A stretch of DNA of 64,000 bases from Candidatus Jorgensenbacteria bacterium. GTDB taxonomy: Bacteria > Patescibacteriota > Minisyncoccia > UBA6257 > GWB1-50-10. The stretch spans positions 16,071 through 80,070 of the forward strand of contig JAZDFV010000015.1 of assembly GCA_043807585.1 (NCBI GenBank), in the 5' to 3' direction. A program made the position numbers and the translations under genes. Positions 1 through 64,000 of this stretch are shown piece after piece. Within the stretch, counting starts at the first letter, position 1; every line of letters begins with the position of its first letter. Below the pieces are notes generated by a model. That model searched no databases. It saw only the letters and a list, made by a program, of their open reading frames with translations, and had not been told where the DNA came from.

Positions 1-207
1 CCAATCTCCCGCATCCCATTGTGTCGCGGATGCGCTCGAGAATGTCTTTGTCATCAGCCTTCAACCCTATCACAAACTCAATGTCCCAATAAAAATACTC
101 CGGTTTACCTTTCCGTTCGTGTCGGACATCGCGGCGGAATTTAAGCGCGAAGCATCCCTCTCCATCAACAAAACCCGCTATGTAGTCACCCGGCAACTTT
201 TCCATAA
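1..207 (-). CDS. LAGLIDADG family homing endonuclease, N-terminal part (CDS runs off window start)
   Basis: Reverse-complement of 1-207 translates MEKLPGDYIAGFVDGEGCFALKFRRDV..., which has the canonical LAGLIDADG motif (YIAGFVDGEGCF); not in the ORF track because it is partial. Confidence 0.55.
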
Positions 208-341
208 GTCAATTATATACATTGTCGCACAATGAAATCAACCGACAGTTATTCACTGTTTTGTAAAACGCGAATTTTCGAAGCGCTAAAGAAAAGGGCA
301 CCACTCCCCTTTTTCCGCGTCAAAGAGGCGCGGTCTCAATG

Positions 342-710
342 CTAAAGCACATCGAGCGCCGACTTGAACAGTTTAATGGCGAACTCAAAGACCCACACGA
401 CAAGGTCAATAATGCCGCGGAGGAGGTGTGTGAGGTCAATGCCGAGGTGCTCCTGCATCCATGCTTTCACGGAATCCCAGATGCCGGAGGCGCCGCCGGC
501 GATCTGTCCCGGGGCAACCATCTCGCCGGTAAAGCCCGGGAAAATGCGCTGGATGTTGATGCCGAGCTTCTCCTGGATAAATCCCAAGGGGTCAGTGAGC
601 ACTTGTGGGATACTTTCTGCGGACGGGAGCTCCTGCGCTGCGGCGGGAACGGGAAAAACCGCAAGGGAAGCGGAAAGAATAAGCGCGATGGCGAGGAGCT
701 TCATTGGCAA
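342..710 (-). CDS. small secreted hypothetical protein (signal peptide MPMKLLAIALILSASLAVFPVPAAAQE)
   Basis: 122-aa ORF with typical N-terminal signal peptide; no recognisable domain. Confidence 0.4.
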   Translation of the reverse strand: MPMKLLAIALILSASLAVFPVPAAAQELPSAESIPQVLTDPLGFIQEKLGINIQRIFPGFTGEMVAPGQIAGGASGIWDSVKAWMQEHLGIDLTHLLRGIIDLVVWVFEFAIKLFKSALDVL

Positions 711-741
711 TATTATACCACTCCCCTCTTGAGATCGGAAG

Positions 742-1617
742 TTAGAAAAATTCCCGAGGCGATTTTTTGAGCACCACTATCTTTTTCAATTTGGTGAGCA
801 GAGGAAACCGCGCGGTGTGCTTCCCGAGAAGCCGAAGGAGGGGCTTGAGGGATGCCACGCCTTCCGCCCCAAAATCCACTCCCCTGCCACGAGCGAGGTT
901 CTCCCCTGCGAGGCGGTTCCGGGAATATTTACTGTATCCGGTGGCAATTAGGTCGCCGCGTCCGGCGGGGCTCTCCGCGAGCGTCCGTCCTTTAGCGACT
1001 TTTGCGAGCACATCACCCATTTCTTTGATAGCTTTTTCGGTCAGCCGTTTCTTTTGCGTGGCATTCCACCCGAGGCCGTCGGCAATACCCAACGTGAGCG
1101 CGTAAACGTTTTTCAAAACGCCGGCGAGCGCAAGGGCACGGACGTTTGCCGAAGGTAAAAGTGAAACACTGGTGCCCCTGAAGAGCGCTATGACGCCCGC
1201 GCGCACCCGCAGCGATGTTGCGGCGCACAATCCTTTTCCCCGTTTCCCTATCTGCAGTTCCTCCGCGAGCATGTGACCGGAAACGAGCGCAAATGGCTGA
1301 TGTGGGGGAAGGGACGCGGCGAGCACCTTATCCATGGTGTTGCCATGGTCGTGTTCTATTCCCTTTGCAAAAGAAACCGCGATAGTTTTCCGCGCAATCC
1401 AGCGGCGGATATTACCGAGCGCTTCCTTCATCGCCCACGACGGCACGCAGAGCAATATGAAATCGGCTTCGGGCACCAATTGCGCGAGCGGCCGCTGTCC
1501 TCGTACACGCGAAGGGTTTTTATCCCACCGTTCAATGCGAAGATTGCGTTTCTTTTTGAGGACATGCGCGAGTGCAGTTCCTAATTCTCCCGCGCCGATG
1601 ATAAGCACTTTTGTCAT
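742..1617 (-). CDS. gpsA: NAD(P)H-dependent glycerol-3-phosphate dehydrogenase
   Basis: N-terminal Rossmann motif KVLIIGAGELGTALAHVL, overall GpsA-like length and conserved blocks. Confidence 0.75.
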   Translation of the reverse strand: MTKVLIIGAGELGTALAHVLKKKRNLRIERWDKNPSRVRGQRPLAQLVPEADFILLCVPSWAMKEALGNIRRWIARKTIAVSFAKGIEHDHGNTMDKVLAASLPPHQPFALVSGHMLAEELQIGKRGKGLCAATSLRVRAGVIALFRGTSVSLLPSANVRALALAGVLKNVYALTLGIADGLGWNATQKKRLTEKAIKEMGDVLAKVAKGRTLAESPAGRGDLIATGYSKYSRNRLAGENLARGRGVDFGAEGVASLKPLLRLLGKHTARFPLLTKLKKIVVLKKSPREFF

Positions 1618-1832
1618 TTGTTATTTACTGGACACGGATTTATACGGATTGGAACGGATTTATACGGATATCTTGCTTAACCCCTCCAACCCCCCCTTAT
1701 CATAAGGGGAGGTTGGAGGAGTTATACGCTGATATTTTTGAATAAATTTGTGCCACATTCGTAGATTCGCATGAATTCGCTCCGACTTTATCGAGAGTCC
1801 TCGATGGAATCGGGATATATTCGCATCGCGCT

Positions 1833-2354
1833 CTAATACTCTATTCCTTTCTTCGCCTTCGCGCCTCCGTGGAAAGGGTGTTTTACGTCCTCGCAGCGGG
1901 TGACGAGGTCCGCCCGTGCTTCCATCTCGCGCGGAGCCCCGCGTCCGGTGAGAACGAGGTCCACACCCTCCGGCACCGAGCGCATGAGTTTCAGGACACG
2001 CGCTTTCGGGATAAGTTTCAAACCGAGCGCAACATTCACCTCGTCCAGGATGACAAGGTCGTACCGTTTTGAGCGCACCGCGCGCTCCCCTACCGCGAGC
2101 GTTTTCATTGCCGCCGCGCGGTGTACCTGCCGCGGGAGCTTGTCGCCCAAAATACCGACGAATCCCCTACCACCTTTTTTAAAAACAAATCGCTTTCCGA
2201 GACGGGATAGTATTACATCCTCGCCGCTCGGATAGCCGCGACCCTTCAAAAACTGGATCATAAAAACGCGCTTCCCCTGCCCTAGAGCGCGTATCCCCTG
2301 CCCAATGGCCGCCGTCGTTTTTCCTTTACCGTTACCCGTGAAGACCAAAACCAT
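1833..2354 (-). CDS. cobO: cob(I)alamin/cob(I)yrinic acid a,c-diamide adenosyltransferase (CobO/BtuR-type)
   Basis: VFTGNGKGKTTAA P-loop, LVILDE and C-terminal KHP motif typical of CobA/BtuR; lies directly downstream of nrdJ. Confidence 0.8.
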   Translation of the reverse strand: MVLVFTGNGKGKTTAAIGQGIRALGQGKRVFMIQFLKGRGYPSGEDVILSRLGKRFVFKKGGRGFVGILGDKLPRQVHRAAAMKTLAVGERAVRSKRYDLVILDEVNVALGLKLIPKARVLKLMRSVPEGVDLVLTGRGAPREMEARADLVTRCEDVKHPFHGGAKAKKGIEY

Positions 2355-2448
2355 AGGAAACTATGACAATGACGATAACAAACGCTGATTATGACTATAA
2401 CAATGACAAGTATTCCCAGTCATCGTCATAATCATCAATCATCGTTAC

Positions 2449-5346
2449 TCATGAGCATCCTCCCGATGACTCGCCGCACTGGAGGCAGGTGAGGCAGGTG
2501 CCGGTGCGCACCATCATCCCGCCGCACTTGCGGCACACCGTTTCTCCCGTCACCGTTCCGTTCCCGTTGAGCTTGGGTGCGACGGGTACCGGCACAGCAC
2601 TATCCTCAGGCGCGACGGAGGCAATCACCGTTTTCACCGGTTCCCCGATGCGGTGTTCCACGGGTTTTGCGCCTTCTTGGAGCACCGCCGTCATTCCGAA
2701 CTCGCTGAGGTCTTCCGCAGAGAGGAAACGGATGGCAAGGTAGCGGAAAATGTAGTCCAGGATACTTGTCGCGATCCTGATGTGGGGGTTCTCGGTGAAA
2801 CCCGCTGGCTCGAAGCGGCTGTAGACGAACTTGTGGGCGAGTTCTTTGAACGGCACGCCGTACTGGAGCGCCATGGAGACCGAGATGGCGAAGGCGTCGA
2901 GAAGGCCGGAGAGGGTGCTCCCCTGCTTCGCTATGCGGATGAAAATTTCGGAGAGCGTGCCGTCCGACTGGTAGATGCTGTAGGTGAGATACCCTTCGTG
3001 CCCCGCGATGGAGAACTTGTGGGTCTCGGAGAGGCGCGTCGCGGGGAGCCGCCGCCGGGAGGCCGTGGTGCCCGCGCGGATTCCATCCTCGCCGTCAGCC
3101 GATTTTTTCTCGGCATCGGAAGAAGTGGAGAGCGGCTGAGCGGCCTTGGAACCGTCGCGGTATACCGCAAACGCCTTGATGCCGAGCTTCCATGCCATAA
3201 GGTAAGCGTCGGCGATCTCCTCCTTGGTGGTCTCGCGCTGCATGTTGAAGGTTTTTGATATGGCGCCCGAGATGAACGGTTGTACCGCCGCCACCATCTT
3301 CACGTGTCCCTGCCAAGGGATTGACCTGGTGCCTTCGTGGGGTCGCATTGCGCAGTCAAAGACCGCGAGGTGCTCGGACTTGAGGTGGGGAGCGCCCTCA
3401 ACGGTGCCGTGCTCCGAGATCCATGCGATGATAGCGTCCTTCTCTTCGCCGCGGTATCCGAGGTTCTCTAGGGCCTCGGGGACGCTGCCGTTCACGATCT
3501 TCATCAGGCCGCCACCGACAAGTTGCTTCGTCTTCACAAGGGAAAAGTCGGGTTCGATGCCGGTGGTGTCGCAGTCCATCATGAACGAGATCGTGCCGGT
3601 GGGCGCGATGACGGTAACCTGTGAGTTGCGGAATCCGTTCGTCTCGCCGAGTGAGAGCGTTTCCTCCCACACCCCCTGTACGGCGCCGCCGAGCGCGGCG
3701 TCCTTGAGGAGTGCTACTGGAATCGCGCGCGCCACGAACCCATGGCTGCGGATGACATCGAGCATCGGTGCACGGTTCGCGGCGAATCCCTCGAAGGGTT
3801 TCATCCGTGCCGCCACAAGCGCCGAGTAGCGGTACGCTTCCCCCGAGAGCAGCGAGGCAATGGTAGCGCCCCACGCTCTCCCCTCCTCCGAGTCGTAGGG
3901 GATCCCTTTGGTCATGAGAAGCGCTCCTAGGTTCGCGAACCCGAGCCCCAATTGCCTGAATTTGTGCGCGTTTTCGGTTATGGGTGGGGTCGGATAGCTC
4001 GAATCGTCAATGATGATTTCCTGGGCCAGGAGGAACACGTCCACCGCCTGCCGGAACGCATCAACGTTGAAGGCGCCACTCGCCTCGCCTCGGCTCGTCG
4101 AGGCCGGGTCGTCCCGCATGAATTTGAGGAGGTTCAGGGAAGCGAGGTTGCAGGCGGAGTTGTCGAGGTGCATGTACTCCGAGCAGGGGTTCGAAGCGTT
4201 GATGCGGCCGGAGTTGGGGCAGGTGTGCCAGCGGTTCACGGTGGTGTCGAACTGGACGCCAGGGTCGCCGGATTCCCACGCCGCCTGGGCGATCTCCCCT
4301 AGGAGCTCCCGCGCCCGGCAGGTGGTTGCCGGTTCTCCGGTTGCGATGAAGCGCGTTTGCCACGGCCGGTCCTCCTCGACCGCCGCCATGAAACTGTCGG
4401 TGACGCGTACCGAGTTGTTGGCGTTCTGGAACTGAATGGAGTTCCACGCCTCGTTGTTGAGATCCTCCATGTGGTACCCTGCCGCGGCGAGCGCGCGCAC
4501 CTTCTTTTCCTCCTCCGCCTTGCAGCGGATGAACTCTAGGATGTCTGGGTGGTCGATGTTCAGGATCACCATCTTCGCCGCACGGCGCGTGGTGCCGCCC
4601 GATCTGATCATGCCGGCGACGGAATCGGCGCCGCGCATGAAAGACACCGGTCCCGAGGCGTGTCCGCCGCGCGAGAGCGGTTCGAGCTTCGAGCGAAGCG
4701 GCGAGAGGTTCACGCCTGACCCCGAGCCGCCCTTGAAGATGGTGCCTTCCGTTTTGATCCAGTCCAGGATGGAAGGCATGGTGTCTTCCACCGCGAGGAT
4801 GAAGCACGCCGAGCACTGCGGGTGTTCGCGCACGCCGACGTTGAACCACACCGGGCTGTTGAACGAACCCTTCTGGTGGAGAAGGAGGTGGATAAGCTCG
4901 TCCTCGAAGATTCCCGCCTGCGTGGGGCCGGTGAAGTAGCCGGATTCCTCACCCCACTTGCGGATCGTCTTCGCGACGCGTGAGATCATTTGCTTCAGGC
5001 TCCACTCGCGTTCGGGGGAACCCAGTTTGCCGCGGAAGTACTTCGCGGCGGTGATGTTTATCGCATTGGGTGACCAAAAGTCGGGGAACTCAACGTCCTT
5101 CTGCTCGAACGCCTTGCGCTCGCCGCTCCCCACGGCCGCATCGCGCTTCACCCACGTGACCTCGTCGAATGGGTGGACCTTCCCATCGGTGAAGAGGCGC
5201 TTCAGGGGAAGCGCCGGCCTGTTGTCCGGCCCGCTTCGCCGGAGCTTCGGCGAGGCGAGTGGGATGGCGCGCTTCGCAGCGGCGCGCGACAGAGAACGGC
5301 GGCTCTGCGAAGTGCGGGAAATTTTTTTGGCAGTCATGCCCGACAA
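2449..5346 (-). CDS. nrdJ: class II adenosylcobalamin-dependent ribonucleoside-diphosphate/triphosphate reductase
   Basis: 965 aa; N-terminal FTDGKVHPFDEVTW block, central RNR barrel blocks, C-terminal CRKCGG...CLTCLQCGESSGGCS zinc ribbon typical of NrdJ; true start may be internal. Confidence 0.9.
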   Translation of the reverse strand: MSGMTAKKISRTSQSRRSLSRAAAKRAIPLASPKLRRSGPDNRPALPLKRLFTDGKVHPFDEVTWVKRDAAVGSGERKAFEQKDVEFPDFWSPNAINITAAKYFRGKLGSPEREWSLKQMISRVAKTIRKWGEESGYFTGPTQAGIFEDELIHLLLHQKGSFNSPVWFNVGVREHPQCSACFILAVEDTMPSILDWIKTEGTIFKGGSGSGVNLSPLRSKLEPLSRGGHASGPVSFMRGADSVAGMIRSGGTTRRAAKMVILNIDHPDILEFIRCKAEEEKKVRALAAAGYHMEDLNNEAWNSIQFQNANNSVRVTDSFMAAVEEDRPWQTRFIATGEPATTCRARELLGEIAQAAWESGDPGVQFDTTVNRWHTCPNSGRINASNPCSEYMHLDNSACNLASLNLLKFMRDDPASTSRGEASGAFNVDAFRQAVDVFLLAQEIIIDDSSYPTPPITENAHKFRQLGLGFANLGALLMTKGIPYDSEEGRAWGATIASLLSGEAYRYSALVAARMKPFEGFAANRAPMLDVIRSHGFVARAIPVALLKDAALGGAVQGVWEETLSLGETNGFRNSQVTVIAPTGTISFMMDCDTTGIEPDFSLVKTKQLVGGGLMKIVNGSVPEALENLGYRGEEKDAIIAWISEHGTVEGAPHLKSEHLAVFDCAMRPHEGTRSIPWQGHVKMVAAVQPFISGAISKTFNMQRETTKEEIADAYLMAWKLGIKAFAVYRDGSKAAQPLSTSSDAEKKSADGEDGIRAGTTASRRRLPATRLSETHKFSIAGHEGYLTYSIYQSDGTLSEIFIRIAKQGSTLSGLLDAFAISVSMALQYGVPFKELAHKFVYSRFEPAGFTENPHIRIATSILDYIFRYLAIRFLSAEDLSEFGMTAVLQEGAKPVEHRIGEPVKTVIASVAPEDSAVPVPVAPKLNGNGTVTGETVCRKCGGMMVRTGTCLTCLQCGESSGGCS

Positions 5347-5427
5347 CCATAGCGCAAAACGGGAAGCCCCGCACCTGTGGACAAGCCTCGAGAAGCGAAC
5401 GAAATGGTTGCAATGTCAACCCGAAAT

Positions 5428-5521
5428 GCTACGAAATACGAAAAGCTTACGAATATACGAAATGCCGCTGAATATCAGTGCTGTTTTTCGTATATTCGTA
5501 CTAAAATTCGTATTTCGTAGC
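5428..5521. promoter_or_regulatory. about 94-nt two-segment hairpin (14+14 bp arms of acgaaatacgaa/acgaatatacgaaa) in the pdaD-nrdJ spacer, equal to the nrdJ leader
   Basis: gctacgaaatacgaa..acgaatatacgaaa [loop with nested ctgaatatcag palindrome] tttcgtatattcgt..ttcgtatttcgtagc read directly. Confidence 0.5.
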
Positions 5522-5526
5522 CGCAA

Positions 5527-6105
5527 TTAGGGAGCTGGGGGTGCCTGCCCGTTCCCGAAGATGAGCACCGCGGATGCTACCGTGGTGGTCCAGAGCCCAT
5601 CCTTGTGACCCTCCGCGGACTGGGTGATGTTGGTAGTGCGGATGATCTTACCGGAGGCCTTGTACACCTGTTCGCGCTCGTCCCAGGCGGCGTTGGGGTC
5701 GAACTCAAGGCCGAGGGTGGTCGCGAGCATCGTGGCGGCAAGGTCTTCTGCATACTCCCCTGCCTTCCCTTCCGTTTCGCCGAATGTGTGGTGCTCGGAA
5801 AGATATCCATACTGCGATGGGTCTGCGGGTTGGGCAAGGCCGATTGCGGAAACCACGAGGCGGTTCGGTTCGTTCGTCTCATTCCGCGCCATGACGCAGA
5901 AGACCACCTGGCCGGGCACCAGAAACTTCTTCCCCTCTTCCTTGGAGATGCGCTTGCAGTTCGGGGGAAAGATGGAACTCACCTGCACGAGGTTGTACTC
6001 GGCGATGCCCGCGTCGCGGAGCGCCATCTCAAAGGATTGGAGCTGTTCCTTGTGGCGCCCCACACCCTTCGTGAAAAACATCTTTGCCGGCACTAAATTG
6101 GTCAT
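5527..6105 (-). CDS. pdaD: pyruvoyl-dependent arginine decarboxylase
   Basis: [44 protein letters not shown] matches the PdaD N-terminus including the SS self-processing site. Confidence 0.85.
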
Positions 6106-6129
6106 GCGAGATATAGTAGCAGATGTGTG

Positions 6130-7326
6130 TTATCCGTAAAGTCGCGCGAGCTCGTTGAACTTTACGAGACGCTCGCGGATAGGGGCGCCGATTTTCACGC
6201 CGTCGGCGCCGCAGGCGCGCGCGAGGTGGATGATGAACGTGTCATCGGTCTCGCCGGAGCGATGGGAAATAACAACCTGAATCCCGCGCGTGCGCGCCGC
6301 GCGGATGGCTTCGCATGTCTCGCTCACGGTTCCAATCTGGTTCGGTTTGATGATGACGCCGCTTATGGCTCCCTGTGCGGCGCACGATTCGATGAGCGCC
6401 GGATTCGTCACGGTGAGGTCGTCCCCCACGATGAGCTTTCCGGGGAGTTCCCGCCGCAGCGCCGCGAATGTCTCTCCCTCGTTCTCGTCGAACGGGTCTT
6501 CAATGGACATGAGGAGTGGCTCGCGCGCCGCATAGCTTTGGTAGATCGTTTTGAGTTCATCACTGGTGAGGTTTTTGCCCTCGAACTTATAGAAGCCACC
6601 CTTGAAGAAAACGGAGGCCGCGGAGTCAATGCCAAGCGCAAACTCTTTCTCGAGGTGGAGGGAGCGTATGCGCGCCCCGAGCGTGGCGAGGGGCTCGAAG
6701 TTGTCTTTGAAGTTCAGGGAGTAGCCACCCTCATCACCCAGGCGGATGGCGGTGAGATTCTGTGACTGCTGCAGCCATCCACCGAGGTCATGGTAGAAGG
6801 CCTTGAGCTGTTCCACGCTCTCTTTTACCGATACACTTGGTTTCACTGCGACAAGGTACTCCTGAATGTCGAGGTTGTTTTCCGCATGGGCGCCGCCGTT
6901 TATGAGATTTGAGAAAATGCGCGGCGGCGCGTCGCCTGCGGTGCTCGCGAAAAACTCGCCTCGGAGCATGAGCCAGAGCTCGCGTCCCTCGGCGCCCGCG
7001 AGCGCCCGCGCGAAGGCGATGGAGACGCCGAGGAGGACGTTACCGCCGAACGCTGCCTTATCCGGCGTGCCGTCCAGGTCAATGAGGAACCGGTCCAGGT
7101 CGCCCACCGAGGTGAAATCCCTGTCCCGTAGCGCCTGCTCGATCTTTTCCGCAGCCGCTATCGCCTCCGCGGTCGCCAGCACCCGCGCCTCGCGCGAGCC
7201 GCGGCTCCCACCGGAGGGAATGGATGCGGAGAATTCCTTTCCGTTGTCGGTGACGATGATCACCTCGATCGTAGGCGCCCCACGCGAGTCAGGAATTTCT
7301 TTTATGGCGATGCTTTGGATTCTCAT
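6130..7326 (-). CDS. eno: enolase (phosphopyruvate hydratase)
   Basis: IKEIPDSRGAPTIEV, SIPSGGSRGSREA, C-terminal IKPNQIGTVSET...VISHRSGETDD signature blocks. Confidence 0.9.
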   Translation of the reverse strand: MRIQSIAIKEIPDSRGAPTIEVIIVTDNGKEFSASIPSGGSRGSREARVLATAEAIAAAEKIEQALRDRDFTSVGDLDRFLIDLDGTPDKAAFGGNVLLGVSIAFARALAGAEGRELWLMLRGEFFASTAGDAPPRIFSNLINGGAHAENNLDIQEYLVAVKPSVSVKESVEQLKAFYHDLGGWLQQSQNLTAIRLGDEGGYSLNFKDNFEPLATLGARIRSLHLEKEFALGIDSAASVFFKGGFYKFEGKNLTSDELKTIYQSYAAREPLLMSIEDPFDENEGETFAALRRELPGKLIVGDDLTVTNPALIESCAAQGAISGVIIKPNQIGTVSETCEAIRAARTRGIQVVISHRSGETDDTFIIHLARACGADGVKIGAPIRERLVKFNELARLYG

Positions 7327-7421
7327 AGTTTTATTTTCCTTGGTTGCACATTCTCATATTCTTAAGAATATTAGAACATCATGCCACTCGTTGTTGTTTT
7401 GTTACTCATTGTACCCCGGCT

Positions 7422-7461
7422 GGTGCTATGACGCGTCATAGCACTATGCTATAGCATAGTA
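7422..7461. repeat. two abutting perfect palindromes (gtgctatgacgcgtcatagcac; actatgctatagcatagt) of the GGTRCTA-N10-TAGYACC family, upstream of eno
   Basis: Read directly; related copies at 9418, 15442, 16165, 23022, 23141. Confidence 0.55.
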
Positions 7462-7619
7462 CCCTCTCCCAGCTCGGAGACGAAATCGGGGAAGTTCTGA
7501 CACGTTTTAGCTTCGGTGTTCATTGATTGTGGTAAAACAACGGTCAATTAAATATGATTCTTCTTGCTCCATCCAAGGGTGCTATAATTAATTATAGCAC
7601 CCTCTACTACAGTTCCAGA

Positions 7620-9395
7620 TCACACCACCTCTGCATTGTAGCAGGATTCGCAATAGATTATCTCTTTGCGGTCCGGCGCGTAGGAGGTCTCGAACTCATT
7701 AGGACATTTCTCTCCCCCGTGGGTGTGGTGGACGGTGTTCTTATAGATACCGTTCTCACTCCCCTTCCCCGCACACTGACACTTTCTTTTCCATAGCTTC
7801 AAGGGGTTCCGCTGCTTCAAACGCTCATAGTGACGACAGTTGGGGCAGAGGCGGGGTATGGGCAGATTCATTCTCCGATAGAAGGCGAGTTCCTCCCCTA
7901 TGACCTTGAAGGCGGTGGTGCACTGGTGGGTGCATTTCCCCTCGTGAGCGCAGCCTATCGTTTCATTCAATACCTCGTCGGTGACATCTTTGATGTAGTC
8001 GGGAAGATCCTCGGGTCTCTTGGTGATAGTGTATTGTTTAAGGTCGGGGTTTTTCCACCTGTAGCCCTTCGACTTCGCTTCCGCTTCGCTCAGGGGGAAG
8101 TACTCCTGGGCGATTGTCTCGTTGTACGCGAAGGGAGACAATTCTGGAGGGAAGAACTCGCCGTACCGGTAGACCCTCCCCTGCTTATCTACGTAGGGCA
8201 TGGTGTTCATGTGCTCAATGATGCGAGGTACCAGCTCCTCATACTCTTCCTTGGTGTATTGCTTGTTCAAGATGCAGTACTGCTTGTTTTTCATCCCAAC
8301 ACACCCAAAAAGGTTATGAGAACTTGAGCACCAGTCAGTGTACTGGGACCCGCGGAGAACATCAGCGCTGGCAAAAAATTTTACATTCGAAGTTCCTTTG
8401 CCCCCGACAATCCCATCATACACGAGCTCACTTCCCTCACCACAACTGAAAACCCTGTGTACGTCTTTTGCCTTAAGGACGCGGACAACCCAAGAGGCGT
8501 TTTCCACATCATAGGCATCGAAAGAATTCCTCACGTTCTTGCAATTCAAAATGTAGTTCCCGGTGCAATTGACCGCTTTCGAAATGTCGGCGTATTTATG
8601 AATACTGCACGCCTCAAGATCCTTGAAGTCATTCAGAAGTTTGGCTCTCCCCCGAGCGCTCCCAAGATTGATCCCCGAAATCGATTTCTCATACGCGCCC
8701 TTCGAGAGCTGTTCGTTGCAAAAAACATACTGTTTGTTCCGAAGGTTTGCCGACATAAAACAATTCTGGCAATTCACACAGTCATATAGGTAGTACGAAT
8801 CCGTACAGTCACGGCTGTTCACGATGAACTGGCTCTTATAACAATGGTCGGAATTGAACCCCTCGTATAACAACTCGGAGTTCTTGGACATCAAGGAATC
8901 GAGGACATCCTTAGACCAATCAACGATATTCGAATAGTAAATGCTCTCTCCTGTAGAAATCCCATACGCAAGGTAGGCGTTCTTCGTGTTCCGCGTGTAG
9001 TTCGCGAATTCGCAGTTAACACTCGTTCCATACTGCAGTATCGCGACGCGGGGGGTTGTCTTCAAAACGGACAGGAACTGAGTAAAGAATGGTTTTGCGA
9101 AATCATACGGAACCCCATATTTTGTTGGGTCCCATTTGTCAGATATGAAACAGCTATGGCAATACACAGGGAACTGGGCCCCCACCGGGTACATGGAAAT
9201 TGTCTTCGTTTTACAAAGCTCACACTGCCCCCAATACAACGCTTTCTCATTCCGCCAGAGCATTTTCGCTGCAAAACCGCACTCCGGGCACCACGTGGGC
9301 AGCGGGACTTTTATCTTCTCGTAGAACGCGAAGTCATCCGGCTCTATCGTGAAATTCTGCTGGCAACTCTGGCAATTTCTTGATTCGTGGTGCAT
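7620..9395 (-). CDS. cysteine-rich hypothetical protein with N- and C-terminal CxxC zinc-ribbon-like modules and internal Cys/Asn-rich repeats; atypically low GC
   Basis: 591-aa ORF; FYEKIKVPLPTWCPECG at N-term and FYRRMNLPIPRLCPNCRH at C-term; local GC about 47% versus about 60% flanks. Confidence 0.5.
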   Translation of the reverse strand: MHHESRNCQSCQQNFTIEPDDFAFYEKIKVPLPTWCPECGFAAKMLWRNEKALYWGQCELCKTKTISMYPVGAQFPVYCHSCFISDKWDPTKYGVPYDFAKPFFTQFLSVLKTTPRVAILQYGTSVNCEFANYTRNTKNAYLAYGISTGESIYYSNIVDWSKDVLDSLMSKNSELLYEGFNSDHCYKSQFIVNSRDCTDSYYLYDCVNCQNCFMSANLRNKQYVFCNEQLSKGAYEKSISGINLGSARGRAKLLNDFKDLEACSIHKYADISKAVNCTGNYILNCKNVRNSFDAYDVENASWVVRVLKAKDVHRVFSCGEGSELVYDGIVGGKGTSNVKFFASADVLRGSQYTDWCSSSHNLFGCVGMKNKQYCILNKQYTKEEYEELVPRIIEHMNTMPYVDKQGRVYRYGEFFPPELSPFAYNETIAQEYFPLSEAEAKSKGYRWKNPDLKQYTITKRPEDLPDYIKDVTDEVLNETIGCAHEGKCTHQCTTAFKVIGEELAFYRRMNLPIPRLCPNCRHYERLKQRNPLKLWKRKCQCAGKGSENGIYKNTVHHTHGGEKCPNEFETSYAPDRKEIIYCESCYNAEVV

Positions 9396-9417
9396 GGATT
9401 CCTTTGCTCTAGTGGAG

Positions 9418-9442
9418 GGTACTACACGATCGTGTAGTACCT
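9418..9442. repeat. perfect palindrome gggtactacacgatcgtgtagtacc (GGTRCTA-N10-TAGYACC family), upstream of the Cys-rich gene
   Basis: Read directly. Confidence 0.55.
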
Positions 9443-9457
9443 CACCCCAGAGGCCTG

Positions 9458-10465
9458 CTACTGAGCCGTGAGATTTATCAGTTTCCCCGCGATGAATCCT
9501 TTTATATTTTCTACTGTGGTATTGAAGATGCGCTCCAGCGCCTCCTGGGTATTGAACGCGTTGTGCGGCGTGATGAGGACATTCGGCATTTTCATCAGCA
9601 TGTGGTTTTCCAGCATCGTGCGCAGTTCCTCCGCGTGTGCGTTAACGTTCCGGAAGAACTGCATCTCGTCCTTCGTCGGGCCTTCTTCTTCCAGCACGTC
9701 CACGCCAAGACCAGCCAGTGTTCCGTCCGCGAGCGCCGCAATCAAGGCATCGGTTTCCACGATGCCACCGCGCGCGGTGTTCACGAGGTACGCACCTTTC
9801 TTTATAAGCTTCATGTTATCGCGGTTCAAGAGGTGATGTGTTTCTTTGGTATAGGGCGTGTGGATAGAAATAATGTCGGAGGTCTTCAGAAGTTCTTCCA
9901 AGGGCAGGTACTGATAATTCATTTCTTTTGCATATGCCTCGTTGGGAAACGGGTCGTAAGCGACGACGTTCATTCCGAAACCTTTTGCGATCTTCACCAT
10001 TTCTTTCCCGATGCGGCCTGTGCCGATGATGCCGATGGTTTTCCATTTGAGGTCCATCCCGCGGAGGTCGTGGAGCGAGAACGATTCGAGTTCCTTCACC
10101 TGATCGATAGCGCGGTACATCTTGCGCGTGAGGTTCAGGATGAGGCCGAAGGCGAACTCCGCCACGGTATTGTCGCCATAGCCGGGCACGTAGGCCACCG
10201 CGATGCCGCGTTTTGTGCACTCCGCGAGGTCAATGTGGTCAAAACCGGTTGAGCGGGTCGTGATGAACTTGAGTTTCGGGAATTGGGCGAGGACCGCTGG
10301 CGTGAAGCGCGAGTTCACGAAGACGGAGATAACTTCCGCGCCGTTCATTTCGGGAAGCGTCAATTCGTCTATCTTGTTTTCATTGAACGATAATTCCGCA
10401 TCGGGAAACGCCGCCCGCGCGAGCGGTTCCTCCCACCCTTCCACCTCAAAAAAGGCAATGCGCAT
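9458..10465 (-). CDS. ldhA: D-isomer-specific 2-hydroxyacid dehydrogenase (D-lactate dehydrogenase-like)
   Basis: GIIGTGRIGKEMVKIAKGFGMNV NAD-binding motif and catalytic RGG/E/H arrangement of the D-2-HADH family; likely true start is MRIAFF (ATG at 10465) with TATAAT 7 nt upstream (leaderless). Confidence 0.8.
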   Translation of the reverse strand: MRIAFFEVEGWEEPLARAAFPDAELSFNENKIDELTLPEMNGAEVISVFVNSRFTPAVLAQFPKLKFITTRSTGFDHIDLAECTKRGIAVAYVPGYGDNTVAEFAFGLILNLTRKMYRAIDQVKELESFSLHDLRGMDLKWKTIGIIGTGRIGKEMVKIAKGFGMNVVAYDPFPNEAYAKEMNYQYLPLEELLKTSDIISIHTPYTKETHHLLNRDNMKLIKKGAYLVNTARGGIVETDALIAALADGTLAGLGVDVLEEEGPTKDEMQFFRNVNAHAEELRTMLENHMLMKMPNVLITPHNAFNTQEALERIFNTTVENIKGFIAGKLINLTAQ

Positions 10466-10496
10466 GTATCTATTATAGTACGTGTCGCCGCGAAAC

Positions 10497-10522
10497 AAAA
10501 ACCCCGCGCGGGGCGGGGCTTG
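10497..10522 (-). terminator. rho-independent terminator (ccccgcgcgggg stem then T-run on the minus strand) after the DUF559 gene
   Basis: aaaaaccccgcgcggggcggggctt read on the minus strand gives a GC hairpin followed by tttttgttt. Confidence 0.5.
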
Positions 10523-10558
10523 AAATTACATTTCCTCGCCAGTCATGCGACTATTCTC

Positions 10559-11317
10559 TTATTCGTGCGAATTAGCCGAGGGGAAGATAACGGCCCCGCC
10601 GCGGGAGCGAATCGCGCGCCGCACCGTCGCCATACAACTTTCAAAATCTGCTGTGAGTGCCTTCTCCGTAAGGCGCACCACTACCCATCCACGCTGCTGC
10701 AAGAAAAGATCTTTGGCACGGTCGCGCCTGCGTGTGTGCGCCCCGGCGTGCGCTTTCGTGTTATCGCATTCTACCGCAATGAATCCTCGCCGGCACGATA
10801 TCGCAAAATCAAGGCAGTACCGTTTCCCGCCGGAAATCCGGTATTGCGGAATCGCGGGGATGCCACACCGCGTGAGCGCCTGCGCCACTATCTCTTCTGT
10901 TGGCACCACTCGGTAGAGTTCGAGAATCGTTCTCGCAGTCAACAAACGGTCGAGCGTTGTAAAACCGAACGAAACACGCCTCGGCGGCACGTTCCTGATT
11001 GGCCGCGGGAGTTGTTGGATGCGGCCCACGTGAATTTGTTGATATTGCTTACCCGCGTCAGGATGGGTGGCCTCATCCGGAAGCAGGTCGCGCCGCGTCC
11101 GTACGCGCGAACGAACTGTGCGCGCATAGTAACGGATGCATCGCCCCAGTCGGCCGAAGAGCGCTGGTTGGTAGAACGCGAGATAGTGAAACGCGCGCCG
11201 CGGCGCCTTGGCGACCGGCATACGGTACCAATGCTCACGGAGGAGAATGGCCAAATCGCGCCTGCGCTTCAATATACCGACAAGCACCACCCCATCCTTC
11301 GTGTGTGCGCGCTCCAT
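10559..11317 (-). CDS. DUF559 (endonuclease-like, restriction-endonuclease fold) domain protein
   Basis: C-terminal YCLDFAI...IAVECDNTKAH...DRAKDLFLQQRGWVVVRL resembles the DUF559/Vsr-like fold. Confidence 0.55.
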   Translation of the reverse strand: MERAHTKDGVVLVGILKRRRDLAILLREHWYRMPVAKAPRRAFHYLAFYQPALFGRLGRCIRYYARTVRSRVRTRRDLLPDEATHPDAGKQYQQIHVGRIQQLPRPIRNVPPRRVSFGFTTLDRLLTARTILELYRVVPTEEIVAQALTRCGIPAIPQYRISGGKRYCLDFAISCRRGFIAVECDNTKAHAGAHTRRRDRAKDLFLQQRGWVVVRLTEKALTADFESCMATVRRAIRSRGGAVIFPSANSHE

Positions 11318-11327
11318 GCCTTTCGCC

Positions 11328-12020
11328 TTAGATGTTTAAAATCTGACTTTCAAGATGTTGTAACTTCGCTAGCCCCAACATGAGTTCACCTTTTTCCTCG
11401 GAGTTCAAGAGTGAAAGATATTCCAAAGAGCTCTTCAAAATCTTGAGACATTCTTTGAGTACATAGCTGGTGTATGCGTAGTCCACATCGCCATAAGCAT
11501 CACCGCGCTCCATCTCCCAACGGTTCGTGAGCTGCCGATAGGTCTTGGAGGTTAAGGTATTCCTATACCACGCCACATCGGCCGCCGCTTCCGTTTCCAA
11601 CCACAGGCTCCCTGATGTATCTGCGGCCTCCAGCACCGATTCCACGTTCTCACGCCATTGTGAAACTTTTCTATACAGCGGAAATTGTTCCGGCTCGGGC
11701 GGCACTGGGATATTGTCAATATTGGTAATATCAATCCCCATACGCTCAGCATCTTGCCTCACTATTGCTAAGGCTTCCCCGAAAGAGGCGCCAACATCTT
11801 CAAATACGCTCTTCATGTCATCGGGGTCTTCCCCGCAATCGATATGCGCGCTCCGATCGCGCATGATGTGTCCGCAGAGCGGGCAATCTTTTTGGTTACA
11901 CGGGATGCGACGCCAGGAACATTCCATCCACTTCGGCATCTCGAACTTACCATCCTTGCCTGATTTTATCTCCCCAATGATTGGCATACTGCTGTGTTTT
12001 TTAGTGGTAATAACCTTCAC
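11328..12020 (-). CDS. hypothetical protein with CxxC...CPLCGH zinc-finger-like motif
   Basis: 230-aa ORF, no recognised family. Confidence 0.4.
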   Translation of the reverse strand: MKVITTKKHSSMPIIGEIKSGKDGKFEMPKWMECSWRRIPCNQKDCPLCGHIMRDRSAHIDCGEDPDDMKSVFEDVGASFGEALAIVRQDAERMGIDITNIDNIPVPPEPEQFPLYRKVSQWRENVESVLEAADTSGSLWLETEAAADVAWYRNTLTSKTYRQLTNRWEMERGDAYGDVDYAYTSYVLKECLKILKSSLEYLSLLNSEEKGELMLGLAKLQHLESQILNI

Positions 12021-12076
12021 GCCACCATTCTCTTATTCGTGCGAATAAGAGAATGGTCAGAGCAAAGAAGAAATGG

Positions 12077-12355
12077 TTAAAGAATGGTAATGATGGCTCG
12101 GGCGGCAGGGCGTGCGGTATTCGCGAGCCGATAGAACACCTGCAAATCCCGCTGGTCGCGATCCACAAGGTCAGCCGCGTGGAGCACCGCGAGGTGCCGC
12201 GAGGTCGATTTGAAAGAGAGACGTATGGCACCCGCAATCTTCCCTACCGATGCCTCGCGCTCCTCCTTGAGATACTTCATGATGGCAAGCCGCCGCCGGT
12301 TGGCGAGTGCCTTGAGGGTCCGCTCGAGATCGCGCATAGGTGTTTGGGTTACCAT
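12077..12355 (-). CDS. ArsR/SmtB-family transcriptional regulator
   Basis: 92 aa; winged HTH VGKIAGAIRLSFKSTSRHLAVLHAADLV. Confidence 0.7.
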   Translation of the reverse strand: MVTQTPMRDLERTLKALANRRRLAIMKYLKEEREASVGKIAGAIRLSFKSTSRHLAVLHAADLVDRDQRDLQVFYRLANTARPAARAIITIL

Positions 12356-12383
12356 TATGCCTTATTTTACCATTCGCGCGAAA

Positions 12384-12416
12384 ACATTCCGACATTCTGC
12401 AGAATGTGAGAATGTT
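12384..12416. promoter_or_regulatory. imperfect copy of the 40-bp palindrome (cattctgcagaatgtgagaatg core) between the divergent ArsR genes, abutting the TATAAT of the plus-strand ArsR; candidate operator
   Basis: Palindrome ends 6 nt before tataat (12423-12428); ATG at 12438. Confidence 0.5.
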
Positions 12417-12437
12417 GTGTGGTATAATGAAACTGGT

Positions 12438-12713
12438 ATGAAAACAAAAACGGCAAAGCAACTGGAAAGGCATTTTAAGGGCATGGCCAACCATCGGCGG
12501 ATCGAGATTTTGAGATTGATTGCCGAGAGTGAGGGAATTAGCTTGGAAAACATTGCCAGGAGTCTGGATTGTAATTTCAAGACCATTTCCGAGCATACTA
12601 AAAAATTGGTTCAAGCTGGGCTGGTTGATAAAAAATATCACGGCAGGACAGTCGCTCATACCCTCTCACCCTACGGCAAAATTTTCTGCAAATTTATAAC
12701 CAGCTTCTCGTAA
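12438..12713 (+). CDS. ArsR/SmtB-family transcriptional regulator
   Basis: MKTKTAKQLERHFKGMANHRRIEILRLIAESEGISLENIARSLDCNFKTISEHTKKLVQAGLV; start chosen at internal ATG preceded by tataat. Confidence 0.7.
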   Translation: MKTKTAKQLERHFKGMANHRRIEILRLIAESEGISLENIARSLDCNFKTISEHTKKLVQAGLVDKKYHGRTVAHTLSPYGKIFCKFITSFS

Positions 12714-12742
12714 TCACCTAATCACCTAATCACCTAATCACT
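12711..12742. repeat. tandem 8-mer repeat (taatcacc) x4 starting at the ArsR stop codon
   Basis: taatcacctaatcacctaatcacctaatcac read directly. Confidence 0.6.
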
Positions 12743-12776
12743 GACATTCTCACATTCTGCAGAATGTGAGAATGTC
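12743..12776. repeat. copy of the 40-bp perfect palindrome family (gacattctcacattctgcagaatgtgagaatgtc) between the convergent ArsR and helicase genes
   Basis: Read directly; identical core at 15125, 16239. Confidence 0.7.
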
Positions 12777-12851
12777 GTTTAACGTAGTTGGAGTGCTCAG
12801 GACGAAGGAGGAAATTGGCCTATGTGGTGGAGAGAGGTAACAACACGTGTC

Positions 12852-14429
12852 TCATGCTTCTCGGAGCTTCCGGTCGAGCTTTAGTTTTGCGATGCGCGAA
12901 CGGATGGCGCTCTGTTGACGCCCCAATCGCCCCGCGAGGTTCTTCACGGGCGCGCCGCTCGAAAAAAGTTCTCTCAGTTCTGCATCATCGCTCGTCGGCC
13001 ATGGGCGGTACGCGTTCGGATACCGCTCCCGCATCTCGGCGAACCTGGTATCGCCCGACACTCCGCCGCCGCGTGACCGGGCGAATTCTGCTCGGTGTTC
13101 CGCTCGCCTCTTCATGGTTCCTCCGCACGTAACGATGAATTTCCTTTCCCGTGCGTTTTGGGAAACGGGGGTCTGTAGGGTAAGTTCTGCCGCGGCGCGG
13201 TGAGATAGTTGCTGGAACTCTCCATCACGCGCGAGAATCTCGGGATGCACTTCAAGCGCACGTTCGTTCCACCCGAGAAGGGAAAGCCCGGAAAAAGACC
13301 TCACGCGGGAGAGCGCGACATACCCCTGCCCGTACTCGAACGCGCGAGAGAGATCGACCACCGCGGCGTCGAGCGTCATCCCCTGGCTCTTATGGACGGT
13401 AATGGCCCACGCGAGCTTCAGCGGCACCTGCCGGATGCGCGCGAGCGTTTTCGCGCCGTCCACCATGGACCACTCCATGGGGAGTGCATGAATGAGACGC
13501 CCGGCGTGCGTGCGCACGAGCGGGTAGCCCTCATCGGAAAAATCTTCCACCTCTCCCAGCGTGCCGTTCACAAACCCCTCCTCAAAGTTGTTCTTAGTGA
13601 AGAGCACCTTCGCGCCCAGTTTGAGGAAAAGTCGCTCCGGTGAGAGACAGCCGCGCTTCAATTGCGCTACGAGCGTTTTTGCACCGTGCGATTCCATGGA
13701 GCATTCGCGGACGCTCCCCGGCAATAACGCCAAACGCTCTTCGTTCATTTTATCTACATCAACATTATGTGCGTAGAGATGTGTGTGATTTCCTTCTCGG
13801 ACGGTGTGGACACGCCGCGCGCGAAGCACGGCGGACATTCGCGTTCCACTCCCGCGGCGCACCTCCGAAAGGAGCGCGAGAAACTCCTTTTCATCCTGAC
13901 GGTACTGCTCGGAAAGATAGCACACCGCCACCTCGGCTGTTTCCCAGGACGGCGAGAGAAACGCGAATCGCGCCGGCGGTTCACCTTCCCGTGCAACCGG
14001 GGGTAATTGGAAGAAATCCCCAGCGAGCACCACCTGCAGACCGCCGAACGGCGCTTTATTTTTCCGGAGCACGCGGCACACCACATCAACAGAGGCAAAT
14101 GTTTCGGCATCCAGCATTGAAATCTCATCAATGATGAGCACTTTCGTACGCGCCACCCGCGACGTAAGTCGGTCGTTCCCCGCGAGCAGTTCCGCCTCAT
14201 CTCGGGAGAGCGATTTCCGGATACCGATGCCGGACCACGCATGGATGGTCATACCGCCTATATGCGTCGCCGCGATGCCGGTGGACGCGGTGATCGCCGG
14301 TTCGATACCGTGCGCGCGGAGATAGGCGACGTAGCGGTTCACGGTGTGTGTTTTTCCCGAGCCGGGCTCACCCGTCAAAAACACGTTCACGCCGGACTTC
14401 AACACCATGAGCGCTTGCTCCTGGGTCAT
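12852..14429 (-). CDS. PIF1/RecD-like (AAA_30) ATP-dependent DNA helicase
   Basis: Walker A LTGEPGSGKTH, Walker B VLIIDEISM, helicase motifs plus C-terminal HTH-like tail. Confidence 0.75.
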   Translation of the reverse strand: MTQEQALMVLKSGVNVFLTGEPGSGKTHTVNRYVAYLRAHGIEPAITASTGIAATHIGGMTIHAWSGIGIRKSLSRDEAELLAGNDRLTSRVARTKVLIIDEISMLDAETFASVDVVCRVLRKNKAPFGGLQVVLAGDFFQLPPVAREGEPPARFAFLSPSWETAEVAVCYLSEQYRQDEKEFLALLSEVRRGSGTRMSAVLRARRVHTVREGNHTHLYAHNVDVDKMNEERLALLPGSVRECSMESHGAKTLVAQLKRGCLSPERLFLKLGAKVLFTKNNFEEGFVNGTLGEVEDFSDEGYPLVRTHAGRLIHALPMEWSMVDGAKTLARIRQVPLKLAWAITVHKSQGMTLDAAVVDLSRAFEYGQGYVALSRVRSFSGLSLLGWNERALEVHPEILARDGEFQQLSHRAAAELTLQTPVSQNARERKFIVTCGGTMKRRAEHRAEFARSRGGGVSGDTRFAEMRERYPNAYRPWPTSDDAELRELFSSGAPVKNLAGRLGRQQSAIRSRIAKLKLDRKLREA

Positions 14430-14899
14430 GCGGGTAAATCGTCGTTGATGTGGGTCACCCGCAGCCGCTCAATGCCGTTGGTTTCAAATTCTTTCCAGTA
14501 TTTTTCGAACAGAGGATGGTCTTTCTCGATCCGCTCGGACGCGCTCATCGCCCGAATTTCCTCGTCGGTGTACATTCTGGAACAATCACGGTCCACGAGA
14601 TGGCACGCCAACTCCTCCCAGAAATTTTCCTCGTCGTAGCGATCAATACATTCCTGTATCTCCTCATCGTCCTCGAGTTTCAACGTAGGAACGTGCCGCC
14701 GCATCTCAACGTCGTACTTTACCAAGTCCCCCGCCCCAAACTCCTCGGCGCGGGAGAACATGTAATCCTCGATCTCGTCGAATGCCTCCTTCCGCTTGTC
14801 GTCGGGCGCGTCCGTACGCACCGCGTTCGCAAGCCAGTTGCCCAAGTATACCGTCTTGAGCAGGGCGAGAAACTGGTCTTTAGTAAGTCGAATCTCCAT
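14426..14899 (-). CDS. acidic hypothetical protein translationally coupled (ATGA overlap) to the PIF1-like helicase
   Basis: 157-aa ORF ending 4 nt inside the helicase start. Confidence 0.5.
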   Translation of the reverse strand: MEIRLTKDQFLALLKTVYLGNWLANAVRTDAPDDKRKEAFDEIEDYMFSRAEEFGAGDLVKYDVEMRRHVPTLKLEDDEEIQECIDRYDEENFWEELACHLVDRDCSRMYTDEEIRAMSASERIEKDHPLFEKYWKEFETNGIERLRVTHINDDLPA

Positions 14900-15124
14900 A
14901 CGCTTCGAAAATGGTAATAACTTCTCAACTATTCTATCACTTGCGCAATCCAGACAATAGCGTAGACAACTATTCTACCATTCGAGCTTTGCTAAGTAGC
15001 GCCTTCCCGTCCGCCCGCTCCGCGCGCCGTCGTCAAAGCCTCTGGCGACGTACGACCGGAGCAGTAGCGAGGCAAGTAGCTGGGCGAAAAGGCGGAAATT
15101 AGAGATATAACGAGAAAAGGTATG

Positions 15125-15164
15125 AACGACATTCTCACATTCTGCAGAATGTGAGAATGTCGTT
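15125..15164. repeat. 40-bp perfect palindrome aacgacattctcacattctgcagaatgtgagaatgtcgtt
   Basis: Exact reverse-complement symmetry about ctgcag. Confidence 0.75.
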
Positions 15165-15181
15165 TTGGTGATGCGGGTCTG

Positions 15182-15403
15182 TCAGTCGGACATTTTCCAC
15201 TGGACGCGGCCGACGGTGCCGTCCGTTAGGCGCACCTTGATGCCGCGCGGGTGGATGCCCTTGGACGTCAAAATCTCCTTCACTATCCCCTGCGTGTAGT
15301 TCGTCGTACCGTAGTTTTCTTTCTCTATGATCCAGACGGCGTCCCCGGGTTTCACTTCGCTCCGCTTCGGCGGATTGGGATTGTCGGGTCCGTGCTTTCT
15401 CAT
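15182..15403 (-). CDS. YwbE-family (DUF2196) small protein
   Basis: GIVKEILTSKGIHPRGIKVRLTDGTVGRVQ matches the YwbE signature. Confidence 0.7.
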   Translation of the reverse strand: MRKHGPDNPNPPKRSEVKPGDAVWIIEKENYGTTNYTQGIVKEILTSKGIHPRGIKVRLTDGTVGRVQWKMSD

Positions 15404-15441
15404 GTTCGTTTTGTCATTCTACCTCAAAACGCCGCGCGCGG

Positions 15442-15471
15442 CAGGGTGCTACAGTCAACTGTAGCACCCTG
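15442..15471. repeat. palindrome cagggtgctacagtcaactgtagcaccctg (GGTGCTA-N10-TAGCACC family) upstream of the ywbE-like gene
   Basis: Read directly. Confidence 0.55.
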
Positions 15472-15503
15472 GTGATGATGGGAGAATTGAGGAAGAAACC
15501 CGT

Positions 15504-15827
15504 CTACCGCGGCAAATTGTCAAAAATCGTAACATCGCCCCCACTGTACTCCCCTACTTCAAACCCATCATATGCAAAGTGATTGCCATTCTGATTGAAA
15601 TAGAGCGCGGTGTGTCGGTCGAGGATGATCATAAAGCCGCGGCTGCCTGGTTGATACGGAACGATATCGACACGCTCCACGCCGGAAAAAATATCATGGA
15701 GCGGACCAAAAGGAGAATTCTTGATTCCTTGTTGGCGCGCCAAAAATGTTATGGCCGCACGTGGCCATAACTTTAAAAGTAGTCTTGTATACCAGCTGAT
15801 TTTTATCTCCTTCCTCGTGTTCGCCAT
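15504..15827 (-). CDS. hypothetical protein
   Basis: 107-aa ORF, no recognised domain. Confidence 0.35.
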   Translation of the reverse strand: MANTRKEIKISWYTRLLLKLWPRAAITFLARQQGIKNSPFGPLHDIFSGVERVDIVPYQPGSRGFMIILDRHTALYFNQNGNHFAYDGFEVGEYSGGDVTIFDNLPR

Positions 15828-15837
15828 ATTCCTAGTA

Positions 15838-16134
15838 TCATTCGCTCGCGGGTGACTTGAGAGAATCGCGTTTTGCTTCTTCCACGTTTTCCTTTAGGGA
15901 GCCAACCTTACGCATGATATCGATCAAGGTTTTTGTTTCTTCCTGGTCTGCATCCGGTGACATTGCCCGGCGCGCTGCCTCTAAATTTTCCGCCAGGCGG
16001 GACATGCTCTCGGCCATCTTTTTGAAGAGCAACTCCTTCGGGATATTTTTCTCTCCGCCGTATTTCACAATCCACCACCAATATAGGAGCCGAACCTTCA
16101 CCATTGGCCAGAAGCTGTAGCGTATAAAATCCAT
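15838..16134 (-). CDS. hypothetical small protein
   Basis: 98-aa ORF. Confidence 0.35.
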   Translation of the reverse strand: MDFIRYSFWPMVKVRLLYWWWIVKYGGEKNIPKELLFKKMAESMSRLAENLEAARRAMSPDADQEETKTLIDIMRKVGSLKENVEEAKRDSLKSPASE

Positions 16135-16164
16135 ATCTCTATTCTATCTCAAAACGCCATGCGG

Positions 16165-16204
16165 GGTACTATAGGCTAATTCGCACGAATTAGCCTATAG
16201 TACC
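16165..16204. repeat. 40-bp palindrome ggtactataggctaattcgcacgaattagcctatagtacc (GGTACTA...TAGTACC outer arms, long spacer)
   Basis: Read directly; followed by a ccattcgcgcgaattagagaatgg module also present at 12367 and 12025. Confidence 0.55.
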
Positions 16205-16238
16205 ATTCGCGCGAATTAGAGAATGGGACTCAAGCAAG

Positions 16239-16274
16239 AACATTCTCACATTCTGCAGAATGTGAGAATGTCGT
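16239..16274. repeat. copy of the 40-bp palindrome family
   Basis: aacattctcacattctgcagaatgtgagaatgtcgtt. Confidence 0.7.
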
Positions 16275-16362
16275 TCTCTATGATCCAGACGGCATCCCTG
16301 GGTTTCACTTCGCTCCGCTTCGGCGGATTAGGATTGTCGGGTCCTTGCTTCCCCATATTCGT
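16264..16362 (-). pseudogene. internally deleted remnant of a duplicated ywbE-like gene (5-prime about 90 nt only)
   Basis: 16275-16362 is near-identical to 15308-15403 (the ywbE 5-prime end); a deletion junction joins it directly to the palindrome. Confidence 0.6.
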
Positions 16363-16399
16363 TTTGTCATTTTAACATTTTCGCCTTACTTCTCGTTGG

Positions 16400-17155
16400 T
16401 CAGTTAGTTTTTTTGTACCAAACATCAATTTTTTGACGTGTTTCTCTTCGATTTGCATTAACAAAAGTCTGTAATTGTGGAAAATATCCTAAAAATTCGT
16501 CGTGTAATTTCTTGCGGCTAGCTGATGTCTCTCTACCACTTTTAATTAAATAACTAGTCCGAACTAACCCAATAATAAGATCGACGAGTTGCAGTTCACA
16601 TGATGCATATAAAGGCGCAAAGAGTACTGAAGAATCTCGAATCTGGATTGTGGGCTTCCCCAAAATAGTATTCTTTTTTCTCAGCATATTATTCAGTACC
16701 TTCGAGAATTCTTCCTGTTGCTCAAAATTAAGCGATTGTCTATCAAAGATAAGTCGAGCAGCAGAAAGACGATTGTGTATTAAGCTTCCATGAAGTATCC
16801 ATGGATAAGACAATAGCAGTGCCGCTAACTTCGCGCGGCTGATGTGATTTTCCCATCTTTCCCACGTGCGAGCGTTCACCACAATTGCTCTAAACAGGGC
16901 ATTCGAATCAACAAAAGCAGAAAGAAACCCACTCATAACTTTAGATTGTTTTTCGGTAATATTTGTAGTGTTGGAAAAATGAAGAGTATTGATACAACTT
17001 TCTTTCATTCTCACTTGCCCAAGTCGCTGGAACAAATCGCAATCTACAGGTAGAAAAATACCACCAACCATAAAATGGCTGGTGCCTAGATACCCGAACT
17101 CAGTTTCGTCCAAAAAAATCCTGCAAAGATGAAATACTGATTCTGAAATTTTCAT
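16400..17155 (-). CDS. DUF3800-like protein (defence-island-associated family), AT-rich
   Basis: N-terminal IFLDETEFGY resembles the DUF3800 IFIDESG start; 251 aa; low GC. Confidence 0.4.
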   Translation of the reverse strand: MKISESVFHLCRIFLDETEFGYLGTSHFMVGGIFLPVDCDLFQRLGQVRMKESCINTLHFSNTTNITEKQSKVMSGFLSAFVDSNALFRAIVVNARTWERWENHISRAKLAALLLSYPWILHGSLIHNRLSAARLIFDRQSLNFEQQEEFSKVLNNMLRKKNTILGKPTIQIRDSSVLFAPLYASCELQLVDLIIGLVRTSYLIKSGRETSASRKKLHDEFLGYFPQLQTFVNANRRETRQKIDVWYKKTN

Positions 17156-17223
17156 TACGAAACAAGCCGGGTTGCCCCGGCTTGGAAGTCAAACGGCTTT
17201 CGAGTCAGGGCGCAATTGGTTCT

Positions 17224-18798
17224 TTATATTCCAAGTTCTTTGTCTCTATTTTTTTCTTCTACCGGCTTCGCTTCCTTGTAGTACCGCAGGGCGCCGAGGG
17301 GCACCCTCGGCTTCTTGTTGTTCAGCAAATCGTCAACGGTGAGGATTTGAATCTTGGGGAATTCAAACTCGTTTCCGAACTTGACCTTGTACGAACCGGC
17401 GCTCGCCGCTTCCTCCAGCATCGGCTTGGTTGGTTTCTCAAGCGTAATGAGCACGCCACCCTCCGCTCGTTCCCGCTCCACGTCACCCTTGAGCGTGGCG
17501 ATATCGTTCCGATGAACCCCGCCGCCTTTCACCTGCACCAGCAAGCGGCCGTATTCCTCGTTCCCATTCTTCAAGTCCTTTACGAACGTAATAACCCCGT
17601 CTATGCCTTTATCGGCGCCGCGCATATGCTCCTTCGTTTTACTTTGAGCCGGCACCGCGTCCACCATATCGAGCACCCAGTATTCGAATTCAAACGGGTC
17701 TTTTTTGAATAGTGCCTGCGCGCTGGCAACATCACGCGGACGACCGTCAATATATATTGCAGGCATCTTTCCTTCAAACTGCTTAGCGAGGCGATGGCGA
17801 ATGAGGTTGATCGCAAGCATCGTGATGTCAATACCGACCCAGTTCCGCTTCAGGCGTTCCGCCACCGACACCGTTGTCCCGCATCCGCAAAATGGGTCAA
17901 GCACCCAATCCATTTCGTTTGAAGATGCCTTAACAATACGTTCAAGGAGTGTTTCTGGTTTTTGAGTGGGATAGCCAAGTCGTTCATTAGGAGAAATATG
18001 CCCTCCTGATGGAATATCAACCCAAAAATCTTCTGGAATCTTACCTCGCTTTAAATATTCCTGACGCACTGTTTCATCCTGTAATTTCCCTTCACTCCCC
18101 CATATTTTTGCCCCAGCACCCTTATCTGTATGTAACTCCTTATAGGGAATCCTCGTTGCTTCAAGATTGCTGTAATAATTATCTGTCTTTGAATATCGCA
18201 AAATTGTGTCATGTTTTTTAGGAAAATCATTCTTTGCACCAGAAGGACCAGTATAGCACCACACAATCTCGTTCCTAAAATTCTGCTTTCCAAAAATCGC
18301 GTCCATCACAATTTTTAAGTAATGGCTTGCGGTCGGGTCACAGTGGAGATAAATACTCCCTGTCGGTTTCAGCACGCGATGTAACTCTAAGAGTCGCACC
18401 GTCATCATGGTGAGATAGGCAAGCACGTCGTTGTGTCCCACGAGTTTCTCCAACGCCTGCATCAGATTGATGATTTTCTCGTTGATGGGCGCTTTTGTAG
18501 TTCGTACTCCCGCGAGTTCCTCGAAGGTTTCCTGCGCATCGCGCGTCCAGTGCCATGAATCTTCAAACGCCTGCACTTGCGAAGGGCTGTCCTGCAACCC
18601 TTCTTTAAAGAGAACATTGTAGTTCCGGTTGGAGTTGAACGGCGGGTCGAGATAAATCAAATCAAAACTCTCGTCGGGAATTTTCTCCCGCAGGATTTCC
18701 AAATTATCGCCGAAGAACAGGGTGCGATTTCTAAGTGGTTCCATTTTTTTCCATCCTACTCCTCTTTTTCTTCCCCGCCAAGCTACGAGAGGGTACAC
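17224..18798 (-). CDS. beta-class N6-adenine/N4-cytosine DNA methyltransferase fused to a C-terminal Mrr-like (PD-(D/E)xK) nuclease domain
   Basis: Motif IV DLIYLDPPFNS precedes motif I LDPFCGCGTT (beta order); C-terminus GADKGIDGVITF...LLVQVKGGG resembles Mrr_cat. Confidence 0.75.
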   Translation of the reverse strand: MYPLVAWRGRKRGVGWKKMEPLRNRTLFFGDNLEILREKIPDESFDLIYLDPPFNSNRNYNVLFKEGLQDSPSQVQAFEDSWHWTRDAQETFEELAGVRTTKAPINEKIINLMQALEKLVGHNDVLAYLTMMTVRLLELHRVLKPTGSIYLHCDPTASHYLKIVMDAIFGKQNFRNEIVWCYTGPSGAKNDFPKKHDTILRYSKTDNYYSNLEATRIPYKELHTDKGAGAKIWGSEGKLQDETVRQEYLKRGKIPEDFWVDIPSGGHISPNERLGYPTQKPETLLERIVKASSNEMDWVLDPFCGCGTTVSVAERLKRNWVGIDITMLAINLIRHRLAKQFEGKMPAIYIDGRPRDVASAQALFKKDPFEFEYWVLDMVDAVPAQSKTKEHMRGADKGIDGVITFVKDLKNGNEEYGRLLVQVKGGGVHRNDIATLKGDVERERAEGGVLITLEKPTKPMLEEAASAGSYKVKFGNEFEFPKIQILTVDDLLNNKKPRVPLGALRYYKEAKPVEEKNRDKELGI

Positions 18799-18844
18799 CT
18801 ACCCCAAAACCGAACCCCGGTAATAGCGGTTAGTAGAGACAAAC

Positions 18845-18897
18845 AAAAACGCCCGCTTGGGCGGGTTTGGATTATCGGGTCCGAATTTACGCATATT
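18845..18897 (-). pseudogene. second short remnant of the ywbE-like 5-prime end
   Basis: gcccgcttgggcgggtttggattatcgggtccgaatttacgcatattcgttttgtcatttta parallels 15345-15420. Confidence 0.45.
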
Positions 18898-19002
18898 CGT
18901 TTTGTCATTTTACACCAAAATGACGACTATTAACCTGTTATTAGAAGCATTGACATAGAGAGTACGTGGCGTTAATATACCGTCGGTTACTTTTGAGAGT
19001 GC

Positions 19003-19221
19003 ATGTGGCCTAGGCCTAAGACGACACTTCGCTTGCGAGGTTCAAACGTCATGGCACATACGAAAGGACTGGGAAAGGAGTACATTTACTGCCAATCGAT
19101 CGACTCACCTCCAGAATGGCAGGACGAAGTAGACTACCTCATTTATGAAGTTCAAAGTCTATTGATAGTAGAGAGGTTCAGCCAAAGATCGGTCGAGACA
19201 GATTTTGTACCTTCTCCCTAA
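19003..19221 (+). CDS. small hypothetical ORF ending at a rho-independent terminator
   Basis: 72-aa ORF; terminator immediately follows. Confidence 0.3.
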   Translation: MWPRPKTTLRLRGSNVMAHTKGLGKEYIYCQSIDSPPEWQDEVDYLIYEVQSLLIVERFSQRSVETDFVPSP

Positions 19222-19250
19222 GCCCAACAAGGATATCCTTGTTGGGCTTT
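19221..19250 (+). terminator. rho-independent terminator agcccaacaaggatatccttgttgggc then ttt
   Basis: 11-bp perfect stem, T-run on the plus strand. Confidence 0.55.
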
Positions 19251-19362
19251 AAATTTTTATGTGGATAACTACGCACAGGTATCCCTTACCAACAAAAAGT
19301 GGTTTTCTTCCCTGCTCGGTGCTTTACTGTCTTCTGCAAGGTAGAGAGGAAGCGGGATTTGG

Positions 19363-19719
19363 TCATTTATTAAAAGCCCATTCAGAAATATTGAGCAGAA
19401 CAATAGCATCCTCCTGTTGATTGGTCCAAATAGGTACTGTTTTATTCCAGTAGAAGAAGTGTGAAGTATTGCCACTCCCATTTACTTGTGTTTTATAAGA
19501 CCCTTTCTTTGTATAAAGAACAATTAAATCACCCTTTTTAATTTCGTGGTCAGTAAACCAAAAAGTAGCACTGGTAGCACTAGAAACTTGCGCCTCCCCT
19601 GTTTTTTTAGATTTGAAAACGGCGTATTCTCCAACGTTATCATCATCCAAAACCTCAAAAATAACCCTTTCTTTCTCTAAATTCCCCGCGTCTTCAATTC
19701 CTTTAATTTGGATTTTCAT
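19363..19719 (-). CDS. hypothetical soluble protein, AT-rich, first gene of a two-gene module
   Basis: 118 aa; stop/start overlap with the upstream gene. Confidence 0.45.
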   Translation of the reverse strand: MKIQIKGIEDAGNLEKERVIFEVLDDDNVGEYAVFKSKKTGEAQVSSATSATFWFTDHEIKKGDLIVLYTKKGSYKTQVNGSGNTSHFFYWNKTVPIWTNQQEDAIVLLNISEWAFNK

Positions 19720-20267
19720 TATGAATTATTTTTCTTAAAAGATTTCAAAAAATCAGGGTTCCACATAGCCAAAACAAAACTCGCTAAACATAAAAGTGCT
19801 ATACCCCAACGATATTGCAATAAATCAGGAGTAAAGAAAAGACCTCCCAATAAACCACCAACGGTGAATAAAAGATTCCTTACTCCAATAGATTCTCCTA
19901 ATCCTAATAATCTCTCCTTCAAAACAGCGGATTCTTCACTCTTTTGATAAAATTTATCCTTAAATGGTTTTAATCCAGCAATTTCACTTTGATAACGCTT
20001 AGTATCACCAAGAAGTGTTCTAGCTACCACTTTTGCTACTTTATTGTTTTCTAAATCTTCTTCGGTAATTTCATCTTTAATGCCAGCGTAGGGCGTTTTT
20101 GCTGACTTAACGCCATCTATTTCTGGCGAACCCTTCGGCTCCTCATCTAGTTTTAGAACTATCTTAGCCATTTTGTCTAAGTATAACACACCTGGTTCAA
20201 TGGTATCTACCAAAGAGTAATCCCGATATTTATAATGAGACAAGGATAGCTTTTCTCTAGAAACCAC
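19719..20267 (-). CDS. hypothetical protein with C-terminal transmembrane helices, AT-rich
   Basis: 182 aa; hydrophobic C-terminus NLLFTVGGLLGGLFF...IALLCLASFVLAMW. Confidence 0.45.
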   Translation of the reverse strand: MVSREKLSLSHYKYRDYSLVDTIEPGVLYLDKMAKIVLKLDEEPKGSPEIDGVKSAKTPYAGIKDEITEEDLENNKVAKVVARTLLGDTKRYQSEIAGLKPFKDKFYQKSEESAVLKERLLGLGESIGVRNLLFTVGGLLGGLFFTPDLLQYRWGIALLCLASFVLAMWNPDFLKSFKKNNS

Positions 20268-20329
20268 AACAACCTCGCCTCGCGGCGGGGCTCATTATAC
20301 AAACGATTTTGACTATTCCGGCAGTTTTT

Positions 20330-22921
20330 CTACTTCTTCGCCAACTGAAGAATGGTTTTGATGACCGTATCCGGATTGAGAGAGATGCTCTCTATCCCCT
20401 TCCTGATGAGGAACGCGGCGAAGTCGGGGTAGTCCGAGGGTGCCTGGCCGCAGATGCCGCTGTATTTTTTTCGCTTGCGGCACTTCGCGATGACCTCCGC
20501 GATCATCTTCTTCACCGCCGGGTTGTTCTCGTTCGCGATGTGGGTGACGATTCCGGAATCGCGGTCGAGGCCCAGGACGAGCTGGGCTAGGTCGTTGGAC
20601 CCGATGGACATACCGTCAAAAATGTCCAGGAACTCATCGGCGAGGAGAATGTTGGAGGGGATTTCGCACATCACATAAACCCGCAACGGGTTTATGTGAC
20701 CCTGAGCCTGTCGAAGGGTTGTTTTCCCTCGCTTCAAACCGAAGCGCGCCATTGCGGCGAGTACCTTTCTTCCCTCCTCCGGCGTGCGGCAGAATGGCAC
20801 CATCGGCACCACGTTCGTGAGGCCGAACTTCTCGCGGACGCGCCGCAGGGCTTTCACCTCCAGGCCGAACGCTTTCTCGAACTTCGGGTCGTAGTAGCGC
20901 GAGGCGCCGCGCCACCCGAGCATGGGGTTCTCCTCCACCGGTTCGTAGAGTTCACCACCCACGAGCTTCCGGTACTCGTTCGTCTTGAAATCGGAGAAGC
21001 GGATGATAACCTCGCGCGGGTAGAACGCCGCGCCTATCTTTGCAATGCCCTCGGCGAGTTCGTCCACGTAGAATTTTGTCTTATCCTTATAGCCCGGCGT
21101 CAGTTCGTCAATTTTCCGAATCAGTTTCTGCAGTTTTGATTTTTCAGTTTTCGTTTTGACTTTTGAGATTTGAGATTTGAGTTTATCGTATTCGATGAGC
21201 GCGTTCGGGTGAACCTTGATGTGCGAGGCGATGATGAACTCCAACCGCCCAAGGCCCACGCCCGCGACGGGCAGGTAGTGGTTTTTGAACGCCTCGTCGG
21301 GCGCGCCGATATTGACCATAATCTTTACCTTCGGCTTCGGGAGCTTGTCCAGGTGGTGCTCTTTTATTTCAAACGCCAGTTTCCCCTGGTACACATGGCC
21401 GGTTTCGCCGCCCGAGCAGTCCACAGTAACCGCCTGCCCCGTTTTCAGCTTCCGCGTGGCGTTTCCCGCGCCCACGATGCAGGGAATCCCGAGCTCGCGC
21501 GAGACGATGGCGGCGTGCGACGTGCGCCCACCCTTGTCTGTCACGATCGCCGCGGCGATCTTCATGATAGGCTCCCAATCGGGGTCGGTGATCTCGGTCA
21601 CGAGCACCTCGCCGGGCTTGAACGAACCAATACCCCTTATGCTCTTTATCACCCGCGCCTTTCCCGCGCCCACTCTCTCCCCCACCGCGATGCCCTCCGT
21701 AAGCACCTTGCCCTGAGGGCTTCGACTGAGCTCAGCCGAATGTCCTTGTCGAAGGGTTTTGCCCCCTGCGCGCCGAAGTGTTTTATCTTTGAGCCGGTAC
21801 TCGCGGTAAACCTTCTTACTTTCCATTGCGTGGACCGTTTCGGGGCGCGCCTGCACGATGAAGAGTTCGCCTGTTTTGCCGTCCTTCGCCCACTCGATAT
21901 CCATCCCGTTAGAGGCAGCCCGCCCCAGGGCCCCTCCGGGGCGCGCAGCGCGGGCGCGGCCTCTAACGGGACCCATCGGCCGCATACGATTCCTCACTTC
22001 TGCAAAGTGTCTCTCTATCTCGACACTCCACCGCGCGAGCGTGAGCACCTCATCCTCCGTGAGGCAGAAGCGGTTCTGGTCACGCGGCGAGACCGCCACC
22101 TTCCGCGTTCCTACGCCCGCGTAGACGAGCTTCACCGTTTTCCTCCCAAGGTTCTGGGCAATGACCGCCTTGAACCCCTGCGCCAGGGTCGGTTTGAAGA
22201 CCACGAACTCATCCGGCAGCACCCTTCCCTGCACCACCATCTCACCCAGACCCCATGAGGCATTTACCACCACCACCTTGTCGAACCCCGTTTCGGTATC
22301 AATGGTGAAGATGACGCCGGAGGCGGAGAGATCGGAGCGCACCATCTTCTGGACACCCACCGAGAGCGCCACATCCGAGTGCGTGAACCCTTGGTCCGCA
22401 CGGTACGAGATGGCGCGGTCCTTGAAAAGCGAGGCGATGCATTTCTTCGTGGCGAGGAGCACTTCATCGGCGCCGGAAACGTTCAGGAACGTTTCGTGCT
22501 GGCCGGCAAATGAAACACCGGGGAGATCCTCCGCGGTCGCCGAAGAGCGCACCGCCGTGTCCAAGTTCTTCCCGTACTTCTTCTCCAGTTTCCGATACGC
22601 CGCCCGTATCTCGCGTTTCAGGTCTGCGGGGAGTTCCGCCTTCACTATGAGTTCGCGTATCGCCTTACCGCGCCGCTGGAGGTCCTTGAGGTTGCGGGTT
22701 TTGAGGCCAGCGAGGAGCGTTTTTATTTCGCGGTCCAGCCCGGTTTCTTTCAGAAAGTAGCGGTAGGCGCCCGCGGTGATGGCGAAGCCGTCAGGCACAC
22801 TGATACCCCGCTTCGTGAGGTTCGAGTACATTTCCCCGATCCCGGCGGTCTTGCCGCCTACCTTAGGGACGTCCTTCAAACGTATGTCTTTGAACCAGAT
22901 GATGAACGGCTTATAGGTCAT
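20330..22921 (-). CDS. ppsA: phosphoenolpyruvate synthase (pyruvate, water dikinase) carrying several in-frame repeat-element insertions
   Basis: MTYKPFIIWF...VGGKTAGIGEM N-terminus, central phospho-His domain, C-terminal MCEIPSN...GSNDLAQ PEP-utilising block; 863 aa against about 790 typical. Confidence 0.85.
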   Translation of the reverse strand: MTYKPFIIWFKDIRLKDVPKVGGKTAGIGEMYSNLTKRGISVPDGFAITAGAYRYFLKETGLDREIKTLLAGLKTRNLKDLQRRGKAIRELIVKAELPADLKREIRAAYRKLEKKYGKNLDTAVRSSATAEDLPGVSFAGQHETFLNVSGADEVLLATKKCIASLFKDRAISYRADQGFTHSDVALSVGVQKMVRSDLSASGVIFTIDTETGFDKVVVVNASWGLGEMVVQGRVLPDEFVVFKPTLAQGFKAVIAQNLGRKTVKLVYAGVGTRKVAVSPRDQNRFCLTEDEVLTLARWSVEIERHFAEVRNRMRPMGPVRGRARAARPGGALGRAASNGMDIEWAKDGKTGELFIVQARPETVHAMESKKVYREYRLKDKTLRRAGGKTLRQGHSAELSRSPQGKVLTEGIAVGERVGAGKARVIKSIRGIGSFKPGEVLVTEITDPDWEPIMKIAAAIVTDKGGRTSHAAIVSRELGIPCIVGAGNATRKLKTGQAVTVDCSGGETGHVYQGKLAFEIKEHHLDKLPKPKVKIMVNIGAPDEAFKNHYLPVAGVGLGRLEFIIASHIKVHPNALIEYDKLKSQISKVKTKTEKSKLQKLIRKIDELTPGYKDKTKFYVDELAEGIAKIGAAFYPREVIIRFSDFKTNEYRKLVGGELYEPVEENPMLGWRGASRYYDPKFEKAFGLEVKALRRVREKFGLTNVVPMVPFCRTPEEGRKVLAAMARFGLKRGKTTLRQAQGHINPLRVYVMCEIPSNILLADEFLDIFDGMSIGSNDLAQLVLGLDRDSGIVTHIANENNPAVKKMIAEVIAKCRKRKKYSGICGQAPSDYPDFAAFLIRKGIESISLNPDTVIKTILQLAKK
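20672..20735. mobile_element. hairpin (cacataaacccgcaacgggtttatgtg) plus cctgagcctgtcgaaggg element inserted in-frame in ppsA (encodes KTTLRQAQGHINP)
   Basis: Same cctgagcctgtcgaagg module with an adjacent hairpin at 47986-48030 (in ychF). Confidence 0.55.
21131..21183. repeat. gagatttg-type tandem repeat inside ppsA (encodes SQISKVKTKTEKSKLQKL); related copy intergenic at 50710-50750
   Basis: ttttgacttttgagatttgagatttgag. Confidence 0.5.
21707..21765. mobile_element. short CTGAGC-family element (ggcttcgactgagctcagccgaatgtccttgtcgaaggg) in-frame in ppsA
   Basis: Same termini as the longer copies at 55617, 60158 and 50010 (reverse orientation). Confidence 0.6.
21901..21976. mobile_element. 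cccgttagag TIR element (short form) inserted in-frame in ppsA (encodes MRPMGPVRGRARAARPGGALGRAASNG)
   Basis: catcccgttagaggc ... gcctctaacgggac inverted termini as in the copies at 44842, 45946, 48936. Confidence 0.6.
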
Positions 22922-23021
22922 ACTAGGCTACCTCCGTATTGTAACACGTCTCACAATACGATTTCTTTTTGTTCTGTACCATAGTTCAAAAACTAATCTC
23001 TTTGGTTACGATGCCGCAGTA

Positions 23022-23047
23022 CGGTGCCGTGACGCGTCACAGCACCG
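23022..23047. repeat. near-perfect palindrome cggtgccgtgacgcgtcacagcaccg upstream of ppsA (shares the tgacgcgtca core with the eno site)
   Basis: Read directly. Confidence 0.5.
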
Positions 23048-23124
23048 CATCTAGACCACTTTTGCATCGTAATTCGACACTGTCTGTTTTCTCGATTCAT
23101 ATTTTCTAGATTTAATTTCGGCTA

Positions 23125-23157
23125 CTATCCCATGGGATAGTACTATGCTATAGCATA
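23125..23157. repeat. palindromes ctatcccatgggatag and tactatgctatagcata upstream of ppsA (second shares a 16-mer with the eno upstream region)
   Basis: actatgctatagcata present at 7443 and 23142. Confidence 0.55.
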
Positions 23158-23252
23158 ACACCTTCATTCTTAGACGACTTCGCTGCTGTAGCACTGCTCA
23201 CAGTAGACGATTTCGGGCCGGTTGGGGGCATAACTCGTCTCAAATTCATTGG

Positions 23253-24581
23253 TTAATCTTTCAGCGCAACAATCAAATCCGAAACGTTGGAGCCGGTGTC
23301 GCCCGTGATGAGGGCGTCGCCCGTCGCTTTGAAAAACTCGTAGGAGTCGTTCTCGGCGAGGAACTGTGCGGCGTCAAGTTTCAACTTCTCCGAGTGCTCC
23401 TTCGTCATTATATCAGAGACGGCGCCGGCGAAGTCGGTGTTGTCCCGTCCGTCGGAAGCGAGGGCGAGAACGAGCTCCCCTTCTTTGAGCTCCCTCAAGG
23501 CACCGAGGGCGAGCTCAAGGTTCCGGCCGCCTCTCCCCTGCGGGTTCTGCACCGTGACAGTGGTCTCTCCGCCGTAGAGGTGGACGGTGCCGGGTGCCGC
23601 CTCATGGAGCACATCCGCGATTTCTCTGCCCACATCCCGCGCCTCGCCGCGAAGGTTCGCGGTCATGATGCGGGGCGTGAAACCGGATTTTTCCGCCTCC
23701 GCCGCCATCGCCCCGAGCGCGGCTTGGTTGGAAACGACAAGGAGGTTCGTCACTTTTTCAAAATACTTATCCTCTTTTGGCGTCTCAATGAGTTCCAGTC
23801 GCGGGAGGTTACACTTCTCGCGGATGGCGTACTTCTCGAGCACCGCTTCGGCGTCCGCCACCGTCGTTTTGTCCCTCACAGTGGGGCCCGACGCGATGAA
23901 AGCAAGTTCGCCGCCCGGGACGTCGGAGAAAATGAGCGAAATTACCTGTGCGGGGCAGGCATAGCGCGCGAGCCAGCCGCCGCGGGCAAGCGAGGTGTGC
24001 TTGCGGAGTGTGTTTATCTCGTAGATGTCGGCGCCGCCCGCAAAGAGGCAGCGGAGGATTTTGGCTTCATCTTCGCAGGTGTGGTCCTGCGGCTGACCCG
24101 CCTCCGCTGAAGCTATGGCGGGTAAACATAATAAAGTAGAGCCGCCCCCCGAGACGACAAAGAGCACCGTATCTTTCTCCGAGAGGCCGGTGAGCGTTTG
24201 AATAATCTCCTTCGTGGCGTCCACGTTGGACTGTGTGGGGAAGGGGTGGGTACCAAAGCGAATTTCTAATTTCAAATTCCTAATTTCTAATGACGGCTTG
24301 TTTGACGTTAGAATTATTCCACCAGACAATCTTTCGCCGAGAATTTTTTCCAGTACCCTACCCGATTCCAGCGCGCACTTCCCAACCCCAATGACGAGGA
24401 GTTTGCCGTCCGGTGCAAGCTTGAATTTCTCCCCCTTTACGGAGAGTGTGTCACCCGCGAACTGTACTGCGTTCTTCACGACCGATTCGGTGTCTATCGC
24501 CTGAAGTCCGGCCTCCGCGATCTGGAGCGCCGCTTCCCGCGGTCTGCTCTTCGCAAGTTGCCCGAAGTTTTTGATTCTCAT
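23253..24581 (-). CDS. glycerate kinase (MOFRL/DUF4147 family, glycerate 2-kinase type)
   Basis: 442 aa; conserved blocks LVIGVGKCA, FSDVPGGELAFIASGPT, LYGGETTVTV typical of the GckA/TtuD family. Confidence 0.7.
   Translation of the reverse strand: MRIKNFGQLAKSRPREAALQIAEAGLQAIDTESVVKNAVQFAGDTLSVKGEKFKLAPDGKLLVIGVGKCALESGRVLEKILGERLSGGIILTSNKPSLEIRNLKLEIRFGTHPFPTQSNVDATKEIIQTLTGLSEKDTVLFVVSGGGSTLLCLPAIASAEAGQPQDHTCEDEAKILRCLFAGGADIYEINTLRKHTSLARGGWLARYACPAQVISLIFSDVPGGELAFIASGPTVRDKTTVADAEAVLEKYAIREKCNLPRLELIETPKEDKYFEKVTNLLVVSNQAALGAMAAEAEKSGFTPRIMTANLRGEARDVGREIADVLHEAAPGTVHLYGGETTVTVQNPQGRGGRNLELALGALRELKEGELVLALASDGRDNTDFAGAVSDIMTKEHSEKLKLDAAQFLAENDSYEFFKATGDALITGDTGSNVSDLIVALKD
24261..24293. 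repeat. taatttctaat tandem units inside the glycerate kinase CDS (encode EIRNLKLEIRF)
   Basis: aatttctaatttcaaattcctaatttctaatga; same unit dominates the murG-ftsW spacer. Confidence 0.5.
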
Positions 24582-24687
24582 ACTCAGTTTTAGCGGATTT
24601 TTTTGTTCTGTTTTAGCCGTACTCCATACTTAACGCCCGCTACTGACCACCAAACAATTATACCACCGCACCTCACAAAACCGCGCT

Positions 24688-24721
24688 GCTTCATTTCGTC
24701 ACATATGTGACGAAATGAAGC
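24688..24721. promoter_or_regulatory. 34-bp perfect palindrome gcttcatttcgtcacatatgtgacgaaatgaagc upstream of glycerate kinase
   Basis: Exact reverse-complement symmetry. Confidence 0.5.
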
Positions 24722-24811
24722 ACTGCACAATCACCTCCACCGCCGAGCATTTCCCCCGCCGGAAACAAAAAGAAGCCCCGATTTCCGAGGCTTCGCTTTC
24801 TGTTCTGACCG

Positions 24812-25246
24812 TCAGCGGAGAATGACCTCCGCTGACTTCTCAAAGAGTAATTCCTTAACCACCCCCTCGATGGTTGTACCTGTACGCAGCGCCTTTGTTG
24901 CAAGGAAACGGAGGACGGAAACCTGTTCGCCATTCCCCGTCATCAGTGAGCTCACCTCCGCCGCCTCCTCGATCTTCTGGAACTCTTCCGCCGGGAGCTC
25001 CTCCTGAATCTTTCGGTAGGTAGACCCCGCGATTCCTTCCGTCTGCCTGACCAGATCCTCAATGCACAGGCGGCAGGCAGTACCACCCCCTTCAAACCCG
25101 AGGTGGGGAGATTTATGCCGCACACAGTATGCGGGTGATTGCTCCGCACACTGGAGACAGGAAATGGTAATGATGGAACCATCCGCCTTTTTGATTGGCA
25201 GGATAACGTAAGTCATCGCATTCTTGCCACACGTCTCGCAGTTCAT
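24812..25246 (-). CDS. hypothetical protein with N-terminal zinc-ribbon-like Cys pairs
   Basis: 144-aa ORF; MNCETCGKN...CLQCAE. Confidence 0.4.
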   Translation of the reverse strand: MNCETCGKNAMTYVILPIKKADGSIITISCLQCAEQSPAYCVRHKSPHLGFEGGGTACRLCIEDLVRQTEGIAGSTYRKIQEELPAEEFQKIEEAAEVSSLMTGNGEQVSVLRFLATKALRTGTTIEGVVKELLFEKSAEVILR

Positions 25247-25356
25247 GGGTTTGCCCTTTCTTGCGTTCGTGATGGGTTTGAATTAGGGAGAGCTAAAAAC
25301 AAAATAGCACGTTTCGTGCTATTTTGTCGAACACCGATATCCGGAAAGTTCACCTA

Positions 25357-25385
25357 CGCATCGTCCGCCTAAGGCGGACGATGCG
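25357..25385. repeat. palindrome cgcatcgtccgcctaaggcggacgatgcg (gtccgcctaaggcggac core, second copy at 61442)
   Basis: Read directly. Confidence 0.5.
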
Positions 25386-25456
25386 GGGTTTCGCTCCACG
25401 GAACCCCACAATGAGCCCCACACATAACCAAGAGATTATATGTGGGGTGTGGAGCT

Positions 25457-25840
25457 TCACTGCTGCGGGAGCGCGCAGCCGCTCGCCGCGGCGAGCGTTT
25501 CCAATGGCCGTTCTCCTGCCAGCTGCGTCCCGTCGGCAAGCACCCACGTGGGATATCCTTCTACCTTTGCCGCGAGGCATTTTTGCGGCTCCGTGGTGCA
25601 CTCCACGTAGGGTACATGCTTGAACGAGCTTCCGAACATCGCTTTCTGATTTTGGCAGTGCGAGCACCAGTAGGCGCCGTACATCGTCACGTTCTTTGCG
25701 GCTAAGCACTGGGCGAACGCATTGAGTGCTTCATCGGAGTACTTGCCGGTCCCACGTGAATTCAAAAATAAAAATGCAAAAATCAAAATAACAACGAAAA
25801 TCGCCAAAATGATCTTGAATTTCAAACCGTTATTTTTCAT
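25457..25840 (-). CDS. membrane-anchored thioredoxin-like thiol:disulfide oxidoreductase
   Basis: N-terminal TM helix; YGAYWCSHCQNQK CxxC active site. Confidence 0.65.
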   Translation of the reverse strand: MKNNGLKFKIILAIFVVILIFAFLFLNSRGTGKYSDEALNAFAQCLAAKNVTMYGAYWCSHCQNQKAMFGSSFKHVPYVECTTEPQKCLAAKVEGYPTWVLADGTQLAGERPLETLAAASGCALPQQ

Positions 25841-25879
25841 TTTGCGTAATTAACGACATCGTAAGTCGTTAATAATAAG

Positions 25880-26410
25880 TTATTCGTCGCAACAGTCCAC
25901 GAGCTTCTCGAGTATATCCTCCAAGGTCCACGGTTTCTTCATCCCATTCTCGTCGTGTATATTCAGTTTGTCGTCGCCGATCTTCTTCATGTCGCCCGCG
26001 TCAATAAGTTTGAGGCGCAGACCCCAGAAGAGCGCGTAGACGCGGTATGCCTGTCCGAAAAGCTTTTCGGCCTCCTCGCGCTTCCCCTCCCCCAGCGCCT
26101 TCGTCCCCACTTCCATGATGCGCATGGTGGCAGCAAGGAGGTGTTTTGAGATGCACCACGTCTCGCCCTCGTTCTGCGGCATCATTTTAGCAAGGAGCTC
26201 TTTCCGCAGTTCGCGGGTTTCCCTGAGCAGGTCCAGGTACCCAGACTTCTTCGTTTTCTCCGCGGTGAAGAAAAAGTGCTCCTCCAAACTCACGAGGTTC
26301 ATGATGGCGATGGAGAGATCCTCGTCGGAGGAAAGGTCAACCGTGCCTTTTTCCTTGAGCGCGCGGATCTTCTCGGCGAGCGCTTCCATTTTTTTAACGT
26401 TTTCGTCCAT
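25880..26410 (-). CDS. hypothetical protein
   Basis: 176-aa ORF, coiled-coil-like, no recognised family. Confidence 0.35.
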   Translation of the reverse strand: MDENVKKMEALAEKIRALKEKGTVDLSSDEDLSIAIMNLVSLEEHFFFTAEKTKKSGYLDLLRETRELRKELLAKMMPQNEGETWCISKHLLAATMRIMEVGTKALGEGKREEAEKLFGQAYRVYALFWGLRLKLIDAGDMKKIGDDKLNIHDENGMKKPWTLEDILEKLVDCCDE

Positions 26411-26529
26411 AGGTATTAGTGTAACATCTTGAACTTAGTTTTTCATTTATTTGGTTTTATCTTGTTTTATATCCTATTGAACGGCCGTCCAATGGGATAT
26501 ATTTACGAATTTATACTTTCACCTTCCCT

Positions 26530-28671
26530 CTACCCGTGCGGGTGCGGTTTCTCACGCGCCCAGCGGCGCAAAAGGAGCGCATTTGCCGCCACAATGACGG
26601 TGGAGAGCGACATGAGCACGGCGGAAGCGGCAGGCTGGAGGAGGATACCCTGGCTCGCGAGCACCCCGCCGGCCAGAGGAATAGCCACGACGTTGTAGCC
26701 GGTTGCCCAGAAAAGGTTTTGGAGCATCTTCCGATAGGTGGCGCGGGAGAGCGAGATTATTTTCGCGATATCGCGGGGGTCGCTCCTCATGAGCACAATG
26801 CCCGCGGACTCAATGGCGACGTTCGTGCCGGCTCCCACTGCGATGCCGACATCGGCTTGGGTGAGGGCGGGAGCGTCGTTCACGCCGTCCCCCACCATCG
26901 CGACCCGCAATCCGCGCGCCTGGAGCTCCTTCACCTTCGCCGCTTTCTCCTGCGGCAGCACTTTTGCGAAATATTCGTTCAAGTCCAGTTCTTTCGCGAC
27001 CCACTGCGCCACCGCCTCCGAATCTCCAGTGAGCATGGCAACCTTGAGGCCCATCGCTTTCAGGTCGCGCACCGCCTCGCGGGATTCATCGCGGATGATG
27101 TCGGCGAGCGCGATGGCGCCCGCGAGAGCACCATTCGCCGTGACGTAGATAATGGTGCTCCCTCCTTCTACATACTCGCGGAGCGATGCCGCAATGGCCG
27201 GCGGGAGCGGGTGGTTCGTTTCGGTAAACATCGCTTCGCCGCCGGAGGTCACCTGCGCCTCGCCCACCGCGCCCCGCACACCCTTGCCGGGAATCCGCTC
27301 GAAATTCTTAACGGGGAGCAGGGAAACGTTCCCATTTCGTGCTTCACGGACGATGGCTCGTGCCACGAAGTGCTCCGAATTTTGGTCTACCGATGCGGCA
27401 TACTGCAATACCCGGGACTCGGTGAATGGCGCCGCGGCGAGCACCTTCTCTACGCCGTATTCGCCCTTCGTGAGCGTTCCCGTTTTATCAAAGAGCACGA
27501 TATCAATGTTGCGGGCACGCTCCAACGCAAGCCGTTCGCGGACGAGGAATCCCTTCCGCGCCGCGAGGGTGGTGGAGAGCGACGCCACGAGCGGGACGGC
27601 GAGCCCCAGCGCGTGCGGGCACGCGATGACCAGGACCGCGACGAGCCGCTCGAATGCGAACGCGGTGTCCGCTCCCGCGAGGAGCCACCCCACGAACGCG
27701 ATGCCGCCGCTCGCAACCGCGATGAGGGTGAGAAAGAACGCGGCGCGGTCGGAGAGCATCTGGAGGCGCGATTTGGAGGCCTGCGCGTCGCGCACAAGGC
27801 GCATCACCCCCGCAAGGAACGTGTGTTCGCCGATCTTCGTCACCCGCACCGTAAGCGCTCCGTCGCCGTTGATGGTACCGGCAATGACCTCGCTCCCCGC
27901 CCCTTTCTCCACCGGTTTTGATTCTCCGCTCACCATGGATTCGTTCACCTGCGAACGTCCCTCGGTGACCGCTCCGTCGGCGGGAATGCCCGCACCCGGA
28001 CGCACAAACACCACATCACCTTCCTTAAGCTCGCGGAGCCCTATCATGACGCGCTTCCCGTCGCGGATGACCTCTGCGGTGTCAGGGAGAAGTTTGGAAA
28101 GTTCTTTGAGCGCTCCTTGGGTGGATGCCACCGCGCGCATCTCGAGCCAGTGTCCGAGGAGCATGACGGTGATAAGGGTAGCGAGTTCCCAGAAAAGGGT
28201 ATGGCCGTCGCCGGAGAACGTGGCGTATGCGCTCCAGAAATAGGCGGCGGCGATTGCGATGGCGATGAGCGTCATCATCCCCGGGAGCTTCCCGCGGAGT
28301 TCGCGCCACGCCCCCGCGAGGAATACCCACCCCCCATAGAAGAAAATAAGCGAACCAAGCGCAAACGTGAGGTACGGCGCGCCTGCGAACGGCGGCGGAG
28401 CCCACCCGAACAATTGTTCGGGTAGTTCCGAGTAAAGGATGATGGGAACTGTGAGCGCCGCGCTCACCCAAAACTTCTTGAGAAACGACTCCGTTTTGTG
28501 CCCCGCATGCTTGTCAAACGTATCGGCGTTCCCTCCTCCGTGCCGGTGGTCGTCCTCCTTCTTCTCTTTCACCGGCACGAGGTGCATGCCACACTCGGGA
28601 CACATCCCCGGCTGCGACTCTTGCACCTCGGGGTGCATGGGACAAGTAAATGTTTTTTGGCGTGTGTCCAT
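26530..28671 (-). CDS. copB: heavy-metal (copper) translocating P1B-type ATPase, CPH subtype (CopB-like) with N-terminal CPxHPE...CPECGM metal-binding ribbon
   Basis: DKTGTLT phosphorylation motif, TGDS/GDGVNDAP hinge, CPH in the transmembrane metal site. Confidence 0.85.
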   Translation of the reverse strand: MDTRQKTFTCPMHPEVQESQPGMCPECGMHLVPVKEKKEDDHRHGGGNADTFDKHAGHKTESFLKKFWVSAALTVPIILYSELPEQLFGWAPPPFAGAPYLTFALGSLIFFYGGWVFLAGAWRELRGKLPGMMTLIAIAIAAAYFWSAYATFSGDGHTLFWELATLITVMLLGHWLEMRAVASTQGALKELSKLLPDTAEVIRDGKRVMIGLRELKEGDVVFVRPGAGIPADGAVTEGRSQVNESMVSGESKPVEKGAGSEVIAGTINGDGALTVRVTKIGEHTFLAGVMRLVRDAQASKSRLQMLSDRAAFFLTLIAVASGGIAFVGWLLAGADTAFAFERLVAVLVIACPHALGLAVPLVASLSTTLAARKGFLVRERLALERARNIDIVLFDKTGTLTKGEYGVEKVLAAAPFTESRVLQYAASVDQNSEHFVARAIVREARNGNVSLLPVKNFERIPGKGVRGAVGEAQVTSGGEAMFTETNHPLPPAIAASLREYVEGGSTIIYVTANGALAGAIALADIIRDESREAVRDLKAMGLKVAMLTGDSEAVAQWVAKELDLNEYFAKVLPQEKAAKVKELQARGLRVAMVGDGVNDAPALTQADVGIAVGAGTNVAIESAGIVLMRSDPRDIAKIISLSRATYRKMLQNLFWATGYNVVAIPLAGGVLASQGILLQPAASAVLMSLSTVIVAANALLLRRWAREKPHPHG

Positions 28672-28678
28672 TGGTGCG

Positions 28679-28906
28679 CTACGTCAGTTCTCTCTTCTTT
28701 TCCTCATACTCTTTTTTGTTTATCTCCCCTTTGGCATAGCGCTCCTTCAATATTTCAAGCGCTTTGCCGTTGCCGCAACAGGAAGAATGGTGGGTAAACC
28801 ACCGTACCAGCGCCACGAGCGCAATGATCACAAATATCCACCAGAGGAACATCATGAGCGTGCCACCCCATCCCCAACCGCCGCCATATCCCCAATTCCA
28901 CATCAT
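28679..28906 (-). CDS. SHOCT-domain small membrane protein
   Basis: Gly/Trp-rich N-terminus, TM helix, C-terminal LEILKERYAKGEINKKEYEEKKREL SHOCT-like motif. Confidence 0.6.
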   Translation of the reverse strand: MMWNWGYGGGWGWGGTLMMFLWWIFVIIALVALVRWFTHHSSCCGNGKALEILKERYAKGEINKKEYEEKKRELT

Positions 28907-28954
28907 AAATCGTTATCGATGATCTTTATGTGAGGTCCGACTACACCTCGTTAT

Positions 28955-29224
28955 TCACTTTTTCCGCGATGACCGATAGATGGTGAGAATTTCCTTGACC
29001 GCCTTTGCGGTTTTTCCAGAGCGCATTTGTGCGGCGGCATGCGTCGCAAGGTGGTTTTCAAGAATGAGGTCTTCAACGCCGGAGAGCGCTTCCTTGACCG
29101 CCAATGACTGTCGGAGGATATCAATGCAGTATTGTTCGCGTTCCACCATATTTTGGAGACCGCGCACCTGCCCCTCCACGATCTTGAGACGCCGCATGGA
29201 CTTTCGTTTCACGTCAGATTTCAT
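28955..29224 (-). CDS. csoR: CsoR/RcnR-family metal-sensing transcriptional repressor
   Basis: RLKIVEGQVRGLQNMVEREQYCIDILRQ matches the DUF156/CsoR helix-bundle signature. Confidence 0.7.
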   Translation of the reverse strand: MKSDVKRKSMRRLKIVEGQVRGLQNMVEREQYCIDILRQSLAVKEALSGVEDLILENHLATHAAAQMRSGKTAKAVKEILTIYRSSRKK

Positions 29225-29281
29225 AGTCGTCAGTTGTTCGTCGTTCGTTGTAAGTTATCAGTTGTCAGTTGTAAGTTATCG

Positions 29282-30190
29282 CTATACCCCGCAACCGCCG
29301 CCTCCCTGTTTTTCCACCGGTTTCGTTGCCGCGAGAATGCGCTGAAATCCCTCTCCGCTCGAGAAATCATATCCCAGGAGCGTTTTCGGGTCCGCCTCTT
29401 CCCACGTCGTTCCCCGCTCCTTCAGGTATGCGGCAATGGTGCGGTACTGGTCGGGAAACCAATAGGAATTCACGGCGAGCGCGGCACGGTACATGGCCGC
29501 TTCATCGGCGCCCTGCGCGGCCATGAGTTCCAGGAGCCCCAGCATCGCCATTCCATGGTTGCAGTCCGGGAAGTAAGTGGCGTTCCCGCAACAGGGGCGG
29601 TAGATGTTCTTGCTCACCCGCTCCACGAGCTCCTGCTGTTCCTTTGTGAGCGTTATGAACGAGTGGGCGCTGTAGTGGTCCATCGCATCCCCTTTCGCGA
29701 GCGTCCAGCCGCCGGTGGAAGCGAAACGAGCCGCGCCGCCGTAGCGGGCCTGCCCGCCATCGCTGCGCTCAGGCGCTTGCGGGCGGGGATCTGCCATCGG
29801 CCCCTCCTCCAGAATGGGATTTTTGTTGGCCAGGCCGAACGCCCAGAAAAAGTTCAGGAGTACAGGCGCATTTTGTGCATTAATGCGGAGTGGCGCTTCA
29901 TTCCCGCCATAGAGTAGCGCCTTTTCGCCGGGAGCGAGGCCGCCCCTTGTGCTGTAGAGCGCTTCAAATTTTTCTCCGTCAATCACGCCCGCGGCGATGA
30001 GCCGGGGACCGATATCTTCTATGCGGGCGGGAAGCATGACGCCTTCCGCAGGGAGGAAAGTACTAATGACCGTGGCGACCTCCTGCGACGGAAGTGTCCG
30101 GCGGCCTTCGTGATATATCCAACCGATGCCCACTATGAGCACGGCGAGAAACAGGGAAAGCGGTATGAGGTAACGTGTGCGATCGGTTTC
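29282..30190 (-). CDS. membrane-anchored hypothetical protein with CCGNATYFPDCNHG Cys/His motif (start taken at internal METDRT)
   Basis: ORF track extends to 30352 but overlaps the ccdA-like gene; single N-terminal TM helix then soluble domain. Confidence 0.45.
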   Translation of the reverse strand, partial: ETDRTRYLIPLSLFLAVLIVGIGWIYHEGRRTLPSQEVATVISTFLPAEGVMLPARIEDIGPRLIAAGVIDGEKFEALYSTRGGLAPGEKALLYGGNEAPLRINAQNAPVLLNFFWAFGLANKNPILEEGPMADPRPQAPERSDGGQARYGGAARFASTGGWTLAKGDAMDHYSAHSFITLTKEQQELVERVSKNIYRPCCGNATYFPDCNHGMAMLGLLELMAAQGADEAAMYRAALAVNSYWFPDQYRTIAAYLKERGTTWEEADPKTLLGYDFSSGEGFQRILAATKPVEKQGGGGCGV

Positions 30191-30267
30191 CATAATGCGG
30201 GTATGATACCCCCGGGGGGTATATTGGTCAATGTGGATAACTTTGTTCCTTCGCGAGCCTTGAAGGT

Positions 30268-31056
30268 CTAGAACACGAAGATGAGGAACCCCAGGAGCAC
30301 CATCGCAATTCCGCCCCAGAGGTGCATGCCGCGGACGTTCTCTTTGCGCCACGTTTGAACCTTCGTGAGCAGCGTTTCATTCGCGGCGATCCCGAGAATG
30401 AGAGCGAGTGGAGCCACGAAGATAAGGTTGTAGAGGATGAGATAGCCAAAGCCGGAAATGTAGGTACGGGCGTCGTGGAGGAACCCCAGAACCATGAGGT
30501 AGGGCCCGCCGGTGCATGGAAATTCGCAGAGCGCGACGAAACCACCGAGCGCGAATGCGGCCGGTACAGACGCCTTTTCCATGAACACCGCCATTTTCTC
30601 GTGGGCAGCATCTGGAATCTTCAACTTTATCGGGAACCGCGGGAAGAACACGTTCACAAGATTAATGGCGCCGAGGAGTACGAGGAGCGCGGAGCCAAAC
30701 TTCCCCATGAAGTTCGGGATATTGAAGAGGTGGAGCGCCTGGAGCAATCCCAAACCTATGAGGAGATAGACCACAAAGATGCCGAGGATGTAGGCCAGTC
30801 CCACCTTGAGGATGCCGGAGCGGAGCCGCCCGATGCTGAAGAGGAATGCGATGGTGAGGACGAGCACCGAGAAGGCACAGGGGTTCACGCTGTCTATGAG
30901 CGCCGAGACGAGGAGGAGCGGGATGAATGCCTTGCCTCCATCGGAGAGATTCCAAATTGTAGTGGTGGCGCCGCCGCTCCACTTGAGGAACACGAGGAAG
31001 GCGGCGAGGAGTACCACGATACCGATGAGAACGAATGTGGTTTTGTTTTTGATCAT
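30268..31056 (-). CDS. ccdA: cytochrome c-type biogenesis protein CcdA / DsbD-like thiol:disulfide transporter
   Basis: Polytopic membrane protein with DSVNPCAF and CEFPCTGGPY motifs. Confidence 0.8.
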   Translation of the reverse strand: MIKNKTTFVLIGIVVLLAAFLVFLKWSGGATTTIWNLSDGGKAFIPLLLVSALIDSVNPCAFSVLVLTIAFLFSIGRLRSGILKVGLAYILGIFVVYLLIGLGLLQALHLFNIPNFMGKFGSALLVLLGAINLVNVFFPRFPIKLKIPDAAHEKMAVFMEKASVPAAFALGGFVALCEFPCTGGPYLMVLGFLHDARTYISGFGYLILYNLIFVAPLALILGIAANETLLTKVQTWRKENVRGMHLWGGIAMVLLGFLIFVF

Positions 31057-31063
31057 AGGATGG

Positions 31064-31564
31064 TTATGGCGTCACACGCGCGGCGATACCGAGCGTGAGG
31101 AGCGTGCCCGCGCCCGAATCCAATCGCACTTCACGCGCTATTGCGCCTATGCCTGCAGGTCCGTGCGCCGCCGGGTCAAAGACTGCTTCCACTTGGATTT
31201 CCTCGCCAGGTGCAATCGTGAGATTCCAGTTGGGAACGGGGCTGTGGCCAGGCATGCCGACAGGCCCCATCCTCCTTCCTCTTTGGATGAGCGTCGCTTC
31301 GGTGCACATGCAGGAGGTGTAGAAACGAGTGAGCGGCTGGGGAGTAGAGCCGCTGTTCTTCACGACGAATGTATGCGTGACTTTCCCCGCCGCCATGGAG
31401 ACAGTGCCGAAATCATAGTTGTTTTCCGAGGCGGCGAGGGCGCCCGGCGCGATGGCTTGTGAGAGATCTGCTCCCGCGGGCGCCGTGCCCGGTTTCCCGA
31501 CGATGAAGAGTGCGACGATGAGCACTGCGGCGCCGGCAAGTATAATGGTAGTTTTGTTTTTCAT
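31064..31564 (-). CDS. DUF1573 domain protein (secreted/anchored)
   Basis: YDFGTV...G.VTHTFVVKNSGSTPQPL...SCMCT pattern of DUF1573. Confidence 0.6.
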   Translation of the reverse strand: MKNKTTIILAGAAVLIVALFIVGKPGTAPAGADLSQAIAPGALAASENNYDFGTVSMAAGKVTHTFVVKNSGSTPQPLTRFYTSCMCTEATLIQRGRRMGPVGMPGHSPVPNWNLTIAPGEEIQVEAVFDPAAHGPAGIGAIAREVRLDSGAGTLLTLGIAARVTP

Positions 31565-31657
31565 TTATTCAGTGGTTAATGCCGATAAACACGCTCCCTC
31601 GACAATGGGAGGTGTTGGAAAGTACGCCAGCGGACCCGTTATTGTTCCGCGGCGCGT

Positions 31658-32065
31658 CTACGCCCCGTTCGGGGCGTTCTCCTTCAAGGAGAACCAGTGG
31701 GTGAACTTTTGGAACGAGGCAATGGAGGAAACCTGAGAGAGGCGGCGGCAATAGCCGGGACTGTAGCCGGGCGAAGGCCCCGCCGCAACGGGCGCCGGTA
31801 TCGCGGCAAGGAAGAGCATCGCGCCGAGAACCGCGAGCGTCGCGAGGGTGCCGGTGGAGAAAGTCTTTGCGGCATTGAGGTGGAAGTTCACGTAGGCGAA
31901 GAATTGGTCGGTGAGGGGGCAGGTGGCGCCGTTCACGCGCGCGGCGAGGCACCCGTCGTGGCCGGCTTCCTTAACCATAATAAGGGTGCCGAAGAGCGCC
32001 ACGGCAACGAAGGCGGTGAGCACCACTACCAACGGGATATATTTATTGACGTTTCTTACGGTCAT
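31658..32065 (-). CDS. hypothetical membrane protein
   Basis: 135 aa, two predicted TM helices. Confidence 0.35.
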   Translation of the reverse strand: MTVRNVNKYIPLVVVLTAFVAVALFGTLIMVKEAGHDGCLAARVNGATCPLTDQFFAYVNFHLNAAKTFSTGTLATLAVLGAMLFLAAIPAPVAAGPSPGYSPGYCRRLSQVSSIASFQKFTHWFSLKENAPNGA

Positions 32066-32102
32066 AAATGAGCTCCCATTGTACTCTGTCGCACGGCTTT
32101 CT

Positions 32103-33083
32103 TCAAATTATCCTTTTCACGCACCGATACGCCCAGTACCAGAGCGGCCGGAGCGGGTACTCCCACGTGCCGATCATTTTCACCGCCTTGCCGCCGAAGC
32201 TCTTTTTGAACGCCGTCACGCCTTTCCATTCTCCCTTGGTTTCGCTTACCCCCCAGAGGTCGAACGTGGTACTGAATTTCTGCTTCGCGCCCCGGATGGC
32301 TTCCCAGAGAATGAGCGAAGGGGCGTTGAACTTCCCCATGCCGGCCTTGGAAGCCGCATAGAGGTAGTACGCGCGTTTCCCGAAGTAGGCGACGATGGCT
32401 GCCGCGATCGTTTCGCCCTCAAGCTCCGCGATGAAAAGTTCTGTGTAGCAGCCTGCCTGCGCAGGCAGGTCCCCTTGGAGTTTCGCGACAGCTTCGTAGT
32501 AGCGCTTGTCGTAGGCATGGAGGTCATGCCGCACGTTGGTCTGCTCAAATAGGTCCCAGAACACGCTGAAGGCATGCGTCTTCTCGTCCGCGGTCCTCGC
32601 GATCGTGACCGTAACGCCCCGTCGCCCCGCCGCCCGGATGGCATAGCGCGTGTCGTGCTCCATTTCATGGAGGAGCTCCGGCTCGGGCTTCGTGAGATCG
32701 ATGAGGCGCGTTTCCGACGGCTGGGTATCGCGTCCCCGCCGGAAACCGGCCGCATGGAGCATCGCGGCGTTCTCCGGAGTATCGGGGAGCGCCGGTTCTA
32801 TTTTGAGAAATATTGCTCCCTCCCAATTTTCGGAGGCGAAACCTCCGAAAATGTGCCGAGTGTTAGTGAGCACCGGGCCATGCGGCGCGTACCAATAATT
32901 TTTACCGAACGGAAGTTCATAGCGCACGACCAAAGCCAGCATATCGTCCGTGGCGATGCGGCGCACCTCCCGGCCGAGCGGTTTTTGGAGCTCTCCCCAC
33001 TCCCACGACTGCAGGAGCGAACCGCCATGGGCCGCGACGCGCTCATTCCATAACTCCCTCCCCATTTCCTTTTTCTCGGTCAT
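32103..33083 (-). CDS. FemAB-family peptidoglycan interpeptide-bridge aminoacyltransferase
   Basis: Overall FemX/MurM-like architecture; conserved C-terminal FK.SFGG block. Confidence 0.75.
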   Translation of the reverse strand: MTEKKEMGRELWNERVAAHGGSLLQSWEWGELQKPLGREVRRIATDDMLALVVRYELPFGKNYWYAPHGPVLTNTRHIFGGFASENWEGAIFLKIEPALPDTPENAAMLHAAGFRRGRDTQPSETRLIDLTKPEPELLHEMEHDTRYAIRAAGRRGVTVTIARTADEKTHAFSVFWDLFEQTNVRHDLHAYDKRYYEAVAKLQGDLPAQAGCYTELFIAELEGETIAAAIVAYFGKRAYYLYAASKAGMGKFNAPSLILWEAIRGAKQKFSTTFDLWGVSETKGEWKGVTAFKKSFGGKAVKMIGTWEYPLRPLWYWAYRCVKRII

Positions 33084-33212
33084 CTTATTCTTTGCTCTTT
33101 GCTATTTACTATTTGCTATCTTGACGCTGATTAATGCTGATTTTGGCGGATTTATGCTGATATGTTCCAAGTCATCGGTTATTTTGTCATCCGTCATCGT
33201 CATTGGTCATTC

Positions 33213-34559
33213 TCACCTCATCTCTACGTACTGGGTCGGGTCGAGGTCGCCGCCTACCGGCATGGGGCCGCAACGGCTCGAGGCAGTGGTGCCCTCCGGA
33301 AACCCTGGTCTCGCGGGGGTAAGCGTTTGCGAAGCGAACACGGTGAAGTGGAGGTGGGACCCGGTCGCCCAGCCGGTGTGCCCCACGTAGCCGATAACCT
33401 CACCTTTCGTCACCGGCTGGCCAACAACAACAATAACGCGCGAGAGGTGGCCGTAGAGCGTGGTCAAACCGTTCTCGTGCTTTACCACGATGAATCTGCC
33501 ATAACCGGCATTCCGACAGCCGCGGTACTTGTCCTGGTCTCCCGTGCTGATGACAGTGCCGTTCGCCGGCGCAAAGATCTCGGTGCCGAGAGAGGCGGCG
33601 ATATCAATGCCGTTGTGGTACTGGCTGCCGTAGTTCCGGATGGCGAATTTGGTGCGCCCGTAGAGCTGGCTCACCCTTCCGCCGTTCACGGGCCACAGGA
33701 GCACGCCCACCCGCGGGATTGGGAGGAGGTTCTTGTCGATGGTGCTACGCAACTGGGACTCAATGCCCTCAATCTCTTCGGACACCTGTGCTTGGAGCGC
33801 CTTCAAATCCTCTAGCTGCTGCTGGTAGATCTGCTCCTGGCTTTTGGTCACTGAGAGGAGCACTTGCTTCTCCTGTTTCTGGTCCTGCGCGATGCTCTGT
33901 CGGTTCGCGAGGTTCACCAACTCAACCTCCCGCCGGCGCTTGTTTGCTTCGGTCGTGGCGCGTTTCTCTGCGAGCGCACTCTGCATGTCGCGCAGTTTTC
34001 CGATGTTCTGGACGAGCTGGCCCTGGAGAGTGGTGAGCGTCTGTATCTCCGAGACGCCGCCGCTCAAACTGGAATTGCGGAGGAGCACCATGAGGAGGTT
34101 CTCGCGATCCCGCTGCTGGAGCTCGGTGAAAAGTTTCCCGATGGTCTCCTTGGTGTTCTTGATGCTCTCCTGGGTGTCTATGATCTCGTCACCGAGCTCA
34201 TCGTATTCAAGGTCAAGTTTTTCCACGGTAACTTCGTTCGCGCGTACGGAGAGATTCAGTTGGTTCACGGTGGCGTCAATGGCGCGGAGCTCGTTCTTGA
34301 GCGAATCGCTCGAGCCGCGGACCTCTTCCAGATTCTTTTCAACCACATCCCGCCTGCTTTGGAGCTCCTTCAAGGTCCGTGCTTTCTCCTCGATCTGTGA
34401 GCGCAAGGAACCCGGGGCATTGGGCACGGTTTGCCCAAGTGCGGACGGAGCGGCGAGAATGCCGGCGCCCACGAGCATGGCGAGAGAGAATGCCGCAACA
34501 CGCTGGAGACGCGAGTACCTCATGGTTCGCTTACGACGGGAGCTCCCCGCCGCCGCCAA
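33213..34559 (-). CDS. M23/LytM family metallopeptidase with N-terminal coiled-coil (EnvC-like)
   Basis: Signal peptide, long coiled-coil, C-terminal HNGIDIAA...GYGRFIVVKHENGLTTLYGHLS...GHTGWATGSHLHF. Confidence 0.8.
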   Translation of the reverse strand: MAAAGSSRRKRTMRYSRLQRVAAFSLAMLVGAGILAAPSALGQTVPNAPGSLRSQIEEKARTLKELQSRRDVVEKNLEEVRGSSDSLKNELRAIDATVNQLNLSVRANEVTVEKLDLEYDELGDEIIDTQESIKNTKETIGKLFTELQQRDRENLLMVLLRNSSLSGGVSEIQTLTTLQGQLVQNIGKLRDMQSALAEKRATTEANKRRREVELVNLANRQSIAQDQKQEKQVLLSVTKSQEQIYQQQLEDLKALQAQVSEEIEGIESQLRSTIDKNLLPIPRVGVLLWPVNGGRVSQLYGRTKFAIRNYGSQYHNGIDIAASLGTEIFAPANGTVISTGDQDKYRGCRNAGYGRFIVVKHENGLTTLYGHLSRVIVVVGQPVTKGEVIGYVGHTGWATGSHLHFTVFASQTLTPARPGFPEGTTASSRCGPMPVGGDLDPTQYVEMR

Positions 34560-35958
34560 GCTTCTCGATCGCGATCTGGAGCCGGTTCATTGTTTCGGCG
34601 CGCCCGAGCACGACCGCAATCTCCACCGGCCCCGGGGAGGCCTCCCGCCCGGAGAGCGCCACGCGAAGCGGCCAGAGGAACTCCCCTCTCCCGCGCTCTT
34701 CGGCGAGGCGGAAGAGCTCTTTCTCAAGCCATGCCGGCGTAAACGATTTCTCCTTCGCTTTTTTGATGAGCGCCATAGCCGCATCCAAATTCTCGAGCGT
34801 GGCGTGCGTAGCGGTCCCCTTCCACTGCAGGAGTTCCGCGGGATAGTTGGGAAGTTCAAAGAAAAAGCTTGCGGATGCCGCGAATTCCTTGAGGGTGCCC
34901 AAGCGTTCCTGCTCCAGCGCGAGCACGCGGGTAAAGAACTCCTTATTCCCCAGCCAGTGCGGCGGAACGAACGGTTCCAGGTGCGCGGCTAGCTTCTCTG
35001 GTGAAAGGTGTCTCAGGTGCTGTGCGTTGAGCCATTCCAGCTTTTCCGGATTCCAGACCGCGCCGCCCTTCTGCACGCGCGGGAGGGTGAACTCCGCCAC
35101 CATTTCGGGGACTGTGAGCACCTCGCGGTCGCGGACAGGGTGCCACCCCAAAAGCACGAGGAAGTTCAGGAGCGCTTCCGGCAGATAGCCGTCGGCGCGG
35201 TAGTCGATTACCGACTTGGAAAGGTCGCGCTTGGAGAGTTTTTTTCGGTCGTGGCCCAGGATGAGCGGCAGGTGCGCGTAGGCGGGGGTCCGGAAACCGA
35301 GTGCTTCCTGGAACGCGATTTGCTTAGGAGTGTTTGAAAGGTGTTCCTCACCGCGTATCACGTGGGTGATGTCTGTCTCCTCGTCGTCCACCACCACGGC
35401 GAAATTGTAGAGCGGTTCCTCGAGCCCTTTTGCGATAATGACGTCTCCAACGAGGGTGAGATCGAACGACACTTTGCCGCGGATAAGATCGGTAAAGGTG
35501 ACGGCCTTCTCCGGCATCCGGAAGCGAATGACGGAGGGCTCCTTCGCGGCGCGGGCTTCCGCCTCCGCGGGCGGCAGGTTCCAGCACCCGCCCAGGTACT
35601 TCGGCACGAGTCCCTGGCTCATCTGGGCATCACGGTCCGCATCGAGCGTTTCCGGCGTACAGAAGCAGCGGTACGCCTTCCGCTCCTCCAAGAGCTTCCC
35701 GAGATAGCGGGCGTACACGGCCCGGCGCTCGCTCTGACGCATCACCGGTTCATCGGAGGTAATGCCGAGCCACGCAAAGCTTTGGATGATATCGTCCTCG
35801 AACCGCTTTTCGGAGCGCTCGCGGTCGGTATCCTCGATACGGATCACAAAGGAACCGCCCTCGTGACGGGCAAAAAGCCAGTTGAAGAGCGCCGTCCGGA
35901 CGCCGCCGATGTGGAGGAACCCCGTCGGAGAAGGCGCAAAGCGGACTTTAACAGGCAT
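34531..35958 (-). CDS. gltX: glutamate--tRNA ligase
   Basis: VRFAPSPTGFLHIGGVRTALFNW HIGH region, KLSKR KMSKS motif. Confidence 0.9.
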   Translation of the reverse strand: MPVKVRFAPSPTGFLHIGGVRTALFNWLFARHEGGSFVIRIEDTDRERSEKRFEDDIIQSFAWLGITSDEPVMRQSERRAVYARYLGKLLEERKAYRCFCTPETLDADRDAQMSQGLVPKYLGGCWNLPPAEAEARAAKEPSVIRFRMPEKAVTFTDLIRGKVSFDLTLVGDVIIAKGLEEPLYNFAVVVDDEETDITHVIRGEEHLSNTPKQIAFQEALGFRTPAYAHLPLILGHDRKKLSKRDLSKSVIDYRADGYLPEALLNFLVLLGWHPVRDREVLTVPEMVAEFTLPRVQKGGAVWNPEKLEWLNAQHLRHLSPEKLAAHLEPFVPPHWLGNKEFFTRVLALEQERLGTLKEFAASASFFFELPNYPAELLQWKGTATHATLENLDAAMALIKKAKEKSFTPAWLEKELFRLAEERGRGEFLWPLRVALSGREASPGPVEIAVVLGRAETMNRLQIAIEKLGGGGELPS

Positions 35959-36379
35959 ATCCTGATCATTATACGCTCGTTTCAGGGGTTTTTGAACCGA
36001 AAGGACCGCGAACGAATTCGCGGTCTCTGGAATCGCCTACTACGCAACAAAACTCGCTGGATTCGGCCGTGCTACGCCGCTATTATGCCATGGCGTAATA
36101 GCGGCGTATGATATGAAGAAAAGAAAGAAAGGCATATCGTCAGGACAATAATTCTTTTAGCTTTCCCAAAATCAACCAATCCGCTGTTTGATTATGTTTC
36201 TTTCTCTCAAGATCAGTTAATTCACTATGCGGTTTTCTAAATTCAACCGGGCCCTCTAAGCTGCTCATCGGCCAACCCGGAAGTATTATTTTCGAGGAGG
36301 GCGAAAAGAATAAAATTTCATGGTCGAGGGCAACTGTCTTTATTGAACCATCCGGGAATGCGAGAGAATAAGCGATGTG

Positions 36380-36754
36380 CTACCTTCCCGTCCTCTTTTC
36401 TTTCGGCGCCCCGGCAATGATTCCCTCCCAATAGTTAAGCAATGTATTGTCGTCTGCTTCGTCTTTGCTTTCAATTCTCCTCACAAAAACTCCCGGCTGT
36501 CTTTCCATGGGCAAAAAATCGACATAGAGAGCTTCATCTTCGGAAAAGACGGGCAAATTGAGCTTCTGGGAATAGAATCTTGCCTTGATCTCTGCGTTTT
36601 CTTCGGCGGTCGTACCATGTTCCTGCGGCTTCTCTGTGATGCCAAAATCGTCAAGGACAAAAATATCTTTAATCATCCCGACGAACAACCCTCCAAACCT
36701 TTCCTTTTTGGCCAGATTACGAGTGGCGATCACTATCTTTTCTACTTTTTCCAT
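36380..36754 (-). CDS. RdgB/Ham1-family non-canonical purine NTP pyrophosphatase, N-terminal portion only (possibly truncated)
   Basis: KIVIATRNLAKKERF ... GTTAEENAEIKARF ... DEALYVDFLPMERQPGVFVRR match Ham1 blocks, but the ORF is 124 aa against about 200. Confidence 0.5.
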   Translation of the reverse strand: MEKVEKIVIATRNLAKKERFGGLFVGMIKDIFVLDDFGITEKPQEHGTTAEENAEIKARFYSQKLNLPVFSEDEALYVDFLPMERQPGVFVRRIESKDEADDNTLLNYWEGIIAGAPKEKRTGR

Positions 36755-36899
36755 TTTTTAATTTTACCCCTTCGATAAACTCAGGACAAGCAAAAAACCG
36801 TCTGTTTGGCGATTTTTATTGGCTTGCCCTGAGCTTGTTGAAGGGCTCCGCTGGATGGATGATGCCTGCCCTGAGCAAAGTCGAAGGGTTAGGGCCTGT

Positions 36900-37580
36900 T
36901 TAGGATATTTCTGCATAGATCGGGTAATGATCCATATAAGCACCTCGTTCTCTCACTACTTTCGACCGCACACTACAGTGTTCAGTAATAAAGATTTTAT
37001 CCATAGATGTGCCGAAATAAGTCGTTGCTAATCCTGCTGAAGTGTCCGACGTGTAGTTGGTGAGAAGCTCGTACGATCGTCTATCTGTGTTGGATAGGAA
37101 ACGTTTTCCAATAATCCAGAAGTTAGTATCTCCGGCAATAATAACCTTGCCGTACTCCTTTATTATTTCACTAAGTATTTTGACTTGCCCAAAGCGTTTT
37201 TCCGGCGAGAAGGAGTTGAGATGTATAGGGACAATATAGTTATCATTCACTGTTAGAATTGTGAACTCTCTAGTCCCATCAACGATTTCTATGTCGGCAT
37301 TTGCGATAACTGCGATGGAATGCTTGTGGTACCAGGCATCCACTAAGAGATGGTGGGCGTAGCGAAGTTTGGTTTGAATTCTAGTAACGTCGCTCGGATG
37401 ATAAAACTCCTGAAGTATCACAACGTCGGCCGATATTTCTTGAAGAACCCCCACTACCTTCTCTATGTTTCCTTCAGAGTAGTATTCGTTTTCTATCGGG
37501 ACATTTCCAATGGTAAATTTCAGGTATCTTGCGTATTTCATCCACGGAAACAACCCGGTATTCCAAACGCAAAGCTTCAT
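36900..37580 (-). CDS. endonuclease/exonuclease/phosphatase (EEP) family protein
   Basis: VVILQE, IIAGDTNF and DHYPIYAEI motifs. Confidence 0.7.
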   Translation of the reverse strand: MKLCVWNTGLFPWMKYARYLKFTIGNVPIENEYYSEGNIEKVVGVLQEISADVVILQEFYHPSDVTRIQTKLRYAHHLLVDAWYHKHSIAVIANADIEIVDGTREFTILTVNDNYIVPIHLNSFSPEKRFGQVKILSEIIKEYGKVIIAGDTNFWIIGKRFLSNTDRRSYELLTNYTSDTSAGLATTYFGTSMDKIFITEHCSVRSKVVRERGAYMDHYPIYAEIS

Positions 37581-37913
37581 GGTAATTAGGAGTATGCCAG
37601 TTCCGGACAGTTTTCGTTCCGCTGGATAGACGATGCCTGCCCCGTTACAAAACTTGTTTTTGCAATGGGGTGAGAACCTGTTTGGTCAGCACTAAAAAAT
37701 ATCTCGCCGGAAGGTACCTAGGTTTTATCGTCGATCACTCTCCCAATGGCAACGCCAACGGCCACGGCAACAAAAAACCAAAGAACTCTATCCCAAAGCC
37801 GAGAAAAGTGCTCTGGCTGGCCAAAAATACTGGCGAGGAAAAATGCCGCGATGACTATGTAAACCAACTCTTTCCACCATTTCATAACCATTCTTGTGAT
37901 GGGTGGGTGGTTT

Positions 37914-38147
37914 TCACTTTTCTAGCCCGCTTAATCTCAAACAATTTTGATAGATAAAATTTAATTCACTCCTTCTTTCTGATTCGGTATTATAGATACG
38001 CAGTAGGCTTTTTATTGCTGAATTAAAACAACTTTTTCTAATTTGTGCTGGGCGAATCTCCCACCAATAAAAAGCTCCGACAACAGAAATAACCAAAATG
38101 GCCAGTAACCCAATCTTAAACCAATTTTCTTTGAGCCAGTTTTTCAT
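37914..38147 (-). CDS. small hypothetical membrane protein
   Basis: 77 aa with one TM helix; AT-rich region. Confidence 0.3.
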   Translation of the reverse strand: MKNWLKENWFKIGLLAILVISVVGAFYWWEIRPAQIRKSCFNSAIKSLLRIYNTESERRSELNFIYQNCLRLSGLEK

Positions 38148-38183
38148 AATTCAGATTCGAAAGAAAAATTTCCCCTTTATGGA

Positions 38184-39794
38184 CTACCAGAAACATCGAA
38201 CACTTCCAGCTGTCGGATTTGATTGACAAGTGACGCTTTTGTAATCCGAATCAGTGCAGTTGAGATAGCCAGGAGCGCCCTGTGAACAGCGTAGCATGCT
38301 AGAACCAAAGTTATCCCTGCAGGAAAATCCGGTGATGTTGTTGGTGCAGGTGACTGACGAAGGAGAACTTTTTATTTGTGGGAGAGAAATCGAACCAGAT
38401 ACGCCTACAGAATTCCCTATTGCACGAGTTATTGATATAATCTCATTTCCAACCGAATCAGTTTCTGACGGCGAGACAGAACCACCGGAATTTACTCGCT
38501 GTTGAATCGAACTCAATTGATTTGATACCCAACTGATCTTGTCCGAAATTGACGTATCAAGCTTGTATCGCGCAATACAATCGTCCCGACGTATTTCGAG
38601 GTCTCGTAAATCTCGCGCTAATTGATCCTCGATGTTCTTTTCTATGCTCGGCATGGTAGCAAAGCCTCTTCTGCTTTCGTAGTAAGCGGTTTTCTGTCTT
38701 TCAGCATCCTGTTTTAGGTAATCGACATTACTGTTATAGGAAGCGAGGCAATTTTGTTCCCCTCTGCTGGCAATATCTTGTTTCATCTGATATAGACGTT
38801 GTAAGTCTAATACCGTCTTTTGGTAGTAATCTAAATCTGATTTTGTTTGTCTTAGAATCTGCTCTTTTAGAAATTTCAATAATTCGCTTTCCAGTGCCGA
38901 TGAAGATATAGTAGGAGTATTATTTTGGGTTGGCCTAGTTTCAGAAGTAGGAGGAAATATCGGTTCAGCAGTTACGGGCACGGACGCACTTTCAGATTTT
39001 TGTTTATTCAGCTCTTGCGGGGTTTTTGCTTTGACCGCTTCTTTCAATCTCAGCTCCTCCACTTCTTTTTTTAACTTTTCAACTTCATTCGCTTGCGGAT
39101 CGCTCGATTCTTTTTTCAATTCCGCTACTTCTTTTTTCAGTTTTTCAATCTCGCCCTTGAGTTCGGCGATTTGTTTTGTTGCTTCATCTTGACCCTTTCT
39201 GCTTGCTTCAATCGCTTTTGTAATCGCCTCTTTCGCTTCATCAGGAACTCTACTTAAAACATCTGATAAAATTTCTTGATGTTTTGAAGTGTTATCAGTA
39301 ATTGAAGCAAGCAATCCTTCCGCCTTTTCCTTATTTTTGATTTGCTTAGATTCTTCTGTTGCGTAAGCGATATTGTTTTCATAACCGGCAACAGCAGTTT
39401 TAACGGCGCTGGTGTCCTTTTCTTCCGCAAGGGCTTCCGCTTCGGCTAATCGTTCATCGGCATATTCCAATGCTTTCTGCGCTTTCTTTTCGGGACTGAA
39501 TGTGAAAAATAGACTTACTCTTTCAAAAGTCGTATCAAAAAAGTAAAAGAAGCTACCGGGTTTTACGCCCGCGTTCGCGGCGGCCGAAGCAGAAACCGGT
39601 AGTGCAAAAACAACCACCAAAAACAAAAGGATAGTAACAAAAGATGATTTTTTCATCAGTTTCATTATATGCGATTTTTCATTTTTTTCGCTCCCGCTAC
39701 GCGGACCTTGCCGCAATAGCAAGCAGTTCCTTGGCGATGACATCCGCGGCGAGCGGTTTCCAAAACAACTTTGCGGCCCGCCGGGCGGCCTCAA
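38184..39794 (-). CDS. secreted coiled-coil protein with Cys-rich C-terminus (DUF5667-like N-terminal region); probable start at internal MKLMKK
   Basis: Signal peptide SSFVTILLFLVVVFALPVSASA, long EAEK-rich coiled-coil, C-terminal Cys cluster; low GC. Confidence 0.45.
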   Translation of the reverse strand: MRPPGGPQSCFGNRSPRMSSPRNCLLLRQGPRSGSEKNEKSHIMKLMKKSSFVTILLFLVVVFALPVSASAAANAGVKPGSFFYFFDTTFERVSLFFTFSPEKKAQKALEYADERLAEAEALAEEKDTSAVKTAVAGYENNIAYATEESKQIKNKEKAEGLLASITDNTSKHQEILSDVLSRVPDEAKEAITKAIEASRKGQDEATKQIAELKGEIEKLKKEVAELKKESSDPQANEVEKLKKEVEELRLKEAVKAKTPQELNKQKSESASVPVTAEPIFPPTSETRPTQNNTPTISSSALESELLKFLKEQILRQTKSDLDYYQKTVLDLQRLYQMKQDIASRGEQNCLASYNSNVDYLKQDAERQKTAYYESRRGFATMPSIEKNIEDQLARDLRDLEIRRDDCIARYKLDTSISDKISWVSNQLSSIQQRVNSGGSVSPSETDSVGNEIISITRAIGNSVGVSGSISLPQIKSSPSSVTCTNNITGFSCRDNFGSSMLRCSQGAPGYLNCTDSDYKSVTCQSNPTAGSVRCFW

Positions 39795-40827
39795 GCGCCT
39801 CGGGGTTCTCGAGGAGGTGTGCAGCCATATTGAGGAAAAGATTGACAGAGAGATTCTTCTGCTCGATCACGGTGGCGGCACCGCTCCCTGCATACTCGTA
39901 GGCATTCGCGCGCTGCTGCCCACCGTCGATCTCGAGGGGAACCAGGAGTGCGGGTTTACCGAACGTGGCGATCTCGTAGATGCTCCCCGCCCCGGCGCGC
40001 GAGAGCACGATGTCCGCCGCCGAGAGCGCCACGCCGAGGGCACGGTCGTCGAGGTTGCCCGCCACCCGGTAGCGCGGTTTGAACACTTCGCCCGCGTCGC
40101 GGAGCACCGAATCGGTGATGCGCTGTACCTCCGGGAGGTTCGCTGCCCCCGCTTGGTGGTAAACTTGGAATTTTTCGAGGAGTGTCGTGAGATTATCAAC
40201 CACGAACGCGTTCAGGGGTGCCGCGCCTTGGGAACCCCCGAGGACAAGGAGGAGCGGCTCACCGGAGTTGAACTTGAGCTCCGTCCTGGCCGTCTCCTGT
40301 GGAGGGACTCCTGCGCGGAGCCCCATGCGCACCGGGTTTCCCACAAACGCCGTTTTCTTTGCGGGAAAGAACCGGGCCGCCCCTTGAAATGCGATGCCGA
40401 TGCGCCTTGCGAAGGGAGCGGAGAGGCGGCTCGTGAGTCCCGGCACCGCGTCGGACTCATGGATCATCACGGGGACGAGATAGAAGCGTGCGGCAAGCAC
40501 CACCGCGAGCGCTCCCGGCCCCCCTTTGGAGAACACCACGTCGGGCATGAGGAGGTAGAGCTTAGTGAGCGCCTGGATGATGCCTATAAAGAACCGCGGC
40601 ACGTCAAGGAGGTTCTGGAAAAAACCGTAGCCGCGCCGCAGCTTGCTTCCCGCAACGGTGTGGATTGCGATCCCACGTTCCTCGAACTCCTCAAGGAATG
40701 CGCTCCGTGGACCGAGGTAGGTAAGCTCGAGGTCGGTCCCTGCGATGGATTTGAGTTTATCGGCAACCGCAAGAAGCGGGTAGATGTGCCCTCCGGTGCC
40801 GCCTCCTGTTAAGACGATTCGTAACAT
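39697..40827 (-). CDS. murG: undecaprenyldiphospho-muramoylpentapeptide beta-N-acetylglucosaminyltransferase
   Basis: MLRIVLTGGGTGGHIYPLLAV N-terminal G-loop and GT28 C-terminal domain. Confidence 0.9.
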   Translation of the reverse strand: MLRIVLTGGGTGGHIYPLLAVADKLKSIAGTDLELTYLGPRSAFLEEFEERGIAIHTVAGSKLRRGYGFFQNLLDVPRFFIGIIQALTKLYLLMPDVVFSKGGPGALAVVLAARFYLVPVMIHESDAVPGLTSRLSAPFARRIGIAFQGAARFFPAKKTAFVGNPVRMGLRAGVPPQETARTELKFNSGEPLLLVLGGSQGAAPLNAFVVDNLTTLLEKFQVYHQAGAANLPEVQRITDSVLRDAGEVFKPRYRVAGNLDDRALGVALSAADIVLSRAGAGSIYEIATFGKPALLVPLEIDGGQQRANAYEYAGSGAATVIEQKNLSVNLFLNMAAHLLENPEALEAARRAAKLFWKPLAADVIAKELLAIAARSA

Positions 40828-40830
40828 AAG

Positions 40831-40975
40831 AATGTAATGTCTAATTTCTAATGACTAATTTCTAATGAATTTCTAATTTCTAATGCTCAAATGTCTAAAG
40901 TATCATTTCTGGTCATTTGTCATTGGGGTTTGATTAGATATTAGAAATTAGGATTTAGACATTTCCGTCATCGGT
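40831..40975. repeat. AT-rich array of taatttctaatg units with inverted termini (aatgtctaa ... ttagacatt) in the murG-ftsW spacer
   Basis: tctaatttctaatgactaatttctaatgaatttctaatttctaatg ... attagaaattaggatttagacattt. Confidence 0.6.
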
Positions 40976-42074
40976 ACCTCGATATATTAGCGATGATACC
41001 GCTCATGGTCAAAAACGCCGCGAGCGCCGTGCCGCCGTAGGAGATGAAAGGCAGAGGCACGCCGGTCAAGGGAATGAGGCCGGAGATGGCGGCGATATTC
41101 ACGAATGCCTGAATTCCGATGAGCGAGGTGAACCCCGCGGCGAGGAGCCGCCCGAACATGTCCGAGGCGCGCCGTGCGATGGCGAGACCGCGCCATACAA
41201 AGACGGCGAAGAGCGCTACGAGCCCCGTGGCGCCCACGAAACCGAGCTCCTCCCCAACCACCGCGAAGATGGAATCCCCGATCGGCTCAGGGAGAAATTT
41301 GAGCTTGGTGGTGGATTTCCCGAACCCCACACCAGTCCACCCTCCCGAGCCTATGGCAGTCAGCGCCTGGTTGATGTGGTAAGAGGCACCGAGCTCATCC
41401 TGCGAAGGATTCAAGAATGTGAGCACGCGTTCCATTCGGTAAGGCGCAAGATACACGAGGAGCGAGACGCCGAGCGCCGCGATGAGCACGGCCGCCGCGA
41501 GAAAATGGAATCGCGCGCCCGCCACAAAGTACACGAGAAATGCGGTGGCAAAGATAATGATAGCGGTGGTGGTTGATGGCTGGGCGATGAGGAGCGCCAT
41601 CACCGCACCCACGAGCATGAGGAATGGCACGAAACCGCCGAGGAAGCTCTTGCTGCGTTCCCGGCTTCGCGCGAACCAACTGGCGAGGTAAATGAGGAAC
41701 GAGAGTTTCAGGAGTTCGCTCGGTTGGAACGTGAAGAAGCCCGCCGAGAGCCACCGCTCCCCTCCCTTGAGGTGAACTCCGAGGGGGGTCCATACAAGGA
41801 CGAGGAGCACGAGAGTGAAGAGAAGGAACGGCACCGACAATTTTTCCCACGCCCGGTAGTACACGAAGAAACCTGCGAGAAATCCCACGAGACCGATGGA
41901 GAAACCGTTCATGAGCTGGTGGCGAAGGTAGTACCAGCTCTCGCCGAACTTGGCCTCGGCGAGGTCGGAGGAGGCGCTCGTGAGCATCACGAACCCGAAC
42001 ACCGTGAGGAGCGCGAGTGCACAAAGGAAAAGGAGGTCGGGCCTGCTGTGCGGCTGCGAGAACCACTTTTTCAT
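40968..42074 (-). CDS. ftsW: SEDS-family peptidoglycan glycosyltransferase FtsW/RodA
   Basis: Polytopic membrane protein with FtsW/RodA conserved loops; start taken at MKKWFS (ATGA overlap with the upstream gene). Confidence 0.85.
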   Translation of the reverse strand: MKKWFSQPHSRPDLLFLCALALLTVFGFVMLTSASSDLAEAKFGESWYYLRHQLMNGFSIGLVGFLAGFFVYYRAWEKLSVPFLLFTLVLLVLVWTPLGVHLKGGERWLSAGFFTFQPSELLKLSFLIYLASWFARSRERSKSFLGGFVPFLMLVGAVMALLIAQPSTTTAIIIFATAFLVYFVAGARFHFLAAAVLIAALGVSLLVYLAPYRMERVLTFLNPSQDELGASYHINQALTAIGSGGWTGVGFGKSTTKLKFLPEPIGDSIFAVVGEELGFVGATGLVALFAVFVWRGLAIARRASDMFGRLLAAGFTSLIGIQAFVNIAAISGLIPLTGVPLPFISYGGTALAAFLTMSGIIANISRYR

Positions 42075-43573
42075 GGATGCGACGCCGGGCGAAGCACCGC
42101 TCCGGCGCATATTCCCGCGAGACGCCCTTCCCGGAGCGCCCATTGCCCGTTTATAAGCACCTCGCGGGGAGTTCCCTCACGCAGCACGACCACATCGGCG
42201 TGGTACCCCGGTTTCATGCTCCCCCGCTTCGCGATGCCGAACTTCCGTGCCGCGAGCGCGGTGAGCTTTTCCACCGCGCGTTCCATGGGGAGCGCGCCAC
42301 CGCGCGCCGCACGGAGAAACTGCAAAAAGGTAAGGGGTCCCCGCGGGAGCCCCCCCGTGCAAACGAGCGCATGCTCGTGCATGAGATAGCGTCCGATGAG
42401 GTGCGAATCCCCGAACGGCGCCGTGAGCACCGCGCGGAGATCCGTGGCATTCATGAACGAAAGAAGCGCGTGTCCGAACGGATAGTGCCCATGGAGTGCA
42501 AGGTCGGCGAGCGCCTTTCCCTCGAGGGAAGCGAGTGAACGCTGGGGCATATAAGCGATCGAGAACGGCACCGCCCGGAACCGCTCAAGATGAACAGTGA
42601 GGCGGCGCTTCCCTTCCGCGGTCGCGAGGTAGCGAAGCGTTTCTTCCCGCGTCGCGGAGCGGAGCCAGTCAGGGAGAAGCGCCGTGAGCGGCACCGGGAT
42701 GCGTTCCTGGGGACAGAGATCAAAATGGACGTTCGTCGTCACCGTCGCTTCGTCGAGAAGCGCGAGCGCGTGTTCGTAGGCCGCTCGGTGGTCCGCGAGG
42801 GGGGTAAGTCCGCTGATTTCCAGATTCACTTCCGTTTCCCTGGCGAGGCGGAGCGTTTCCTCCACAGATGCGGCCACTGCATCGCCGGTGTCCCGGAGAT
42901 GGAGCGCGAGAACCCGCCTGCTGTGCGCGGCAACCGAAGCGAGTGCACGAAGCTCCCGGAAGGGAGTTTGGCGTTTATACGTATCACCGAGATCGGCGGA
43001 GATGCCAAACGCGCCGTCCCCGCATGCGCGGGTGAGCAATTTCCCGAGCAACGTGAGCTCCCCTTCCGTGAGATCGCGAAATACATCCTGCGTGAGCGCC
43101 CTTCGGACGGTCGCATGCCCCGCGAGGGTCCCGAAGTTCACCCCCAAATCTCGGGCGCCGAGCCATTTGAGAAATTTTCCCACCGTTTCCCCGCGTACAT
43201 GCATTCCTTCGGTTGATGTCCACCGCTCCACGGCGCGCAGCGACCCGTCGAGGAGTGGCGCCAGAGAAACGCCGCCGTTTCCCCCGATGACCGTGGTGAT
43301 CCCCTGCCGGAGGAGGTGCTCCGCGTGCGGTTCGGAGAAAAGCGTGAGATAGTGGTCCGTTTCGCCGCCGACATCTATGAAACCGGGGGTTACCACGGCA
43401 TTCTTCGCATCTATGGTCACATCCGCGTGCACCCGAGGCACTTCGCCCACATGCGCGATGCGGCTGCCGCGGATGAGCACATCGCCGACCGTCGGCGCCG
43501 TGCCGCTCCCGTCATACACGAGTCCCCCATGGATGAGCGTGGTCATTTCTACACTTATTGTAGCATGAACCAA
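42071..43573 (-). CDS. amidohydrolase-superfamily protein (D-aminoacylase / N-acyl-D-amino-acid deacylase-like)
   Basis: TLIHGGLVYDGSG...GDVLI...I..VG...DAKN.VVTPGFID.H motif pattern of metal-dependent amidohydrolases; sits where murD usually lies. Confidence 0.65.
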   Translation of the reverse strand: MVHATISVEMTTLIHGGLVYDGSGTAPTVGDVLIRGSRIAHVGEVPRVHADVTIDAKNAVVTPGFIDVGGETDHYLTLFSEPHAEHLLRQGITTVIGGNGGVSLAPLLDGSLRAVERWTSTEGMHVRGETVGKFLKWLGARDLGVNFGTLAGHATVRRALTQDVFRDLTEGELTLLGKLLTRACGDGAFGISADLGDTYKRQTPFRELRALASVAAHSRRVLALHLRDTGDAVAASVEETLRLARETEVNLEISGLTPLADHRAAYEHALALLDEATVTTNVHFDLCPQERIPVPLTALLPDWLRSATREETLRYLATAEGKRRLTVHLERFRAVPFSIAYMPQRSLASLEGKALADLALHGHYPFGHALLSFMNATDLRAVLTAPFGDSHLIGRYLMHEHALVCTGGLPRGPLTFLQFLRAARGGALPMERAVEKLTALAARKFGIAKRGSMKPGYHADVVVLREGTPREVLINGQWALREGRLAGICAGAVLRPASHP

Positions 43574-43797
43574 AGCCCCCGCTCGTTTTTTTATTCCTCT
43601 ACCTTCAATTTTCCCCTTCTCCTCCGTTACTACACTAAATGACGGTCGTTATTTGGTGTAGTAAGAAACAAACCAATTAATCTCGATCGTCAATCCCCTC
43701 TCCTATTCCATAAATAAACCGCGCCAACTCTCCTTCATTACCTCCTCCGCAGCCAAATTAACGACATCGTAAGTCGTTAATGGTAAAAAGACATACC

Positions 43798-44844
43798 CTA
43801 GATAAAACGAGCTAAGAAGAAGAACACGAGCCCCAGGGTGGTAACCACGGCGGAGACTATCCAAAACCGCATGGTGACCTGGCTCTCTGGCCACCCCAAC
43901 GCCTCGAAGTGGTGGTGGATGGGGGTGGAGAGGAATACCTTCTTCTTGCGCAGTTTCTTGCTCGCGACCTGCACAATGACGGAACACGATTCCACCACGA
44001 AAATGAACGCAAAGAACGGCAGGAGGAGCGCCGTGTTGGTGAGCATCGCCATGACGCCGAGGGTGATACCAAGCGACATGGAACCGGTGTCTCCCATGAA
44101 AAAACGGGCGGGAAAGATATTGAACCAGAGGAAGGCGAGGAGCGCGCCCAAAATGGCGGCGTTCATGGCAGCGAGGTCATACCGGTGGATCACGAATGCG
44201 ACGACCGCGAACGCCATGAAGGCGAAGACAAGCACCCCGGCGGCGAGCCCGTCCAAGCCGTCAGTTTCGTTCGCCGAGAACGCGGTGGCGGTGAGGACGA
44301 AGACGAAAAAAGGGATATACCACCAACCGATGGTCACGGTTCCCACGAACGGGATGAAGAGCGCGTCGAACCCAAGCTTGAAGTAGAACCACCACGCGCC
44401 TACGGCCGCCACGGCGGCGTAGAGAACCAGTTTCCGCGGCACGGAGAGTCCTCCGCCGTGCGGCCCCTTTCCCAAAATGCCGAAGAGATCGTCAAAGAGC
44501 CCCACAAGCGCCGCAAAGAAGAGCGCCGCGAGAGGCAGGTACGTCTCCGCGCGATCCACAAAATTGAAATAGGATGCGAAACCGTCAAAGAGCGCATCGG
44601 CGGCGAGGAAAATAAGCGCGAGACCGAGCACCGTCACCCAAATGATGATGCCGCCCATGGTGGGCGTGTTCACTTTCCCCTTGTGGAGCGAGTAGAAGAT
44701 GGGCGCGCTTGCCTCGTCCCGGATGTTCTTTTTCTTGAGCCCGTGACGTTCCAAGAAATGAGCGACAAACGGCGTGATGAGAAGCGCCACGATGAACGAG
44801 ATGGCGAAGAGTATGAGAATGCGGACTGCCTCGAAGATTTCCAT
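43798..44844 (-). CDS. mraY: phospho-N-acetylmuramoyl-pentapeptide transferase
   Basis: Ten-TM MraY architecture and conserved motifs. Confidence 0.9.
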   Translation of the reverse strand: MEIFEAVRILILFAISFIVALLITPFVAHFLERHGLKKKNIRDEASAPIFYSLHKGKVNTPTMGGIIIWVTVLGLALIFLAADALFDGFASYFNFVDRAETYLPLAALFFAALVGLFDDLFGILGKGPHGGGLSVPRKLVLYAAVAAVGAWWFYFKLGFDALFIPFVGTVTIGWWYIPFFVFVLTATAFSANETDGLDGLAAGVLVFAFMAFAVVAFVIHRYDLAAMNAAILGALLAFLWFNIFPARFFMGDTGSMSLGITLGVMAMLTNTALLLPFFAFIFVVESCSVIVQVASKKLRKKKVFLSTPIHHHFEALGWPESQVTMRFWIVSAVVTTLGLVFFFLARFI

Positions 44845-44969
44845 CCCGTTAGAAACAGGTCGTCATAGACGACCGTAGTAAAAGCGGCTTTTTCTCAGAC
44901 GTTGTTATTTTACTTTTATAAATAAGGGATTGCATGGCGGTTGTTTTAGTTGTTTCTAACGGGATCCAT
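44842..44969. mobile_element. MITE-like element with 13-bp TIRs (cccgttagaaaca / tgtttctaacggg), filling the dac-stop to mraY-start spacer exactly; its terminal CAT is the mraY start codon
   Basis: catcccgttagaaacagg ... hairpin ... ttgtttctaacgggatccat. Confidence 0.7.
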
Positions 44970-44985
44970 GGTTGTTTACACCCGT

Positions 44986-45948
44986 TCAAAGCTCATAGGC
45001 CCGTTCGGCCCAATCAAGGATGAGGTTCACGTCGCGCACGCGATCCGTGCTCCCAAGAATCACTGCGACGAGCCGCTTGTCATGGAACGAGAGCACCCCG
45101 ACAAGATTCTCGCCGGCACTTTCCAGCGTCCCGGTCTTGCCGCCCAAAAAACGCGCGTCATTCACCAGCGGATTGATGTTCTGCGCCGTGCGGCTCGTTG
45201 GGTCATTCAGGGGCTGCACAAGGAATTGCGGTACGCGGGACCATGAGAAGATCTGCGGATGGTTTGCGAGGATGTAGCGCACCAGCCGGAGTAGGTCGTT
45301 GGGCGTAGCGGTCGTGAGGTCGGAGAGCCCAGCAGGATCGTCAATGTGGGTTCCCGTCATGCCTATCTTCAGGGCCTTTCCCTGCATTACCCGCACAAAC
45401 TCACGTTCCCCTCCGCCCGCTTCCGCAAACACCGACGCCGCATCGTTTGAAGATGTGAGGAGCATCACCCGTAGGAGATCTTGTGAGCGGTACACCTCGC
45501 CGCTCTGGAGTTCCCCCGCGTCGCCGTCGGCCGCAATTGCGGTCTCACTCACAGCCACTTTTTTGTTCTCGCCCAAATTCTCGAGTACGGTGACCGCGGT
45601 AAGCAGCTTTATCACCGAAGCGGTCGGTCGTGCGTTTTCGACGCCCATACCCCACAGCGTCATATCGTCGTCAAGCGAGTAGAGGAGCGCTCCGCGCGCG
45701 GACGGTGTAGGATCGGGCACGTCCCACTTTCTGACCGGCGCTCGATGTGCGCCGCCGAGCACTTCGAGGATCGATGCCCGTTTGAAAGAGACGTTCCCCG
45801 GAGCCGGGATAGGCGTTGAAGTTTCGGGGGCTGCGGAAATGGTTTTGGAGGAAGCGACGGGCGTTGCAACCTCAAAGTTCCGGTGGGTAAGCTCCGCGGA
45901 GATAAGAATGATGAGGATAAGGACAATGGACTGCCAGCGTTCTTTCAT
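44986..45948 (-). CDS. serine-type D-alanyl-D-alanine carboxypeptidase (PBP5/6 family)
   Basis: SxxK (ASVIK), SxN (TSSND) and KTG motifs; start at MKERW (track ORF extends through the repeat as MCYGRGARPVSNGM). Confidence 0.8.
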   Translation of the reverse strand: MKERWQSIVLILIILISAELTHRNFEVATPVASSKTISAAPETSTPIPAPGNVSFKRASILEVLGGAHRAPVRKWDVPDPTPSARGALLYSLDDDMTLWGMGVENARPTASVIKLLTAVTVLENLGENKKVAVSETAIAADGDAGELQSGEVYRSQDLLRVMLLTSSNDAASVFAEAGGGEREFVRVMQGKALKIGMTGTHIDDPAGLSDLTTATPNDLLRLVRYILANHPQIFSWSRVPQFLVQPLNDPTSRTAQNINPLVNDARFLGGKTGTLESAGENLVGVLSFHDKRLVAVILGSTDRVRDVNLILDWAERAYEL

Positions 45949-46076
45949 CCCGTTAGAGACAGGTCGCGCACCGCGACCGTAACACAACGGCCTTTTTTAT
46001 TATTAGACATCACTTTCCCTTTGTGGACGTTAAATAGCATAGTAAATTATTTTAGTTGTCTCTAACGGGATTCATA
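45946..46076. mobile_element. second copy of the cccgttagagaca-TIR element, lying exactly between the scpB stop and the dac start codon
   Basis: catcccgttagagacaggtcgcgcaccgcgacc... ttgtctctaacgggattcat; scpB stop tca at 46077-46079. Confidence 0.7.
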
Positions 46077-46718
46077 TCAGTGTTGCGGTGCCGTTTCGGC
46101 AGGGGTGGTCTCCGCTCCCGTATCCATTTCGATGCGCGCAAGGGCGCCGTGGAACCGTTCGTACTCGGGAAGCTCTTCGACGCGGGAAAACCCAAGGTGC
46201 TTCAAAAATTGAAAGCTTGGGAGGTAGTGGAACACATTCCCCTTCCCCTCGAAGTGCTGCCGTTCCACGAGCCCTCGCACGAGGAGATTCCGGACGGTGA
46301 AACTGGAATTGACGCCGCGGATGTAGTCAATGGTGGCGCGGGGCACCGGTCCCAGGTAGGCGATGAGGGAGAGTGTTTCAAGCCCCGCGGGGGAGAGTTC
46401 CTCGCGGAACTCCTCCTGGAGAAGCCGTTCTCCCACCTGTTTCTGTTCCGCCTTGGTGGCAAGCTGCACCGCCTCGTCATGGACGATAAGGGTGAGGCCG
46501 CGCGCCGGATCCCCGGCAAGCGCCGCCTGCCACTCTTGTATGAGCGCTTCGCACTTCGCCCGGTCCACGTCGAGAAGCTTCGCGATACGGCTCATTTTCA
46601 TAGGTTCCCCGTAGGAGAAAAGGAGTGCTTCAAGGCGCGGGAGCGCTGAGGGGGGCGTGTCCATAGTGATACTCATGTTACGTGTTTTGCTCGCGCCTCG
46701 CAACGGTAATCTCTCCAA
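46077..46718 (-). CDS. scpB: segregation and condensation protein B
   Basis: LEALLFSYGEPMKMSRIAKLL winged-helix repeat typical of ScpB. Confidence 0.8.
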   Translation of the reverse strand: MERLPLRGASKTRNMSITMDTPPSALPRLEALLFSYGEPMKMSRIAKLLDVDRAKCEALIQEWQAALAGDPARGLTLIVHDEAVQLATKAEQKQVGERLLQEEFREELSPAGLETLSLIAYLGPVPRATIDYIRGVNSSFTVRNLLVRGLVERQHFEGKGNVFHYLPSFQFLKHLGFSRVEELPEYERFHGALARIEMDTGAETTPAETAPQH

Positions 46719-47454
46719 AATGGCCGGTTTGCTCGACCCTCACGAGCTGCGTTTTCAAAAGGTGGAGGATGGCGAGGAAAAGCACCACGAGCTCGCTTCT
46801 GCTCCCGCCGCGGTGGAGCGCCCCGAGGCCGAGCGGAGCACCGGTGAGCCGCGCGAGCACCTCCTCTATTTTCTTGGTGAGATTGATGATCTCCGACTTG
46901 ATGTGTCCGGTGGGTTTTGCGATGCGCTCAAGCTCTCCCAAAACGCGTCCGAAGGCGGCAGCGAGATCCCCCGCCGTGAGGCGCGCGGGCGGGTAAAAAA
47001 GCGCTTCGCTTCCCATCAAGAATTCACGCGAGCGCATGAGGGGGAACACGCTCCACCCCCGTGCGAGGTGGCGCTGCCCTTCCTTGAGCTCCCGGTAGAG
47101 CCGCAGGCGGTGTTCAAGGTCGGCCACCTCCCCTTCCTCTTCTTCGGAGAGCGTAAGGTCCGGTAAGAGCGCCTTGGATTTTATGAGGATGAGGCGCGAG
47201 GCGACCACGAGGAAATCCGCGAGGAGGCCGGGCGGAATACCGCCGCCTTTAGCGTCTTTTTCTAGTTTCTCAATATACGCGAGGAAATCCGCGGTTACCT
47301 CGGCGAGGTTCAACCGCGTAATCTCCATCTTTTTCTCTTCTATGAGCTCGAGGAGCTTGTCGAGGGGACCTTGGTAGGTTTCTGTAGCTACTTCGTAGGG
47401 CATGAGGTAATGATAGATGAAAATGGCGTTACCAACATCAAATAGACACAACAA
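46678..47454 (-). CDS. scpA: segregation and condensation protein A
   Basis: MPYEVATETYQGPLDKLLELIEEKKMEITRL matches the ScpA N-terminus; overlaps scpB. Confidence 0.8.
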   Translation of the reverse strand: MLCLFDVGNAIFIYHYLMPYEVATETYQGPLDKLLELIEEKKMEITRLNLAEVTADFLAYIEKLEKDAKGGGIPPGLLADFLVVASRLILIKSKALLPDLTLSEEEEGEVADLEHRLRLYRELKEGQRHLARGWSVFPLMRSREFLMGSEALFYPPARLTAGDLAAAFGRVLGELERIAKPTGHIKSEIINLTKKIEEVLARLTGAPLGLGALHRGGSRSELVVLFLAILHLLKTQLVRVEQTGHFGEITVARREQNT

Positions 47455-47462
47455 ACCGAACC

Positions 47463-47894
47463 CTACCTTGGAATTTTATTCTCGACACGGAGAAATATTT
47501 GCTTTATGTCTTCCAATCGAACCCTTCTCAATACCTCATCTCTATCACACCATACAACCTCTTCAATGTTCTCGAGTGGAATTGGTATTTCGTTCTCACC
47601 AAGCTCCAACGTAAATAGATGGGTAATCCCTTTTCCTCCTACCCTTCCTGGCTTTTCCAACCCATAAACAAATTCATTTTTCACTCCCGTATCCTTACAT
47701 CGATTTTCACTTACATCCAAACCGGTTTCCTCTTTTATTTCTCTTCTCAAACATTCAACGAGCGTACCATCCGTTTCTTCTTTTACACCGCCAGGAAACG
47801 TCCAAAAACCTTGCCTATGTTTTAGGAGTAAAAATTGCAGACCATTTTCAACTCTTCTAAAGGTGAGCGCTAAAACCCCCGTTATTTTTTGCAT
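47463..47894 (-). CDS. NUDIX hydrolase
   Basis: Nudix box GGVKEETDGTLVECLRREIKEETGL. Confidence 0.75.
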   Translation of the reverse strand: MQKITGVLALTFRRVENGLQFLLLKHRQGFWTFPGGVKEETDGTLVECLRREIKEETGLDVSENRCKDTGVKNEFVYGLEKPGRVGGKGITHLFTLELGENEIPIPLENIEEVVWCDRDEVLRRVRLEDIKQIFLRVENKIPR

Positions 47895-47903
47895 GAAACT
47901 ATT

Positions 47904-48938
47904 TTAGCCATGCCTAATAACCATCACATCACCGTCCTGGACCACATAATCCTTCCCCTCCAACCGTAGCCAGCCCTTCTGTTTTGCAATCGCCCACGGC
48001 GATTGTCCTGAGCCTGTCGAAGGACCGCTCACTGAACGGGCCGCTTCAATCAGTTTCTCGTACGAGATGACCTCGGCGCGGATGAACTTCTTCTCAAAAT
48101 CGGTGTGGATGACCCCCGCCGCCTGCGGTGCCTTCCAGCCGCGCTCGATGGTCCATGCCCGTGTTTCGTCCTCGCCGGTGGTGAGGAAACTGATGAGCCC
48201 CAATACCTCGTACGCCTTCTTTATGAACGCGGGTATGGCGTCAGTCGTGGCGAGGTCGGCAATAAGGTAGCCCGCACCCATTTCCTTTATCTTCGCCTTA
48301 AGCTCGTCGTTCACATCACTTTCCTTGCCATTCAAAAGCACTATTTGTTTTTTGGCTGTGAGGAGCTGGAGATTGGCGACCGCCTCTTCATGTGCGAAAG
48401 GAGTGAGAGGGTTTCCCCCCGCGAGCGTTTCTTTCGCTTTGCGAAGCACGTCACAGTCGCGAATCGCGGTTTTGTTGCCGCCGCGCGCGTCCGCCACGGC
48501 GCCCGCGAGGCGCTTCTCCAGCGTCTCGAGGTCCTTCAGCGCGAGCTCCGCGCCGATGATCCCGAGGTCGCGCACCGGATCGGAGGTACCCTCCACATGC
48601 ACGATCTCGCTCCCGCCGAAGCAGCGCACCACCTGCACAATGGCTTTGCACTCGCGGATGTGTGCGAGGAACTGGTTTCCCAAACCTTCTCCCTTATGCG
48701 AGCCCTTCACAAGCCCAGCGATGTCGTAGAATTCCACGACTGCCGGGACCACCTTCTTGGAATGAGAGAGCGTCGCGAGCTTTTCCACGCGCTCATCGGG
48801 CACCTGCACCACGCCCACATTCGGGTCAATGGTGGCAAAGGGGTAGTTCGCGATGTGCACCTCCTGCTTCGTGAGAACCTTGAACAGCGTGGATTTCCCC
48901 ACGTTGGGCAATCCCACAATACCGATACTTAATTTCAT
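47904..48938 (-). CDS. ychF: ribosome-binding ATPase YchF/Ola1
   Basis: IGIVGLPNVGKSTLF P-loop, TGS C-terminal domain; start at MKLSIG (track ORF reads through the repeat as ...PISNGM). Confidence 0.9.
   Translation of the reverse strand: MKLSIGIVGLPNVGKSTLFKVLTKQEVHIANYPFATIDPNVGVVQVPDERVEKLATLSHSKKVVPAVVEFYDIAGLVKGSHKGEGLGNQFLAHIRECKAIVQVVRCFGGSEIVHVEGTSDPVRDLGIIGAELALKDLETLEKRLAGAVADARGGNKTAIRDCDVLRKAKETLAGGNPLTPFAHEEAVANLQLLTAKKQIVLLNGKESDVNDELKAKIKEMGAGYLIADLATTDAIPAFIKKAYEVLGLISFLTTGEDETRAWTIERGWKAPQAAGVIHTDFEKKFIRAEVISYEKLIEAARSVSGPSTGSGQSPWAIAKQKGWLRLEGKDYVVQDGDVMVIRHG
47986..48030. mobile_element. hairpin plus cctgagcctgtcgaagg element in-frame near the 3-prime end of ychF
   Basis: ttgcaatcgcccacggcgattgtcctgagcctgtcgaaggacc; same module as 20672-20735. 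Confidence 0.5.
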
Positions 48939-49064
48939 CCCGTTAGAGATAGGTTGCCGCAGGCAACCGTAACACAACGGCCTTTTTATTCTCAATCAAT
49001 GTTGTGTCTTTTTGAACGTCGAATCGCACAGGTAAGGGTCTTAGTTATCTCTAACGGGATTCAT
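48936..49064. mobile_element. third full copy of the cccgttagaga-TIR element, abutting the ychF start codon
   Basis: catcccgttagagataggttgccgcaggcaacc ... ttatctctaacgggattcat. Confidence 0.7.
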
Positions 49065-49150
49065 AATCGTTTGACCTCAACTCAAGAATATCGTACACTG
49101 ATATCGGCACAAAATCCACAAAACTTTCACAGAAAGGAAGGGAGGCGCCT

Positions 49151-49459
49151 ATGCATGGCGAACTAGATCTCGGCACGGCGCTTGCGGCGTTCGTGATTCT
49201 CGCGGTTGCAGTAAGCATCTTTTTATGCGGCTTCGTGCATCTCATGACGAGGAAAGAACCGCCCGCGAAGTTAACTCATAGGGGAACGGTGACGATGCCT
49301 CCTGAAGAGTTCCGACCCCGAGGCGGATTCGTAACGGTGAAAAGTCCATGTTGTGGTGCTCCCACTTACTGGACCGATGGTGGCATTCGAATCGAGAAAT
49401 GTTCGAAATGCCATAATCCTGTCGCGCCGCCGGCGCAGTATCGCACCACGAAGGAATGA
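49151..49459 (+). CDS. small hypothetical protein with N-terminal TM helix and C-terminal CC...CSKC zinc-ribbon
   Basis: 102-aa ORF. Confidence 0.4.
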   Translation: MHGELDLGTALAAFVILAVAVSIFLCGFVHLMTRKEPPAKLTHRGTVTMPPEEFRPRGGFVTVKSPCCGAPTYWTDGGIRIEKCSKCHNPVAPPAQYRTTKE

Positions 49460-49510
49460 TGCAAACAAGCGAGAATCTTTATGGAAAACCGCGGAACGAG
49501 TCCGCGGTTT

Positions 49511-50161
49511 TCACTTGCCCGAGAGGACAAATCGGTACTTCTTTTTTGACCACACCGGACCAGCATATTCAACTCCAATTCTTTCGCCTTTCGCGATTTG
49601 CCTCTTGCTAACCCGCACTCCCCTGTCCTCAATCCACAAACCTGTCCGTCGGCTGGCGCGCATGCCATTGAACCGCTTATCAATTTTGAAAAACCTTGTA
49701 ACCCGCCCCGGTCCGCTAATACACCGACACCGAGGTTCAACCTCTCTGTATGGAGGTTGAACCTCCATAAATTGAACACTTCTTATTAGAACCGCCGCAG
49801 GGTATCCTTTCTCGCGCGTCACCACATTCAGCATCCAGTGCATCCCATAGGTGAAGTACACGTACCAGCGCCCGGGCGGCCCGAACATAGGGGCGTTCCG
49901 CTTGGTGAGCCCCCGCGAGGCGTGCGAGGCCCCATCATGCGGCCCGTCGTAGGCCTCCACCTCGGTTATCATTGCGACGACGTACTTACGTCGTCGTCCT
50001 GAGGACATTCGGCTGAGCCCTTCGGCGGTGAGCTCAGGGCCGAACCGCTCAGTCGAAGCCCCTGTCGAAGGACATCTCCGCACCAAGTACTTCCCCAGTA
50101 GTTCCCGCGCCACCGCAAGCGCCGGACGCTCAAAAAATTTATCCGACAACAATTTTCTCAT
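49511..50161 (-). CDS. DNA-3-methyladenine glycosylase (Mpg/AAG family) with in-frame repeat insertion
   Basis: FFERPALAVARELLGKYLV ... ITEVEAYDGPHDGASHA ... FGPPGRWYVYFTYGMHWMLNVV match AAG blocks; [27 protein letters not shown] segment is encoded by the CTGAGC-family element (50010-50075). Confidence 0.8.
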   Translation of the reverse strand: MRKLLSDKFFERPALAVARELLGKYLVRRCPSTGASTERFGPELTAEGLSRMSSGRRRKYVVAMITEVEAYDGPHDGASHASRGLTKRNAPMFGPPGRWYVYFTYGMHWMLNVVTREKGYPAAVLIRSVQFMEVQPPYREVEPRCRCISGPGRVTRFFKIDKRFNGMRASRRTGLWIEDRGVRVSKRQIAKGERIGVEYAGPVWSKKKYRFVLSGK

Positions 50162-50215
50162 AAATCCCCCATCCTCAATTCATTCACGTACGTGAATGAA
50201 TTGAGGACACTCCAT

Positions 50216-50590
50216 CTACAGCAATCTTCGGACCTCTTCCATTACCCCTCGCGGGACCGGGTCACGCTCCGGGCTCTTCCCCGGGTACCGCCACGCCGTT
50301 ATCACTTTTATCTTCGGCTTTTCTATTAGCTTTGAGCTGTGAGCTTTTAGCTGTGAGCCAGCTCGTTGGCCGCGACCAACGAGCTTGTACATCACCCACA
50401 TCTCCTGGTACCGCTTGGTGCCGGCGGGTTGCATCACCGCCACGGTCTGCGGGGCGATCCCCTCCTCCACGCGCGAGGGGTGACGTATGATGCGGCGGAT
50501 GCGCCCCTCGGAAATGCCGTAGTACTGCATTTTCTCCACGACGTGGTACGTCCAGGAGTAGGTGCTATCCTCGCGAGGCAACTTTTGCAT
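50216..50590 (-). CDS. hypothetical small protein (possibly DUF4258/RelE-like) with in-frame palindromic insertion (agctgtgagc repeats, 50290-50350)
   Basis: Start taken at MQKLPRED; the insertion encodes GRGQRAGSQLKAHSSKLIEKPK. Confidence 0.3.
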   Translation of the reverse strand: MQKLPREDSTYSWTYHVVEKMQYYGISEGRIRRIIRHPSRVEEGIAPQTVAVMQPAGTKRYQEMWVMYKLVGRGQRAGSQLKAHSSKLIEKPKIKVITAWRYPGKSPERDPVPRGVMEEVRRLL

Positions 50591-50750
50591 GCTGGGGAAA
50601 ACTACAAATTCCAAGCACCAAACACCAAATAAATACCAATGTTCAAAATTCAAAACTTCTGAATTTCGGTCATTGTCTCGCTACGCGAGATCCCGCGAAG
50701 CGGGAGAAATTGGAATTTATTTGAGATTTGATTTTTGAGATTTGGGATTT

Positions 50751-51332
50751 TTATGGTCTCTGGTACAACCCCGTGAGGGCAGTTTGGTTAATGATGTGTC
50801 CCTCCATCGCCGCGAGGAGCGCGGCATTATCGGCGCCCGCGGGAACGGTGAGCATCGTATCCAAGGCATAGAGTGAAAAGACGTAGCGGTGGGGCTTGTC
50901 TCCGCGCGGCGGACACGGACCGCTGTACTTTACGTATCCAGCACTCGTTTTCCCCTGCACGGCATCGGACGGCAGATTGTCCTCGGAGATGTACTGCGTT
51001 TTCGGGTCTATGTTCCAGACGAGCCAGTGAATCCAGGTCCCGCGCGGCGCATCGGGATCATCCACCACGAGCGCAAAACTCACCGTGCCCTCAGGCGTGT
51101 TCTTGATCTCCAGAAATGGATTCACGTCGTCCCCGTCACAGGTAAACTTTGCGGGGATGGCACCGCCTTCCTTAAACACCGAGCTCTTGATGGTGAAAGT
51201 GTCCATGGGAACGTGAGAAGCCGGCACGGGGTTCCGCGGGGGTGCGAGGGAGATGCCAACCACGATGGCAATACCCACGCACCCGAGGAGAATCCACCGC
51301 ATGGCACCGTTTTCCACACCATTGTCTGGCAT
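50751..51332 (-). CDS. YbhB/YbcL-family phosphatidylethanolamine-binding (PEBP) protein
   Basis: FTCDGDDVNP ... VVDDPDAP ... HW ... YSGPCPP.GDKPHRYVFSLYALD signature. Confidence 0.75.
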   Translation of the reverse strand: MPDNGVENGAMRWILLGCVGIAIVVGISLAPPRNPVPASHVPMDTFTIKSSVFKEGGAIPAKFTCDGDDVNPFLEIKNTPEGTVSFALVVDDPDAPRGTWIHWLVWNIDPKTQYISEDNLPSDAVQGKTSAGYVKYSGPCPPRGDKPHRYVFSLYALDTMLTVPAGADNAALLAAMEGHIINQTALTGLYQRP

Positions 51333-51370
51333 TTTGGAAAAATTTACAAGCCGCGTATAATAGGGGCGTT

Positions 51371-52474
51371 ATGGCCATTGCTATCTACCGCCGCTACCGG
51401 CCGGCCACTTTCGGAGACCTCCTCGGGCAGGAGCTCACCGCCCGCACTCTGAAGGAAGCCGCGAAGCAGGAGAAACTCGCCCACGCGTACCTCCTAGCGG
51501 GGCCGCGCGGCACAGGGAAGACCACCACCGCGCGCCTTATCGCCAAGATAGCGAACTGCGAGACCCGCGCGAAGGACGCGAAGTTCCGCGCGGAGGGAGA
51601 GCCCTGCAACCACTGCACCCATTGCACCGAGATCGACGAGGGGCGCAGTTTGGATGTGATAGAAATAGACGCGGCGTCAAACCGCGGCATTGATGAAATG
51701 CGGGACCTGAAGGAGAGCATTCGCGTCTCCCCCTCCTCATCACGCCACAAGGTGTTCATCATTGACGAGGCGCACCAGCTCACGAAGGACGCCTTTAATG
51801 CGCTCTTAAAAAGTTTGGAGGAGCCGCCGCCCCACATCATTATGATCCTTGCGACCACGGAGGCAGACCGCATCCCGCCGACCATCATTTCACGCACCCA
51901 GCAGTTCTACTTCCGCCGCGTGCCAAGGGAGCTCGTCATGCAAAAACTCACCCGCATCGCCAAGGAGGAACAGGTGGATGTGAGCGGGGAAGCACTGGAC
52001 CTCATCGCCGCCTCCGGTGAGGGTAGCTTTCGCGACGCAGAATCGCTCCTGGACCAGCTAATCTCTTTCGGCGGCCACAGCATCGCCCTCACCGACGTGG
52101 AGGGCATGATAGGCAAGGTGGGATTCGCGAAACTCTCTGCATTCGCGGGGCTCCTCATTGCGGGAGACCGCAAGGCGGCGCTCGCCGCGCTCGCTGAACT
52201 TTCCGATGCCGGCTACAACCTCGCCCAATTCACCAAGGATCTCATCCAGTACCTCCGCCGCGTGGCGGTCATCGCCTACAGCGCTTCCATGAAAGACGTG
52301 TTTGCGCGGGAACTCACCGCCGAGCACGTCGCCCAGCTCACAGAGCATGCCAAGGAGTTCAAGGACAAGCACCTGGAACTCCTGAAGGGCCTCATCCACG
52401 CCTACAGCCAGATGCGCTACAGCCAGTTCCCGATAATTCCGTTGGAAGTTGCGATAATAGAAGCGCTGAAATAG
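51371..52474 (+). CDS. dnaX: DNA polymerase III subunit gamma/tau (short, gamma-like)
   Basis: YRPATFGDLLGQE, GPRGTGKTTTARL Walker A, CNHCTHC zinc module, FIIDEAHQL. Confidence 0.85.
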   Translation: MAIAIYRRYRPATFGDLLGQELTARTLKEAAKQEKLAHAYLLAGPRGTGKTTTARLIAKIANCETRAKDAKFRAEGEPCNHCTHCTEIDEGRSLDVIEIDAASNRGIDEMRDLKESIRVSPSSSRHKVFIIDEAHQLTKDAFNALLKSLEEPPPHIIMILATTEADRIPPTIISRTQQFYFRRVPRELVMQKLTRIAKEEQVDVSGEALDLIAASGEGSFRDAESLLDQLISFGGHSIALTDVEGMIGKVGFAKLSAFAGLLIAGDRKAALAALAELSDAGYNLAQFTKDLIQYLRRVAVIAYSASMKDVFARELTAEHVAQLTEHAKEFKDKHLELLKGLIHAYSQMRYSQFPIIPLEVAIIEALK

Positions 52475-52537
52475 AAAATACGCTTTCATTTATGGACTAG
52501 GCTATGCTATAATAGAGCATATTACCTAGGTTCGTTT

Positions 52538-53224
52538 ATGTTATCCCCTTCTCTTAAAGAAAAGGCTGTCGCGCTCCGGCGTGGTGGTCTTTCTTACTCT
52601 GAAATACTCAACCAAATACCAATTGCAAAATCAACTCTTTCGACGTGGTTACATTCGGTTGGATTATCCAAAAAACAAAAGCAACGACTGACGGAAAAGA
52701 AATTAGCTTCTGCAAGACGCGGCGCTTTTAGAAAGCACGAAATAAGACTCTTAAAAACGGATGCTATTTTCAAAGAGGCAATAAAAGATATTGCCCATAT
52801 TTCCGAAAGAGAGTTGTTTCTTATAGGCGTTGCGTTGTATTGGGCAGAAGGAGCTAAAGAAAAAGAATGGAGGCCTGGGTCAGGGGTACAATTCACAAAC
52901 TCAGATGCTTCTATGGTAACACTCTTCTTGAAATGGCTTACTGATGTGTGCCGTGTAGATAAAGATGAAATCTACTTTGACCTTTTTATTCACGAAACCA
53001 GCAAGAATCGAGTTAGTTCTATAATTGATTATTGGTCCAAACATACAAATTTTCCAAGAAATTACTTCCAGCACGTTTATTTTAAACGAAATAAACTAGC
53101 CACCAAGAGAAAAAACGTTGGAGATTCTTATTTTGGAGTTATAAAGGTGAGAGTAAAAACAAGCTCAACACTAAATAGAAAAATTGCAGGATGGACAAAG
53201 GGCGTGATAAAGTATGCAAAGTGA
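52538..53224 (+). CDS. hypothetical protein with N-terminal HTH and a LAGLIDADG-like core (possible degenerate homing endonuclease), low GC, ending 2 nt before tRNA-Gln
   Basis: LSYSEILNQIPIAKSTLSTWL HTH-like; ELFLIGVALYWAEGAKE resembles a LAGLIDADG helix. Confidence 0.35.
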   Translation: MLSPSLKEKAVALRRGGLSYSEILNQIPIAKSTLSTWLHSVGLSKKQKQRLTEKKLASARRGAFRKHEIRLLKTDAIFKEAIKDIAHISERELFLIGVALYWAEGAKEKEWRPGSGVQFTNSDASMVTLFLKWLTDVCRVDKDEIYFDLFIHETSKNRVSSIIDYWSKHTNFPRNYFQHVYFKRNKLATKRKNVGDSYFGVIKVRVKTSSTLNRKIAGWTKGVIKYAK

Positions 53225-53226
53225 AT

Positions 53227-53297
53227 TGGGGGGTGGTGTAACGGTAGCACGCCAGGCTTTGAACCTGGAAATTTAGGTCCGATTCCTAGCCCCCCAG
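53227..53297 (+). tRNA. tRNA-Gln (anticodon TTG); T-loop reads TCCGATT (C at position 55); CCA not encoded
   Basis: Hand-folded cloverleaf: acceptor TGGGGGG/CCCCCCA, 3-bp D-stem GTG/CAC (as in E. coli tRNA-Gln), anticodon stem CCAGG/CCTGG, loop CTTTGAA, T-stem TTAGG/CCTAG. Confidence 0.6.
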
Positions 53298-53544
53298 CAC
53301 TCAATTTTTCTTAGCAAGGAACGAGCTTAGAAAAATGAGTGCTCCGACCGGAGAGTCTGAGCGAATAAGTCAGCGCAGCCTGCCCTGAGTTAACCCTGGG
53401 TTTGCCGAAGGATTTATCGAAGGGTATCGAGGGGCCGAGGAGCCTCATAAATATGCTAATAACTACAGGAAAGGACCTAGAGCCAAACATAAAAAATATC
53501 TCGAAAACATAGAGAGTCGGTTTTTATTTCATGATATTTACGGA

Positions 53545-54411
53545 TTGAAACATCCTCTAGCAACCTATAATGTTTCCTTCGGGAAGGTTGAGAGTGATTT
53601 ACAGGATTTTTTTGTTGCGTATAAAAATATTGAAATTAGAGATTTTCTTCCGGAAAACAAAAGCGATGAGAAGATAAAAGAAGCATTAAAACGTTATAGG
53701 GTTTTTCTTTATTCTTTAAGAGAGTATCTAGACGACTGCTTTCATGTCGTAAAAACCTTTATCCCTCCGCAACCACAATTTAGATACAATAAAAATCAAT
53801 ATGATTGGTTGAAACAAAATATTATCATGCCACATATGGTGTCTTTTCTTAGTAAAATTGATACCTATAAAAAGTTCTTAGATAGTATTGTTAATGAACT
53901 CAAACACAATAACGCTGTTCTAAACGGGATTGTTTTCTATGACACAATCACCAAAGATTTTTCATTAGGATACTATATAGCAAATGTGTTCAATGGAAGA
54001 TATGAACCAGTAGAGAAAATCCACCAGAAATTTCATAATCAAGACACCGCGTTTTCTTTCGCGAGGGATATTAGATATAACTCTTGCAATATCTTTCAAT
54101 TATCTGAGGAACTAGTTGAATTTATTGTTAATGGTTTGAAATTGCAGATACCTGTACCTACGCAGGAACGAACTCCAAATGAGGAGCGCCGCTTGCTATA
54201 TGAAGATATTTCTAATCTACCAAGATATTTTTTCCCTGATGAATATCAAAAAGATGTTCCAAGCGTAGTACTAAGAGAAAATAGTGCATTAAAATTAGAG
54301 CTCCCTTCTAAACTTTCTTTGAGACCACTCCATCACAACAGAGTGTTGCTTTATCACTCTGGCGATGGGAAAACGAGGAGTTTTGCATTACTTTACTACT
54401 CTGGAGAATAA
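53545..54411 (+). CDS. hypothetical protein, AT-rich island
   Basis: 288-aa ORF, no recognised family. Confidence 0.4.
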   Translation: MKHPLATYNVSFGKVESDLQDFFVAYKNIEIRDFLPENKSDEKIKEALKRYRVFLYSLREYLDDCFHVVKTFIPPQPQFRYNKNQYDWLKQNIIMPHMVSFLSKIDTYKKFLDSIVNELKHNNAVLNGIVFYDTITKDFSLGYYIANVFNGRYEPVEKIHQKFHNQDTAFSFARDIRYNSCNIFQLSEELVEFIVNGLKLQIPVPTQERTPNEERRLLYEDISNLPRYFFPDEYQKDVPSVVLRENSALKLELPSKLSLRPLHHNRVLLYHSGDGKTRSFALLYYSGE

Positions 54412-54504
54412 CCCCGACCGAGACGGGTCAATGGGAAAATGCATTTCCAGCAACTTCTCCCTCCTTGTTGTTCCTAACCGCCCTTCTATACTGGAGGTAC
54501 GCCT

Positions 54505-54753
54505 ATGAGAAAGATTATTGGTTCAATATTGGATATTGCTTACTACCTTTTAGGAGCATCTGCGGTGGTAGTTTTATACGCTATCTTCAAATCATCAGTA
54601 CCGTCGGGCCTACGCTGGCTTTTTTGGGTCGTTTTTATCGGGGGTCTCTGGTTAGTGGCTTGGATAGTGGCCCGGAAACAGGGTAAATCATTTTGGGATA
54701 TTTGGAGTGAAAACAAAGAAAGTGGATCCGATCAAGATAAGTCAGCAAAATAG
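54505..54753 (+). CDS. hypothetical two-TM small membrane protein
   Basis: 82-aa ORF, two hydrophobic helices. Confidence 0.4.
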   Translation: MRKIIGSILDIAYYLLGASAVVVLYAIFKSSVPSGLRWLFWVVFIGGLWLVAWIVARKQGKSFWDIWSENKESGSDQDKSAK

Positions 54754-54832
54754 GTTCGAATAGCGTTCTTACTACGCAACACGAGTCAGCACGGTATCGA
54801 GAGACCAAGAGAGATAACAACGTGTTACTAGA

Positions 54833-55546
54833 ATGAACAACAACGGGGAACTTAAAAAGAAGCTTGATGAACTGGTTAAAAATGCTGACTTCATTCTGGC
54901 TAGTCCCGATACGTTAGAAAAACTAAAGGCGAGGGGATTTCCCATTCAATCTAAGTTTGTAACTTATCAAGAATATCTAGATAAATTATTTGAAGAGAAA
55001 AAGAAAAATGCCAATGAAATCATTCAGGATTTCCCGCCGCTTTCTGATAAGTTAGCGAATGCCGCAATAAAATCATTATACGAAGAGATAAGAGAATGCT
55101 ATGCCTTAGGTCTATTTGGAGCAGCCATAACTTTATCGGTAATTCTTTTAGAACTGGGTTTTAAATATAAAATTTATAACAAAAGAAGAGAACATGATCC
55201 AAAATCACAATGGGAAAAAATAGAAATAATCGATCTTACTACGGCAATCAAAAATTTAAAAAATCTTGGTGAATTATCAAATTCTGAGAAAAAAGAATTG
55301 GACAATTTTAATTTAGAGATAAGAAATCCGTACATCCACTATAATTTACAAAAACTAGTTTGCAATATAATGGTAGAAAAGTTACCTCTACTCAAAACCG
55401 AAACAGGCGAGATGGAAATTCTTGAGAATGTAGAAGTTGCAAAAAAACCTTATTTATGGTTTTCGGGTAAAAAATTTGTGGATAAAAATCAAGCTCACAG
55501 CATACTTAAGTTTTGTATTGGGTGGGTAAATAAAGTTTTGGGATAG
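54833..55546 (+). CDS. hypothetical protein, AT-rich
   Basis: 237-aa ORF, no recognised family. Confidence 0.4.
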   Translation: MNNNGELKKKLDELVKNADFILASPDTLEKLKARGFPIQSKFVTYQEYLDKLFEEKKKNANEIIQDFPPLSDKLANAAIKSLYEEIRECYALGLFGAAITLSVILLELGFKYKIYNKRREHDPKSQWEKIEIIDLTTAIKNLKNLGELSNSEKKELDNFNLEIRNPYIHYNLQKLVCNIMVEKLPLLKTETGEMEILENVEVAKKPYLWFSGKKFVDKNQAHSILKFCIGWVNKVLG

Positions 55547-55616
55547 AGTTTTCTTACCCCGACCGAAACCCTCCTTCAGTAAACTTTCGGACGGGCAGGC
55601 CCTTCAACGGGTTCGG

Positions 55617-55700
55617 CAAGGGCTTCGACTGAGCGGTTCGGCCCTGAGCTCACCGCCGAAGGGCTCAGCCGAATGTCCTCACCGCAAGCAAGCTCAGGGC
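55617..55700. mobile_element. intergenic copy of the CTGAGC-family element (ggcttcgactgagcggttcggccctgagctcaccgccgaagggctcagccgaatgtcc)
   Basis: Near-identical to 60158-60232 and the reverse complement of 50010-50075. Confidence 0.65.
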
Positions 55701-55790
55701 AAGCGGGTCAGTTTGACCGCTAGATTGACTGTGATAAATAGAAGACCCACACGAATGTGGGTCTTTTGGTTTCTACCTCTCAATATATCT

Positions 55791-57272
55791 TCACTGCTGA
55801 AGTATTTCCTGATAAAGCGTAGCTTCGTTCTTCAGTAAATATCCAGCCGTAAATATTCTCCTCCACCTCTCGCGCGCCTCGGCGGCGCTGAACACCATCC
55901 GGAGGATCTCGTTCCACCGCTCCACCTCCTCTTTCGATATATCAAGTTCATCGGTACGTCGAAGATCCCCTCTTTCAATGATTTCTCTGATGGACAGCGG
56001 GATGGATTCCTCGCCGCGATATTTCTCGAGAAGCGCATCGGCTTCCGCGAGTGAGTGATTCACTGTTTCCCTGATTTCTTTCATGTTCGCCGACGGCTCA
56101 AACACATTGAATGCCGCAAGCTGGACAATGCGGTACCCGGTTTCTCCGTCAATACCGAAGGAAACGCCCTCTCTTTTCAGAAACTCCTTCGCCTCGCTCG
56201 ATGCATAACATCCGCGCAATTCCACGATCTCTTGGAGCATGTGGTCTGGATAGACCACGAGCCCCGTGAGCACGGTATTCATGCGTTTTAGGGCGAACGT
56301 GAGTACGTGGAAAAGGTCGGGCCATGCGACCCTTTCGACTGACGACTGTTCGATTGACCGTTCCTCCCACGTGACCACGTTCTCGCGTATCGCGTCAAAA
56401 TACCCCCGCGCAAGCCGTGCCATTCCCTGGATGTTCTCCGAAAAAATGGTGTTCTTCTTGTGCGGCATCGCCGACGAACCTTTCTGCTTCCTACTGAACG
56501 GCTCGTGGTAGATGGGCCGGCCGCTCCGCGCACCAAGCCGTATGTCGAGCGCGATCTTCTCGAGCGAAAGACTTATCTGAAGCAGGGCGCCCGCAAGCGG
56601 AAGATGCAGCTCACGCGGCAATATCTGAGTCGCTCCGTAGAACGGCTCGAAACCGAGAAGTTCAAGTGCTCGCCTCTCCACTGCGGGGTTGATGCTGCCA
56701 TAATTGCCGATCGCGCCGGAGATCTTCGCATACTTGAGCCCATCCTGCGCGGCATAGAAAGCTGTCGCACTTTCCCCCAACGTCCGAAGCCACGTCAGGC
56801 ATCTCTTGCCGAACGTTTGGAGCTCCGCTTCCTGGCCATGGGTTCTCCCGTTCATGATGGTGTAGCGGTGTTTGAGCGCGAGCACCTTCAAGGTTGGCAC
56901 GAGATCGTGCACCATCTCCTCCACAACCTCACAGGATTGCTTCAGCATTTTCATGAACGCCGGCTCCTCTGTGTCGTAGGAGGTGATGTTCTCGTGAAAA
57001 TAGCGGTGGAGCCCGACGGGAAGATACTGTCGCCGTTCGTCGAGGAACGCATTCAGGTCGTGGCGGATCTCTTTATCCCTTGCATACCACCACGCAATGT
57101 CGATTGGTGCATTTTCAAGCGCTGTCCGTATCTCTAGATGCGTCCCACGGGGGAATTGGCCCAGCTCTTCGTTCGCCTGAACGACCGCGAGTTCGGTATC
57201 CTGCCAATGTGCCAATCTTCTCTCGTCCTTCCAAATCTCCGCAATCCGGGCGTCTTCATAACGTGTGATCAT
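55791..57272 (-). CDS. purB: adenylosuccinate lyase
   Basis: GSSAMPHKKNTIFSEN signature; fumarate-lyase fold; start taken at MITRYEDARIAEIW. Confidence 0.85.
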   Translation of the reverse strand: MITRYEDARIAEIWKDERRLAHWQDTELAVVQANEELGQFPRGTHLEIRTALENAPIDIAWWYARDKEIRHDLNAFLDERRQYLPVGLHRYFHENITSYDTEEPAFMKMLKQSCEVVEEMVHDLVPTLKVLALKHRYTIMNGRTHGQEAELQTFGKRCLTWLRTLGESATAFYAAQDGLKYAKISGAIGNYGSINPAVERRALELLGFEPFYGATQILPRELHLPLAGALLQISLSLEKIALDIRLGARSGRPIYHEPFSRKQKGSSAMPHKKNTIFSENIQGMARLARGYFDAIRENVVTWEERSIEQSSVERVAWPDLFHVLTFALKRMNTVLTGLVVYPDHMLQEIVELRGCYASSEAKEFLKREGVSFGIDGETGYRIVQLAAFNVFEPSANMKEIRETVNHSLAEADALLEKYRGEESIPLSIREIIERGDLRRTDELDISKEEVERWNEILRMVFSAAEARERWRRIFTAGYLLKNEATLYQEILQQ

Positions 57273-57473
57273 AGGAACCTCCGTTATATAGTGATCAAGG
57301 TAAGTGGATTTGAAATTGACTAGGATGACCATACCAATTCCCTCCGAGAATGTCAATCAATTTTCCGCTTACCTTTCTCTTATACTAAAGTCGCCCTCCC
57401 GGGGCTCCGTAACCGAAAAGCCCCACCGATTACCTCGATGGGGCTTTTTATGTTCGCGGGAGGGTGTCCACGC

Positions 57474-58121
57474 TCACTCACGGAGACCTTTGGATATCAT
57501 CAAAAACTTTTCCAAACCGATCCACGTTCCGTCCTCACCGGTAACGAGAGTTTGTTCGTACAGCCTGGGGTTGCGCAAGTGAAACTCGTCAATCCCAAGT
57601 ATCTCGAACACCTCCCTTACCGCATCCACCGCTTCGAAGAGATATTTGCTCTCGTCACGCCTGTAGACGAGGAAGTCGGTCGTATCCGGCGCGGGTGGAG
57701 TTCGCTCCGACGTTGAGCAATCGAAAGTGAAAAGGAGATCACCACTCGTCTGCACGTACGCCTCCTTAATGGACTTGCCTATCTCTTTTGTGCGTCGTTT
57801 GAGATCGGCTTGGAACGCGCCGACTTTTCCGGAATCGGGACAGTTCTCAAGCATCACCAGGACTTCTCCCTTGCTTTTATCAAGCGGGGCGGCGCGGCGC
57901 GCACGGACGAACCGGACCGTACGCCGGTGGTTCTGACCCTCGACTGCACCCAATTCGGTCGTCACGGGTTTCTCGAACTTCGAAAAATCCCAATCCATGA
58001 ACCTAATGACCCATGCCTCGAGAGTTTGGGGTATTTTCTCCGGTCGTTTCATGCGAGGTTCCTCCAGAAGAGTGATTGATTCAGTTGTTTGTTGAGCTGG
58101 CGTGAATATAACATTGTTCAT
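57474..58121 (-). CDS. hypothetical protein
   Basis: 215-aa ORF. Confidence 0.35.
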   Translation of the reverse strand: MNNVIFTPAQQTTESITLLEEPRMKRPEKIPQTLEAWVIRFMDWDFSKFEKPVTTELGAVEGQNHRRTVRFVRARRAAPLDKSKGEVLVMLENCPDSGKVGAFQADLKRRTKEIGKSIKEAYVQTSGDLLFTFDCSTSERTPPAPDTTDFLVYRRDESKYLFEAVDAVREVFEILGIDEFHLRNPRLYEQTLVTGEDGTWIGLEKFLMISKGLRE

Positions 58122-58157
58122 GCTTTCCTGTCAAATGAATCAAAACCCGCCGCATGG

Positions 58158-59432
58158 TCATCTTCGCCGCTTGGAATGACCGAACCTCTGCGGTCCCCGG
58201 AATCCGCCGCGCTGATCGCTGAAACGGGAATGGGCTCCGGCGGGACGGCGGTCATGGCCGAAACGGGATTTCGGCGCATCGGGAATCCGGTCAGTCCTGC
58301 GGGCCGGAGGAAGCTCGGGGAGCTTTGAGAGCGGCAATACGGCGCGAATGAGGCGCTCGATCCCCCGCACGTCCCCCCTCTGGTCGGGTGTCGCGAAGGA
58401 AATGGCGTGCCCCGCGCCCCCAGCGCGGGCGGTGCGGCCGATGCGGTGCACGTAATCCTCCGGACTCTGGGGGAGATCATAATTCAGCACCAATTCTATC
58501 CCCTTAACGTCTATCCCCCGCGCGGCAATATCGGTGGCGATGAGCACGCGATACGTGCCGTTTTTGAATCCCTCAAGCGCGGCGCGGCGTTGGGCAAGCG
58601 AACGGTTTGCGTGGATTTCGGCGGCCGCGTGGCCCATCGCGCGAACGTTCGCAGTGATCTTGCGCGCGCCGAATTTTGTCCGCGAAAACACGAGCACGGA
58701 ACCCCGGTACTCATACAGGATCTTTTCCAAGAGACGCGGCTTGTCATGCTTCTCCACGAAGAAAAGTTCCTGTGTCACCTTCGCGACGGTGGTGCCGGAG
58801 GGGGCGATCTCCACGCGTATTGGAAGCTTCATGTTCGCCTGCGCGATAGCCAAGATGTCCTGGGGCATGGTGGCCGAGAAGAGCATCGTCTGCCTGTGGC
58901 GGGGCACTACATTGAGTATCCTCTGCAACTGCGGCGCGAAACCCATATCGAGCATCCGATCCGCCTCATCGAGCACGAGAACGGCAACCGATCCCAACGA
59001 GAGGGTCTTCCCCTGCAGGTGGTCGAGGATCCTCCCCGGCGTGCCGATGATTATCTGAGGATCTTTCTGAAGCGCGAGGAGCTGGCGGCTGATGGATTCG
59101 CCGCCGATGAGGACCGCCGTCCGCGCGCCGGGGGACGCGCCAATCTTATGAAAAACATCGTTCACCTGAGCCGCGAGCTCACGCGTGGGCAGTATGACGA
59201 GCCCCCGCTTTCCGCGAAGCACGGCCTGGATCATAGGTACCGCGAAGGCCAGCGTTTTCCCCGTGCCGGTCTGGGCAATGCCGATCATATCTTTTCCTTC
59301 CAGCGCCGGGGGAATGGATTTTTCCTGAATGGGGGTGGGAACGGTGAAGTTGAGTTTATCAAGCACCGCCAGTATGTTCGGCGCAATGCCGAGGCGATAA
59401 AAACCGGAAGATTGGTTCATAGGAGATACCAT
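58158..59432 (-). CDS. DEAD-box ATP-dependent RNA helicase
   Basis: Q-motif, AQTGTGKT, DEAD, SAT, HRIGRTARAG; Arg/Gly-rich C-terminal tail. Confidence 0.85.
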   Translation of the reverse strand: MVSPMNQSSGFYRLGIAPNILAVLDKLNFTVPTPIQEKSIPPALEGKDMIGIAQTGTGKTLAFAVPMIQAVLRGKRGLVILPTRELAAQVNDVFHKIGASPGARTAVLIGGESISRQLLALQKDPQIIIGTPGRILDHLQGKTLSLGSVAVLVLDEADRMLDMGFAPQLQRILNVVPRHRQTMLFSATMPQDILAIAQANMKLPIRVEIAPSGTTVAKVTQELFFVEKHDKPRLLEKILYEYRGSVLVFSRTKFGARKITANVRAMGHAAAEIHANRSLAQRRAALEGFKNGTYRVLIATDIAARGIDVKGIELVLNYDLPQSPEDYVHRIGRTARAGGAGHAISFATPDQRGDVRGIERLIRAVLPLSKLPELPPARRTDRIPDAPKSRFGHDRRPAGAHSRFSDQRGGFRGPQRFGHSKRRR

Positions 59433-59451
59433 AGCACAAAAAATGGAGGGG

Positions 59452-61416
59452 TTAACGCAGTGCGTTACGGAGTATCCGCTTGCGCAGGCGGATGCTTTTG
59501 GGCGTCACCTCCACCAGCTCGTCCTCGCCGATGTACTCCAGCGCCTGCTCCAGGGAGAGCGTGCGGGGCGGGACGAGATCGTCGGTTACCGCGTCCGTCT
59601 TGGCCCGGAAGTTCGTCAGCTGTTTCTGCCTGCAAACGTTCACCGCAATGTCGTTCGCCTTGGCATTCTGCCCCGCCACCTGTCCCTCATACACCTTCTC
59701 GCCGGGACCGATGAACATGACGCCCCGTTCCTGCGCGCGCAGGAGCGCATACGCGGTGGTCGTGCCCGTTTCGTGTACGATAAGCGAACCGTGTGCGCTC
59801 GTCGGGATAAAATCCAGTTTCGGGAAGTAACCAGCGAAAAGCGAGTTCACGACGCCGGTGCCCCGGGTTTCTATTATGAACTCGTTCCGGAAACCGATGA
59901 GACCGCGGGTGGTGATGAAAAAGTGGAACGAGGCGATGCCGTTATCAACACTCATGTTTTTGAGCTCGCCCCTCCGCATGCTCATTTTCTGAATGACGAG
60001 GCCGGCATACGCCTCCGGCACCTCGATCCACACGTCCTCCGTCGGCTCCAGCATTACGCCGCTCTCCTCCTCCCTTCGACTTTGCTCAGGGTGGTACGGT
60101 ACTAAATCGCTAGATGTGCTATCGGTATTTGACGTTGCATTGTTGCCTGGGTGGTGAGGGCTTCGACTGAGCGGTTCGGCCCTGAGCTCACCGCCGAAGG
60201 GCTCAGCCGAACGTCCTTGTCGAACCATGAAAATGACCTCCGGCCGCGAGACCTGCACCTCATAGCCCTCGCGCCGCATGGTTTCTATGAGGATCGCGAG
60301 GTGCAGCTCGCCGCGCCCGCTCACGACGAATTCGTCGGCGGAGGCGCCCTCCTCAACGCGGAGCGCCACGTCATTGTCGAGTTCCCTGAAGAGCCGCTCA
60401 CGGATGTTGCGTGACGTGCAGTATTCCCCTTCCTCTCCGGAGAAGGGTGAATCATTGGCCGAGAACACCATTTTCACCGTGGGCTTTTCAATGGCGATGG
60501 GAGTCAGGGGGTCCGGATGGGCGGCATCCGCGAGCGTGTCGCCGATATTCACCTCTGGGATCCCCGCGATGGCCACAATGTCGCCCGCGGGCACGGCATC
60601 GATGGGCACGCGTCCCAAGCCGGAGAACGTCATGAGTTCCGTGATCTTGAAATTCTTGACCGCACTGCCGCTCCGGAGGTGCGCGATCGTCATGCCGTTC
60701 TCCGCGACGCCGCGATGGATGCGCCCCACTGCGATCCTCCCCTGGTAATCGTTGTATTGTATGGAAGCCACCATCATCTGGAACGGCGCATCGCTCTCCA
60801 TCTTCGGAGCGGGGATGTGCTGGAGAATGGCCTCAAAGAGCGGGGCGATATTTTTCATGGCGGCGAGGTCCGGCGCGATGCCCGCCACTCCAAATTTGCC
60901 CGCCGCGTAGAGAATGGGAAAATTCAGCTGTTCGTTCGTCGCGCCAAGCTCAAGGAAGAGCTCGATTACCTTTTCAAGCACGTAGTGCACGCGCGCACTT
61001 TTCTTGTCTATTTTATTGATCACGAGAATGATCTTATGCCCCGCGTTGAGCGCCTTCTTGAGCACAAAACGGGTCTGCGGCATCGGCCCCTCCTGCGCAT
61101 CCACGAGCAGGAGCGAGCCGTCCACCATATTAAGGACGCGCTCCACCTCCCCGCCGAAGTCCGCGTGACCGGGCGTGTCAATGATGTTGATCTTCGTCCC
61201 CCGGTAGACCACGGCGGCGTTCTTGGAAAAAATGGTGATGCCGCGCTCCCGCTCGAGCTCGTTCGAGTCCATGATGAGCTCGTTATTCACCAGCTTGCCG
61301 AGCTTGGTCTCGGATTGCTTCAGGAGCGCGTCAACGAGGGTGGACTTGCCGTGGTCTACATGAGCAATAATTGCTATATTTCGAATCTGCATAATATTCT
61401 CTAACTCTAGCTCCAA
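59452..61416 (-). CDS. typA: translational GTPase TypA/BipA carrying an in-frame repeat-element insertion
   Basis: [18 protein letters not shown]1, [13 protein letters not shown]; about 49-aa low-complexity insertion ([40 protein letters not shown]) encoded by 60158-60232. Confidence 0.85.
60158..60232. mobile_element. CTGAGC-family element inserted in-frame in typA
   Basis: gggcttcgactgagcggttcggccctgagctcaccgccgaagggctcagccgaacgtccttgtcgaa. Confidence 0.65.
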
Positions 61417-61441
61417 GTTATGAAATCAATGTGGGCGACTT

Positions 61442-61479
61442 GCCCCGTACCGTCCGCCTAAGGCGGACTGGTGCGGGGT
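61442..61479. repeat. imperfect palindrome ccccgtaccgtccgcctaaggcggactggtgcgggg (second gtccgcctaaggcggac copy) in the divergent typA/rarA promoter region
   Basis: Read directly. Confidence 0.5.
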
Positions 61480-61634
61480 AATGGCAATGTTGCGTATGGA
61501 ATCCATAAAAAAGTGCCGCACTCCGGGCGGCGCTTAAAAACAATATAAACCAAAACATTCAAAAAATCAACCTCAGTAAATGACCGCCCTGTGCGCGTTT
61601 GCAATTCTACCCTCCCGCGCTACGCTGCGAACAC

Positions 61635-62780
61635 ATGGAACCGCTTGCCGCAAGAATCAGGCCGACGTCGCTCGATGAATTCATCGGGCAGGAGCACCTC
61701 GTGGGCCAGGGAAAACCCATCCGCGAGGCGATTGAGAAGAAGCACCTCTTTTCGTTCGTCCTCTGGGGGCCGCCGGGGGTCGGCAAGACCACGCTCGCCA
61801 AAATCTACGCGAAAGCGCTCACCGCGGACCTCGTGGAGCTCTCCGCGGTTTCGGCCGGGAAGGACGACATAAAAGAGATCGTGCAGGGACAGCGGGGGCT
61901 CCGGTCCACCATCCTCTTTCTTGACGAAATTCACCGATTCAACAAGGCCCAGCAGGATTTCCTGCTTCCCTACGTCGAGACCGGCCGGCTCACTTTGATT
62001 GGCGCAACCGCCGAGAATCCCAGTTTTGAGATCATCGCTCCCCTCCTCTCGCGCTGCCAGGTGTTCGTCTTGAATGAGCTCTCGCTGGAGGAATTGAGCC
62101 GGATCGTTGACCGGACCGGCATCACGCTCGATAAGGCGGCGCGCGAGTGGCTCATCAACTTTGCGAACGGCGATGCCCGCCAGCTTCTGGGACTCCTGGA
62201 GGCGACGCAGGCACTCTACCGCGCCGTGAACGTCCAAACGCTCGCCAACGCCCTCCAATCCAAATTCCTCCGCTACGACCGTAAAGGTGAGGAGCACTAC
62301 AATACCATCAGCGCCTTCATCAAGAGCATGCGCGCCTCCAACCCGGACGCCGCGCTCTACTACCTCGGGCGCATGGTGGAATCGGGCGAGGATCCGAAAT
62401 TCATCGCACGCCGGATGGTAATCTTCGCCTCGGAAGACGTGGGGCTCGCGGATCCCCAAGCGCTCCCTATCGCGAATGCCGTGTTCCGCGCCGTGGAGAT
62501 CATCGGCCTGCCCGAGTGCGCCATTAACCTCGCCCATGGTGTGACCTATCTATCGCTGGCGCCGAAGAGCCGCCGTTCGTACGACGCGTATTTCCTGGCG
62601 GTGGACGACGTCAAAACGCACGGCAATCTTCCCGTCCCGTTGAATCTCCGGAACCCCGTAACGAAGCTTATGAAGGACCTTGACTACGGCAAGGGATATG
62701 AAAAGTACACGAAAGAGGATCTGCTCCCAAAGAAACTCAAAGGGAAAAAATACCTTGACCCGCCGATTGAAGGAAAATAG
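61635..62780 (+). CDS. rarA: replication-associated recombination protein A (RarA/MgsA AAA+ ATPase)
   Basis: RPTSLDEFIGQEHL, WGPPGVGKTTLA Walker A, LFLDEIHRF, MgsA C-terminal domain. Confidence 0.85.
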   Translation: MEPLAARIRPTSLDEFIGQEHLVGQGKPIREAIEKKHLFSFVLWGPPGVGKTTLAKIYAKALTADLVELSAVSAGKDDIKEIVQGQRGLRSTILFLDEIHRFNKAQQDFLLPYVETGRLTLIGATAENPSFEIIAPLLSRCQVFVLNELSLEELSRIVDRTGITLDKAAREWLINFANGDARQLLGLLEATQALYRAVNVQTLANALQSKFLRYDRKGEEHYNTISAFIKSMRASNPDAALYYLGRMVESGEDPKFIARRMVIFASEDVGLADPQALPIANAVFRAVEIIGLPECAINLAHGVTYLSLAPKSRRSYDAYFLAVDDVKTHGNLPVPLNLRNPVTKLMKDLDYGKGYEKYTKEDLLPKKLKGKKYLDPPIEGK

Positions 62781-62800
62781 GACCGAGACTCTCCTAAATT

Positions 62801-63799
62801 ATGTTGATTGACGACGTAACCATAAAAGTAAGCTCCGGCGACGGCGGGAACGGCGCCGTAGCTTTCAATAAAAACCTCATGTCGCTCGGACCCGTGGGCG
62901 GGAGCGGCGGCAGAGGCGGCAGTATCTATTGCGAGGGCGTCTCCGATCTGAACGCCTTAGGCCAATTCAGGTACGAAAAGAACATCAAGGCGAAGGACGG
63001 CGGACCAGGGAAGGGACAATTCAGAGACGGCCCCGACGGCAACGACCTTGTCTTGAAAGTTCCCGTGGGCACGGTGATCCACAATCTGACGACCGGCACG
63101 GAATCGGAGATCACAAAGATCGGCGCGCGCGTCCTCATCGCGAAAGGCGGCCGCGGCGGGAAAGGGAACTTCCATTTCCGCTCATCCACAAACACCACAC
63201 CGAAACAATTTCAGGCTGGGCTCCCCGGCGAGCAGTTCACCCTGCGGCTTGAACTCAAACTCATTGCCGACGTGGGCCTCATCGGCCTGCCGAACTCGGG
63301 AAAATCCAGCTTATTGAACGAACTCACGAGAGCAAAGAGCAAAGTTGCCAACTATCCCTTCACGACGCTGGAGCCGAATCTGGGAGCCTATTACAAGCTC
63401 ATCCTTGCGGACATTCCCGGGCTCATTGAAGGCGCGTCCTCCGGCAAGGGCTTGGGTATCAAATTCCTGCGGCACATTGAGCGCACAAAGATCCTTTTCC
63501 ATCTCATCTCCGCGGAATCGGAAGATCCAGCCAAAGACCGCAAGATCATCAAAAAAGAGCTTGAGAAATACAGCTCTTCGAAGAGTCTGAAGACTCAGAG
63601 TCTGAATGACAAGGAACTTTCAAAGAAAACCGAATACCTGTTCCTAAGCAAGAGCGACGCGGTACCGGCAAAGGACGTAAAGAAGAAGATCGCCGCTCTA
63701 AGGAAGATCGGTAAGAAAGCTTTCCCTATTTCCGTCTATGACTGGGACAGCTTGGAAAAAGTGAAAGCGATCTTAAATACGATACAGTCAAAAAAATAG
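62801..63799 (+). CDS. obg: GTPase Obg/CgtA
   Basis: N-terminal Gly-rich Obg fold (GDGGNG, GGSGGRGG), G-domain GLPNSGKSSL, DIPGLIEGA. Confidence 0.9.
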   Translation: MLIDDVTIKVSSGDGGNGAVAFNKNLMSLGPVGGSGGRGGSIYCEGVSDLNALGQFRYEKNIKAKDGGPGKGQFRDGPDGNDLVLKVPVGTVIHNLTTGTESEITKIGARVLIAKGGRGGKGNFHFRSSTNTTPKQFQAGLPGEQFTLRLELKLIADVGLIGLPNSGKSSLLNELTRAKSKVANYPFTTLEPNLGAYYKLILADIPGLIEGASSGKGLGIKFLRHIERTKILFHLISAESEDPAKDRKIIKKELEKYSSSKSLKTQSLNDKELSKKTEYLFLSKSDAVPAKDVKKKIAALRKIGKKAFPISVYDWDSLEKVKAILNTIQSKK

Positions 63800-63844
63800 T
63801 GAAGCTCCACAGGCTTAAACGCGTGAAGCTCCACATATTTTTTT

Positions 63845-63887
63845 ATATCACTTTCAACGGTCGTTGAAAGTGATATACTTTTTTATT
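63845..63887 (+). terminator. rho-independent terminator after obg (atatcactttcaacggtcgttgaaagtgatat then cttttttatt)
   Basis: 15-bp perfect inverted repeat followed by a T-run. Confidence 0.6.
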
Positions 63888-63924
63888 CACCCAGAGAAAA
63901 CCACAGGCATAAACCCGTGGAGTT

Positions 63925-64000
63925 TTATTGCGCCAGCATTCCTGTCCGCAACTGGATGGTTTGCGCGGTGATGCTCCCATCCGGATTGGCGGTTCCGCTC
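63925..64000 (-). CDS. C-terminal end of an unidentified minus-strand CDS running off the window
   Basis: Reverse-complement reads ...GSITAQTIQLRTGMLAQ* with stop at 63925-63927. Confidence 0.25.
   Translation of the reverse strand, partial: SGTANPDGSITAQTIQLRTGMLAQ

Follow-up and report, generated by a model that had tools for sequence, protein, structure and literature searches.

The element described here resembles several kinds of known repeats. MIRUs (mycobacterial interspersed repetitive units) are direct or tandem units of 46-101 bp, present in mycobacterial operons and devoid of terminal inverted repeats. Bacterial MITEs and the Correia elements of Neisseria share with the element a short, non-coding sequence, terminal inverted repeats, a target-site duplication, many copies per genome and co-transcription with neighbouring genes into a stem-forming transcript. 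In Correia elements the duplicated target is TA, the arms are 26 bp long and unrelated in sequence, and promoter and IHF sites are present; a consensus scan of the three long copies described below found nothing like these sites. Rickettsia palindromic elements (RPEs) are palindromic repeats tolerated in frame in conserved protein genes, as are the ppsA copies reported here, but they are not associated with start codons and have no ATGRR footprint, whereas most copies of the present element lie at gene starts and not within genes. In translational bypass elements (T4 gene 60, mitochondrial 'byps') a hairpin is also inserted between identical codons; in contrast, the internal ppsA copies are in frame and stop-free and give no sign of bypassing. 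We know of no MITE that targets ATG or start codons, and a search of the literature found no paper matching the element.

According to PMC12548453 (citing Supply et al. 1997), MIRUs are inserted at start codons and carry an ORF translationally coupled to the downstream gene at -4 spacing (ATGA); owing to this coupling, insertion is said to cost little expression. The element found in CPR bacteria is likewise a short, seemingly mobile repeat at start codons with a putatively coupled ORF, and by analogy its functional logic appears to be equal to that of MIRUs. It differs from them in its 13-bp inverted arms, its 5-bp ATGRR duplication, the TAA built in at +4, its CPR hosts, the lack of sequence similarity and its in-frame insertions within genes. 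Coupling by upstream ORFs, for which models of termination-reinitiation and RNA unfolding are reviewed in the same paper, has similar stop/start spacings (+4/-4 nt) and a hairpin over the downstream start; here, unlike in such systems, the presumed coupling module rides on a transposable element, within its inverted repeat. The element appears to be a small non-coding mobile DNA, common in tiny uncultured CPR bacteria, at the ATG of genes.

Four copies of the element in the window

The window, i.e. the whole 64-kb stretch of Candidatus Jorgensenbacteria DNA that was analysed, contains the inverted-repeat element in three copies of 120-122 bp and one of 67 bp, located where an earlier note on this DNA had placed them. 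The core motif CCCGTTAGAGACA, with up to two mismatches, was found nine times against 1.16 expected (nine or more in 0 of 100 shuffles), and the four copies, through their paired arms, account for eight of these nine matches. The features are:

44845-44964, minus strand: copy 1, element core, sense TCCCGTTAGAAACA...TGTTTCTAACGGG, 120 nt, in the dac/mraY gap
44840-44844, minus strand: copy 1, gene-proximal duplication ATGGA; ATG 44844-44842 is the mraY start
44965-44969, minus strand: copy 1, gene-distal duplication ATGGA, at the native start-codon position, 16 nt past the dac stop; opens MDPVRNN-stop
44849-44935, minus strand: copy 1, internal ORF MQSLIYKSKITTSEKKPLLLRSSMTTCF, 28 codons; TAA in the gene-proximal arm, 4 nt before the mraY ATG
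44858-44874, minus strand: copy 1, hairpin P2 GGTCGTC-TAT-GACGACC, 1 nt from the gene-proximal arm
45949-46070, minus strand: copy 2, element core, 122 nt, in the scpB/dac gap
45944-45948, minus strand: copy 2, gene-proximal duplication ATGAA; ATG 45948-45946 is the dac start
46071-46075, minus strand: copy 2, gene-distal duplication ATGAA, 1 nt past the scpB stop TGA (46079-46077); opens MNPVRDN-stop
45945-46040, minus strand: copy 2, internal ORF, 31 codons; TGA overlaps the dac ATG (ATGA, -4 spacing)
45962-45978, minus strand: copy 2, hairpin P2 GGTCGCG-GTG-CGCGACC
48939-49059, minus strand: copy 3, element core, 121 nt, at the ychF start
48934-48938, minus strand: copy 3, gene-proximal duplication ATGAA; ATG 48938-48936 is the ychF start and aligns with Met1 of solved YchF
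49060-49064, minus strand: copy 3, gene-distal duplication ATGAA, with GAGG 10 nt upstream; opens MNPVRDN-stop
48943-49029, minus strand: copy 3, internal ORF, GTG start, 28 codons; arm TAA 4 nt before the ychF ATG
48952-48968, minus strand: copy 3, hairpin P2 GGTTGCC-TGC-GGCAACC
21905-21971, minus strand: copy 4, short GC-rich variant in ppsA, 67-nt core; 72-nt insertion, equal to 24 codons, no stop
21900-21904, minus strand: copy 4, downstream duplication ATGGA, Met-Asp of PMDIEW
21972-21976, minus strand: copy 4, upstream duplication, now ATGGG (one substitution)

The plus-strand CAT at 44842-44844, 45946-45948 and 48936-48938 is the ATG of mraY, dac and ychF, respectively. Read in gene sense, the 5-bp flanks are ATGGA, ATGAA and ATGAA in the long copies and ATGGG/ATGGA in ppsA, with a core TCCCG...CGGG between them. 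The paired arms measure 13 bp; counting in the final A of the duplication together with the AT of the ATG brings them to 15 bp. A GC hairpin is present in every long copy and its stem covaries (GGTCGTC/GACGACC, GGTCGCG/CGCGACC, GGTTGCC/GGCAACC). Copy 4 is in frame in ppsA and encodes ...SNGM, as had been noted; it splits M from D of the conserved PMDIEWA motif.

Insertion footprint and empty sites

The element has the layout ATGRR-TCCCGTTAGANNN...NNNTCTAACGGG-ATGRR, in which the ATG is part of a 5-bp target-site duplication. At the ychF start the syntenic Jorgensenbacteria locus L122 is empty, with a single ATGAA, and L121 and L123 are filled; at the mraY start both L122 and L123 are empty, with a single ATGGA in the site ATGGAAATCTTTGA. 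The window and L121 read ATGNN-element-ATGNN where syntenic relatives keep a single ATGAA (ychF) or ATGGA (mraY). For ppsA, the closest relative (L252) reads CCG ATGGA CATCGAG without insert, and in L251 this same internal ATGGA has independently received an insertion of 54 nt, differing from that of the window. The dac site (copy 2) is occupied in four of four syntenic genomes. Copy 2 and its L123 counterpart are 95% identical, and despite this identity the synonymous sites of the genes flanking copy 2 are saturated (4-fold degenerate sites 46-60% identical).

Among the matches listed, an ATG was found at the gene-side junction in 134 of 145 copies, and perfect ATGNN direct repeats, with the variable bases equal on both sides, in 97 of 145. 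Neighbouring units in tandem arrays (L085, L014) have one repeat in common.

The earlier note had the element donating the ATG; the matching bases and the single empty sites indicate instead that the ATG and the next two bases are duplicated from the target. The proposed stop-to-start placement did not hold either: the target is ATGRR, some 450 nt of intergenic DNA lie upstream of the ychF copy, and in ppsA the copies occupy an internal Met codon. The scpB stop (46077-46079), described as abutting the element, is 1 nt from the upstream ATG (TGA-T-ATGAA/TCCCG), and TGA-T-ATGAA is the native coupled stop/start arrangement at scpB/dac. Presence/absence polymorphism among close relatives marks the copies as dispensable insertions, not as a domesticated intergenic cassette. 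As to the element's own translation-initiation context, some family members do have a Shine-Dalgarno sequence directly ahead of the gene-proximal arm, but the suggested promoter or terminator signals were not consistent in the three copies by consensus scan.

Distribution of the family and bias towards start codons

The family was found in at least 120 species-level genomes and at least 120 metagenome contigs, mostly of CPR phyla, and also in 6 viral contigs. Lengths are about 55-135 bp, with a few up to 280 bp; the 13-bp terminal inverted repeats TCCCGTTAGANNN enclose variable interiors, which are unrelated from subfamily to subfamily and biased in orientation (38:5). Nested copies exist besides tandem ones. 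The genes in which copies reside are unrelated to one another (mraY, dac, ychF, ppsA and some 100 more). No Rfam match to the element, even to a ribozyme or intron at E<=5, was obtained.

The two variable bases of the duplication are RR in 93% of cases, against 40% at ordinary gene starts of the same loci, and beyond ATGRR no conserved target position was found among the element sites of the family. Start-like positions account for 85 of 124 evaluable element sites, and at about 14 others an ORF of 58-132 codons follows; copies at gene starts amount to some 70-80%, compared with 4.2% start-like among all ATGRR sites in the same loci (n=6514; 276 start-like, 646 intergenic). The excess of copies at start sites over intergenic ATGRR sites is roughly 8-10-fold. 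These data demonstrate insertion at the motif ATGRR with a 5-bp duplication and a bias towards start codons, and the exact location at start codons seen by the earlier note is the rule across the family, not a chance property of three copies.

Reading frames of the arms and structure of the element

The upstream arm contains no stop in the frame of the first ATG (ATG#1; ATG-NNT-CCC-GTT-AGA). In the downstream arm, one frame is open and in frame with the second ATG (ATG#2; TCT-AAC-GGG-ATG), another has a stop 4 nt upstream of ATG#2 (C-TAA-CGGG-ATG), and in the third the stop of GGA-TGA overlaps ATG#2 when the duplication is ATGA. In the long copies of the window MNPVRDN-stop (MDPVRNN-stop in copy 1) is followed by an ORF of 28-31 codons ending at +4 or -4 from ATG#2. 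Across the family, an unbroken ORF relay from ATG#1 to ATG#2 was found in 65 of 102 elements, the other 37 failing the relay test as defined here; with the interior inverted the number was 40 of 102, and with the interior shuffled it was 35.8±4.4 (maximum 49 in 300 shuffles), shuffle statistics which overstate independence because the copies are related by descent. A frame that ends at the arm TAA was open for at least 20 codons in 56% of elements in sense, 34% in antisense and 26% after shuffling. When any open frame was accepted, the elements did not differ clearly from the controls. The frame properties and the enrichment of the relay are family-wide; that ribosomes actually use the relay is our inference from sequence. 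Of 130 short variants, 54 have an insert whose length is divisible by three, and 36 of these 54 are stop-free.

RNAalifold analysis of 17 copies gave a terminal stem and the P2 hairpin, with compensatory changes at 9 pairs. The stem-loops fold at -36 to -55 kcal/mol (z = -2.8 to -5.8). One subfamily has a conserved A-C mismatch that is found repeatedly in its second helix (30 A-C vs 6 G-U). Neither strand is favoured by the G-U versus the A-C mismatches of the stems, which hence give no proof of action in RNA rather than in DNA.

Alternative explanations and proposed mechanism

The family probably represents non-autonomous MITE-like DNA transposons, tolerated at start codons via translational coupling. 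Because 1.8 Mb of flanking DNA yielded neither a transposase nor an autonomous element with these ends, mobility by transposition is deduced from the footprint itself; a DDE-type parent was not found in these flanks either. Failure to find such a parent would fit a single-strand DNA recombination substrate, either an IS200/IS605-type palindrome with a Y1 HUH enzyme or an attC-like hairpin, as would the covarying stem-loops at and beside the ends, the recurrent A-C mismatch and the strong orientation bias. We consider this improbable: such systems insert beside a fixed short sequence without duplication, whereas here two variable bases are duplicated and empty sites are single, and the arms are identical, which IS200/IS605 ends are not. 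The identical AUGNN on both sides of a strong stem-loop could also serve as take-off and landing codons, the element being removed by RNA excision of the hairpin or bypassed from AUG#1 to AUG#2 and never decoded; phage T4 gene 60 and the mitochondrial 'byp' elements are models of such bypassing. One copy lies two residues ahead of the PpsA catalytic-region motif DIEW, in line with this idea. Yet both ppsA inserts (72 and 54 nt) are stop-free multiples of three, which bypassing does not need, many short variants share these properties, open relay frames are enriched, Rfam gave no ribozyme or intron, and a start codon offers no nascent peptide such as gene 60 needs; we regard this explanation as quite improbable. 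A conserved cis-regulatory RNA leader, binding a protein or ligand and evolved in place, would account for arms conserved across phyla, covarying structure and a constant sense orientation in the 5' region, but it is very hard to reconcile with unrelated host genes, presence/absence in close relatives with an exact 5-bp footprint, tandem and nested copies, unrelated subfamily interiors and the lack of an Rfam match. We give almost no credence to true gene starts upstream, with P(V/I)SNGM as a genuine N-terminal extension. TTG-initiated ORFs do pass through the arm in dac and ychF (44986-45987 and 47904-48995 in the ORF list), but YchF homology to solved proteins begins at the downstream ATG, the NCBI model (344 aa) starts there, 120 YchF homologues have 327-372 aa, orthologues of 331-346 aa lack the extension, the element-free L122 orthologue begins at the same ATGAA, and the extension would start within a repeat. 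It is an artefact of ORF calling, as the earlier note had supposed.

Copies may be concentrated at start sites because they survive there, precise loss being the only loss tolerated, or because such sites are actively targeted. Neither the non-palindromic target nor the start-site excess is explained by a symmetric transposase that acts on identical arms. That the insertion machinery itself, an enzyme or guide sensing regions of translation or transcription start, determines the location is a possibility that we hold to be unlikely. It would agree with the share of start-like sites, with the few copies at intergenic ATGRR sites although these outnumber start-like ones, and with the filling of the dac and ychF starts and of the same ppsA codon by differing copies in several lineages. 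Against it, internal Met-Asp codons of ppsA are also targeted, there is no sequence signal past ATGRR, -10 boxes 5-8 nt upstream are not enriched at element sites (20%, against 15.6% at ordinary starts), and survivorship in deletion-prone small genomes could yield the same picture. Melted promoter DNA of leaderless genes would be one example of what such machinery might sense, as opposed to a plain ATGRR preference combined with survival.

For MITE-like elements tolerated through coupling, we propose the following course. The element inserts at the pentanucleotide ATGRR and duplicates it, leaving the native promoter, leader and old ATG (ATG#1) on one side and an identical ATG (ATG#2), followed by the intact coding sequence, on the other. 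Ribosomes would initiate at ATG#1 by the gene's own signals and translate one to three short ORFs across the element, opening the terminal stem of 13-15 bp in which the A and U of ATG#2 are otherwise paired; termination at or beside ATG#2 would be followed by re-initiation there, by termination-reinitiation and/or unfolding coupling. If the relay is used, a gene with an insertion at its ATG would stay translated. Other subfamilies may have alternative solutions, either the Shine-Dalgarno sequence just before the arm or a stop-free multiple of three that is plainly translated, as in ppsA. If the ppsA insert is decoded, GPVRGRARAARPGGALGRAASNGM is the peptide expected in PpsA.

Copies of the element in the window

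Three long copies of 120-122 nt, at the starts of mraY, dac and ychF, and a short copy inside ppsA had been described in the earlier note, and all four proved to be real and correctly placed:

44842-44969, gene on the minus strand: copy 1, start of mraY, flanked by ATGGA on both sides
45946-46076, gene on the minus strand: copy 2, start of dac, flanked by ATGAA on both sides
48936-49064, gene on the minus strand: copy 3, start of ychF, flanked by ATGAA on both sides
within ppsA, gene on the minus strand: copy 4, a 67-nt core flanked by ATGGG upstream and ATGGA downstream

This amounts to four copies per 64 kb of window. The 13-mer core of the terminal inverted repeats (arms) was found nine times in the window with up to two mismatches, against 1.16 expected, and none of 100 shuffles reached nine. 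In the sense of the host genes, all on the minus strand, the layout common to the four copies is ATGNN, TCCCGTTAGANNN ... NNNTCTAACGGG, ATGNN, and the arm sequences of the family are TCCCGTTAGA/TCTAACGGGA. Pairing between the arms extends for 13 bp, or for 15 bp if the adjoining A and the AT of the ATG are included. The terminal CAT reported earlier is present; a 5-bp direct repeat opens with these three bases, and they are not the whole flank.

The upstream copy of this repeat lies in a native start-codon context: in copy 2 it is located 1 nt past the scpB stop codon (TGA-T-ATG), and in copy 3 a GAGG precedes it by 10 nt. The YchF protein of the window, which is Candidatus Jorgensenbacteria DNA, is 100% identical to a 344-aa NCBI protein starting at the downstream ATG. 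Its homology to solved structures also begins at that codon, which identifies the PVSNGM extension as an ORF-caller artefact, as had been suspected. The suggestion that the element carries a promoter or a terminator was not supported, since scans of 44700-49300 for sigma-70 promoters and intrinsic terminators gave, within elements, only one weak promoter-like site, in copy 2, and a single terminator-like call, which is the GC hairpin near the gene-side arm (P2).

Filled and empty sites in related genomes

Three relatives (loci L121, L122 and L123; YchF identity 73-77%) share the gene order ychF-scpA-scpB-dac-mraY, and their junctions were compared with those of the window:

ychF start: filled in the window, L121 and L123; empty in L122 (...TTTAGTCAAGT ATGAA GCTTTC)
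mraY start: filled in the window and L121; empty in L122 and L123 (single ATGGAAATCTTTGA)
dac start: filled in all four genomes, with no empty site

At ychF a single ATGAA is found in L122, against two in the window and in L121; at mraY both L122 and L123 contain a single ATGGA. The leader that abuts the upstream ATGAA of L121 is homologous to the leader of the empty site in L122, so the element separates the native 5' region from the coding sequence. The ppsA genes of two further relatives differ in the same way, with one ATGGA in L252 and two in L251. Empty sites, a search for which the earlier note had proposed, thus exist at ychF, mraY and ppsA, and at each of them the filled and empty alleles differ by a duplication of the target. 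A duplication of 5 bp points to a transposase that makes staggered cuts; such cuts alone leave the identical arms, the non-palindromic target and the strong bias for start sites unexplained.

Solved PEP synthases read HYG-R-PMDIEW at the site of copy 4, where PpsA of the window has approximately 30 extra residues. The closest relative (L252, 87% identity over the aligned region) reads ...EQP-M-DIEW, encoded by CCG ATGGA CATCGAG. In a third organism (L251) a different, 54-nt member of the family occupies the same codon, flanked by perfect ATGGA repeats. Copy 4 belongs to the GC-rich type of the family, and the peptide of the insert, if translated, would be GPVRGRARAARPGGALGRAASNGM.

A second, unrelated family of GC-rich palindromic repeats (AGGGCTTCGACTGAGCGGTTCGGCCCTGAGCTCACCGCCGAAGGGCTCAGCCGAA...) occurs in the window at 21716-21760, 49995-50075, 55605-55690 and 60150-60225. 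A partial copy lies in frame in ppsA, where it encodes TLRRAGGKTLRQGHSAELSRSPQ, absent from all seven aligned homologues; ppsA of the window therefore contains at least two repeat-derived in-frame inserts. Another copy, at about 60150-60225, lies in an open frame.

Hosts and target of the family

Species-representative genomes were scanned for the two arm 10-mers 85-115 nt apart, which yielded at least 120 loci; a metagenome scan for short versions, with 36-66 nt between the arms, also yielded at least 120, and at least six viral contigs carry short versions. The hosts among the matches listed are Saccharibacteria, many lineages of Parcubacteria/Paceibacterota, Levyibacteriota, Kerfeldbacteria and Kazan, together with a few contigs labelled Omnitrophota, Elusimicrobia, Planctomycetia or Gammaproteobacteria.

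The matches listed in the genome-collection scan and the window copies together gave 145 copies for analysis. An ATG is present at the gene-side junction in 134 of these, and 97 are flanked by perfect ATGNN repeats (ATGAA in 57, ATGGA in 18, ATGAG in 14). Purines occupy both variable positions in 93% of the duplications, compared with 40% of ordinary gene starts at the same listed loci. No further conserved positions that would extend the target motif were seen around the insertion sites of the family loci, nor any preference among these sites for leaderless genes. Of the 124 sites that could be evaluated among the matches listed, 85 are start-like, and a further 14 or so lie upstream of ORFs of 58-132 codons; of 6514 ATGRR sites in the same DNA only 4.2% are start-like, and 646 are intergenic.

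Core length is 56-135 nt, with a few cores of 180-280 nt, and the longest ORFs have about 40 codons, with no transposase gene, as expected for MITEs (miniature inverted-repeat transposable elements), which are shorter than about 500 bp. Several of the loci listed carry two or three copies, and pairs in L089 and L096 look nearly identical by eye. Nested or composite copies were noticed in L120 (2572-2706), L063 (2088-2232), L084 (1170-1482) and L100 (3875-4165); one nested form is a 30-nt hairpin made of arms only (CCCCGTTAGAAATTACATTTCTAACGGGG) within a full element, and longer members of 232-278 nt exist.

Among 577 ordinary gene starts of the family loci (L001-L120), 15.6% have a -10-like hexamer ending 5-8 nt before the ATG, with a peak at 6-7 nt, and Shine-Dalgarno-like tetramers are infrequent. 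Both features suggest that leaderless mRNAs may be common in these genomes of CPR, the tiny uncultured bacteria that host most family members.

Structure and orientation

The search pattern dictated positions 1-10 of the 13-bp arms; at positions 11-13 the sequence varies, with Watson-Crick pairing in 95% of cases. The interiors fall into unrelated subfamilies. Beside the gene-side arm a second helix, GGNNNN/NNNNCC, covaries, and RNAalifold applied to 17 copies recovered the terminal stem and gave 24 pairs, of which nine show compensatory changes. In 38 of the 43 copies that have an asymmetric interior, the hairpin is turned towards the gene. Total fold energy with the terminal stem, in which the A and U of the downstream ATG are paired, is -36 to -45 kcal/mol (z about -5). 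G-U and A-C mismatches number 13 and 6 in the terminal stem and 12 and 10 in the hairpin, counts that do not separate an RNA from a DNA stem. T-runs occur on the sense strand of fewer elements (28) than on the antisense strand (50), which fits selection against termination in the direction of the gene.

A third hairpin, GGCCGT...ACGGTC, was seen by eye in the Jorgensenbacteria copies and was not called by RNAalifold. It is located at 45979-45996 in copy 2, with equivalents in copies 1 and 3 and in L121 (GGCCAT...ATGGTC), L122 and L123, and shares GGTC with the 5' strand of P2. In every case it has a G-U pair on the gene-sense strand, where the opposite strand has A-C, and it shows one compensatory change; it could be an alternative fold specific to the sense RNA.

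Reading frames through the element

The left arm, read from the upstream ATG, is stop-free (ATG-NNT-CCC-GTT-AGA). The right arm is open in the frame of the gene (TCT-AAC-GGG-ATG), which accounts for the ...SNGM peptide and for the toleration of in-frame inserts. Its second frame contains a TAA 4 nt before the ATG, and its third reads GGA-TGA, a stop that overlaps the ATG when the duplication is ATGA, the case in 72 of the 97 perfect ATG duplications.

In the long window copies the upstream ATG opens MNPVRDN* (copies 2 and 3) or MDPVRNN* (copy 1), and 10 or 11 nt further a conserved ATG or GTG opens an ORF of 28-31 codons whose peptide is not conserved and whose end lies, relative to the gene ATG, at +4 in copies 1 and 3 and at -4 in copy 2. 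An unbroken chain of ORFs leads from the upstream ATG to within -4 to +10 nt of the downstream one in 65 of 102 non-identical elements, ending at +4 in 46, at -4 in 16 and in an in-frame fusion in three. With the interior inverted the count was 40 of 102, and with the interior shuffled 35.8±4.4 (maximum 49 in 300 shuffles). The frame of the arm TAA is open for at least 20 codons in 56% of sense elements, 34% of antisense and 26% of shuffled ones, and the gene's own frame is depleted, being open in 16%. Other subfamilies carry AAGGAGG 9-11 nt before the ATG, also in one phage contig, or have a length divisible by three and no stop codon, like the GC-rich type that includes the ppsA copy.

From these frames we infer a ribosome relay: the gene's own signals would recruit ribosomes at the old ATG, and these would pass through the element and re-initiate at the new one. 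Since the terminal stem holds two bases of the downstream ATG, that codon would also be unmasked once a ribosome occupies the left arm. Both models of coupling described in PMC12548453, unfolding and reinitiation, could apply to such a relay.

Mobility and concentration at gene starts

The dac-site copies of the window and L123 are 95% identical (interior 93%), against an identity of only 46-60% at four-fold degenerate sites in the genes on either side. Uniform purifying selection would preserve such a copy, and would have done so equally in L122, which is as distant and whose dac-site copy has an interior only 58% identical; this explanation was discarded. The pattern fits a recent replacement, conversion or re-insertion of a circulating element, and the viral contigs with family members offer a vehicle. 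Copy 2 had no BLAST match among GenBank phages or PLSDB plasmids.

An autonomous parent was sought in 1.8 Mb of flanks, from 251 sequences, by looking for two arms separated by 160-6000 bp and having at most 1-2 mismatches. No pair enclosed a transposase; the search returned only non-coding elements of 182-278 bp and chance pairs. A 2.3-kb arm pair in L247, a phage-like IMG/VR contig with capsid-type genes, was rejected as it encloses phage structural genes and no transposase. The same contig has a 60-nt mini-element at a gene start (4731-4790), with GGAAGGAGG before the arm, and at 6975-7055 a cluster of arm-like hairpins (CCCGTTAGAGG...CCTCTAAAC) without ATG repeats, upstream of a 356-aa structural gene.

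Copies could concentrate at starts because they are actively targeted there, or because they survive at sites where no loss other than a precise one is viable. The machinery might home to translation starts as such and not just to ATGRR, the arms having evolved as a portable three-frame rescue (in frame, TAA at +4, TGA at -4) with which a selfish element can settle at the only place in a streamlined genome where imprecise deletion cannot remove it; we consider this reading rather unlikely. If true, it would define a previously unrecognised class of start-codon-specific transposons across CPR phyla, possibly spread by phages.

Comparison with known systems

Apart from a parent element, the family has the structure that defines a MITE, and we rate it as a MITE superfamily that spans phyla, leaves a footprint of ATGRR at start codons and has a predicted translation-rescue function in the inverted repeat. 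Searches of the literature by concept and by arm sequence found no description of it. The nearest parallel is the MIRUs, proposed to be mobile-looking repeats at start codons with an ORF coupled at -4 (Supply et al. 1997, as cited in PMC12548453). The element matches that logic, combining a start-codon location with an internal ORF predicted to be coupled to the downstream gene. MIRUs are direct or tandem repeats of one genus, the mycobacteria, whereas the element is an inverted repeat of CPR hosts whose rare tandem copies are whole elements sharing a duplication, a distinction drawn on organisation and host.

Elements derived from IS200/IS605 insert on the 3' side of a tetra- or pentanucleotide that is fixed and is not duplicated, and their left and right hairpin ends are dissimilar. 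The true 5-bp duplication, variable at positions 4-5, and the identical arms do not fit a palindrome-associated element of this origin. Correia elements duplicate TA, and named MITE families have arm sequences of their own; the ATGRR duplication does not fit them, and the arm sequence was not found in a relevant context in the literature searched. The in-frame inserts in protein genes (copy 4 and ppsA of L251) resemble Rickettsia palindromic elements in behaviour, a likeness drawn by description between different hosts. A riboswitch, ribozyme, intron or leader of Rfam was excluded by the absence of covariance-model matches: Rfam at gathering scores over the whole window found only a tRNA, and copies 1 and 2 gave no match at E<=5. 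The tRNA gene lies at 53227-53297 on the plus strand.

In many CPR genomes elements are estimated to sit at a few percent of gene starts; in the window they do so at 3 of about 60. ORF callers predict false N-terminal extensions (...PVSNGM) because of them, 120-bp "intergenic" gaps stay unexplained, and copies inside genes become inserts of 18-24 residues in conserved proteins. The family shows how a transposon can persist exactly on start codons in genomes of about 1 Mb with almost no spare DNA, its terminal repeat itself holding the stops and the open frame needed for handing ribosomes to the gene. It also provides a natural, replicated test system for termination-reinitiation and Shine-Dalgarno-free initiation in unculturable organisms, and an enzyme inserting DNA at the ATGRR of gene starts may be of interest as a tool.

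Other repeats nearby

Other small repeats were noticed in the window and in its relatives:

window 7347-7384, 12383-12420, 12743-12780, 15128-15165 and 16239-16276: 38-nt near-perfect palindromes (GACATTCTCACATTCTGCAGAATGTGAGAATGTC)
window 15318-15434, 16271-16387 and 18853-18925: direct repeats of 73-104 nt adjoining the palindromes, all within about 12 kb
L122 7535-7665; L123 5165-5340 and 7015-7130: A/T-rich palindromic repeat (...GCGATGCGAATATAC...TTCGTATAATT...GTATATTCGCATCGC...)
L121 3300-3545: ychF-scpA gap containing another hairpin repeat (GGGTCTAGCCGAACTATAGCGACTAGACCC, then a T-run)

The A/T-rich repeat appears related to a window family at 10543-10575, 12017-12049 and 16161-16219. 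It occupies the dac-mraY gap in the relatives without copy 1 and also the scpA-scpB gap in L123; the same intergenic slots are filled by different small repeats in different lineages. The ychF-scpA gap is 217 nt in L121 and 14 nt in L122.

Follow-up and report, generated by a model that had tools for sequence, protein, structure and literature searches.

In-frame palindromic repeats have precedents in two described systems, the Rickettsia palindromic elements (RPEs; PMC10969869) and the intragenic REPs (PMC3733652). RPEs are palindromic repeats that lie in frame in unrelated housekeeping genes, the open reading frame (ORF) being left intact (Ogata et al. 2000, reviewed in PMC10969869). Intragenic REPs encode 20–30 amino acids and were reported notably from repair genes (Di Nocera et al. 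2013, PMC3733652). The repeat family described here was found in a 64-kb stretch of DNA from a Candidatus Jorgensenbacteria MAG, which was analysed as a whole and is referred to as the window.

The window contains three full 57-nt nested palindromes that are 98–100% identical, one of them differing by a single base; their hosts are the AAG glycosylase gene, typA and one intergenic spacer (Table 1). A 27-nt short form, equal to the 57-mer minus its inner 30-mer, is located in ppsA. All four palindromes are embedded in a basic unit, a stem-loop of about 20 nt in which a variable stem of 3–6 bp surrounds the conserved loop TGAGC-N2-4-GTCGAA. The 27- and 30-nt palindromes each consist of two opposite-strand monomers sharing the overlap TGAGCTCA, and the 57-mer is exactly the 27-mer with the 30-mer inserted after CTGAG. 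The family is hierarchical, leading from the stem-loop unit to the overlapped dimer (27/30-mer), the nested 57-mer and the spaced inverted pair seen in typA. The window holds seven loci and one weak one; five lie inside genes, or six when the second ppsA site is counted. The first-pass annotation had placed the element in the AAG gene, typA and the spacer, with a shortened version in ppsA, and these placements were confirmed. The simpler relatives that it had listed as side members are instead the target units in which all four palindromes sit, and the one at 53380-53440 is a degenerate relative only.

Table 1 Coordinates of the repeat elements and their host genes in the window
Feature	Position	Strand	Remarks
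ppsA ORF	20330-22921	-	no stops across elements
Solo basic unit CCCTGAGCCTGTCGAAGGG in ppsA	20700..20718	+	part of 10-aa insert (TTLRQAQGHI) relative to PDB 2OLS
27-nt short palindrome in ppsA	21718..21744	+	between CCCTGAG (21711-21717) and CTTGTCGAAGGG (21745-21756)
Intergenic cluster of three basic units	36760..36900		36769-36785(-), 36828-36844(+), 36870-36887(+)
ychF ORF	47904-48995	-	no stops across element
Solo basic unit in ychF	48007..48023	+	core of 13-aa (39-nt) insert, about RSVSGPSTGSGQS
AAG (Pur_DNA_glyco) ORF	49511-50161	-	no stops across element
Whole AAG insert region	49979..50077	-	99 nt, versus 21 nt in the L110 orthologue
57-nt nested palindrome in AAG	50004..50060	-	between CCTGAG (49998-50003) and CCTGTCGAAGG (50061-50071)
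Degenerate relative CCCTGAG...TATCGAAGGG	53380..53440	+	weak member, directly downstream of tRNA-Gln
Intergenic 57-nt palindrome	55621..55677	+	among further degenerate units (55600-55710)
typA ORF	59452-61416	-	runs through element without stops
Whole typA insert	60073..60228	-	156 nt in place of one Lys codon; net +153 nt (51 aa)
57-nt nested palindrome in typA	60159..60215	+	between GGTGAG (60153-60158) and CTTGTCGAACC (60216-60226)

Exact matches to the palindrome end motifs numbered four in the window, against 0.35 expected from shuffles, and the simple unit CCTGAGCCTGTCGAAGG was likewise found four times against 0.14; a stricter regular expression gave seven matches in the window and none in the shuffles. 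In the fetched loci, 28 of 40 distinct sites were flanked by stems of 3 bp or more, whereas permutation gave 4.4; the stem triplets were of 11 different kinds. Viral-contig sites that were found by the loop alone gave a similar picture, 31 of 123 having such a stem where about 3 were expected. The unit stems covary around a conserved loop. Folded as RNA hairpins, the palindromes reach energies of −34 to −50 kcal/mol, with z-scores down to −3. Two units of the intergenic cluster, 36769-36785(-) and 36828-36844(+), form an inverted pair; the cluster sits in a 3.7-kb low-GC segment that is missing from L110. A low-GC island follows tRNA-Gln, and the intergenic 57-mer lies at its distal end.

In every case the palindrome interrupts a unit loop at one exact position, directly after CTGAG^C, and this insertion point holds at all three nesting levels. 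The four palindromes of the window are all flanked by [CG][CG]TGAG and CYTGYCGAA; their junctions are unambiguous and carry no target-site duplication. Two copies stand in each orientation relative to the target, and in other genomes the inner 30-mer is found pointing either way within the outer part. The palindromes nest because they carry the CTGAG^C site themselves.

The insert in typA is composite: an older insert of about 96 nt surrounds the 57-mer, which the gene reads as a 20-residue peptide. The size of about 75 nt given in the first-pass annotation has to be replaced by the net length of 153 nt. The older part is a REPIN-like inverted pair of units, ATGG-TTCGACAAGCTCA-CCA(C/T) and ACCC-TGAGCAAAGTCGAA-GGG, with a spacer of about 60 nt. 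The insert falls between the Pfam EFG_III and EFG_C matches, at about residues 391–396 of E. coli BipA. In L001 and L004, typA is 89–92% identical in DNA and has no insert. The older insert is patchy among Parcubacteria and is present in the independent assemblies L005, L006 and L007, the units being decayed in L006; in scattered lineages the insert stands at exactly the same site. Its third codon positions are 82% identical, as against 47% in the flanking gene, and the older insert is more conserved than the synonymous sites of typA. No consensus RNA structure was found for the typA insert. The same linker holds unrelated inserts in other lineages.

In the AAG gene, the insert region consists of a basic unit (CPSTG..SSGR) and the 57-mer, whose region is read as an 18-residue peptide. 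The L110 orthologue is without the insert, the AAG genes of L109 and L111 carry the basic unit alone (CPSTSSGR) at the same site, and the nucleotides of the unit are nearly unchanged among AAG genes that are only about 60–70% identical in protein. A structure model places the insert in a low-pLDDT loop between two beta-strands. A 16-residue peptide had been noted at unrelated loci; it lies in the real frame in AAG alone, whereas typA reads the other strand. In ppsA, the 27-mer region is read as TLRQ[GHSAELSRSP]QGK; the inserts at the two ppsA sites were compared solely with the distant solved structure PDB 2OLS. The 39-nt insert of ychF is missing from the L110 and L111 orthologues.

The earlier proposal of in-frame dispersed repeats in typA and AAG was borne out, as the ORFs are open and the orthologues of close relatives lack the inserts. 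It also extends to ppsA and to ychF, the latter lying beyond the genes that had been named. The insert lengths are 21, 27, 30, 39, 57 and 153 nt, all multiples of three, and four of the six frames of the palindrome and five of the six frames of the unit are free of stops. Since the hairpin repeats leave the reading frames unbroken, they are probably read as extra protein loops; with such lengths and open frames, copies in permissive surface loops or in linkers between domains survive, presumably in translated form, and they may be neutral. In one relative, no unit occurs within 28.7 kb.

The repeat family is not specific to the Jorgensenbacteria genome. Near-identical palindromes (90–96%) occur in Brocadiales, Saccharibacteria, Nitrospirota and BMS3Bbin08 genomes, among them in-frame copies in mutS (L075, a Brocadiales MAG) and in a PolyA_pol/CCA-adding enzyme gene (L095, a Saccharibacteria MAG). 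The exact 57-mer architecture is rare, with seven loci in the metagenome collection. Similar elements were also seen in other organisms from groundwater samples.

The elements are probably non-autonomous, hairpin-forming selfish repeats of the REP/REPIN/RPE kind, which target themselves and are tolerated as putatively translated loops. With its fixed insertion point in the loop, its variable stems and its presence in several phyla, the family suggests a hairpin-specific enzyme not so far connected with any family of repeats. Such a candidate trans-acting enzyme, most plausibly an HUH/Y1-type transposase, would recognise the hairpin and nick the loop of the unit; the palindrome would then enter a pre-existing unit loop after CTGAG^C in either orientation, and copies landing in tolerant gene loops or linkers are predicted to persist as extra protein loops. 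Several observations count against this reading. Direct evidence for recent movement of any copy was limited to the pattern of presence and absence. Known single-strand transposases do not typically insert in both orientations at one target, few loci have the exact 57-mer architecture, and a Pfam scan of about 46 window ORFs gave no transposase or RAYT. Moreover, the loop is kept across phyla and the unit nucleotides are kept inside diverged coding regions, which could reflect a host function.

A host function would imply that the unit is a beneficial DNA or RNA cis element, such as a binding or processing signal for a conserved protein, whose copies are kept by selection and whose coding copies are by-products. 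The 14-nt loop, conserved over many phyla while the stems covary, the near-constancy of the unit in diverged AAG genes and the third-position identity of the typA insert all speak for it. It is nevertheless unlikely, as the unit has no Rfam match, the typA insert yields no consensus RNA structure, and copies occur in any orientation and any context, whether coding on either strand or intergenic. Orthologous sites are also empty in close relatives, one relative is unit-free over 28.7 kb, and the units have decayed in lineages such as L006. Removal of the inserts ahead of protein function, whether through RNA splicing, translational bypassing or protein splicing, would leave TypA and AAG proteins of normal length, but this is very unlikely. 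The strong hairpins and the homing-like behaviour of the typA insert, which recurs at exactly one position across scattered lineages and seems to postdate the gene that hosts it, would fit such removal, but all genic copies are stop-free and multiples of 3 nt, which is not required of a removed element. An intein or self-splicing intron was rejected, there being no match to an intron or ribozyme family in Rfam, no conserved RNA fold and no Cys/Ser nucleophile at the start of the inserts (MVRQ..., C-PSTG...).

Ordinary lineage-specific, low-complexity protein insertions, inherited vertically and alike through chance or composition, might be considered, given that CPR proteins commonly differ in how long their linkers and loops are and that the typA linker holds unrelated inserts elsewhere. 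Identical 57-mers in two unrelated genes and an intergenic spacer, the same sequence in other phyla, matches for which shuffles predict nearly none and empty sites in close relatives make this extremely improbable; it is refuted by the intergenic copy, which is identical, and by those found in other genomes. Assembly or binning artefacts, in which chimeric joins at the repeat would have produced the shared segments, have a negligible probability. Assemblers can be misled by short identical repeats, and other organisms of groundwater samples hold similar elements, but chimeric assembly, which the first-pass annotation had named as one finding that would overturn it, is ruled out for the copies inside genes. 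On either side of each such copy, the sequence carries on the same gene in the same frame and is collinear with related MAGs in both orthologous genes and gene order, and the older typA insert was seen in independent assemblies.

CPR bacteria have tiny, streamlined genomes that are thought to hold little repetitive DNA. In the 64 kb of the window, at least four conserved genes (typA, ychF, AAG and ppsA) contain coding sequence derived from the repeats. Such inserts inflate protein lengths and make unrelated proteins share spurious peptides, and they can mislead homology-based annotation and binning. The element is at the same time a natural experiment on the insertion tolerance of a translation GTPase and a DNA glycosylase.

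As in RPEs, the elements are palindromic at several unrelated loci and lie in frame in conserved genes whose orthologues lack them; they also share with RPEs a recurrent encoded peptide, small reduced genomes and insertion at presumably tolerant places. Unlike RPEs, which measure about 100–150 nt, they are 20–57 nt long, nest within themselves at a fixed loop position and have the same sequence across phyla. The host lineage differs as well, being here Patescibacteria together with Planctomycetota and others, and the likeness to RPEs is one of features. REPs and REPINs (Bertels and Rainey 2011, PMC3116915; PMC3733652) resemble the family in forming imperfect hairpins of 20–40 nt that occur as singles, head-to-head dimers and spaced inverted pairs, and CGTC REPs in that the Jorgensenbacteria family is without a known dedicated transposase. 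In contrast to REPs, which are predominantly extragenic, the loop is conserved and the stem variable, and the window loci are mostly intragenic. The element has no 5' GTAG tag; (C/T)GTC is present at one end only, and the 8–9 bp stem starting with AT, the 4–5 nt loop and the CCA tail of the CGTC family are absent.

The lack of target-site duplication, insertion 3' of a short fixed sequence (CTGAG) and hairpin dependence recall IS200/IS605 elements, a likeness of inferred mechanism; unlike in these, both orientations occur at the same target strand and the ends lack that family's left–right asymmetry of hairpins. No gene for a Y1 transposase (TnpA) turned up in the window. MITEs (Correia/NEMIS, QMITE, Nezha) are similarly non-autonomous and short, with an inverted-repeat structure and occasional in-frame fusion to ORFs. 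The present elements differ from MITEs in lacking target-site duplications and an identifiable parent IS, none being seen in the window or the fetched loci, and in being well below the usual size of 70–300 bp. The small dispersed repeats (SDRs) of Nostoc (Elhai et al. 2008, Genome Research) are reportedly hairpin repeats of about 21–27 nt, nested within one another and within other repeats; to our knowledge, no enzyme is assigned to them and in-frame coding insertion is not their hallmark. The family shares with these SDRs, which were described in cyanobacteria, very small nested hairpin repeats without a known enzyme, the likeness being one of description. It is possible, though this is put forward tentatively, that the elements belong to a third, so far undescribed REP-like superfamily, whose hallmark would be the 14-nt loop TGAGC-N2-4-GTCGAA and not a GTAG- or CGTC-tagged stem, and for which a putative loop-nicking enzyme would insert copies at CTGAG^C in many phyla. 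Its range would take in Patescibacteria, Planctomycetota, Nitrospirota, Cyanobacteria, Chloroflexota, Bacteroidota and prophage-like contigs. If true, a third superfamily beside the known REPs would account for the self-nesting, for sequences that are nearly identical from one phylum to another and for the younger age of the typA insert compared with the gene around it.

The first-pass annotation had described a dispersed repeat lying partly inside coding sequence, and both parts of that description were borne out. The typA and AAG products are identical to two proteins encoded on a single 101,314-bp contig of a 'Candidatus Jorgensenbacteria bacterium' MAG. The genes typA, AAG (3-methyladenine glycosylase), ppsA and ychF are real, and sequence reading together with a repeat finder recovered a 57-nt element, GGCTTCGACTGAGCGGTTCGGCCCTGAGCTCACCGCCGAAGGGCTCAGCCGAA(T/C)GTC, in three copies that are 98-100% identical. 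On comparing the window with shuffled sequence, it was found that the end motifs occur 4 times against 0.35 expected and the simple unit 4 times against 0.14 expected, while a combined regular expression gives 7 matches against 0. As RNA, the 57-nt element forms a long hairpin with interruptions (-34 to -50 kcal/mol, z-scores down to -3), and it is read through by every host ORF. Rfam searches of the whole window at the gathering threshold, and of the typA site at E<=10, returned tRNA-Gln and noise, and nothing else.

Positions of genes, repeats and neighbouring features (window coordinates unless a locus from another genome, L###, is named)
Feature	Position	Strand or orientation	Context
typA	59452-61416	minus	GTP_EFTU, EF-G_D2, EFG_III, EFG_C, BipA_C
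AAG	49511-50161	minus	Pur_DNA_glyco
ppsA	20330-22921	minus	
ychF	47904-48995	minus	
57-nt element	50004-50060	reverse	in AAG
57-nt element	55621-55677		intergenic
57-nt element	60159-60215		in typA
27-nt version	21718-21744		in ppsA
Leader element	44835-44985, 45940-46090, 48930-49080	minus	
Leader element, relatives	L110:6450-6595; L001:4840-4975, 19125-19270		
38-nt palindrome	7347-7384, 12383-12420, 12743-12780, 15128-15165, 16239-16276		
Direct repeat	15318-15434, 16271-16387, 18853-18925		
Low-GC segment	53227-55700		after tRNA-Gln
Low-GC insertion	35961-39695		between murG and gltX
Direct copies, relative	L001:11985-12036, 14140-14216		3' of tRNA-Gln
GIY-YIG ORFs, relatives	L004:13135-13398; L006:9500-9742; L007:17012-17155		near typA
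Repeat units, relative	L005:259-299		upstream of typA start

The basic unit is a stem-loop. At least 3 complementary base pairs directly flank the loop in 28 of 40 distinct TGAGC-N2-4-GTCGAA sites from the window and the fetched loci, against 4.4 after permutation, and 11 different stem triplets are represented. A scan of viral contigs for the loop alone found such stems at 31/123 sites, with about 3 expected. The palindromes consist of two opposite-strand units overlapping at TGAGCTCA; the 2-nt linkers of the 57-mer are complementary in a crossed manner, for which a pseudoknot was considered and then dropped in favour of a simpler reading, the closing stems of these overlapping units. All four palindromes in the window, two in each orientation, are flanked by [C/G][C/G]TGAG and CYTGYCGAA, and their junctions are unshiftable, with zero duplication. 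The 57-mer is exactly the 27-mer with the 30-mer CGGTTCGGCCCTGAGCTCACCGCCGAAGGG placed after its CTGAG, and other genomes have the inner 30-mer in either orientation relative to the outer part, which indicates that the insertion rule CTGAG^C holds at each nesting level.

Orthologous sites were found both empty and filled. No typA insert is present in P0002 or P0003, the relatives closest to the window (protein identity 93-94%), and three other homologues (P0004, P0006 and P0053) carry an insert of 34-39 aa at the identical position, MVRQAHH...PYHPE.SRR between VIF and EEE. In DNA, the empty site reads ATTTTC-AAG-GAGGA, and the filled site starts with ATGGTTCGACAAGCTCACCA and ends with CCCTGAGCRAAGTCGAAGG. 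In the window, this older insert has the 57-mer nested in its left end, where it separates GGTGAG from CTTGTCGAA; in the related locus L005 these two stretches adjoin. The AAG site is empty in the relative L110, in L109 and L111 holds only CCTTCGACAAGCTCAGG (CPSTSSGR), and in the window holds the same unit interrupted by the 57-mer. Compared with PDB 2OLS, ppsA has two inserts, one a solo unit (TTLRQAQGHI) and the other a unit interrupted by the 27-mer. Synteny with a related MAG (L110 and L004, one assembly) gave net inserts in the window of 153 nt in typA, 78 nt in AAG and 39 nt in ychF.

Insert lengths of 21, 27, 30, 39, 57 and 153 nt are each divisible by three, and stop-free frames number 4/6 for the palindromes and 5/6 for the unit. 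Mapping onto structure, as the first-pass annotation had proposed, placed the AAG insert (residues ~31-58) in a loop of low confidence that separates strands 25-30 and 59-72 in a predicted model that is otherwise fair (pTM 0.77). The typA insert (aa 391-447) is located after the EFG_III match (337-389) and before the EFG_C match (455-530), equivalent to about positions 391-396 in E. coli BipA; a 12-sequence alignment gave an AlphaFold model of TypA with a mean pLDDT of 43, too low for use. In other lineages this inter-domain linker is the site of unrelated inserts (KEAAPDGGEPRPISGRE..., SAKGGSASGG), and a short form seen there, IVRRAHDDPEQG, may be a collapsed MVRQ...PEQ insert (P0032, P0035, P0039, P0089 and P0084). 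Aligned AAG homologues from other Parcubacteria (P0136, P0148, P0216 and P0150) show different repeat-like peptides in other loops, e.g. PARIATRSVAGGG, PARNASRSEAGGG and NPSTGSTSLTTSRGFAHG, and at the same hairpin they have peptides from other frames of the unit (APTRGRSG, PVRQAHG); hence, repeat-derived coding inserts seem common in the group. The annotated N-terminal extension of the P0004 TypA (MNSILRQNSGLMLSKAEA) spans two repeat units just upstream of the true start and is an example of repeats generating spurious coding sequence.

The older typA insert is made of two inverted stem-loops, ATGG..CCAT and ACCC..GGG, with a spacer of ~60 nt. Its MVRQ...PE.xRR signature was observed in 5/120 TypA homologues, dispersed on a neighbour-joining tree. 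Between the window and L005, the flanking gene is 74.4% identical (46.7% at third positions) and the insert 85.9% (27/33 at third positions). Differences in the insert are spread across all codon positions, giving little sign of protein-level constraint. Since the insert is more identical than its surroundings, it would be either younger than the divergence of the host gene, which would call for repeated gain at a single site or for recombination tracts too short to detect, or constrained in its nucleotides. Import by recombination from an L005-like donor was considered and rejected, as the flanks in the window are L001-like right up to the junctions, so that no tract is visible. A structured RNA or ribozyme is likewise unsupported: for the four typA inserts, RNAalifold yielded -8 kcal/mol, no covariation and no conserved structure. 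Small stand-alone GIY-YIG ORFs lie near typA in several relatives, and no link between these and the repeats was established.

A loose palindrome pattern was run on GTDB representatives, a set that does not include the MAG of the window, and the same kind of palindrome was found across many phyla; about half of the 93 genome matches are unrelated hairpins, e.g. in Actinomycetota. A Brocadiales MAG (L075), two Saccharibacteria MAGs (L090, L095) and 'Bacterium BMS3Bbin08' (L064, L087) hold copies with 90-96% identity to the window element, and one Nitrospirota MAG has many such copies that are slightly shorter. In L075 the copy lies in frame within mutS, and in L095 within a PolyA_pol/CCA-adding enzyme gene, where it reads as ASTERFSPEFTAGLSR. 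The words TTCGRC and TGAGC recur in related arrangements in Cyanobacteria, Anaerolineae/Caldilineales, Dadabacteria, Calditrichota and Bacteroidota, and the exact 57-mer architecture is rare (7 loci in the metagenome collection). Few or no units are present in the available stretches of close relatives, with zero in 28.7 kb of L004 and L110, which makes the expansion lineage-specific. The basic unit is common in viral or prophage contigs; a phage vector is unsupported, as the single palindrome match in viral contigs is apparently unrelated.

Other elements were noted in the same DNA. A conserved leader of ~125 nt, with no Rfam match, lies upstream of mraY, the S11 peptidase gene and ychF. A 15-bp long-range helix, ATCCCGTTAGAGACA/TGTCTCTAACGGGAT, reaches with its 3' arm into the start codon (AACGGGATGAAA) and is accompanied by an internal hairpin of 7 bp. 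Compensatory changes are seen in both helices (RNAalifold -34 kcal/mol, double changes at 9 pairs), and the leader may sequester the ribosome-binding site. A perfect or near-perfect 38-nt palindrome, GACATTCTCACATTCTGCAGAATGTGAGAATGTC, is present five times amid genes for a Pif1-like helicase, REase-like proteins, DUF3800 and a methylase-Mrr fusion, and its copies resemble operators of a defence or mobile island. This low-GC region also contains a direct repeat of 73-104 nt in three copies (77-91% identical). The low-GC segment after tRNA-Gln (~40% GC) has unannotatable ORFs, and the intergenic 57-mer marks its end. The sequence immediately 3' of tRNA-Gln is present in L001 as two direct copies on either side of a MjaI-type restriction-modification cassette, which suggests an integration hot spot. 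The 3.7-kb low-GC insertion, seen on comparison with L110, contains an Exo_endo_phos gene, a DUF5667 protein and a cluster of three repeat units.

Overall, the data support a selfish hairpin repeat, non-autonomous and directed at the loop of its own kind. The pattern seen here, in which the loop is conserved, the stem varies, the break point is fixed and nothing is duplicated, is the one left by HUH-type nickases and single-strand transposases, and an enzyme of this class would be the candidate agent; against it stand the lack of any such gene among the ~46 ORFs of the window compared with Pfam and the presence of both orientations. Selection would then screen genic insertions for a kept frame, freedom from stops and structural tolerance.

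The literature searched contained no account of the DNA motif or its peptides, nor of repeats resembling REPs or MITEs in Patescibacteria (CPR). A less likely reading is that the family marks a REP superfamily that spans phyla, is so far undescribed and has an enzyme of its own. The tags that define the GTAG and CGTC REP superfamilies are absent from the present family, in which the conserved part is the loop. MITE-type duplications are also absent. The older typA insert has the layout of a REPIN, an inverted stem-loop pair with a spacer, and the phenomenon as a whole matches that of the Rickettsia palindromic elements and of the intragenic REPs catalogued by Di Nocera et al.

Follow-up and report, generated by a model that had tools for sequence, protein, structure and literature searches.

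Clusters of tRNA genes host homing endonucleases. One of them, SegB of T4, recognises the T-psi-C motif of tRNA and promotes the spread of the tRNA genes around it (PMC2330249). HNH genes are the commonest protein-coding passengers of mycobacterial, plasmid and phage tRNA arrays and have been proposed to spread or diversify tRNA repertoires (PMC5966550; PMC6409571). The upstream flank of tRNA genes is also the target of retrotransposons such as Ty1/Ty3 and the Dictyostelium TRE elements (PMC5911963). In CPR, LAGLIDADG genes are common and their enzymes are found in rRNA insertions (PMC11270868). Here we describe ORF228, a gene encoded on a Candidatus Jorgensenbacteria (Patescibacteria) contig, of which a stretch of 64,000 nt (the window) was analyzed. 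It belongs to a very large, unnamed family that almost always adjoins a tRNA gene in the ultra-small CPR bacteria, Chloroflexota and huge phages. The niche is known from T4 SegB and mycobacterial tRNA arrays; its occupant is a new family of more than 5,600 clusters, for whose effector domain we found no name, no Pfam or PHROG model and no structural relative.

ORF228 lies in an AT-rich islet with a GC content of 0.37–0.41 at 53–56 kb compared with 0.55–0.60 in the flanks (Table 1). An earlier note on this DNA had described the islet, the 228-aa ORF, a tRNA-Gln(TTG) beginning 2 nt past its stop and three subsequent hypothetical ORFs, and all of these were recovered, the three ORFs being 288, 82 and 237 aa long. 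On the left, dnaX is the ancestral neighbor of tRNA-Gln and is located 5' of the ORF228-family gene at 53 of the 88 loci. In the window, dnaX and ORF228 are separated by 63 nt, and this spacer holds a putative promoter element, TGcTATAAT, which is missing from a consensus promoter scan because a good -35 is absent. The right flank returns to normal GC, and the 62-nt GC-rich repeat at this edge of the islet has further copies at 50000–50061 (-) and 60157–60217 (+).

Table 1. Coordinates of features in and around the islet (position 1 is the first nucleotide of the window).
Feature	Coordinates	Strand	Basis
dnaX (DNA polymerase III gamma/tau)	51242..52474	+	Pfam DNA_pol3_delta2, 1.1e-42
Extended -10 promoter-like element, putative	52505..52513	+	read from sequence
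ORF228 (228 aa), HTH plus LYWAEG domain, conserved element of the locus	52538..53224	+	
N-terminal three-helix HTH, residues ~4–40, HTH_23/resolvase/PAI-like	52547..52657	+	AlphaFold2
C-terminal domain of ~140 aa (LYWAEG…FxNxD), presumed effector, possibly a nuclease	52793..53221	+	domain model, pTM 0.81
LYWAEG motif, residues 100–105	52835..52852	+	family alignments
tRNA-Gln(UUG)	53227..53298	+	ARAGORN Gln(ttg); Rfam RF00005, 62.6 bits
Hairpin directly 3' of the tRNA	53296..53343	+	-20.3 kcal/mol, z = -4.8
ORF288, lineage-specific hypothetical protein	53545..54411	+	no family matches; singleton cluster
13/14 repeat, first copy, overlapping a small hairpin past the ORF288 stop	54411..54424	+	
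ORF82, small, lineage-specific	54505..54753	+	
ORF237, rare family	54833..55546	+	34 homologues
13/14 repeat, second copy	55556..55569	+	
62-nt GC-rich repeat copy, right islet edge	55620..55681	+	
Lyase_1-family gene (adenylosuccinate-lyase-like), right flank	55791..57356	-	Pfam Lyase_1, 3.6e-29

The other 87 loci that carry an ORF228 gene contain no homologue of any of the three downstream ORFs. ORF82 contains two hydrophobic stretches that, judged by eye, resemble membrane helices, and homologues of ORF237 adjoin restriction-modification or mobile genes elsewhere. The three are unrelated lineage-specific cargo, and the conserved unit is ORF228, perhaps with part of the tRNA, rather than the 3.3-kb islet. 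The direct repeats matching at 13 of 14 positions, suggested earlier as borders of an excisable unit, do exist, with the second copy at 55556–55569 and not at 55557–55570, but they are at chance level and do not delimit such a unit. We estimate that comparing every position with every other over a few kb would yield about 1 pair this good by chance. In 4.5 kb there are 17 families of direct repeats of comparable size, and the repeat is unrelated to the tRNA sequence; that particular 14-mer taken alone is rare (0.02 expected). Two kinds of element were considered for the locus and rejected: an integrase-borne genomic island (no integrase domain in the islet ORFs, and the 3' end of the tRNA is not repeated) and an insertion sequence or transposon (no terminal inverted repeats above shuffles in 86 loci, and no DDE/recombinase domain).

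One search for the ORF228 family gave 3412 homologues and another 5632 clusters at 50% identity; the family is present in at least 587 species genomes, and is strongly conserved and uniform in length. Its linkage to tRNA amounts to a simple and strong genomic rule extending from CPR chromosomes to huge phages. In all 86 assessable loci the gene immediately 3' of the ORF is tRNA-Gln(UUG). At 31 of them the ORF runs into the tRNA (a gap of -15 nt), and most others have a gap of 0–27 nt, while the genes flanking the pair differ among loci. In Paceibacteria-type CPR, one subfamily sits in the tiny dnaX–tRNA-Gln(UUG) spacer, always on the strand of the tRNA. Distant relatives in Chloroflexota chromosomes are upstream of tRNA-Val(UAC), in the order argS–dcd–ORF–tRNA. 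Distant viral relatives place the ORF in a gap between tRNA genes in 24/24 IMG/VR loci. The viral copies adjoin many different tRNAs, Val-UAC in several phages, and run opposite to the neighboring tRNAs in 5 of 22 cases; therefore co-transcription with the tRNA is not universal.

Such linkage could be kept for the sake of co-expression if the C-terminal domain bound or processed the neighboring tRNA, for example in maturation, in protection from anticodon nucleases or with the tRNA as a cofactor. The tight, co-oriented association with one tRNA (Gln in CPR, Val-UAC in Chloroflexota and several phages) would fit this idea, as would the counter-defense link of phage tRNA arrays (PMC13096335). 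We nevertheless consider an RNA-binding factor of this kind highly improbable. The tRNA of many relatives works without the ORF, the partner of the phage copies varies widely and is sometimes in opposite orientation, the head of the protein is a DNA-type HTH, and Foldseek searches of PDB and BFVD detected no RNA-binding or RNA-enzyme fold.

Members of the family are built from an HTH_23 DNA-binding head and a conserved C-terminal domain with invariant polar residues. AlphaFold2 places the helices of the ORF228 head at residues 4–15, 20–26 and 31–40. The window protein has no Pfam match, its similarity to HTH_23 (PF13384) being below threshold; HTH_23 is matched by 23/33 family members, and by 54 of 58 diverse members at E <= 0.1, with relatives such as L208 (32.8 bits) and P0161 (69.9 bits) above the 24.6-bit gathering cut-off. 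The HTH label given in the earlier note holds at the level of the family. The nearest solved sequence to the family HTH is the PAI subdomain of Sleeping Beauty. This relationship, along with similarity to HTH_7 (resolvase), HTH_Tnp_1 and TnsD, raises the alternative of a novel site-specific transposase or recombinase by which the gene would insert itself into the 5' flanks of tRNA genes with no homing. Some sources call relatives 'transposase-like', and target-specific insertion with clean empty sites (see below) would suit such an enzyme. However, inverted repeats are no longer than chance predicts (mean of the longest, 9.08 nt; shuffles, 9.0 nt (8.91)), recombinase domains of the DDE, serine and tyrosine types are all absent, each locus carries one copy, and in about one third of loci the end of the ORF lies inside the tRNA, which leaves no room for an element end. 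We therefore regard a transposase or recombinase as distinctly improbable.

Searches of Pfam, PHROGs, NCBIfam and PADLOC gave nothing for the C-terminal domain, nor did Foldseek in PDB or BFVD, and neither these searches nor profiles against PDB sequences revealed nuclease or other catalytic homology. Its most conspicuous motif is LYWAEG, of which all residues but the A are invariant throughout the family, the A position being A, G or S. This motif had led to the proposal of a LAGLIDADG-like helix. Like LAGLIDADG in enzymes such as I-CreI and those of CPR rRNA insertions, it forms a helix ending in an acidic residue and glycine; the subsequent 'FxNxD..M..F' recalls the segment past the LAGLIDADG motif, and the small size of ORF228 and its CPR host add to the likeness. 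The LAGLIDADG identity was not upheld, the resemblance being one of motif with no profile or fold test in favor. LAGLIDADG_1/2/3 gave no Pfam match to the window protein even at E <= 1, nor to the family consensus. One of 33 family members matched a LAGLIDADG model at E = 0.0076, short of the cut-off, and LAGLIDADG was absent from the 25 commonest of the 83 families matched by 58 diverse members. Profile searches of PDB sequences returned HTH matches only, and hhalign against a verified I-CreI sequence gave a probability of 0.4%. The best Foldseek match among 350,542 PDB chains, many of them LAGLIDADG, had E = 0.06 and TM 0.35, and no LAGLIDADG chain was found in the top 50. The predicted order of elements in the C-terminal domain, alpha-beta-alpha-beta-alpha-beta-beta-alpha (domain model, pTM 0.81), differs from the LAGLIDADG core (alpha-beta-beta-alpha-beta-beta-alpha, with a four-stranded antiparallel DNA-binding sheet), and the viral members leave no space for its first beta hairpin. 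In LYWAEG, the invariant E104–G105 closes a long helix, and the small residues at packing positions are out of line with those of LAGLIDADG. A genuine LAGLIDADG ORF fragment ('DYIAGFVDGEGCF') is present where the window begins, on the minus strand, as had been noted; it is 52 kb away and its link with the islet is coincidental.

We next turn to the occurrence of ORF228 among relatives, where clean empty sites were found. In L189, L200, L120, L089 and L159, dnaX is followed by tRNA-Gln after 2, 9, 11, 12 and 21 nt, respectively. Longer dnaX–tRNA-Gln gaps of loci lacking the ORF hold no remnant of it, and no degraded copies were seen. Empty and occupied loci are intermixed in a dnaX tree of 63 taxa, with at least 10 Fitch changes, and one empty locus, L197, belongs to the same clade as the window. 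The ORF and dnaX trees largely agree when whole clades are compared, which points to mostly vertical inheritance and makes repeated loss a possible source of many of the empty sites. At shallower levels, L052 and L057 share 92% dnaX identity and only 63% ORF identity, the L052 ORF grouping with that of L068, and the window ORF groups with those of L007, L008 and L010, not with those of its dnaX relatives L084 and L076. Relative to dN of dnaX, dN of the ORF varies between 1.0-fold and 6.3-fold inside one clade. With dN/dS of ~0.08–0.13, ORF228 is under purifying selection, and it is optional and partly exchanged among relatives. GC of the ORF is on average ~5.5 points under that of the flanks (38% vs 57% upstream in the window) and follows genome GC (r = 0.78).

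These patterns bear on a further alternative, namely a host or domesticated DNA-binding regulator, either a transcription factor or a chromatin-type protein, whose cis target would be the neighboring tRNA gene or operon. The clade would have had it ancestrally and lost it repeatedly where it was dispensable. Strong purifying selection with high conservation and uniform length, the clade-level agreement of the trees, the correlation of ORF and genome GC, single copies with no decayed ones, and an HTH as the only recognizable domain (relatives are labeled 'transcriptional regulator' by some sources) would all suit a regulator. On the other hand, several independent precise deletions would be needed in one clade to restore a 2–12-nt dnaX–tRNA spacer, cis action leaves the phage insertions between many tRNAs in either orientation unexplained, and the shallow tree incongruence, the uneven ORF/dnaX rate ratios and the ORF reading into the tRNA in 31 loci all speak against it. 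We consider a regulator unlikely, although more credible than the two alternatives above.

The reading we favor, by a modest degree of belief, is that ORF228 is a free-standing, homing-endonuclease-like selfish gene that colonizes the flank of a tRNA gene, with a nuclease activity that we infer. As in homing genes, a single fixed site, the dnaX–tRNA-Gln junction, is occupied in some relatives and intact and empty in others; the tRNA-associated, homing-endonuclease-type mobile DNA suspected in the earlier note thus fits ORF228. Under this reading, the HTH would recognize DNA of the tRNA gene itself or of the junction 5' of it, and the C-terminal domain, with its invariant residues E104, K107, N121 and D123, would nick or cut alleles that lack the ORF. 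Repair from the occupied allele would then copy in the ORF along with the tRNA gene, or no less than its 5' part. Among 6 sister pairs of one occupied and one empty locus, 4 have different D-arm types of the tRNA, and the GTG type is found in 20/76 occupied and 0/13 empty loci, a weak association (p = 0.035 with no phylogenetic correction). Co-conversion is a possible source of this D-arm difference of occupied alleles. ORF228 may be transcribed from its own extended -10 promoter, with RNase P freeing the tRNA from the read-through transcript and the hairpin past the tRNA ending the unit; the essential tRNA would therefore stay expressed and the insertion would cost little. Several observations sit uneasily with homing: no decayed copies were seen, unlike in the classical gain-decay-loss cycle, there is one copy per locus, the family has no match in GenBank phages or plasmids, inheritance is mostly vertical at clade level, and no nuclease homology was detected in the C-terminal domain.

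The closest parallel is T4 SegB (PMC2330249), likewise a free-standing gene among tRNA genes, whose relatives without the gene keep the homologous tRNA region. A mechanism of the SegB type would explain both the tRNA linkage of ORF228 and tRNA allele differences, since SegB carries flanking tRNA genes along. In contrast to the ORF228 family, known from sequences and models, SegB has a nuclease domain of recognizable GIY-YIG type, and experiments have demonstrated that it cleaves and homes. The ORF228 family has instead an HTH_23 head and an unclassified C-terminal domain, and it is also resident on chromosomes of bacteria, beside an essential tRNA gene present once, where it appears to persist largely by vertical inheritance. 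The HNH genes share with it the role of protein-coding passenger of tRNA arrays, but their catalytic motif is absent from the family and no sequence relationship was found. Ty1/Ty3 and TRE are analogous only in that selfish DNA uses the tRNA 5' flank as a safe and conserved landing site; they are RNA-mediated and tethered to the RNA polymerase III machinery, and their proteins and mechanism are unrelated to ORF228.

More tentatively, and with doubts outweighing our confidence, the HTH-LYWAEG proteins might form an unrecognized homing-endonuclease family with a new catalytic fold that occupies tRNA 5' flanks in Patescibacteria, Chloroflexota and huge phages and drives exchange of tRNA alleles, that of CPR tRNA-Gln included. 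Such exchange would account for the large differences in tRNA-Gln stems between close relatives. The family would be a concrete candidate cause of tRNA allele turnover. If the C-terminal domain is a nuclease, it would represent a new type of homing endonuclease and a possible sequence-specific tool. Selfish DNA would then be seen to persist beside an essential tRNA gene even in minimal CPR genomes.

The tRNA-Gln(UUG) itself is genuine, which settles the earlier question of a real or a pseudo-tRNA: ARAGORN calls Gln(ttg), and Rfam RF00005 scores far above its gathering value of 29 and covers the full model (1–71). The cloverleaf is intact, with U1–A72, G73 and no encoded CCA. Directly past it, the predicted hairpin has a stem of 18 pairs with two bulges. 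A hairpin with z < -2 is found past the tRNA at 30% of the related loci, compared with 4% of controls, and this one is likely a terminator or 3'-processing signal of the ORF–tRNA unit. The T-loop reads UCCGAUU (TCCGATT in the DNA), as described, with C at position 55 (window position 53279), the sole departure among the bacterial tRNA-Gln features tested. C55 occurs in 19/86 related tRNA-Gln and in 3/13 other tRNAs of the clade. At ~22% of the clade's tRNAs it is therefore no mark of a pseudogene, and it was likewise rejected as a mark of the ORF228 element. Its presence in about one fifth of these tRNAs raises the questions of how universal U/psi55 is and whether TruB is used in this clade.

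ORF228, the 228-aa gene between dnaX and tRNA-Gln(UUG), lies in a stretch of about 3.3 kb whose GC content is 0.37–0.41 inside and 0.55–0.60 outside, and the low-GC islet described in the earlier note was recovered together with the ORF ending just before the tRNA gene and the hairpin following it (coordinates are given in the table). Of the related loci, 30% have a stable hairpin behind the tRNA, against 4% of controls, and the structure fits a terminator of the ORF-tRNA unit.

Features of the islet and its surroundings, with loci from other genomes
Feature	Coordinates	Strand	Basis or remark
LAGLIDADG ORF, running off the window start	1-~205	-	
Methylpurine-DNA glycosylase ORF	49511-50161	-	
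GC-rich 62-nt repeat copy	50000-50061	-	
dnaX	51242-52474	+	Pfam and ORF call
Spacer between dnaX and ORF228, 63 nt, holding TGcTATAAT		+	read from sequence
ORF228, 228 aa	52538-53224	+	ORF call
tRNA-Gln(UUG), starting 2 nt past ORF228	53227-53298	+	tRNA calls, Rfam
Hairpin, -20.3 kcal/mol, z = -4.8	53296-53343	+	folding
ORFs of 288, 82 and 237 aa	53545-55546	+	ORF call
GC-rich 62-nt repeat copy	55620-55681	+	repeat search
Lyase_1-family gene	55791-57356	-	Pfam
GC-rich 62-nt repeat copy	60157-60217	+	
Anaerolineaceae locus L245	3001-3816		conserved argS-dcd-ORF-tRNA-Val(UAC)
Anaerolineaceae locus L248	3001-3769		conserved argS-dcd-ORF-tRNA-Val(UAC)

Homologues of ORF228 occupy the same position in other genomes. 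tRNA-Gln(UUG) was found directly downstream and on the same strand in 7/7 exact look-up loci and 79/79 assessable genome loci, and the two ORF-bearing loci without a tRNA are contigs ending at or within the ORF. In 31 loci the ORF reaches 15 nt into the tRNA (gap -15 nt) and terminates at the D-loop's TAA; in most of the others the gap is 0–27 nt. Flanking genes vary, with dnaX upstream in 53/88. A tRNA-centred scan of metagenome contigs, covering tRNA-Gln genes whatever their context, yielded 13 loci with dnaX upstream but no ORF. In five of these empty loci the dnaX stop lies 2, 9, 11, 12 or 21 nt from tRNA-Gln, and no ORF remnant was found in the longer dnaX-tRNA gaps. When placed on a neighbour-joining tree of dnaX, empty loci were scattered among occupied ones (at least 10 parsimony changes), several pairs of an occupied and an empty locus were sisters, and one locus of the window's own clade (L197, 63% dnaX identity to the window) was empty. 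Since clean empty junctions are interspersed with occupied ones, ORF228 is an optional insert in the conserved, very short spacer between dnaX and tRNA-Gln. The existence of empty sites also rules out ORF228 as an essential partner of tRNA-Gln.

Searches with the window's ORF228 against Pfam, NCBIfam, PHROGs and PADLOC gave no significant match, and no description of the family was found in the literature searched. At E ≤ 1e-3 we retrieved 3412 homologues, almost all 225–235 aa long; a profile search returned 5632 clusters at 50% identity, and members are encoded in at least 587 GTDB species genomes. A dN/dS of 0.08–0.13 shows that ORF228 is a functional protein. Its AlphaFold2 model (pLDDT 85) begins with a bundle of three helices, continues through a long linker helix and ends in an alpha/beta domain (the C-domain), which reaches a pTM of 0.81 when modelled by itself. 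The helix-turn-helix (HTH) noticed earlier holds across the family, as the head is HTH_23-like in 54/58 diverse members; of solved proteins, the Sleeping Beauty PAI subdomain and SinR come closest to it in sequence. Residues L100, Y101, W102, E104, G105, W166, G200 and G218 of the C-domain are invariant across the family, and K107, N121 and D123 nearly so. Foldseek found no match of this domain in PDB and BFVD (best E = 0.06, TM 0.35). Some family members are longer (380–580 aa) and hold from two to four HTH modules in tandem, or seem to be whole-protein duplications (P0133, P0146, P0158, P0161, P0188, P0191, P0226, P0254).

The proposed LAGLIDADG membership of ORF228 was rejected, as every sequence-profile and fold test came out negative. 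These comprised Pfam (with the protein, sets of 33 and of 58 relatives, and a consensus), PDB profile searches, hhalign against I-CreI, and Foldseek against PDB and BFVD with full-length and domain models as queries. The hhalign probability was 0.4%, just 1/33 family members touched LAGLIDADG_1 (E = 0.0076), and no LAGLIDADG chain appeared in the Foldseek top 50 for ORF228 despite the many present in PDB. The predicted order of C-domain elements (H-E-H-E-H-E-E-H) is unlike the LAGLIDADG core, and viral members have merely six residues at the expected place of the first beta hairpin. The LAGLIDADG fragment at the window start, which had been drawn into the same picture, is a genuine ORF (beginning MEKLPGDYIAGFVDGEGCFALKF) but bears no relation to the ORF adjacent to tRNA-Gln.

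The tRNA itself scores 62.6 bits against the Rfam tRNA model (gathering score 29). Its T-loop is indeed odd: it reads UCCGAUU, and position 55 (window 53279) is therefore C in place of U/psi (C55). Among tRNA-Gln genes adjacent to the ORF in a comparison set of 88 loci with an ORF228 homologue, U54-C55-C56 occurs in 19/86 and the canonical UUC in 64/86. C55 is also present in tRNA-Gln genes lacking the ORF (e.g. L159, L091) and in 3/13 other tRNAs of the ORF-bearing loci, namely tRNA-Pro(GGG) of L020 (1122-1194), tRNA-Lys(UUU) of L026 (145-218) and tRNA-Gly(CCC) of L074. Because related CPR genomes also have it in tRNAs of other kinds, the departure from U/psi55 looks to extend across the whole clade. 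Stems of tRNA-Gln vary among related loci through compensatory changes. Given the high Rfam score, the intact stems with such changes and the recurrence of C55 across the clade, the pseudo-tRNA considered in the earlier note is rejected, and the window's tRNA-Gln is a working tRNA with a lineage-common variant. Stems diverge strongly even where dnaX proteins are 84–92% identical (L052, L057, L066, L068, L072 and others), with, for instance, just 69% tRNA identity between L052 and L057; here too the changes are compensatory. Some related tRNA-Gln genes have discriminator A instead of G, and CCA is encoded in some and absent in others (L023, L037, L050, L061, L067, L069, L086).

T4 SegB recognises tRNA genes by their conserved T-psi-C motif and takes neighbouring tRNA genes along as it spreads (PMC2330249), and by analogy C55 might confer self-immunity against a T-loop-reading nuclease. 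C55 was present at 19/87 occupied versus 1/13 empty sites (p = 0.46, not significant), and non-canonical T-loops in viral arrays were not enriched beside the ORF (~12% versus 9%). With neither enrichment near the ORF nor a significant excess at occupied sites, and with C55 in other tRNAs, self-immunity is unsupported.

Vertical descent is the main signal in the history of the ORF, and a signal of exchange is present too. Clades of the ORF tree mostly agree with those of the dnaX tree, and ORF GC follows flank GC (r = 0.78) while averaging 5.5 points below it (38% in the window versus 57% upstream). ORF and dnaX identities correlate weakly (rho = 0.24). L052 and L057 have dnaX proteins 92% identical and ORFs 63% identical, and the L052 ORF pairs with that of L068. 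The ratio of ORF dN to dnaX dN spans 1.0 to 6.3 in one clade. Similarly, the window ORF clusters with those of L007, L008 and L010, apart from the relatives of the window's dnaX, and the window tRNA has the D-arm type common to these three loci. The GTG-type D-arm was found in 20/76 occupied and 0/13 empty loci (p = 0.035, with loci counted regardless of phylogeny). Overall, GC, the weak identity correlation, tree conflict, rate ratios and D-arm types point to exchange. An integrase island or IS element was rejected, as integrase is absent and ORF-bearing loci lack terminal inverted repeats.

Relatives of ORF228 were also found at other tRNAs. At 24/24 viral loci from IMG/VR (contigs of 21–498 kb; 21–43% identity, motifs shared) the ORF fills a gap between tRNA genes of a tRNA array. 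Many viral copies abut a same-strand tRNA (-10 to +22 nt), with partners including Cys, His, Val, Lys and Thr, and 5/22 are oriented opposite to the tRNAs. A profile built from viral members retrieved 5633 proteins from many phyla; no family match was found among the GenBank phages and PLSDB plasmids searched. Two Anaerolineaceae (Chloroflexota) chromosomes share the order argS-dcd-ORF-tRNA-Val(UAC), with the ORF 15–58 nt from the tRNA, and several phage loci have tRNA-Val(UAC) as their partner too (it lies downstream in L213, L237, L239 and L250). One viral tRNA array holding a family member contains a tmRNA gene as well (L230 1801-2199).

Free-standing homing endonucleases are known to reside in clusters of tRNA genes (PMC2330249; PMC5966550), and in the tRNA arrays of mycobacteria HNH genes are the most frequent passengers (PMC5966550). 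Based on the fixed junction, clean empty sites, scattered distribution, modular build and phage relatives, we lean towards a free-standing homing endonuclease lifestyle for ORF228, in which a putative nuclease activity of the protein would drive its spread. The main rival, a domesticated or host DNA-binding regulator, would have empty sites arise by repeated loss and appears less likely. The homing-type reading retains from the original proposal of tRNA-associated mobile DNA the ORF itself, which fits by position and empty sites; the LAGLIDADG assignment, the repeats discussed below and the link to the window-start fragment fell away.

No homologue of the three ORFs downstream of the tRNA (ORF288, ORF82 and ORF237) occurs in the other 87 ORF228-bearing loci. 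ORF288 and ORF82 are singletons. The ORF237 family is rare (34 matches), and its members adjoin restriction-modification or IS genes in 3/3 other contexts (L218, L219, L220), the neighbours being N6/N4 methyltransferases, a type I restriction-modification system, DUF6119 and an IS3 transposase. This neighbourhood suggests that ORF237 is an accessory gene of a defence island or mobile island; a PADLOC defence search of the islet ORFs returned nothing meaningful. The pair of 14-mers (13 matching) bracketing ORF82 and ORF237 had been considered as possible marks of an excisable unit, and a role as att sites was dismissed: the repeats are at chance level and bear no relation to the tRNA, and for an empty-site comparison the ORFs between them lack counterparts in the other ORF228-bearing loci. 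Each copy overlaps a small hairpin. Finally, the window contains two more low-GC islets (~16000-20000 and ~36000-40000, GC 0.38–0.47 in a genome of ~57% GC) and three copies of the GC-rich repeat with 98–100% identity, one of which lies in frame within the methylpurine-DNA glycosylase ORF and adds 16 residues.
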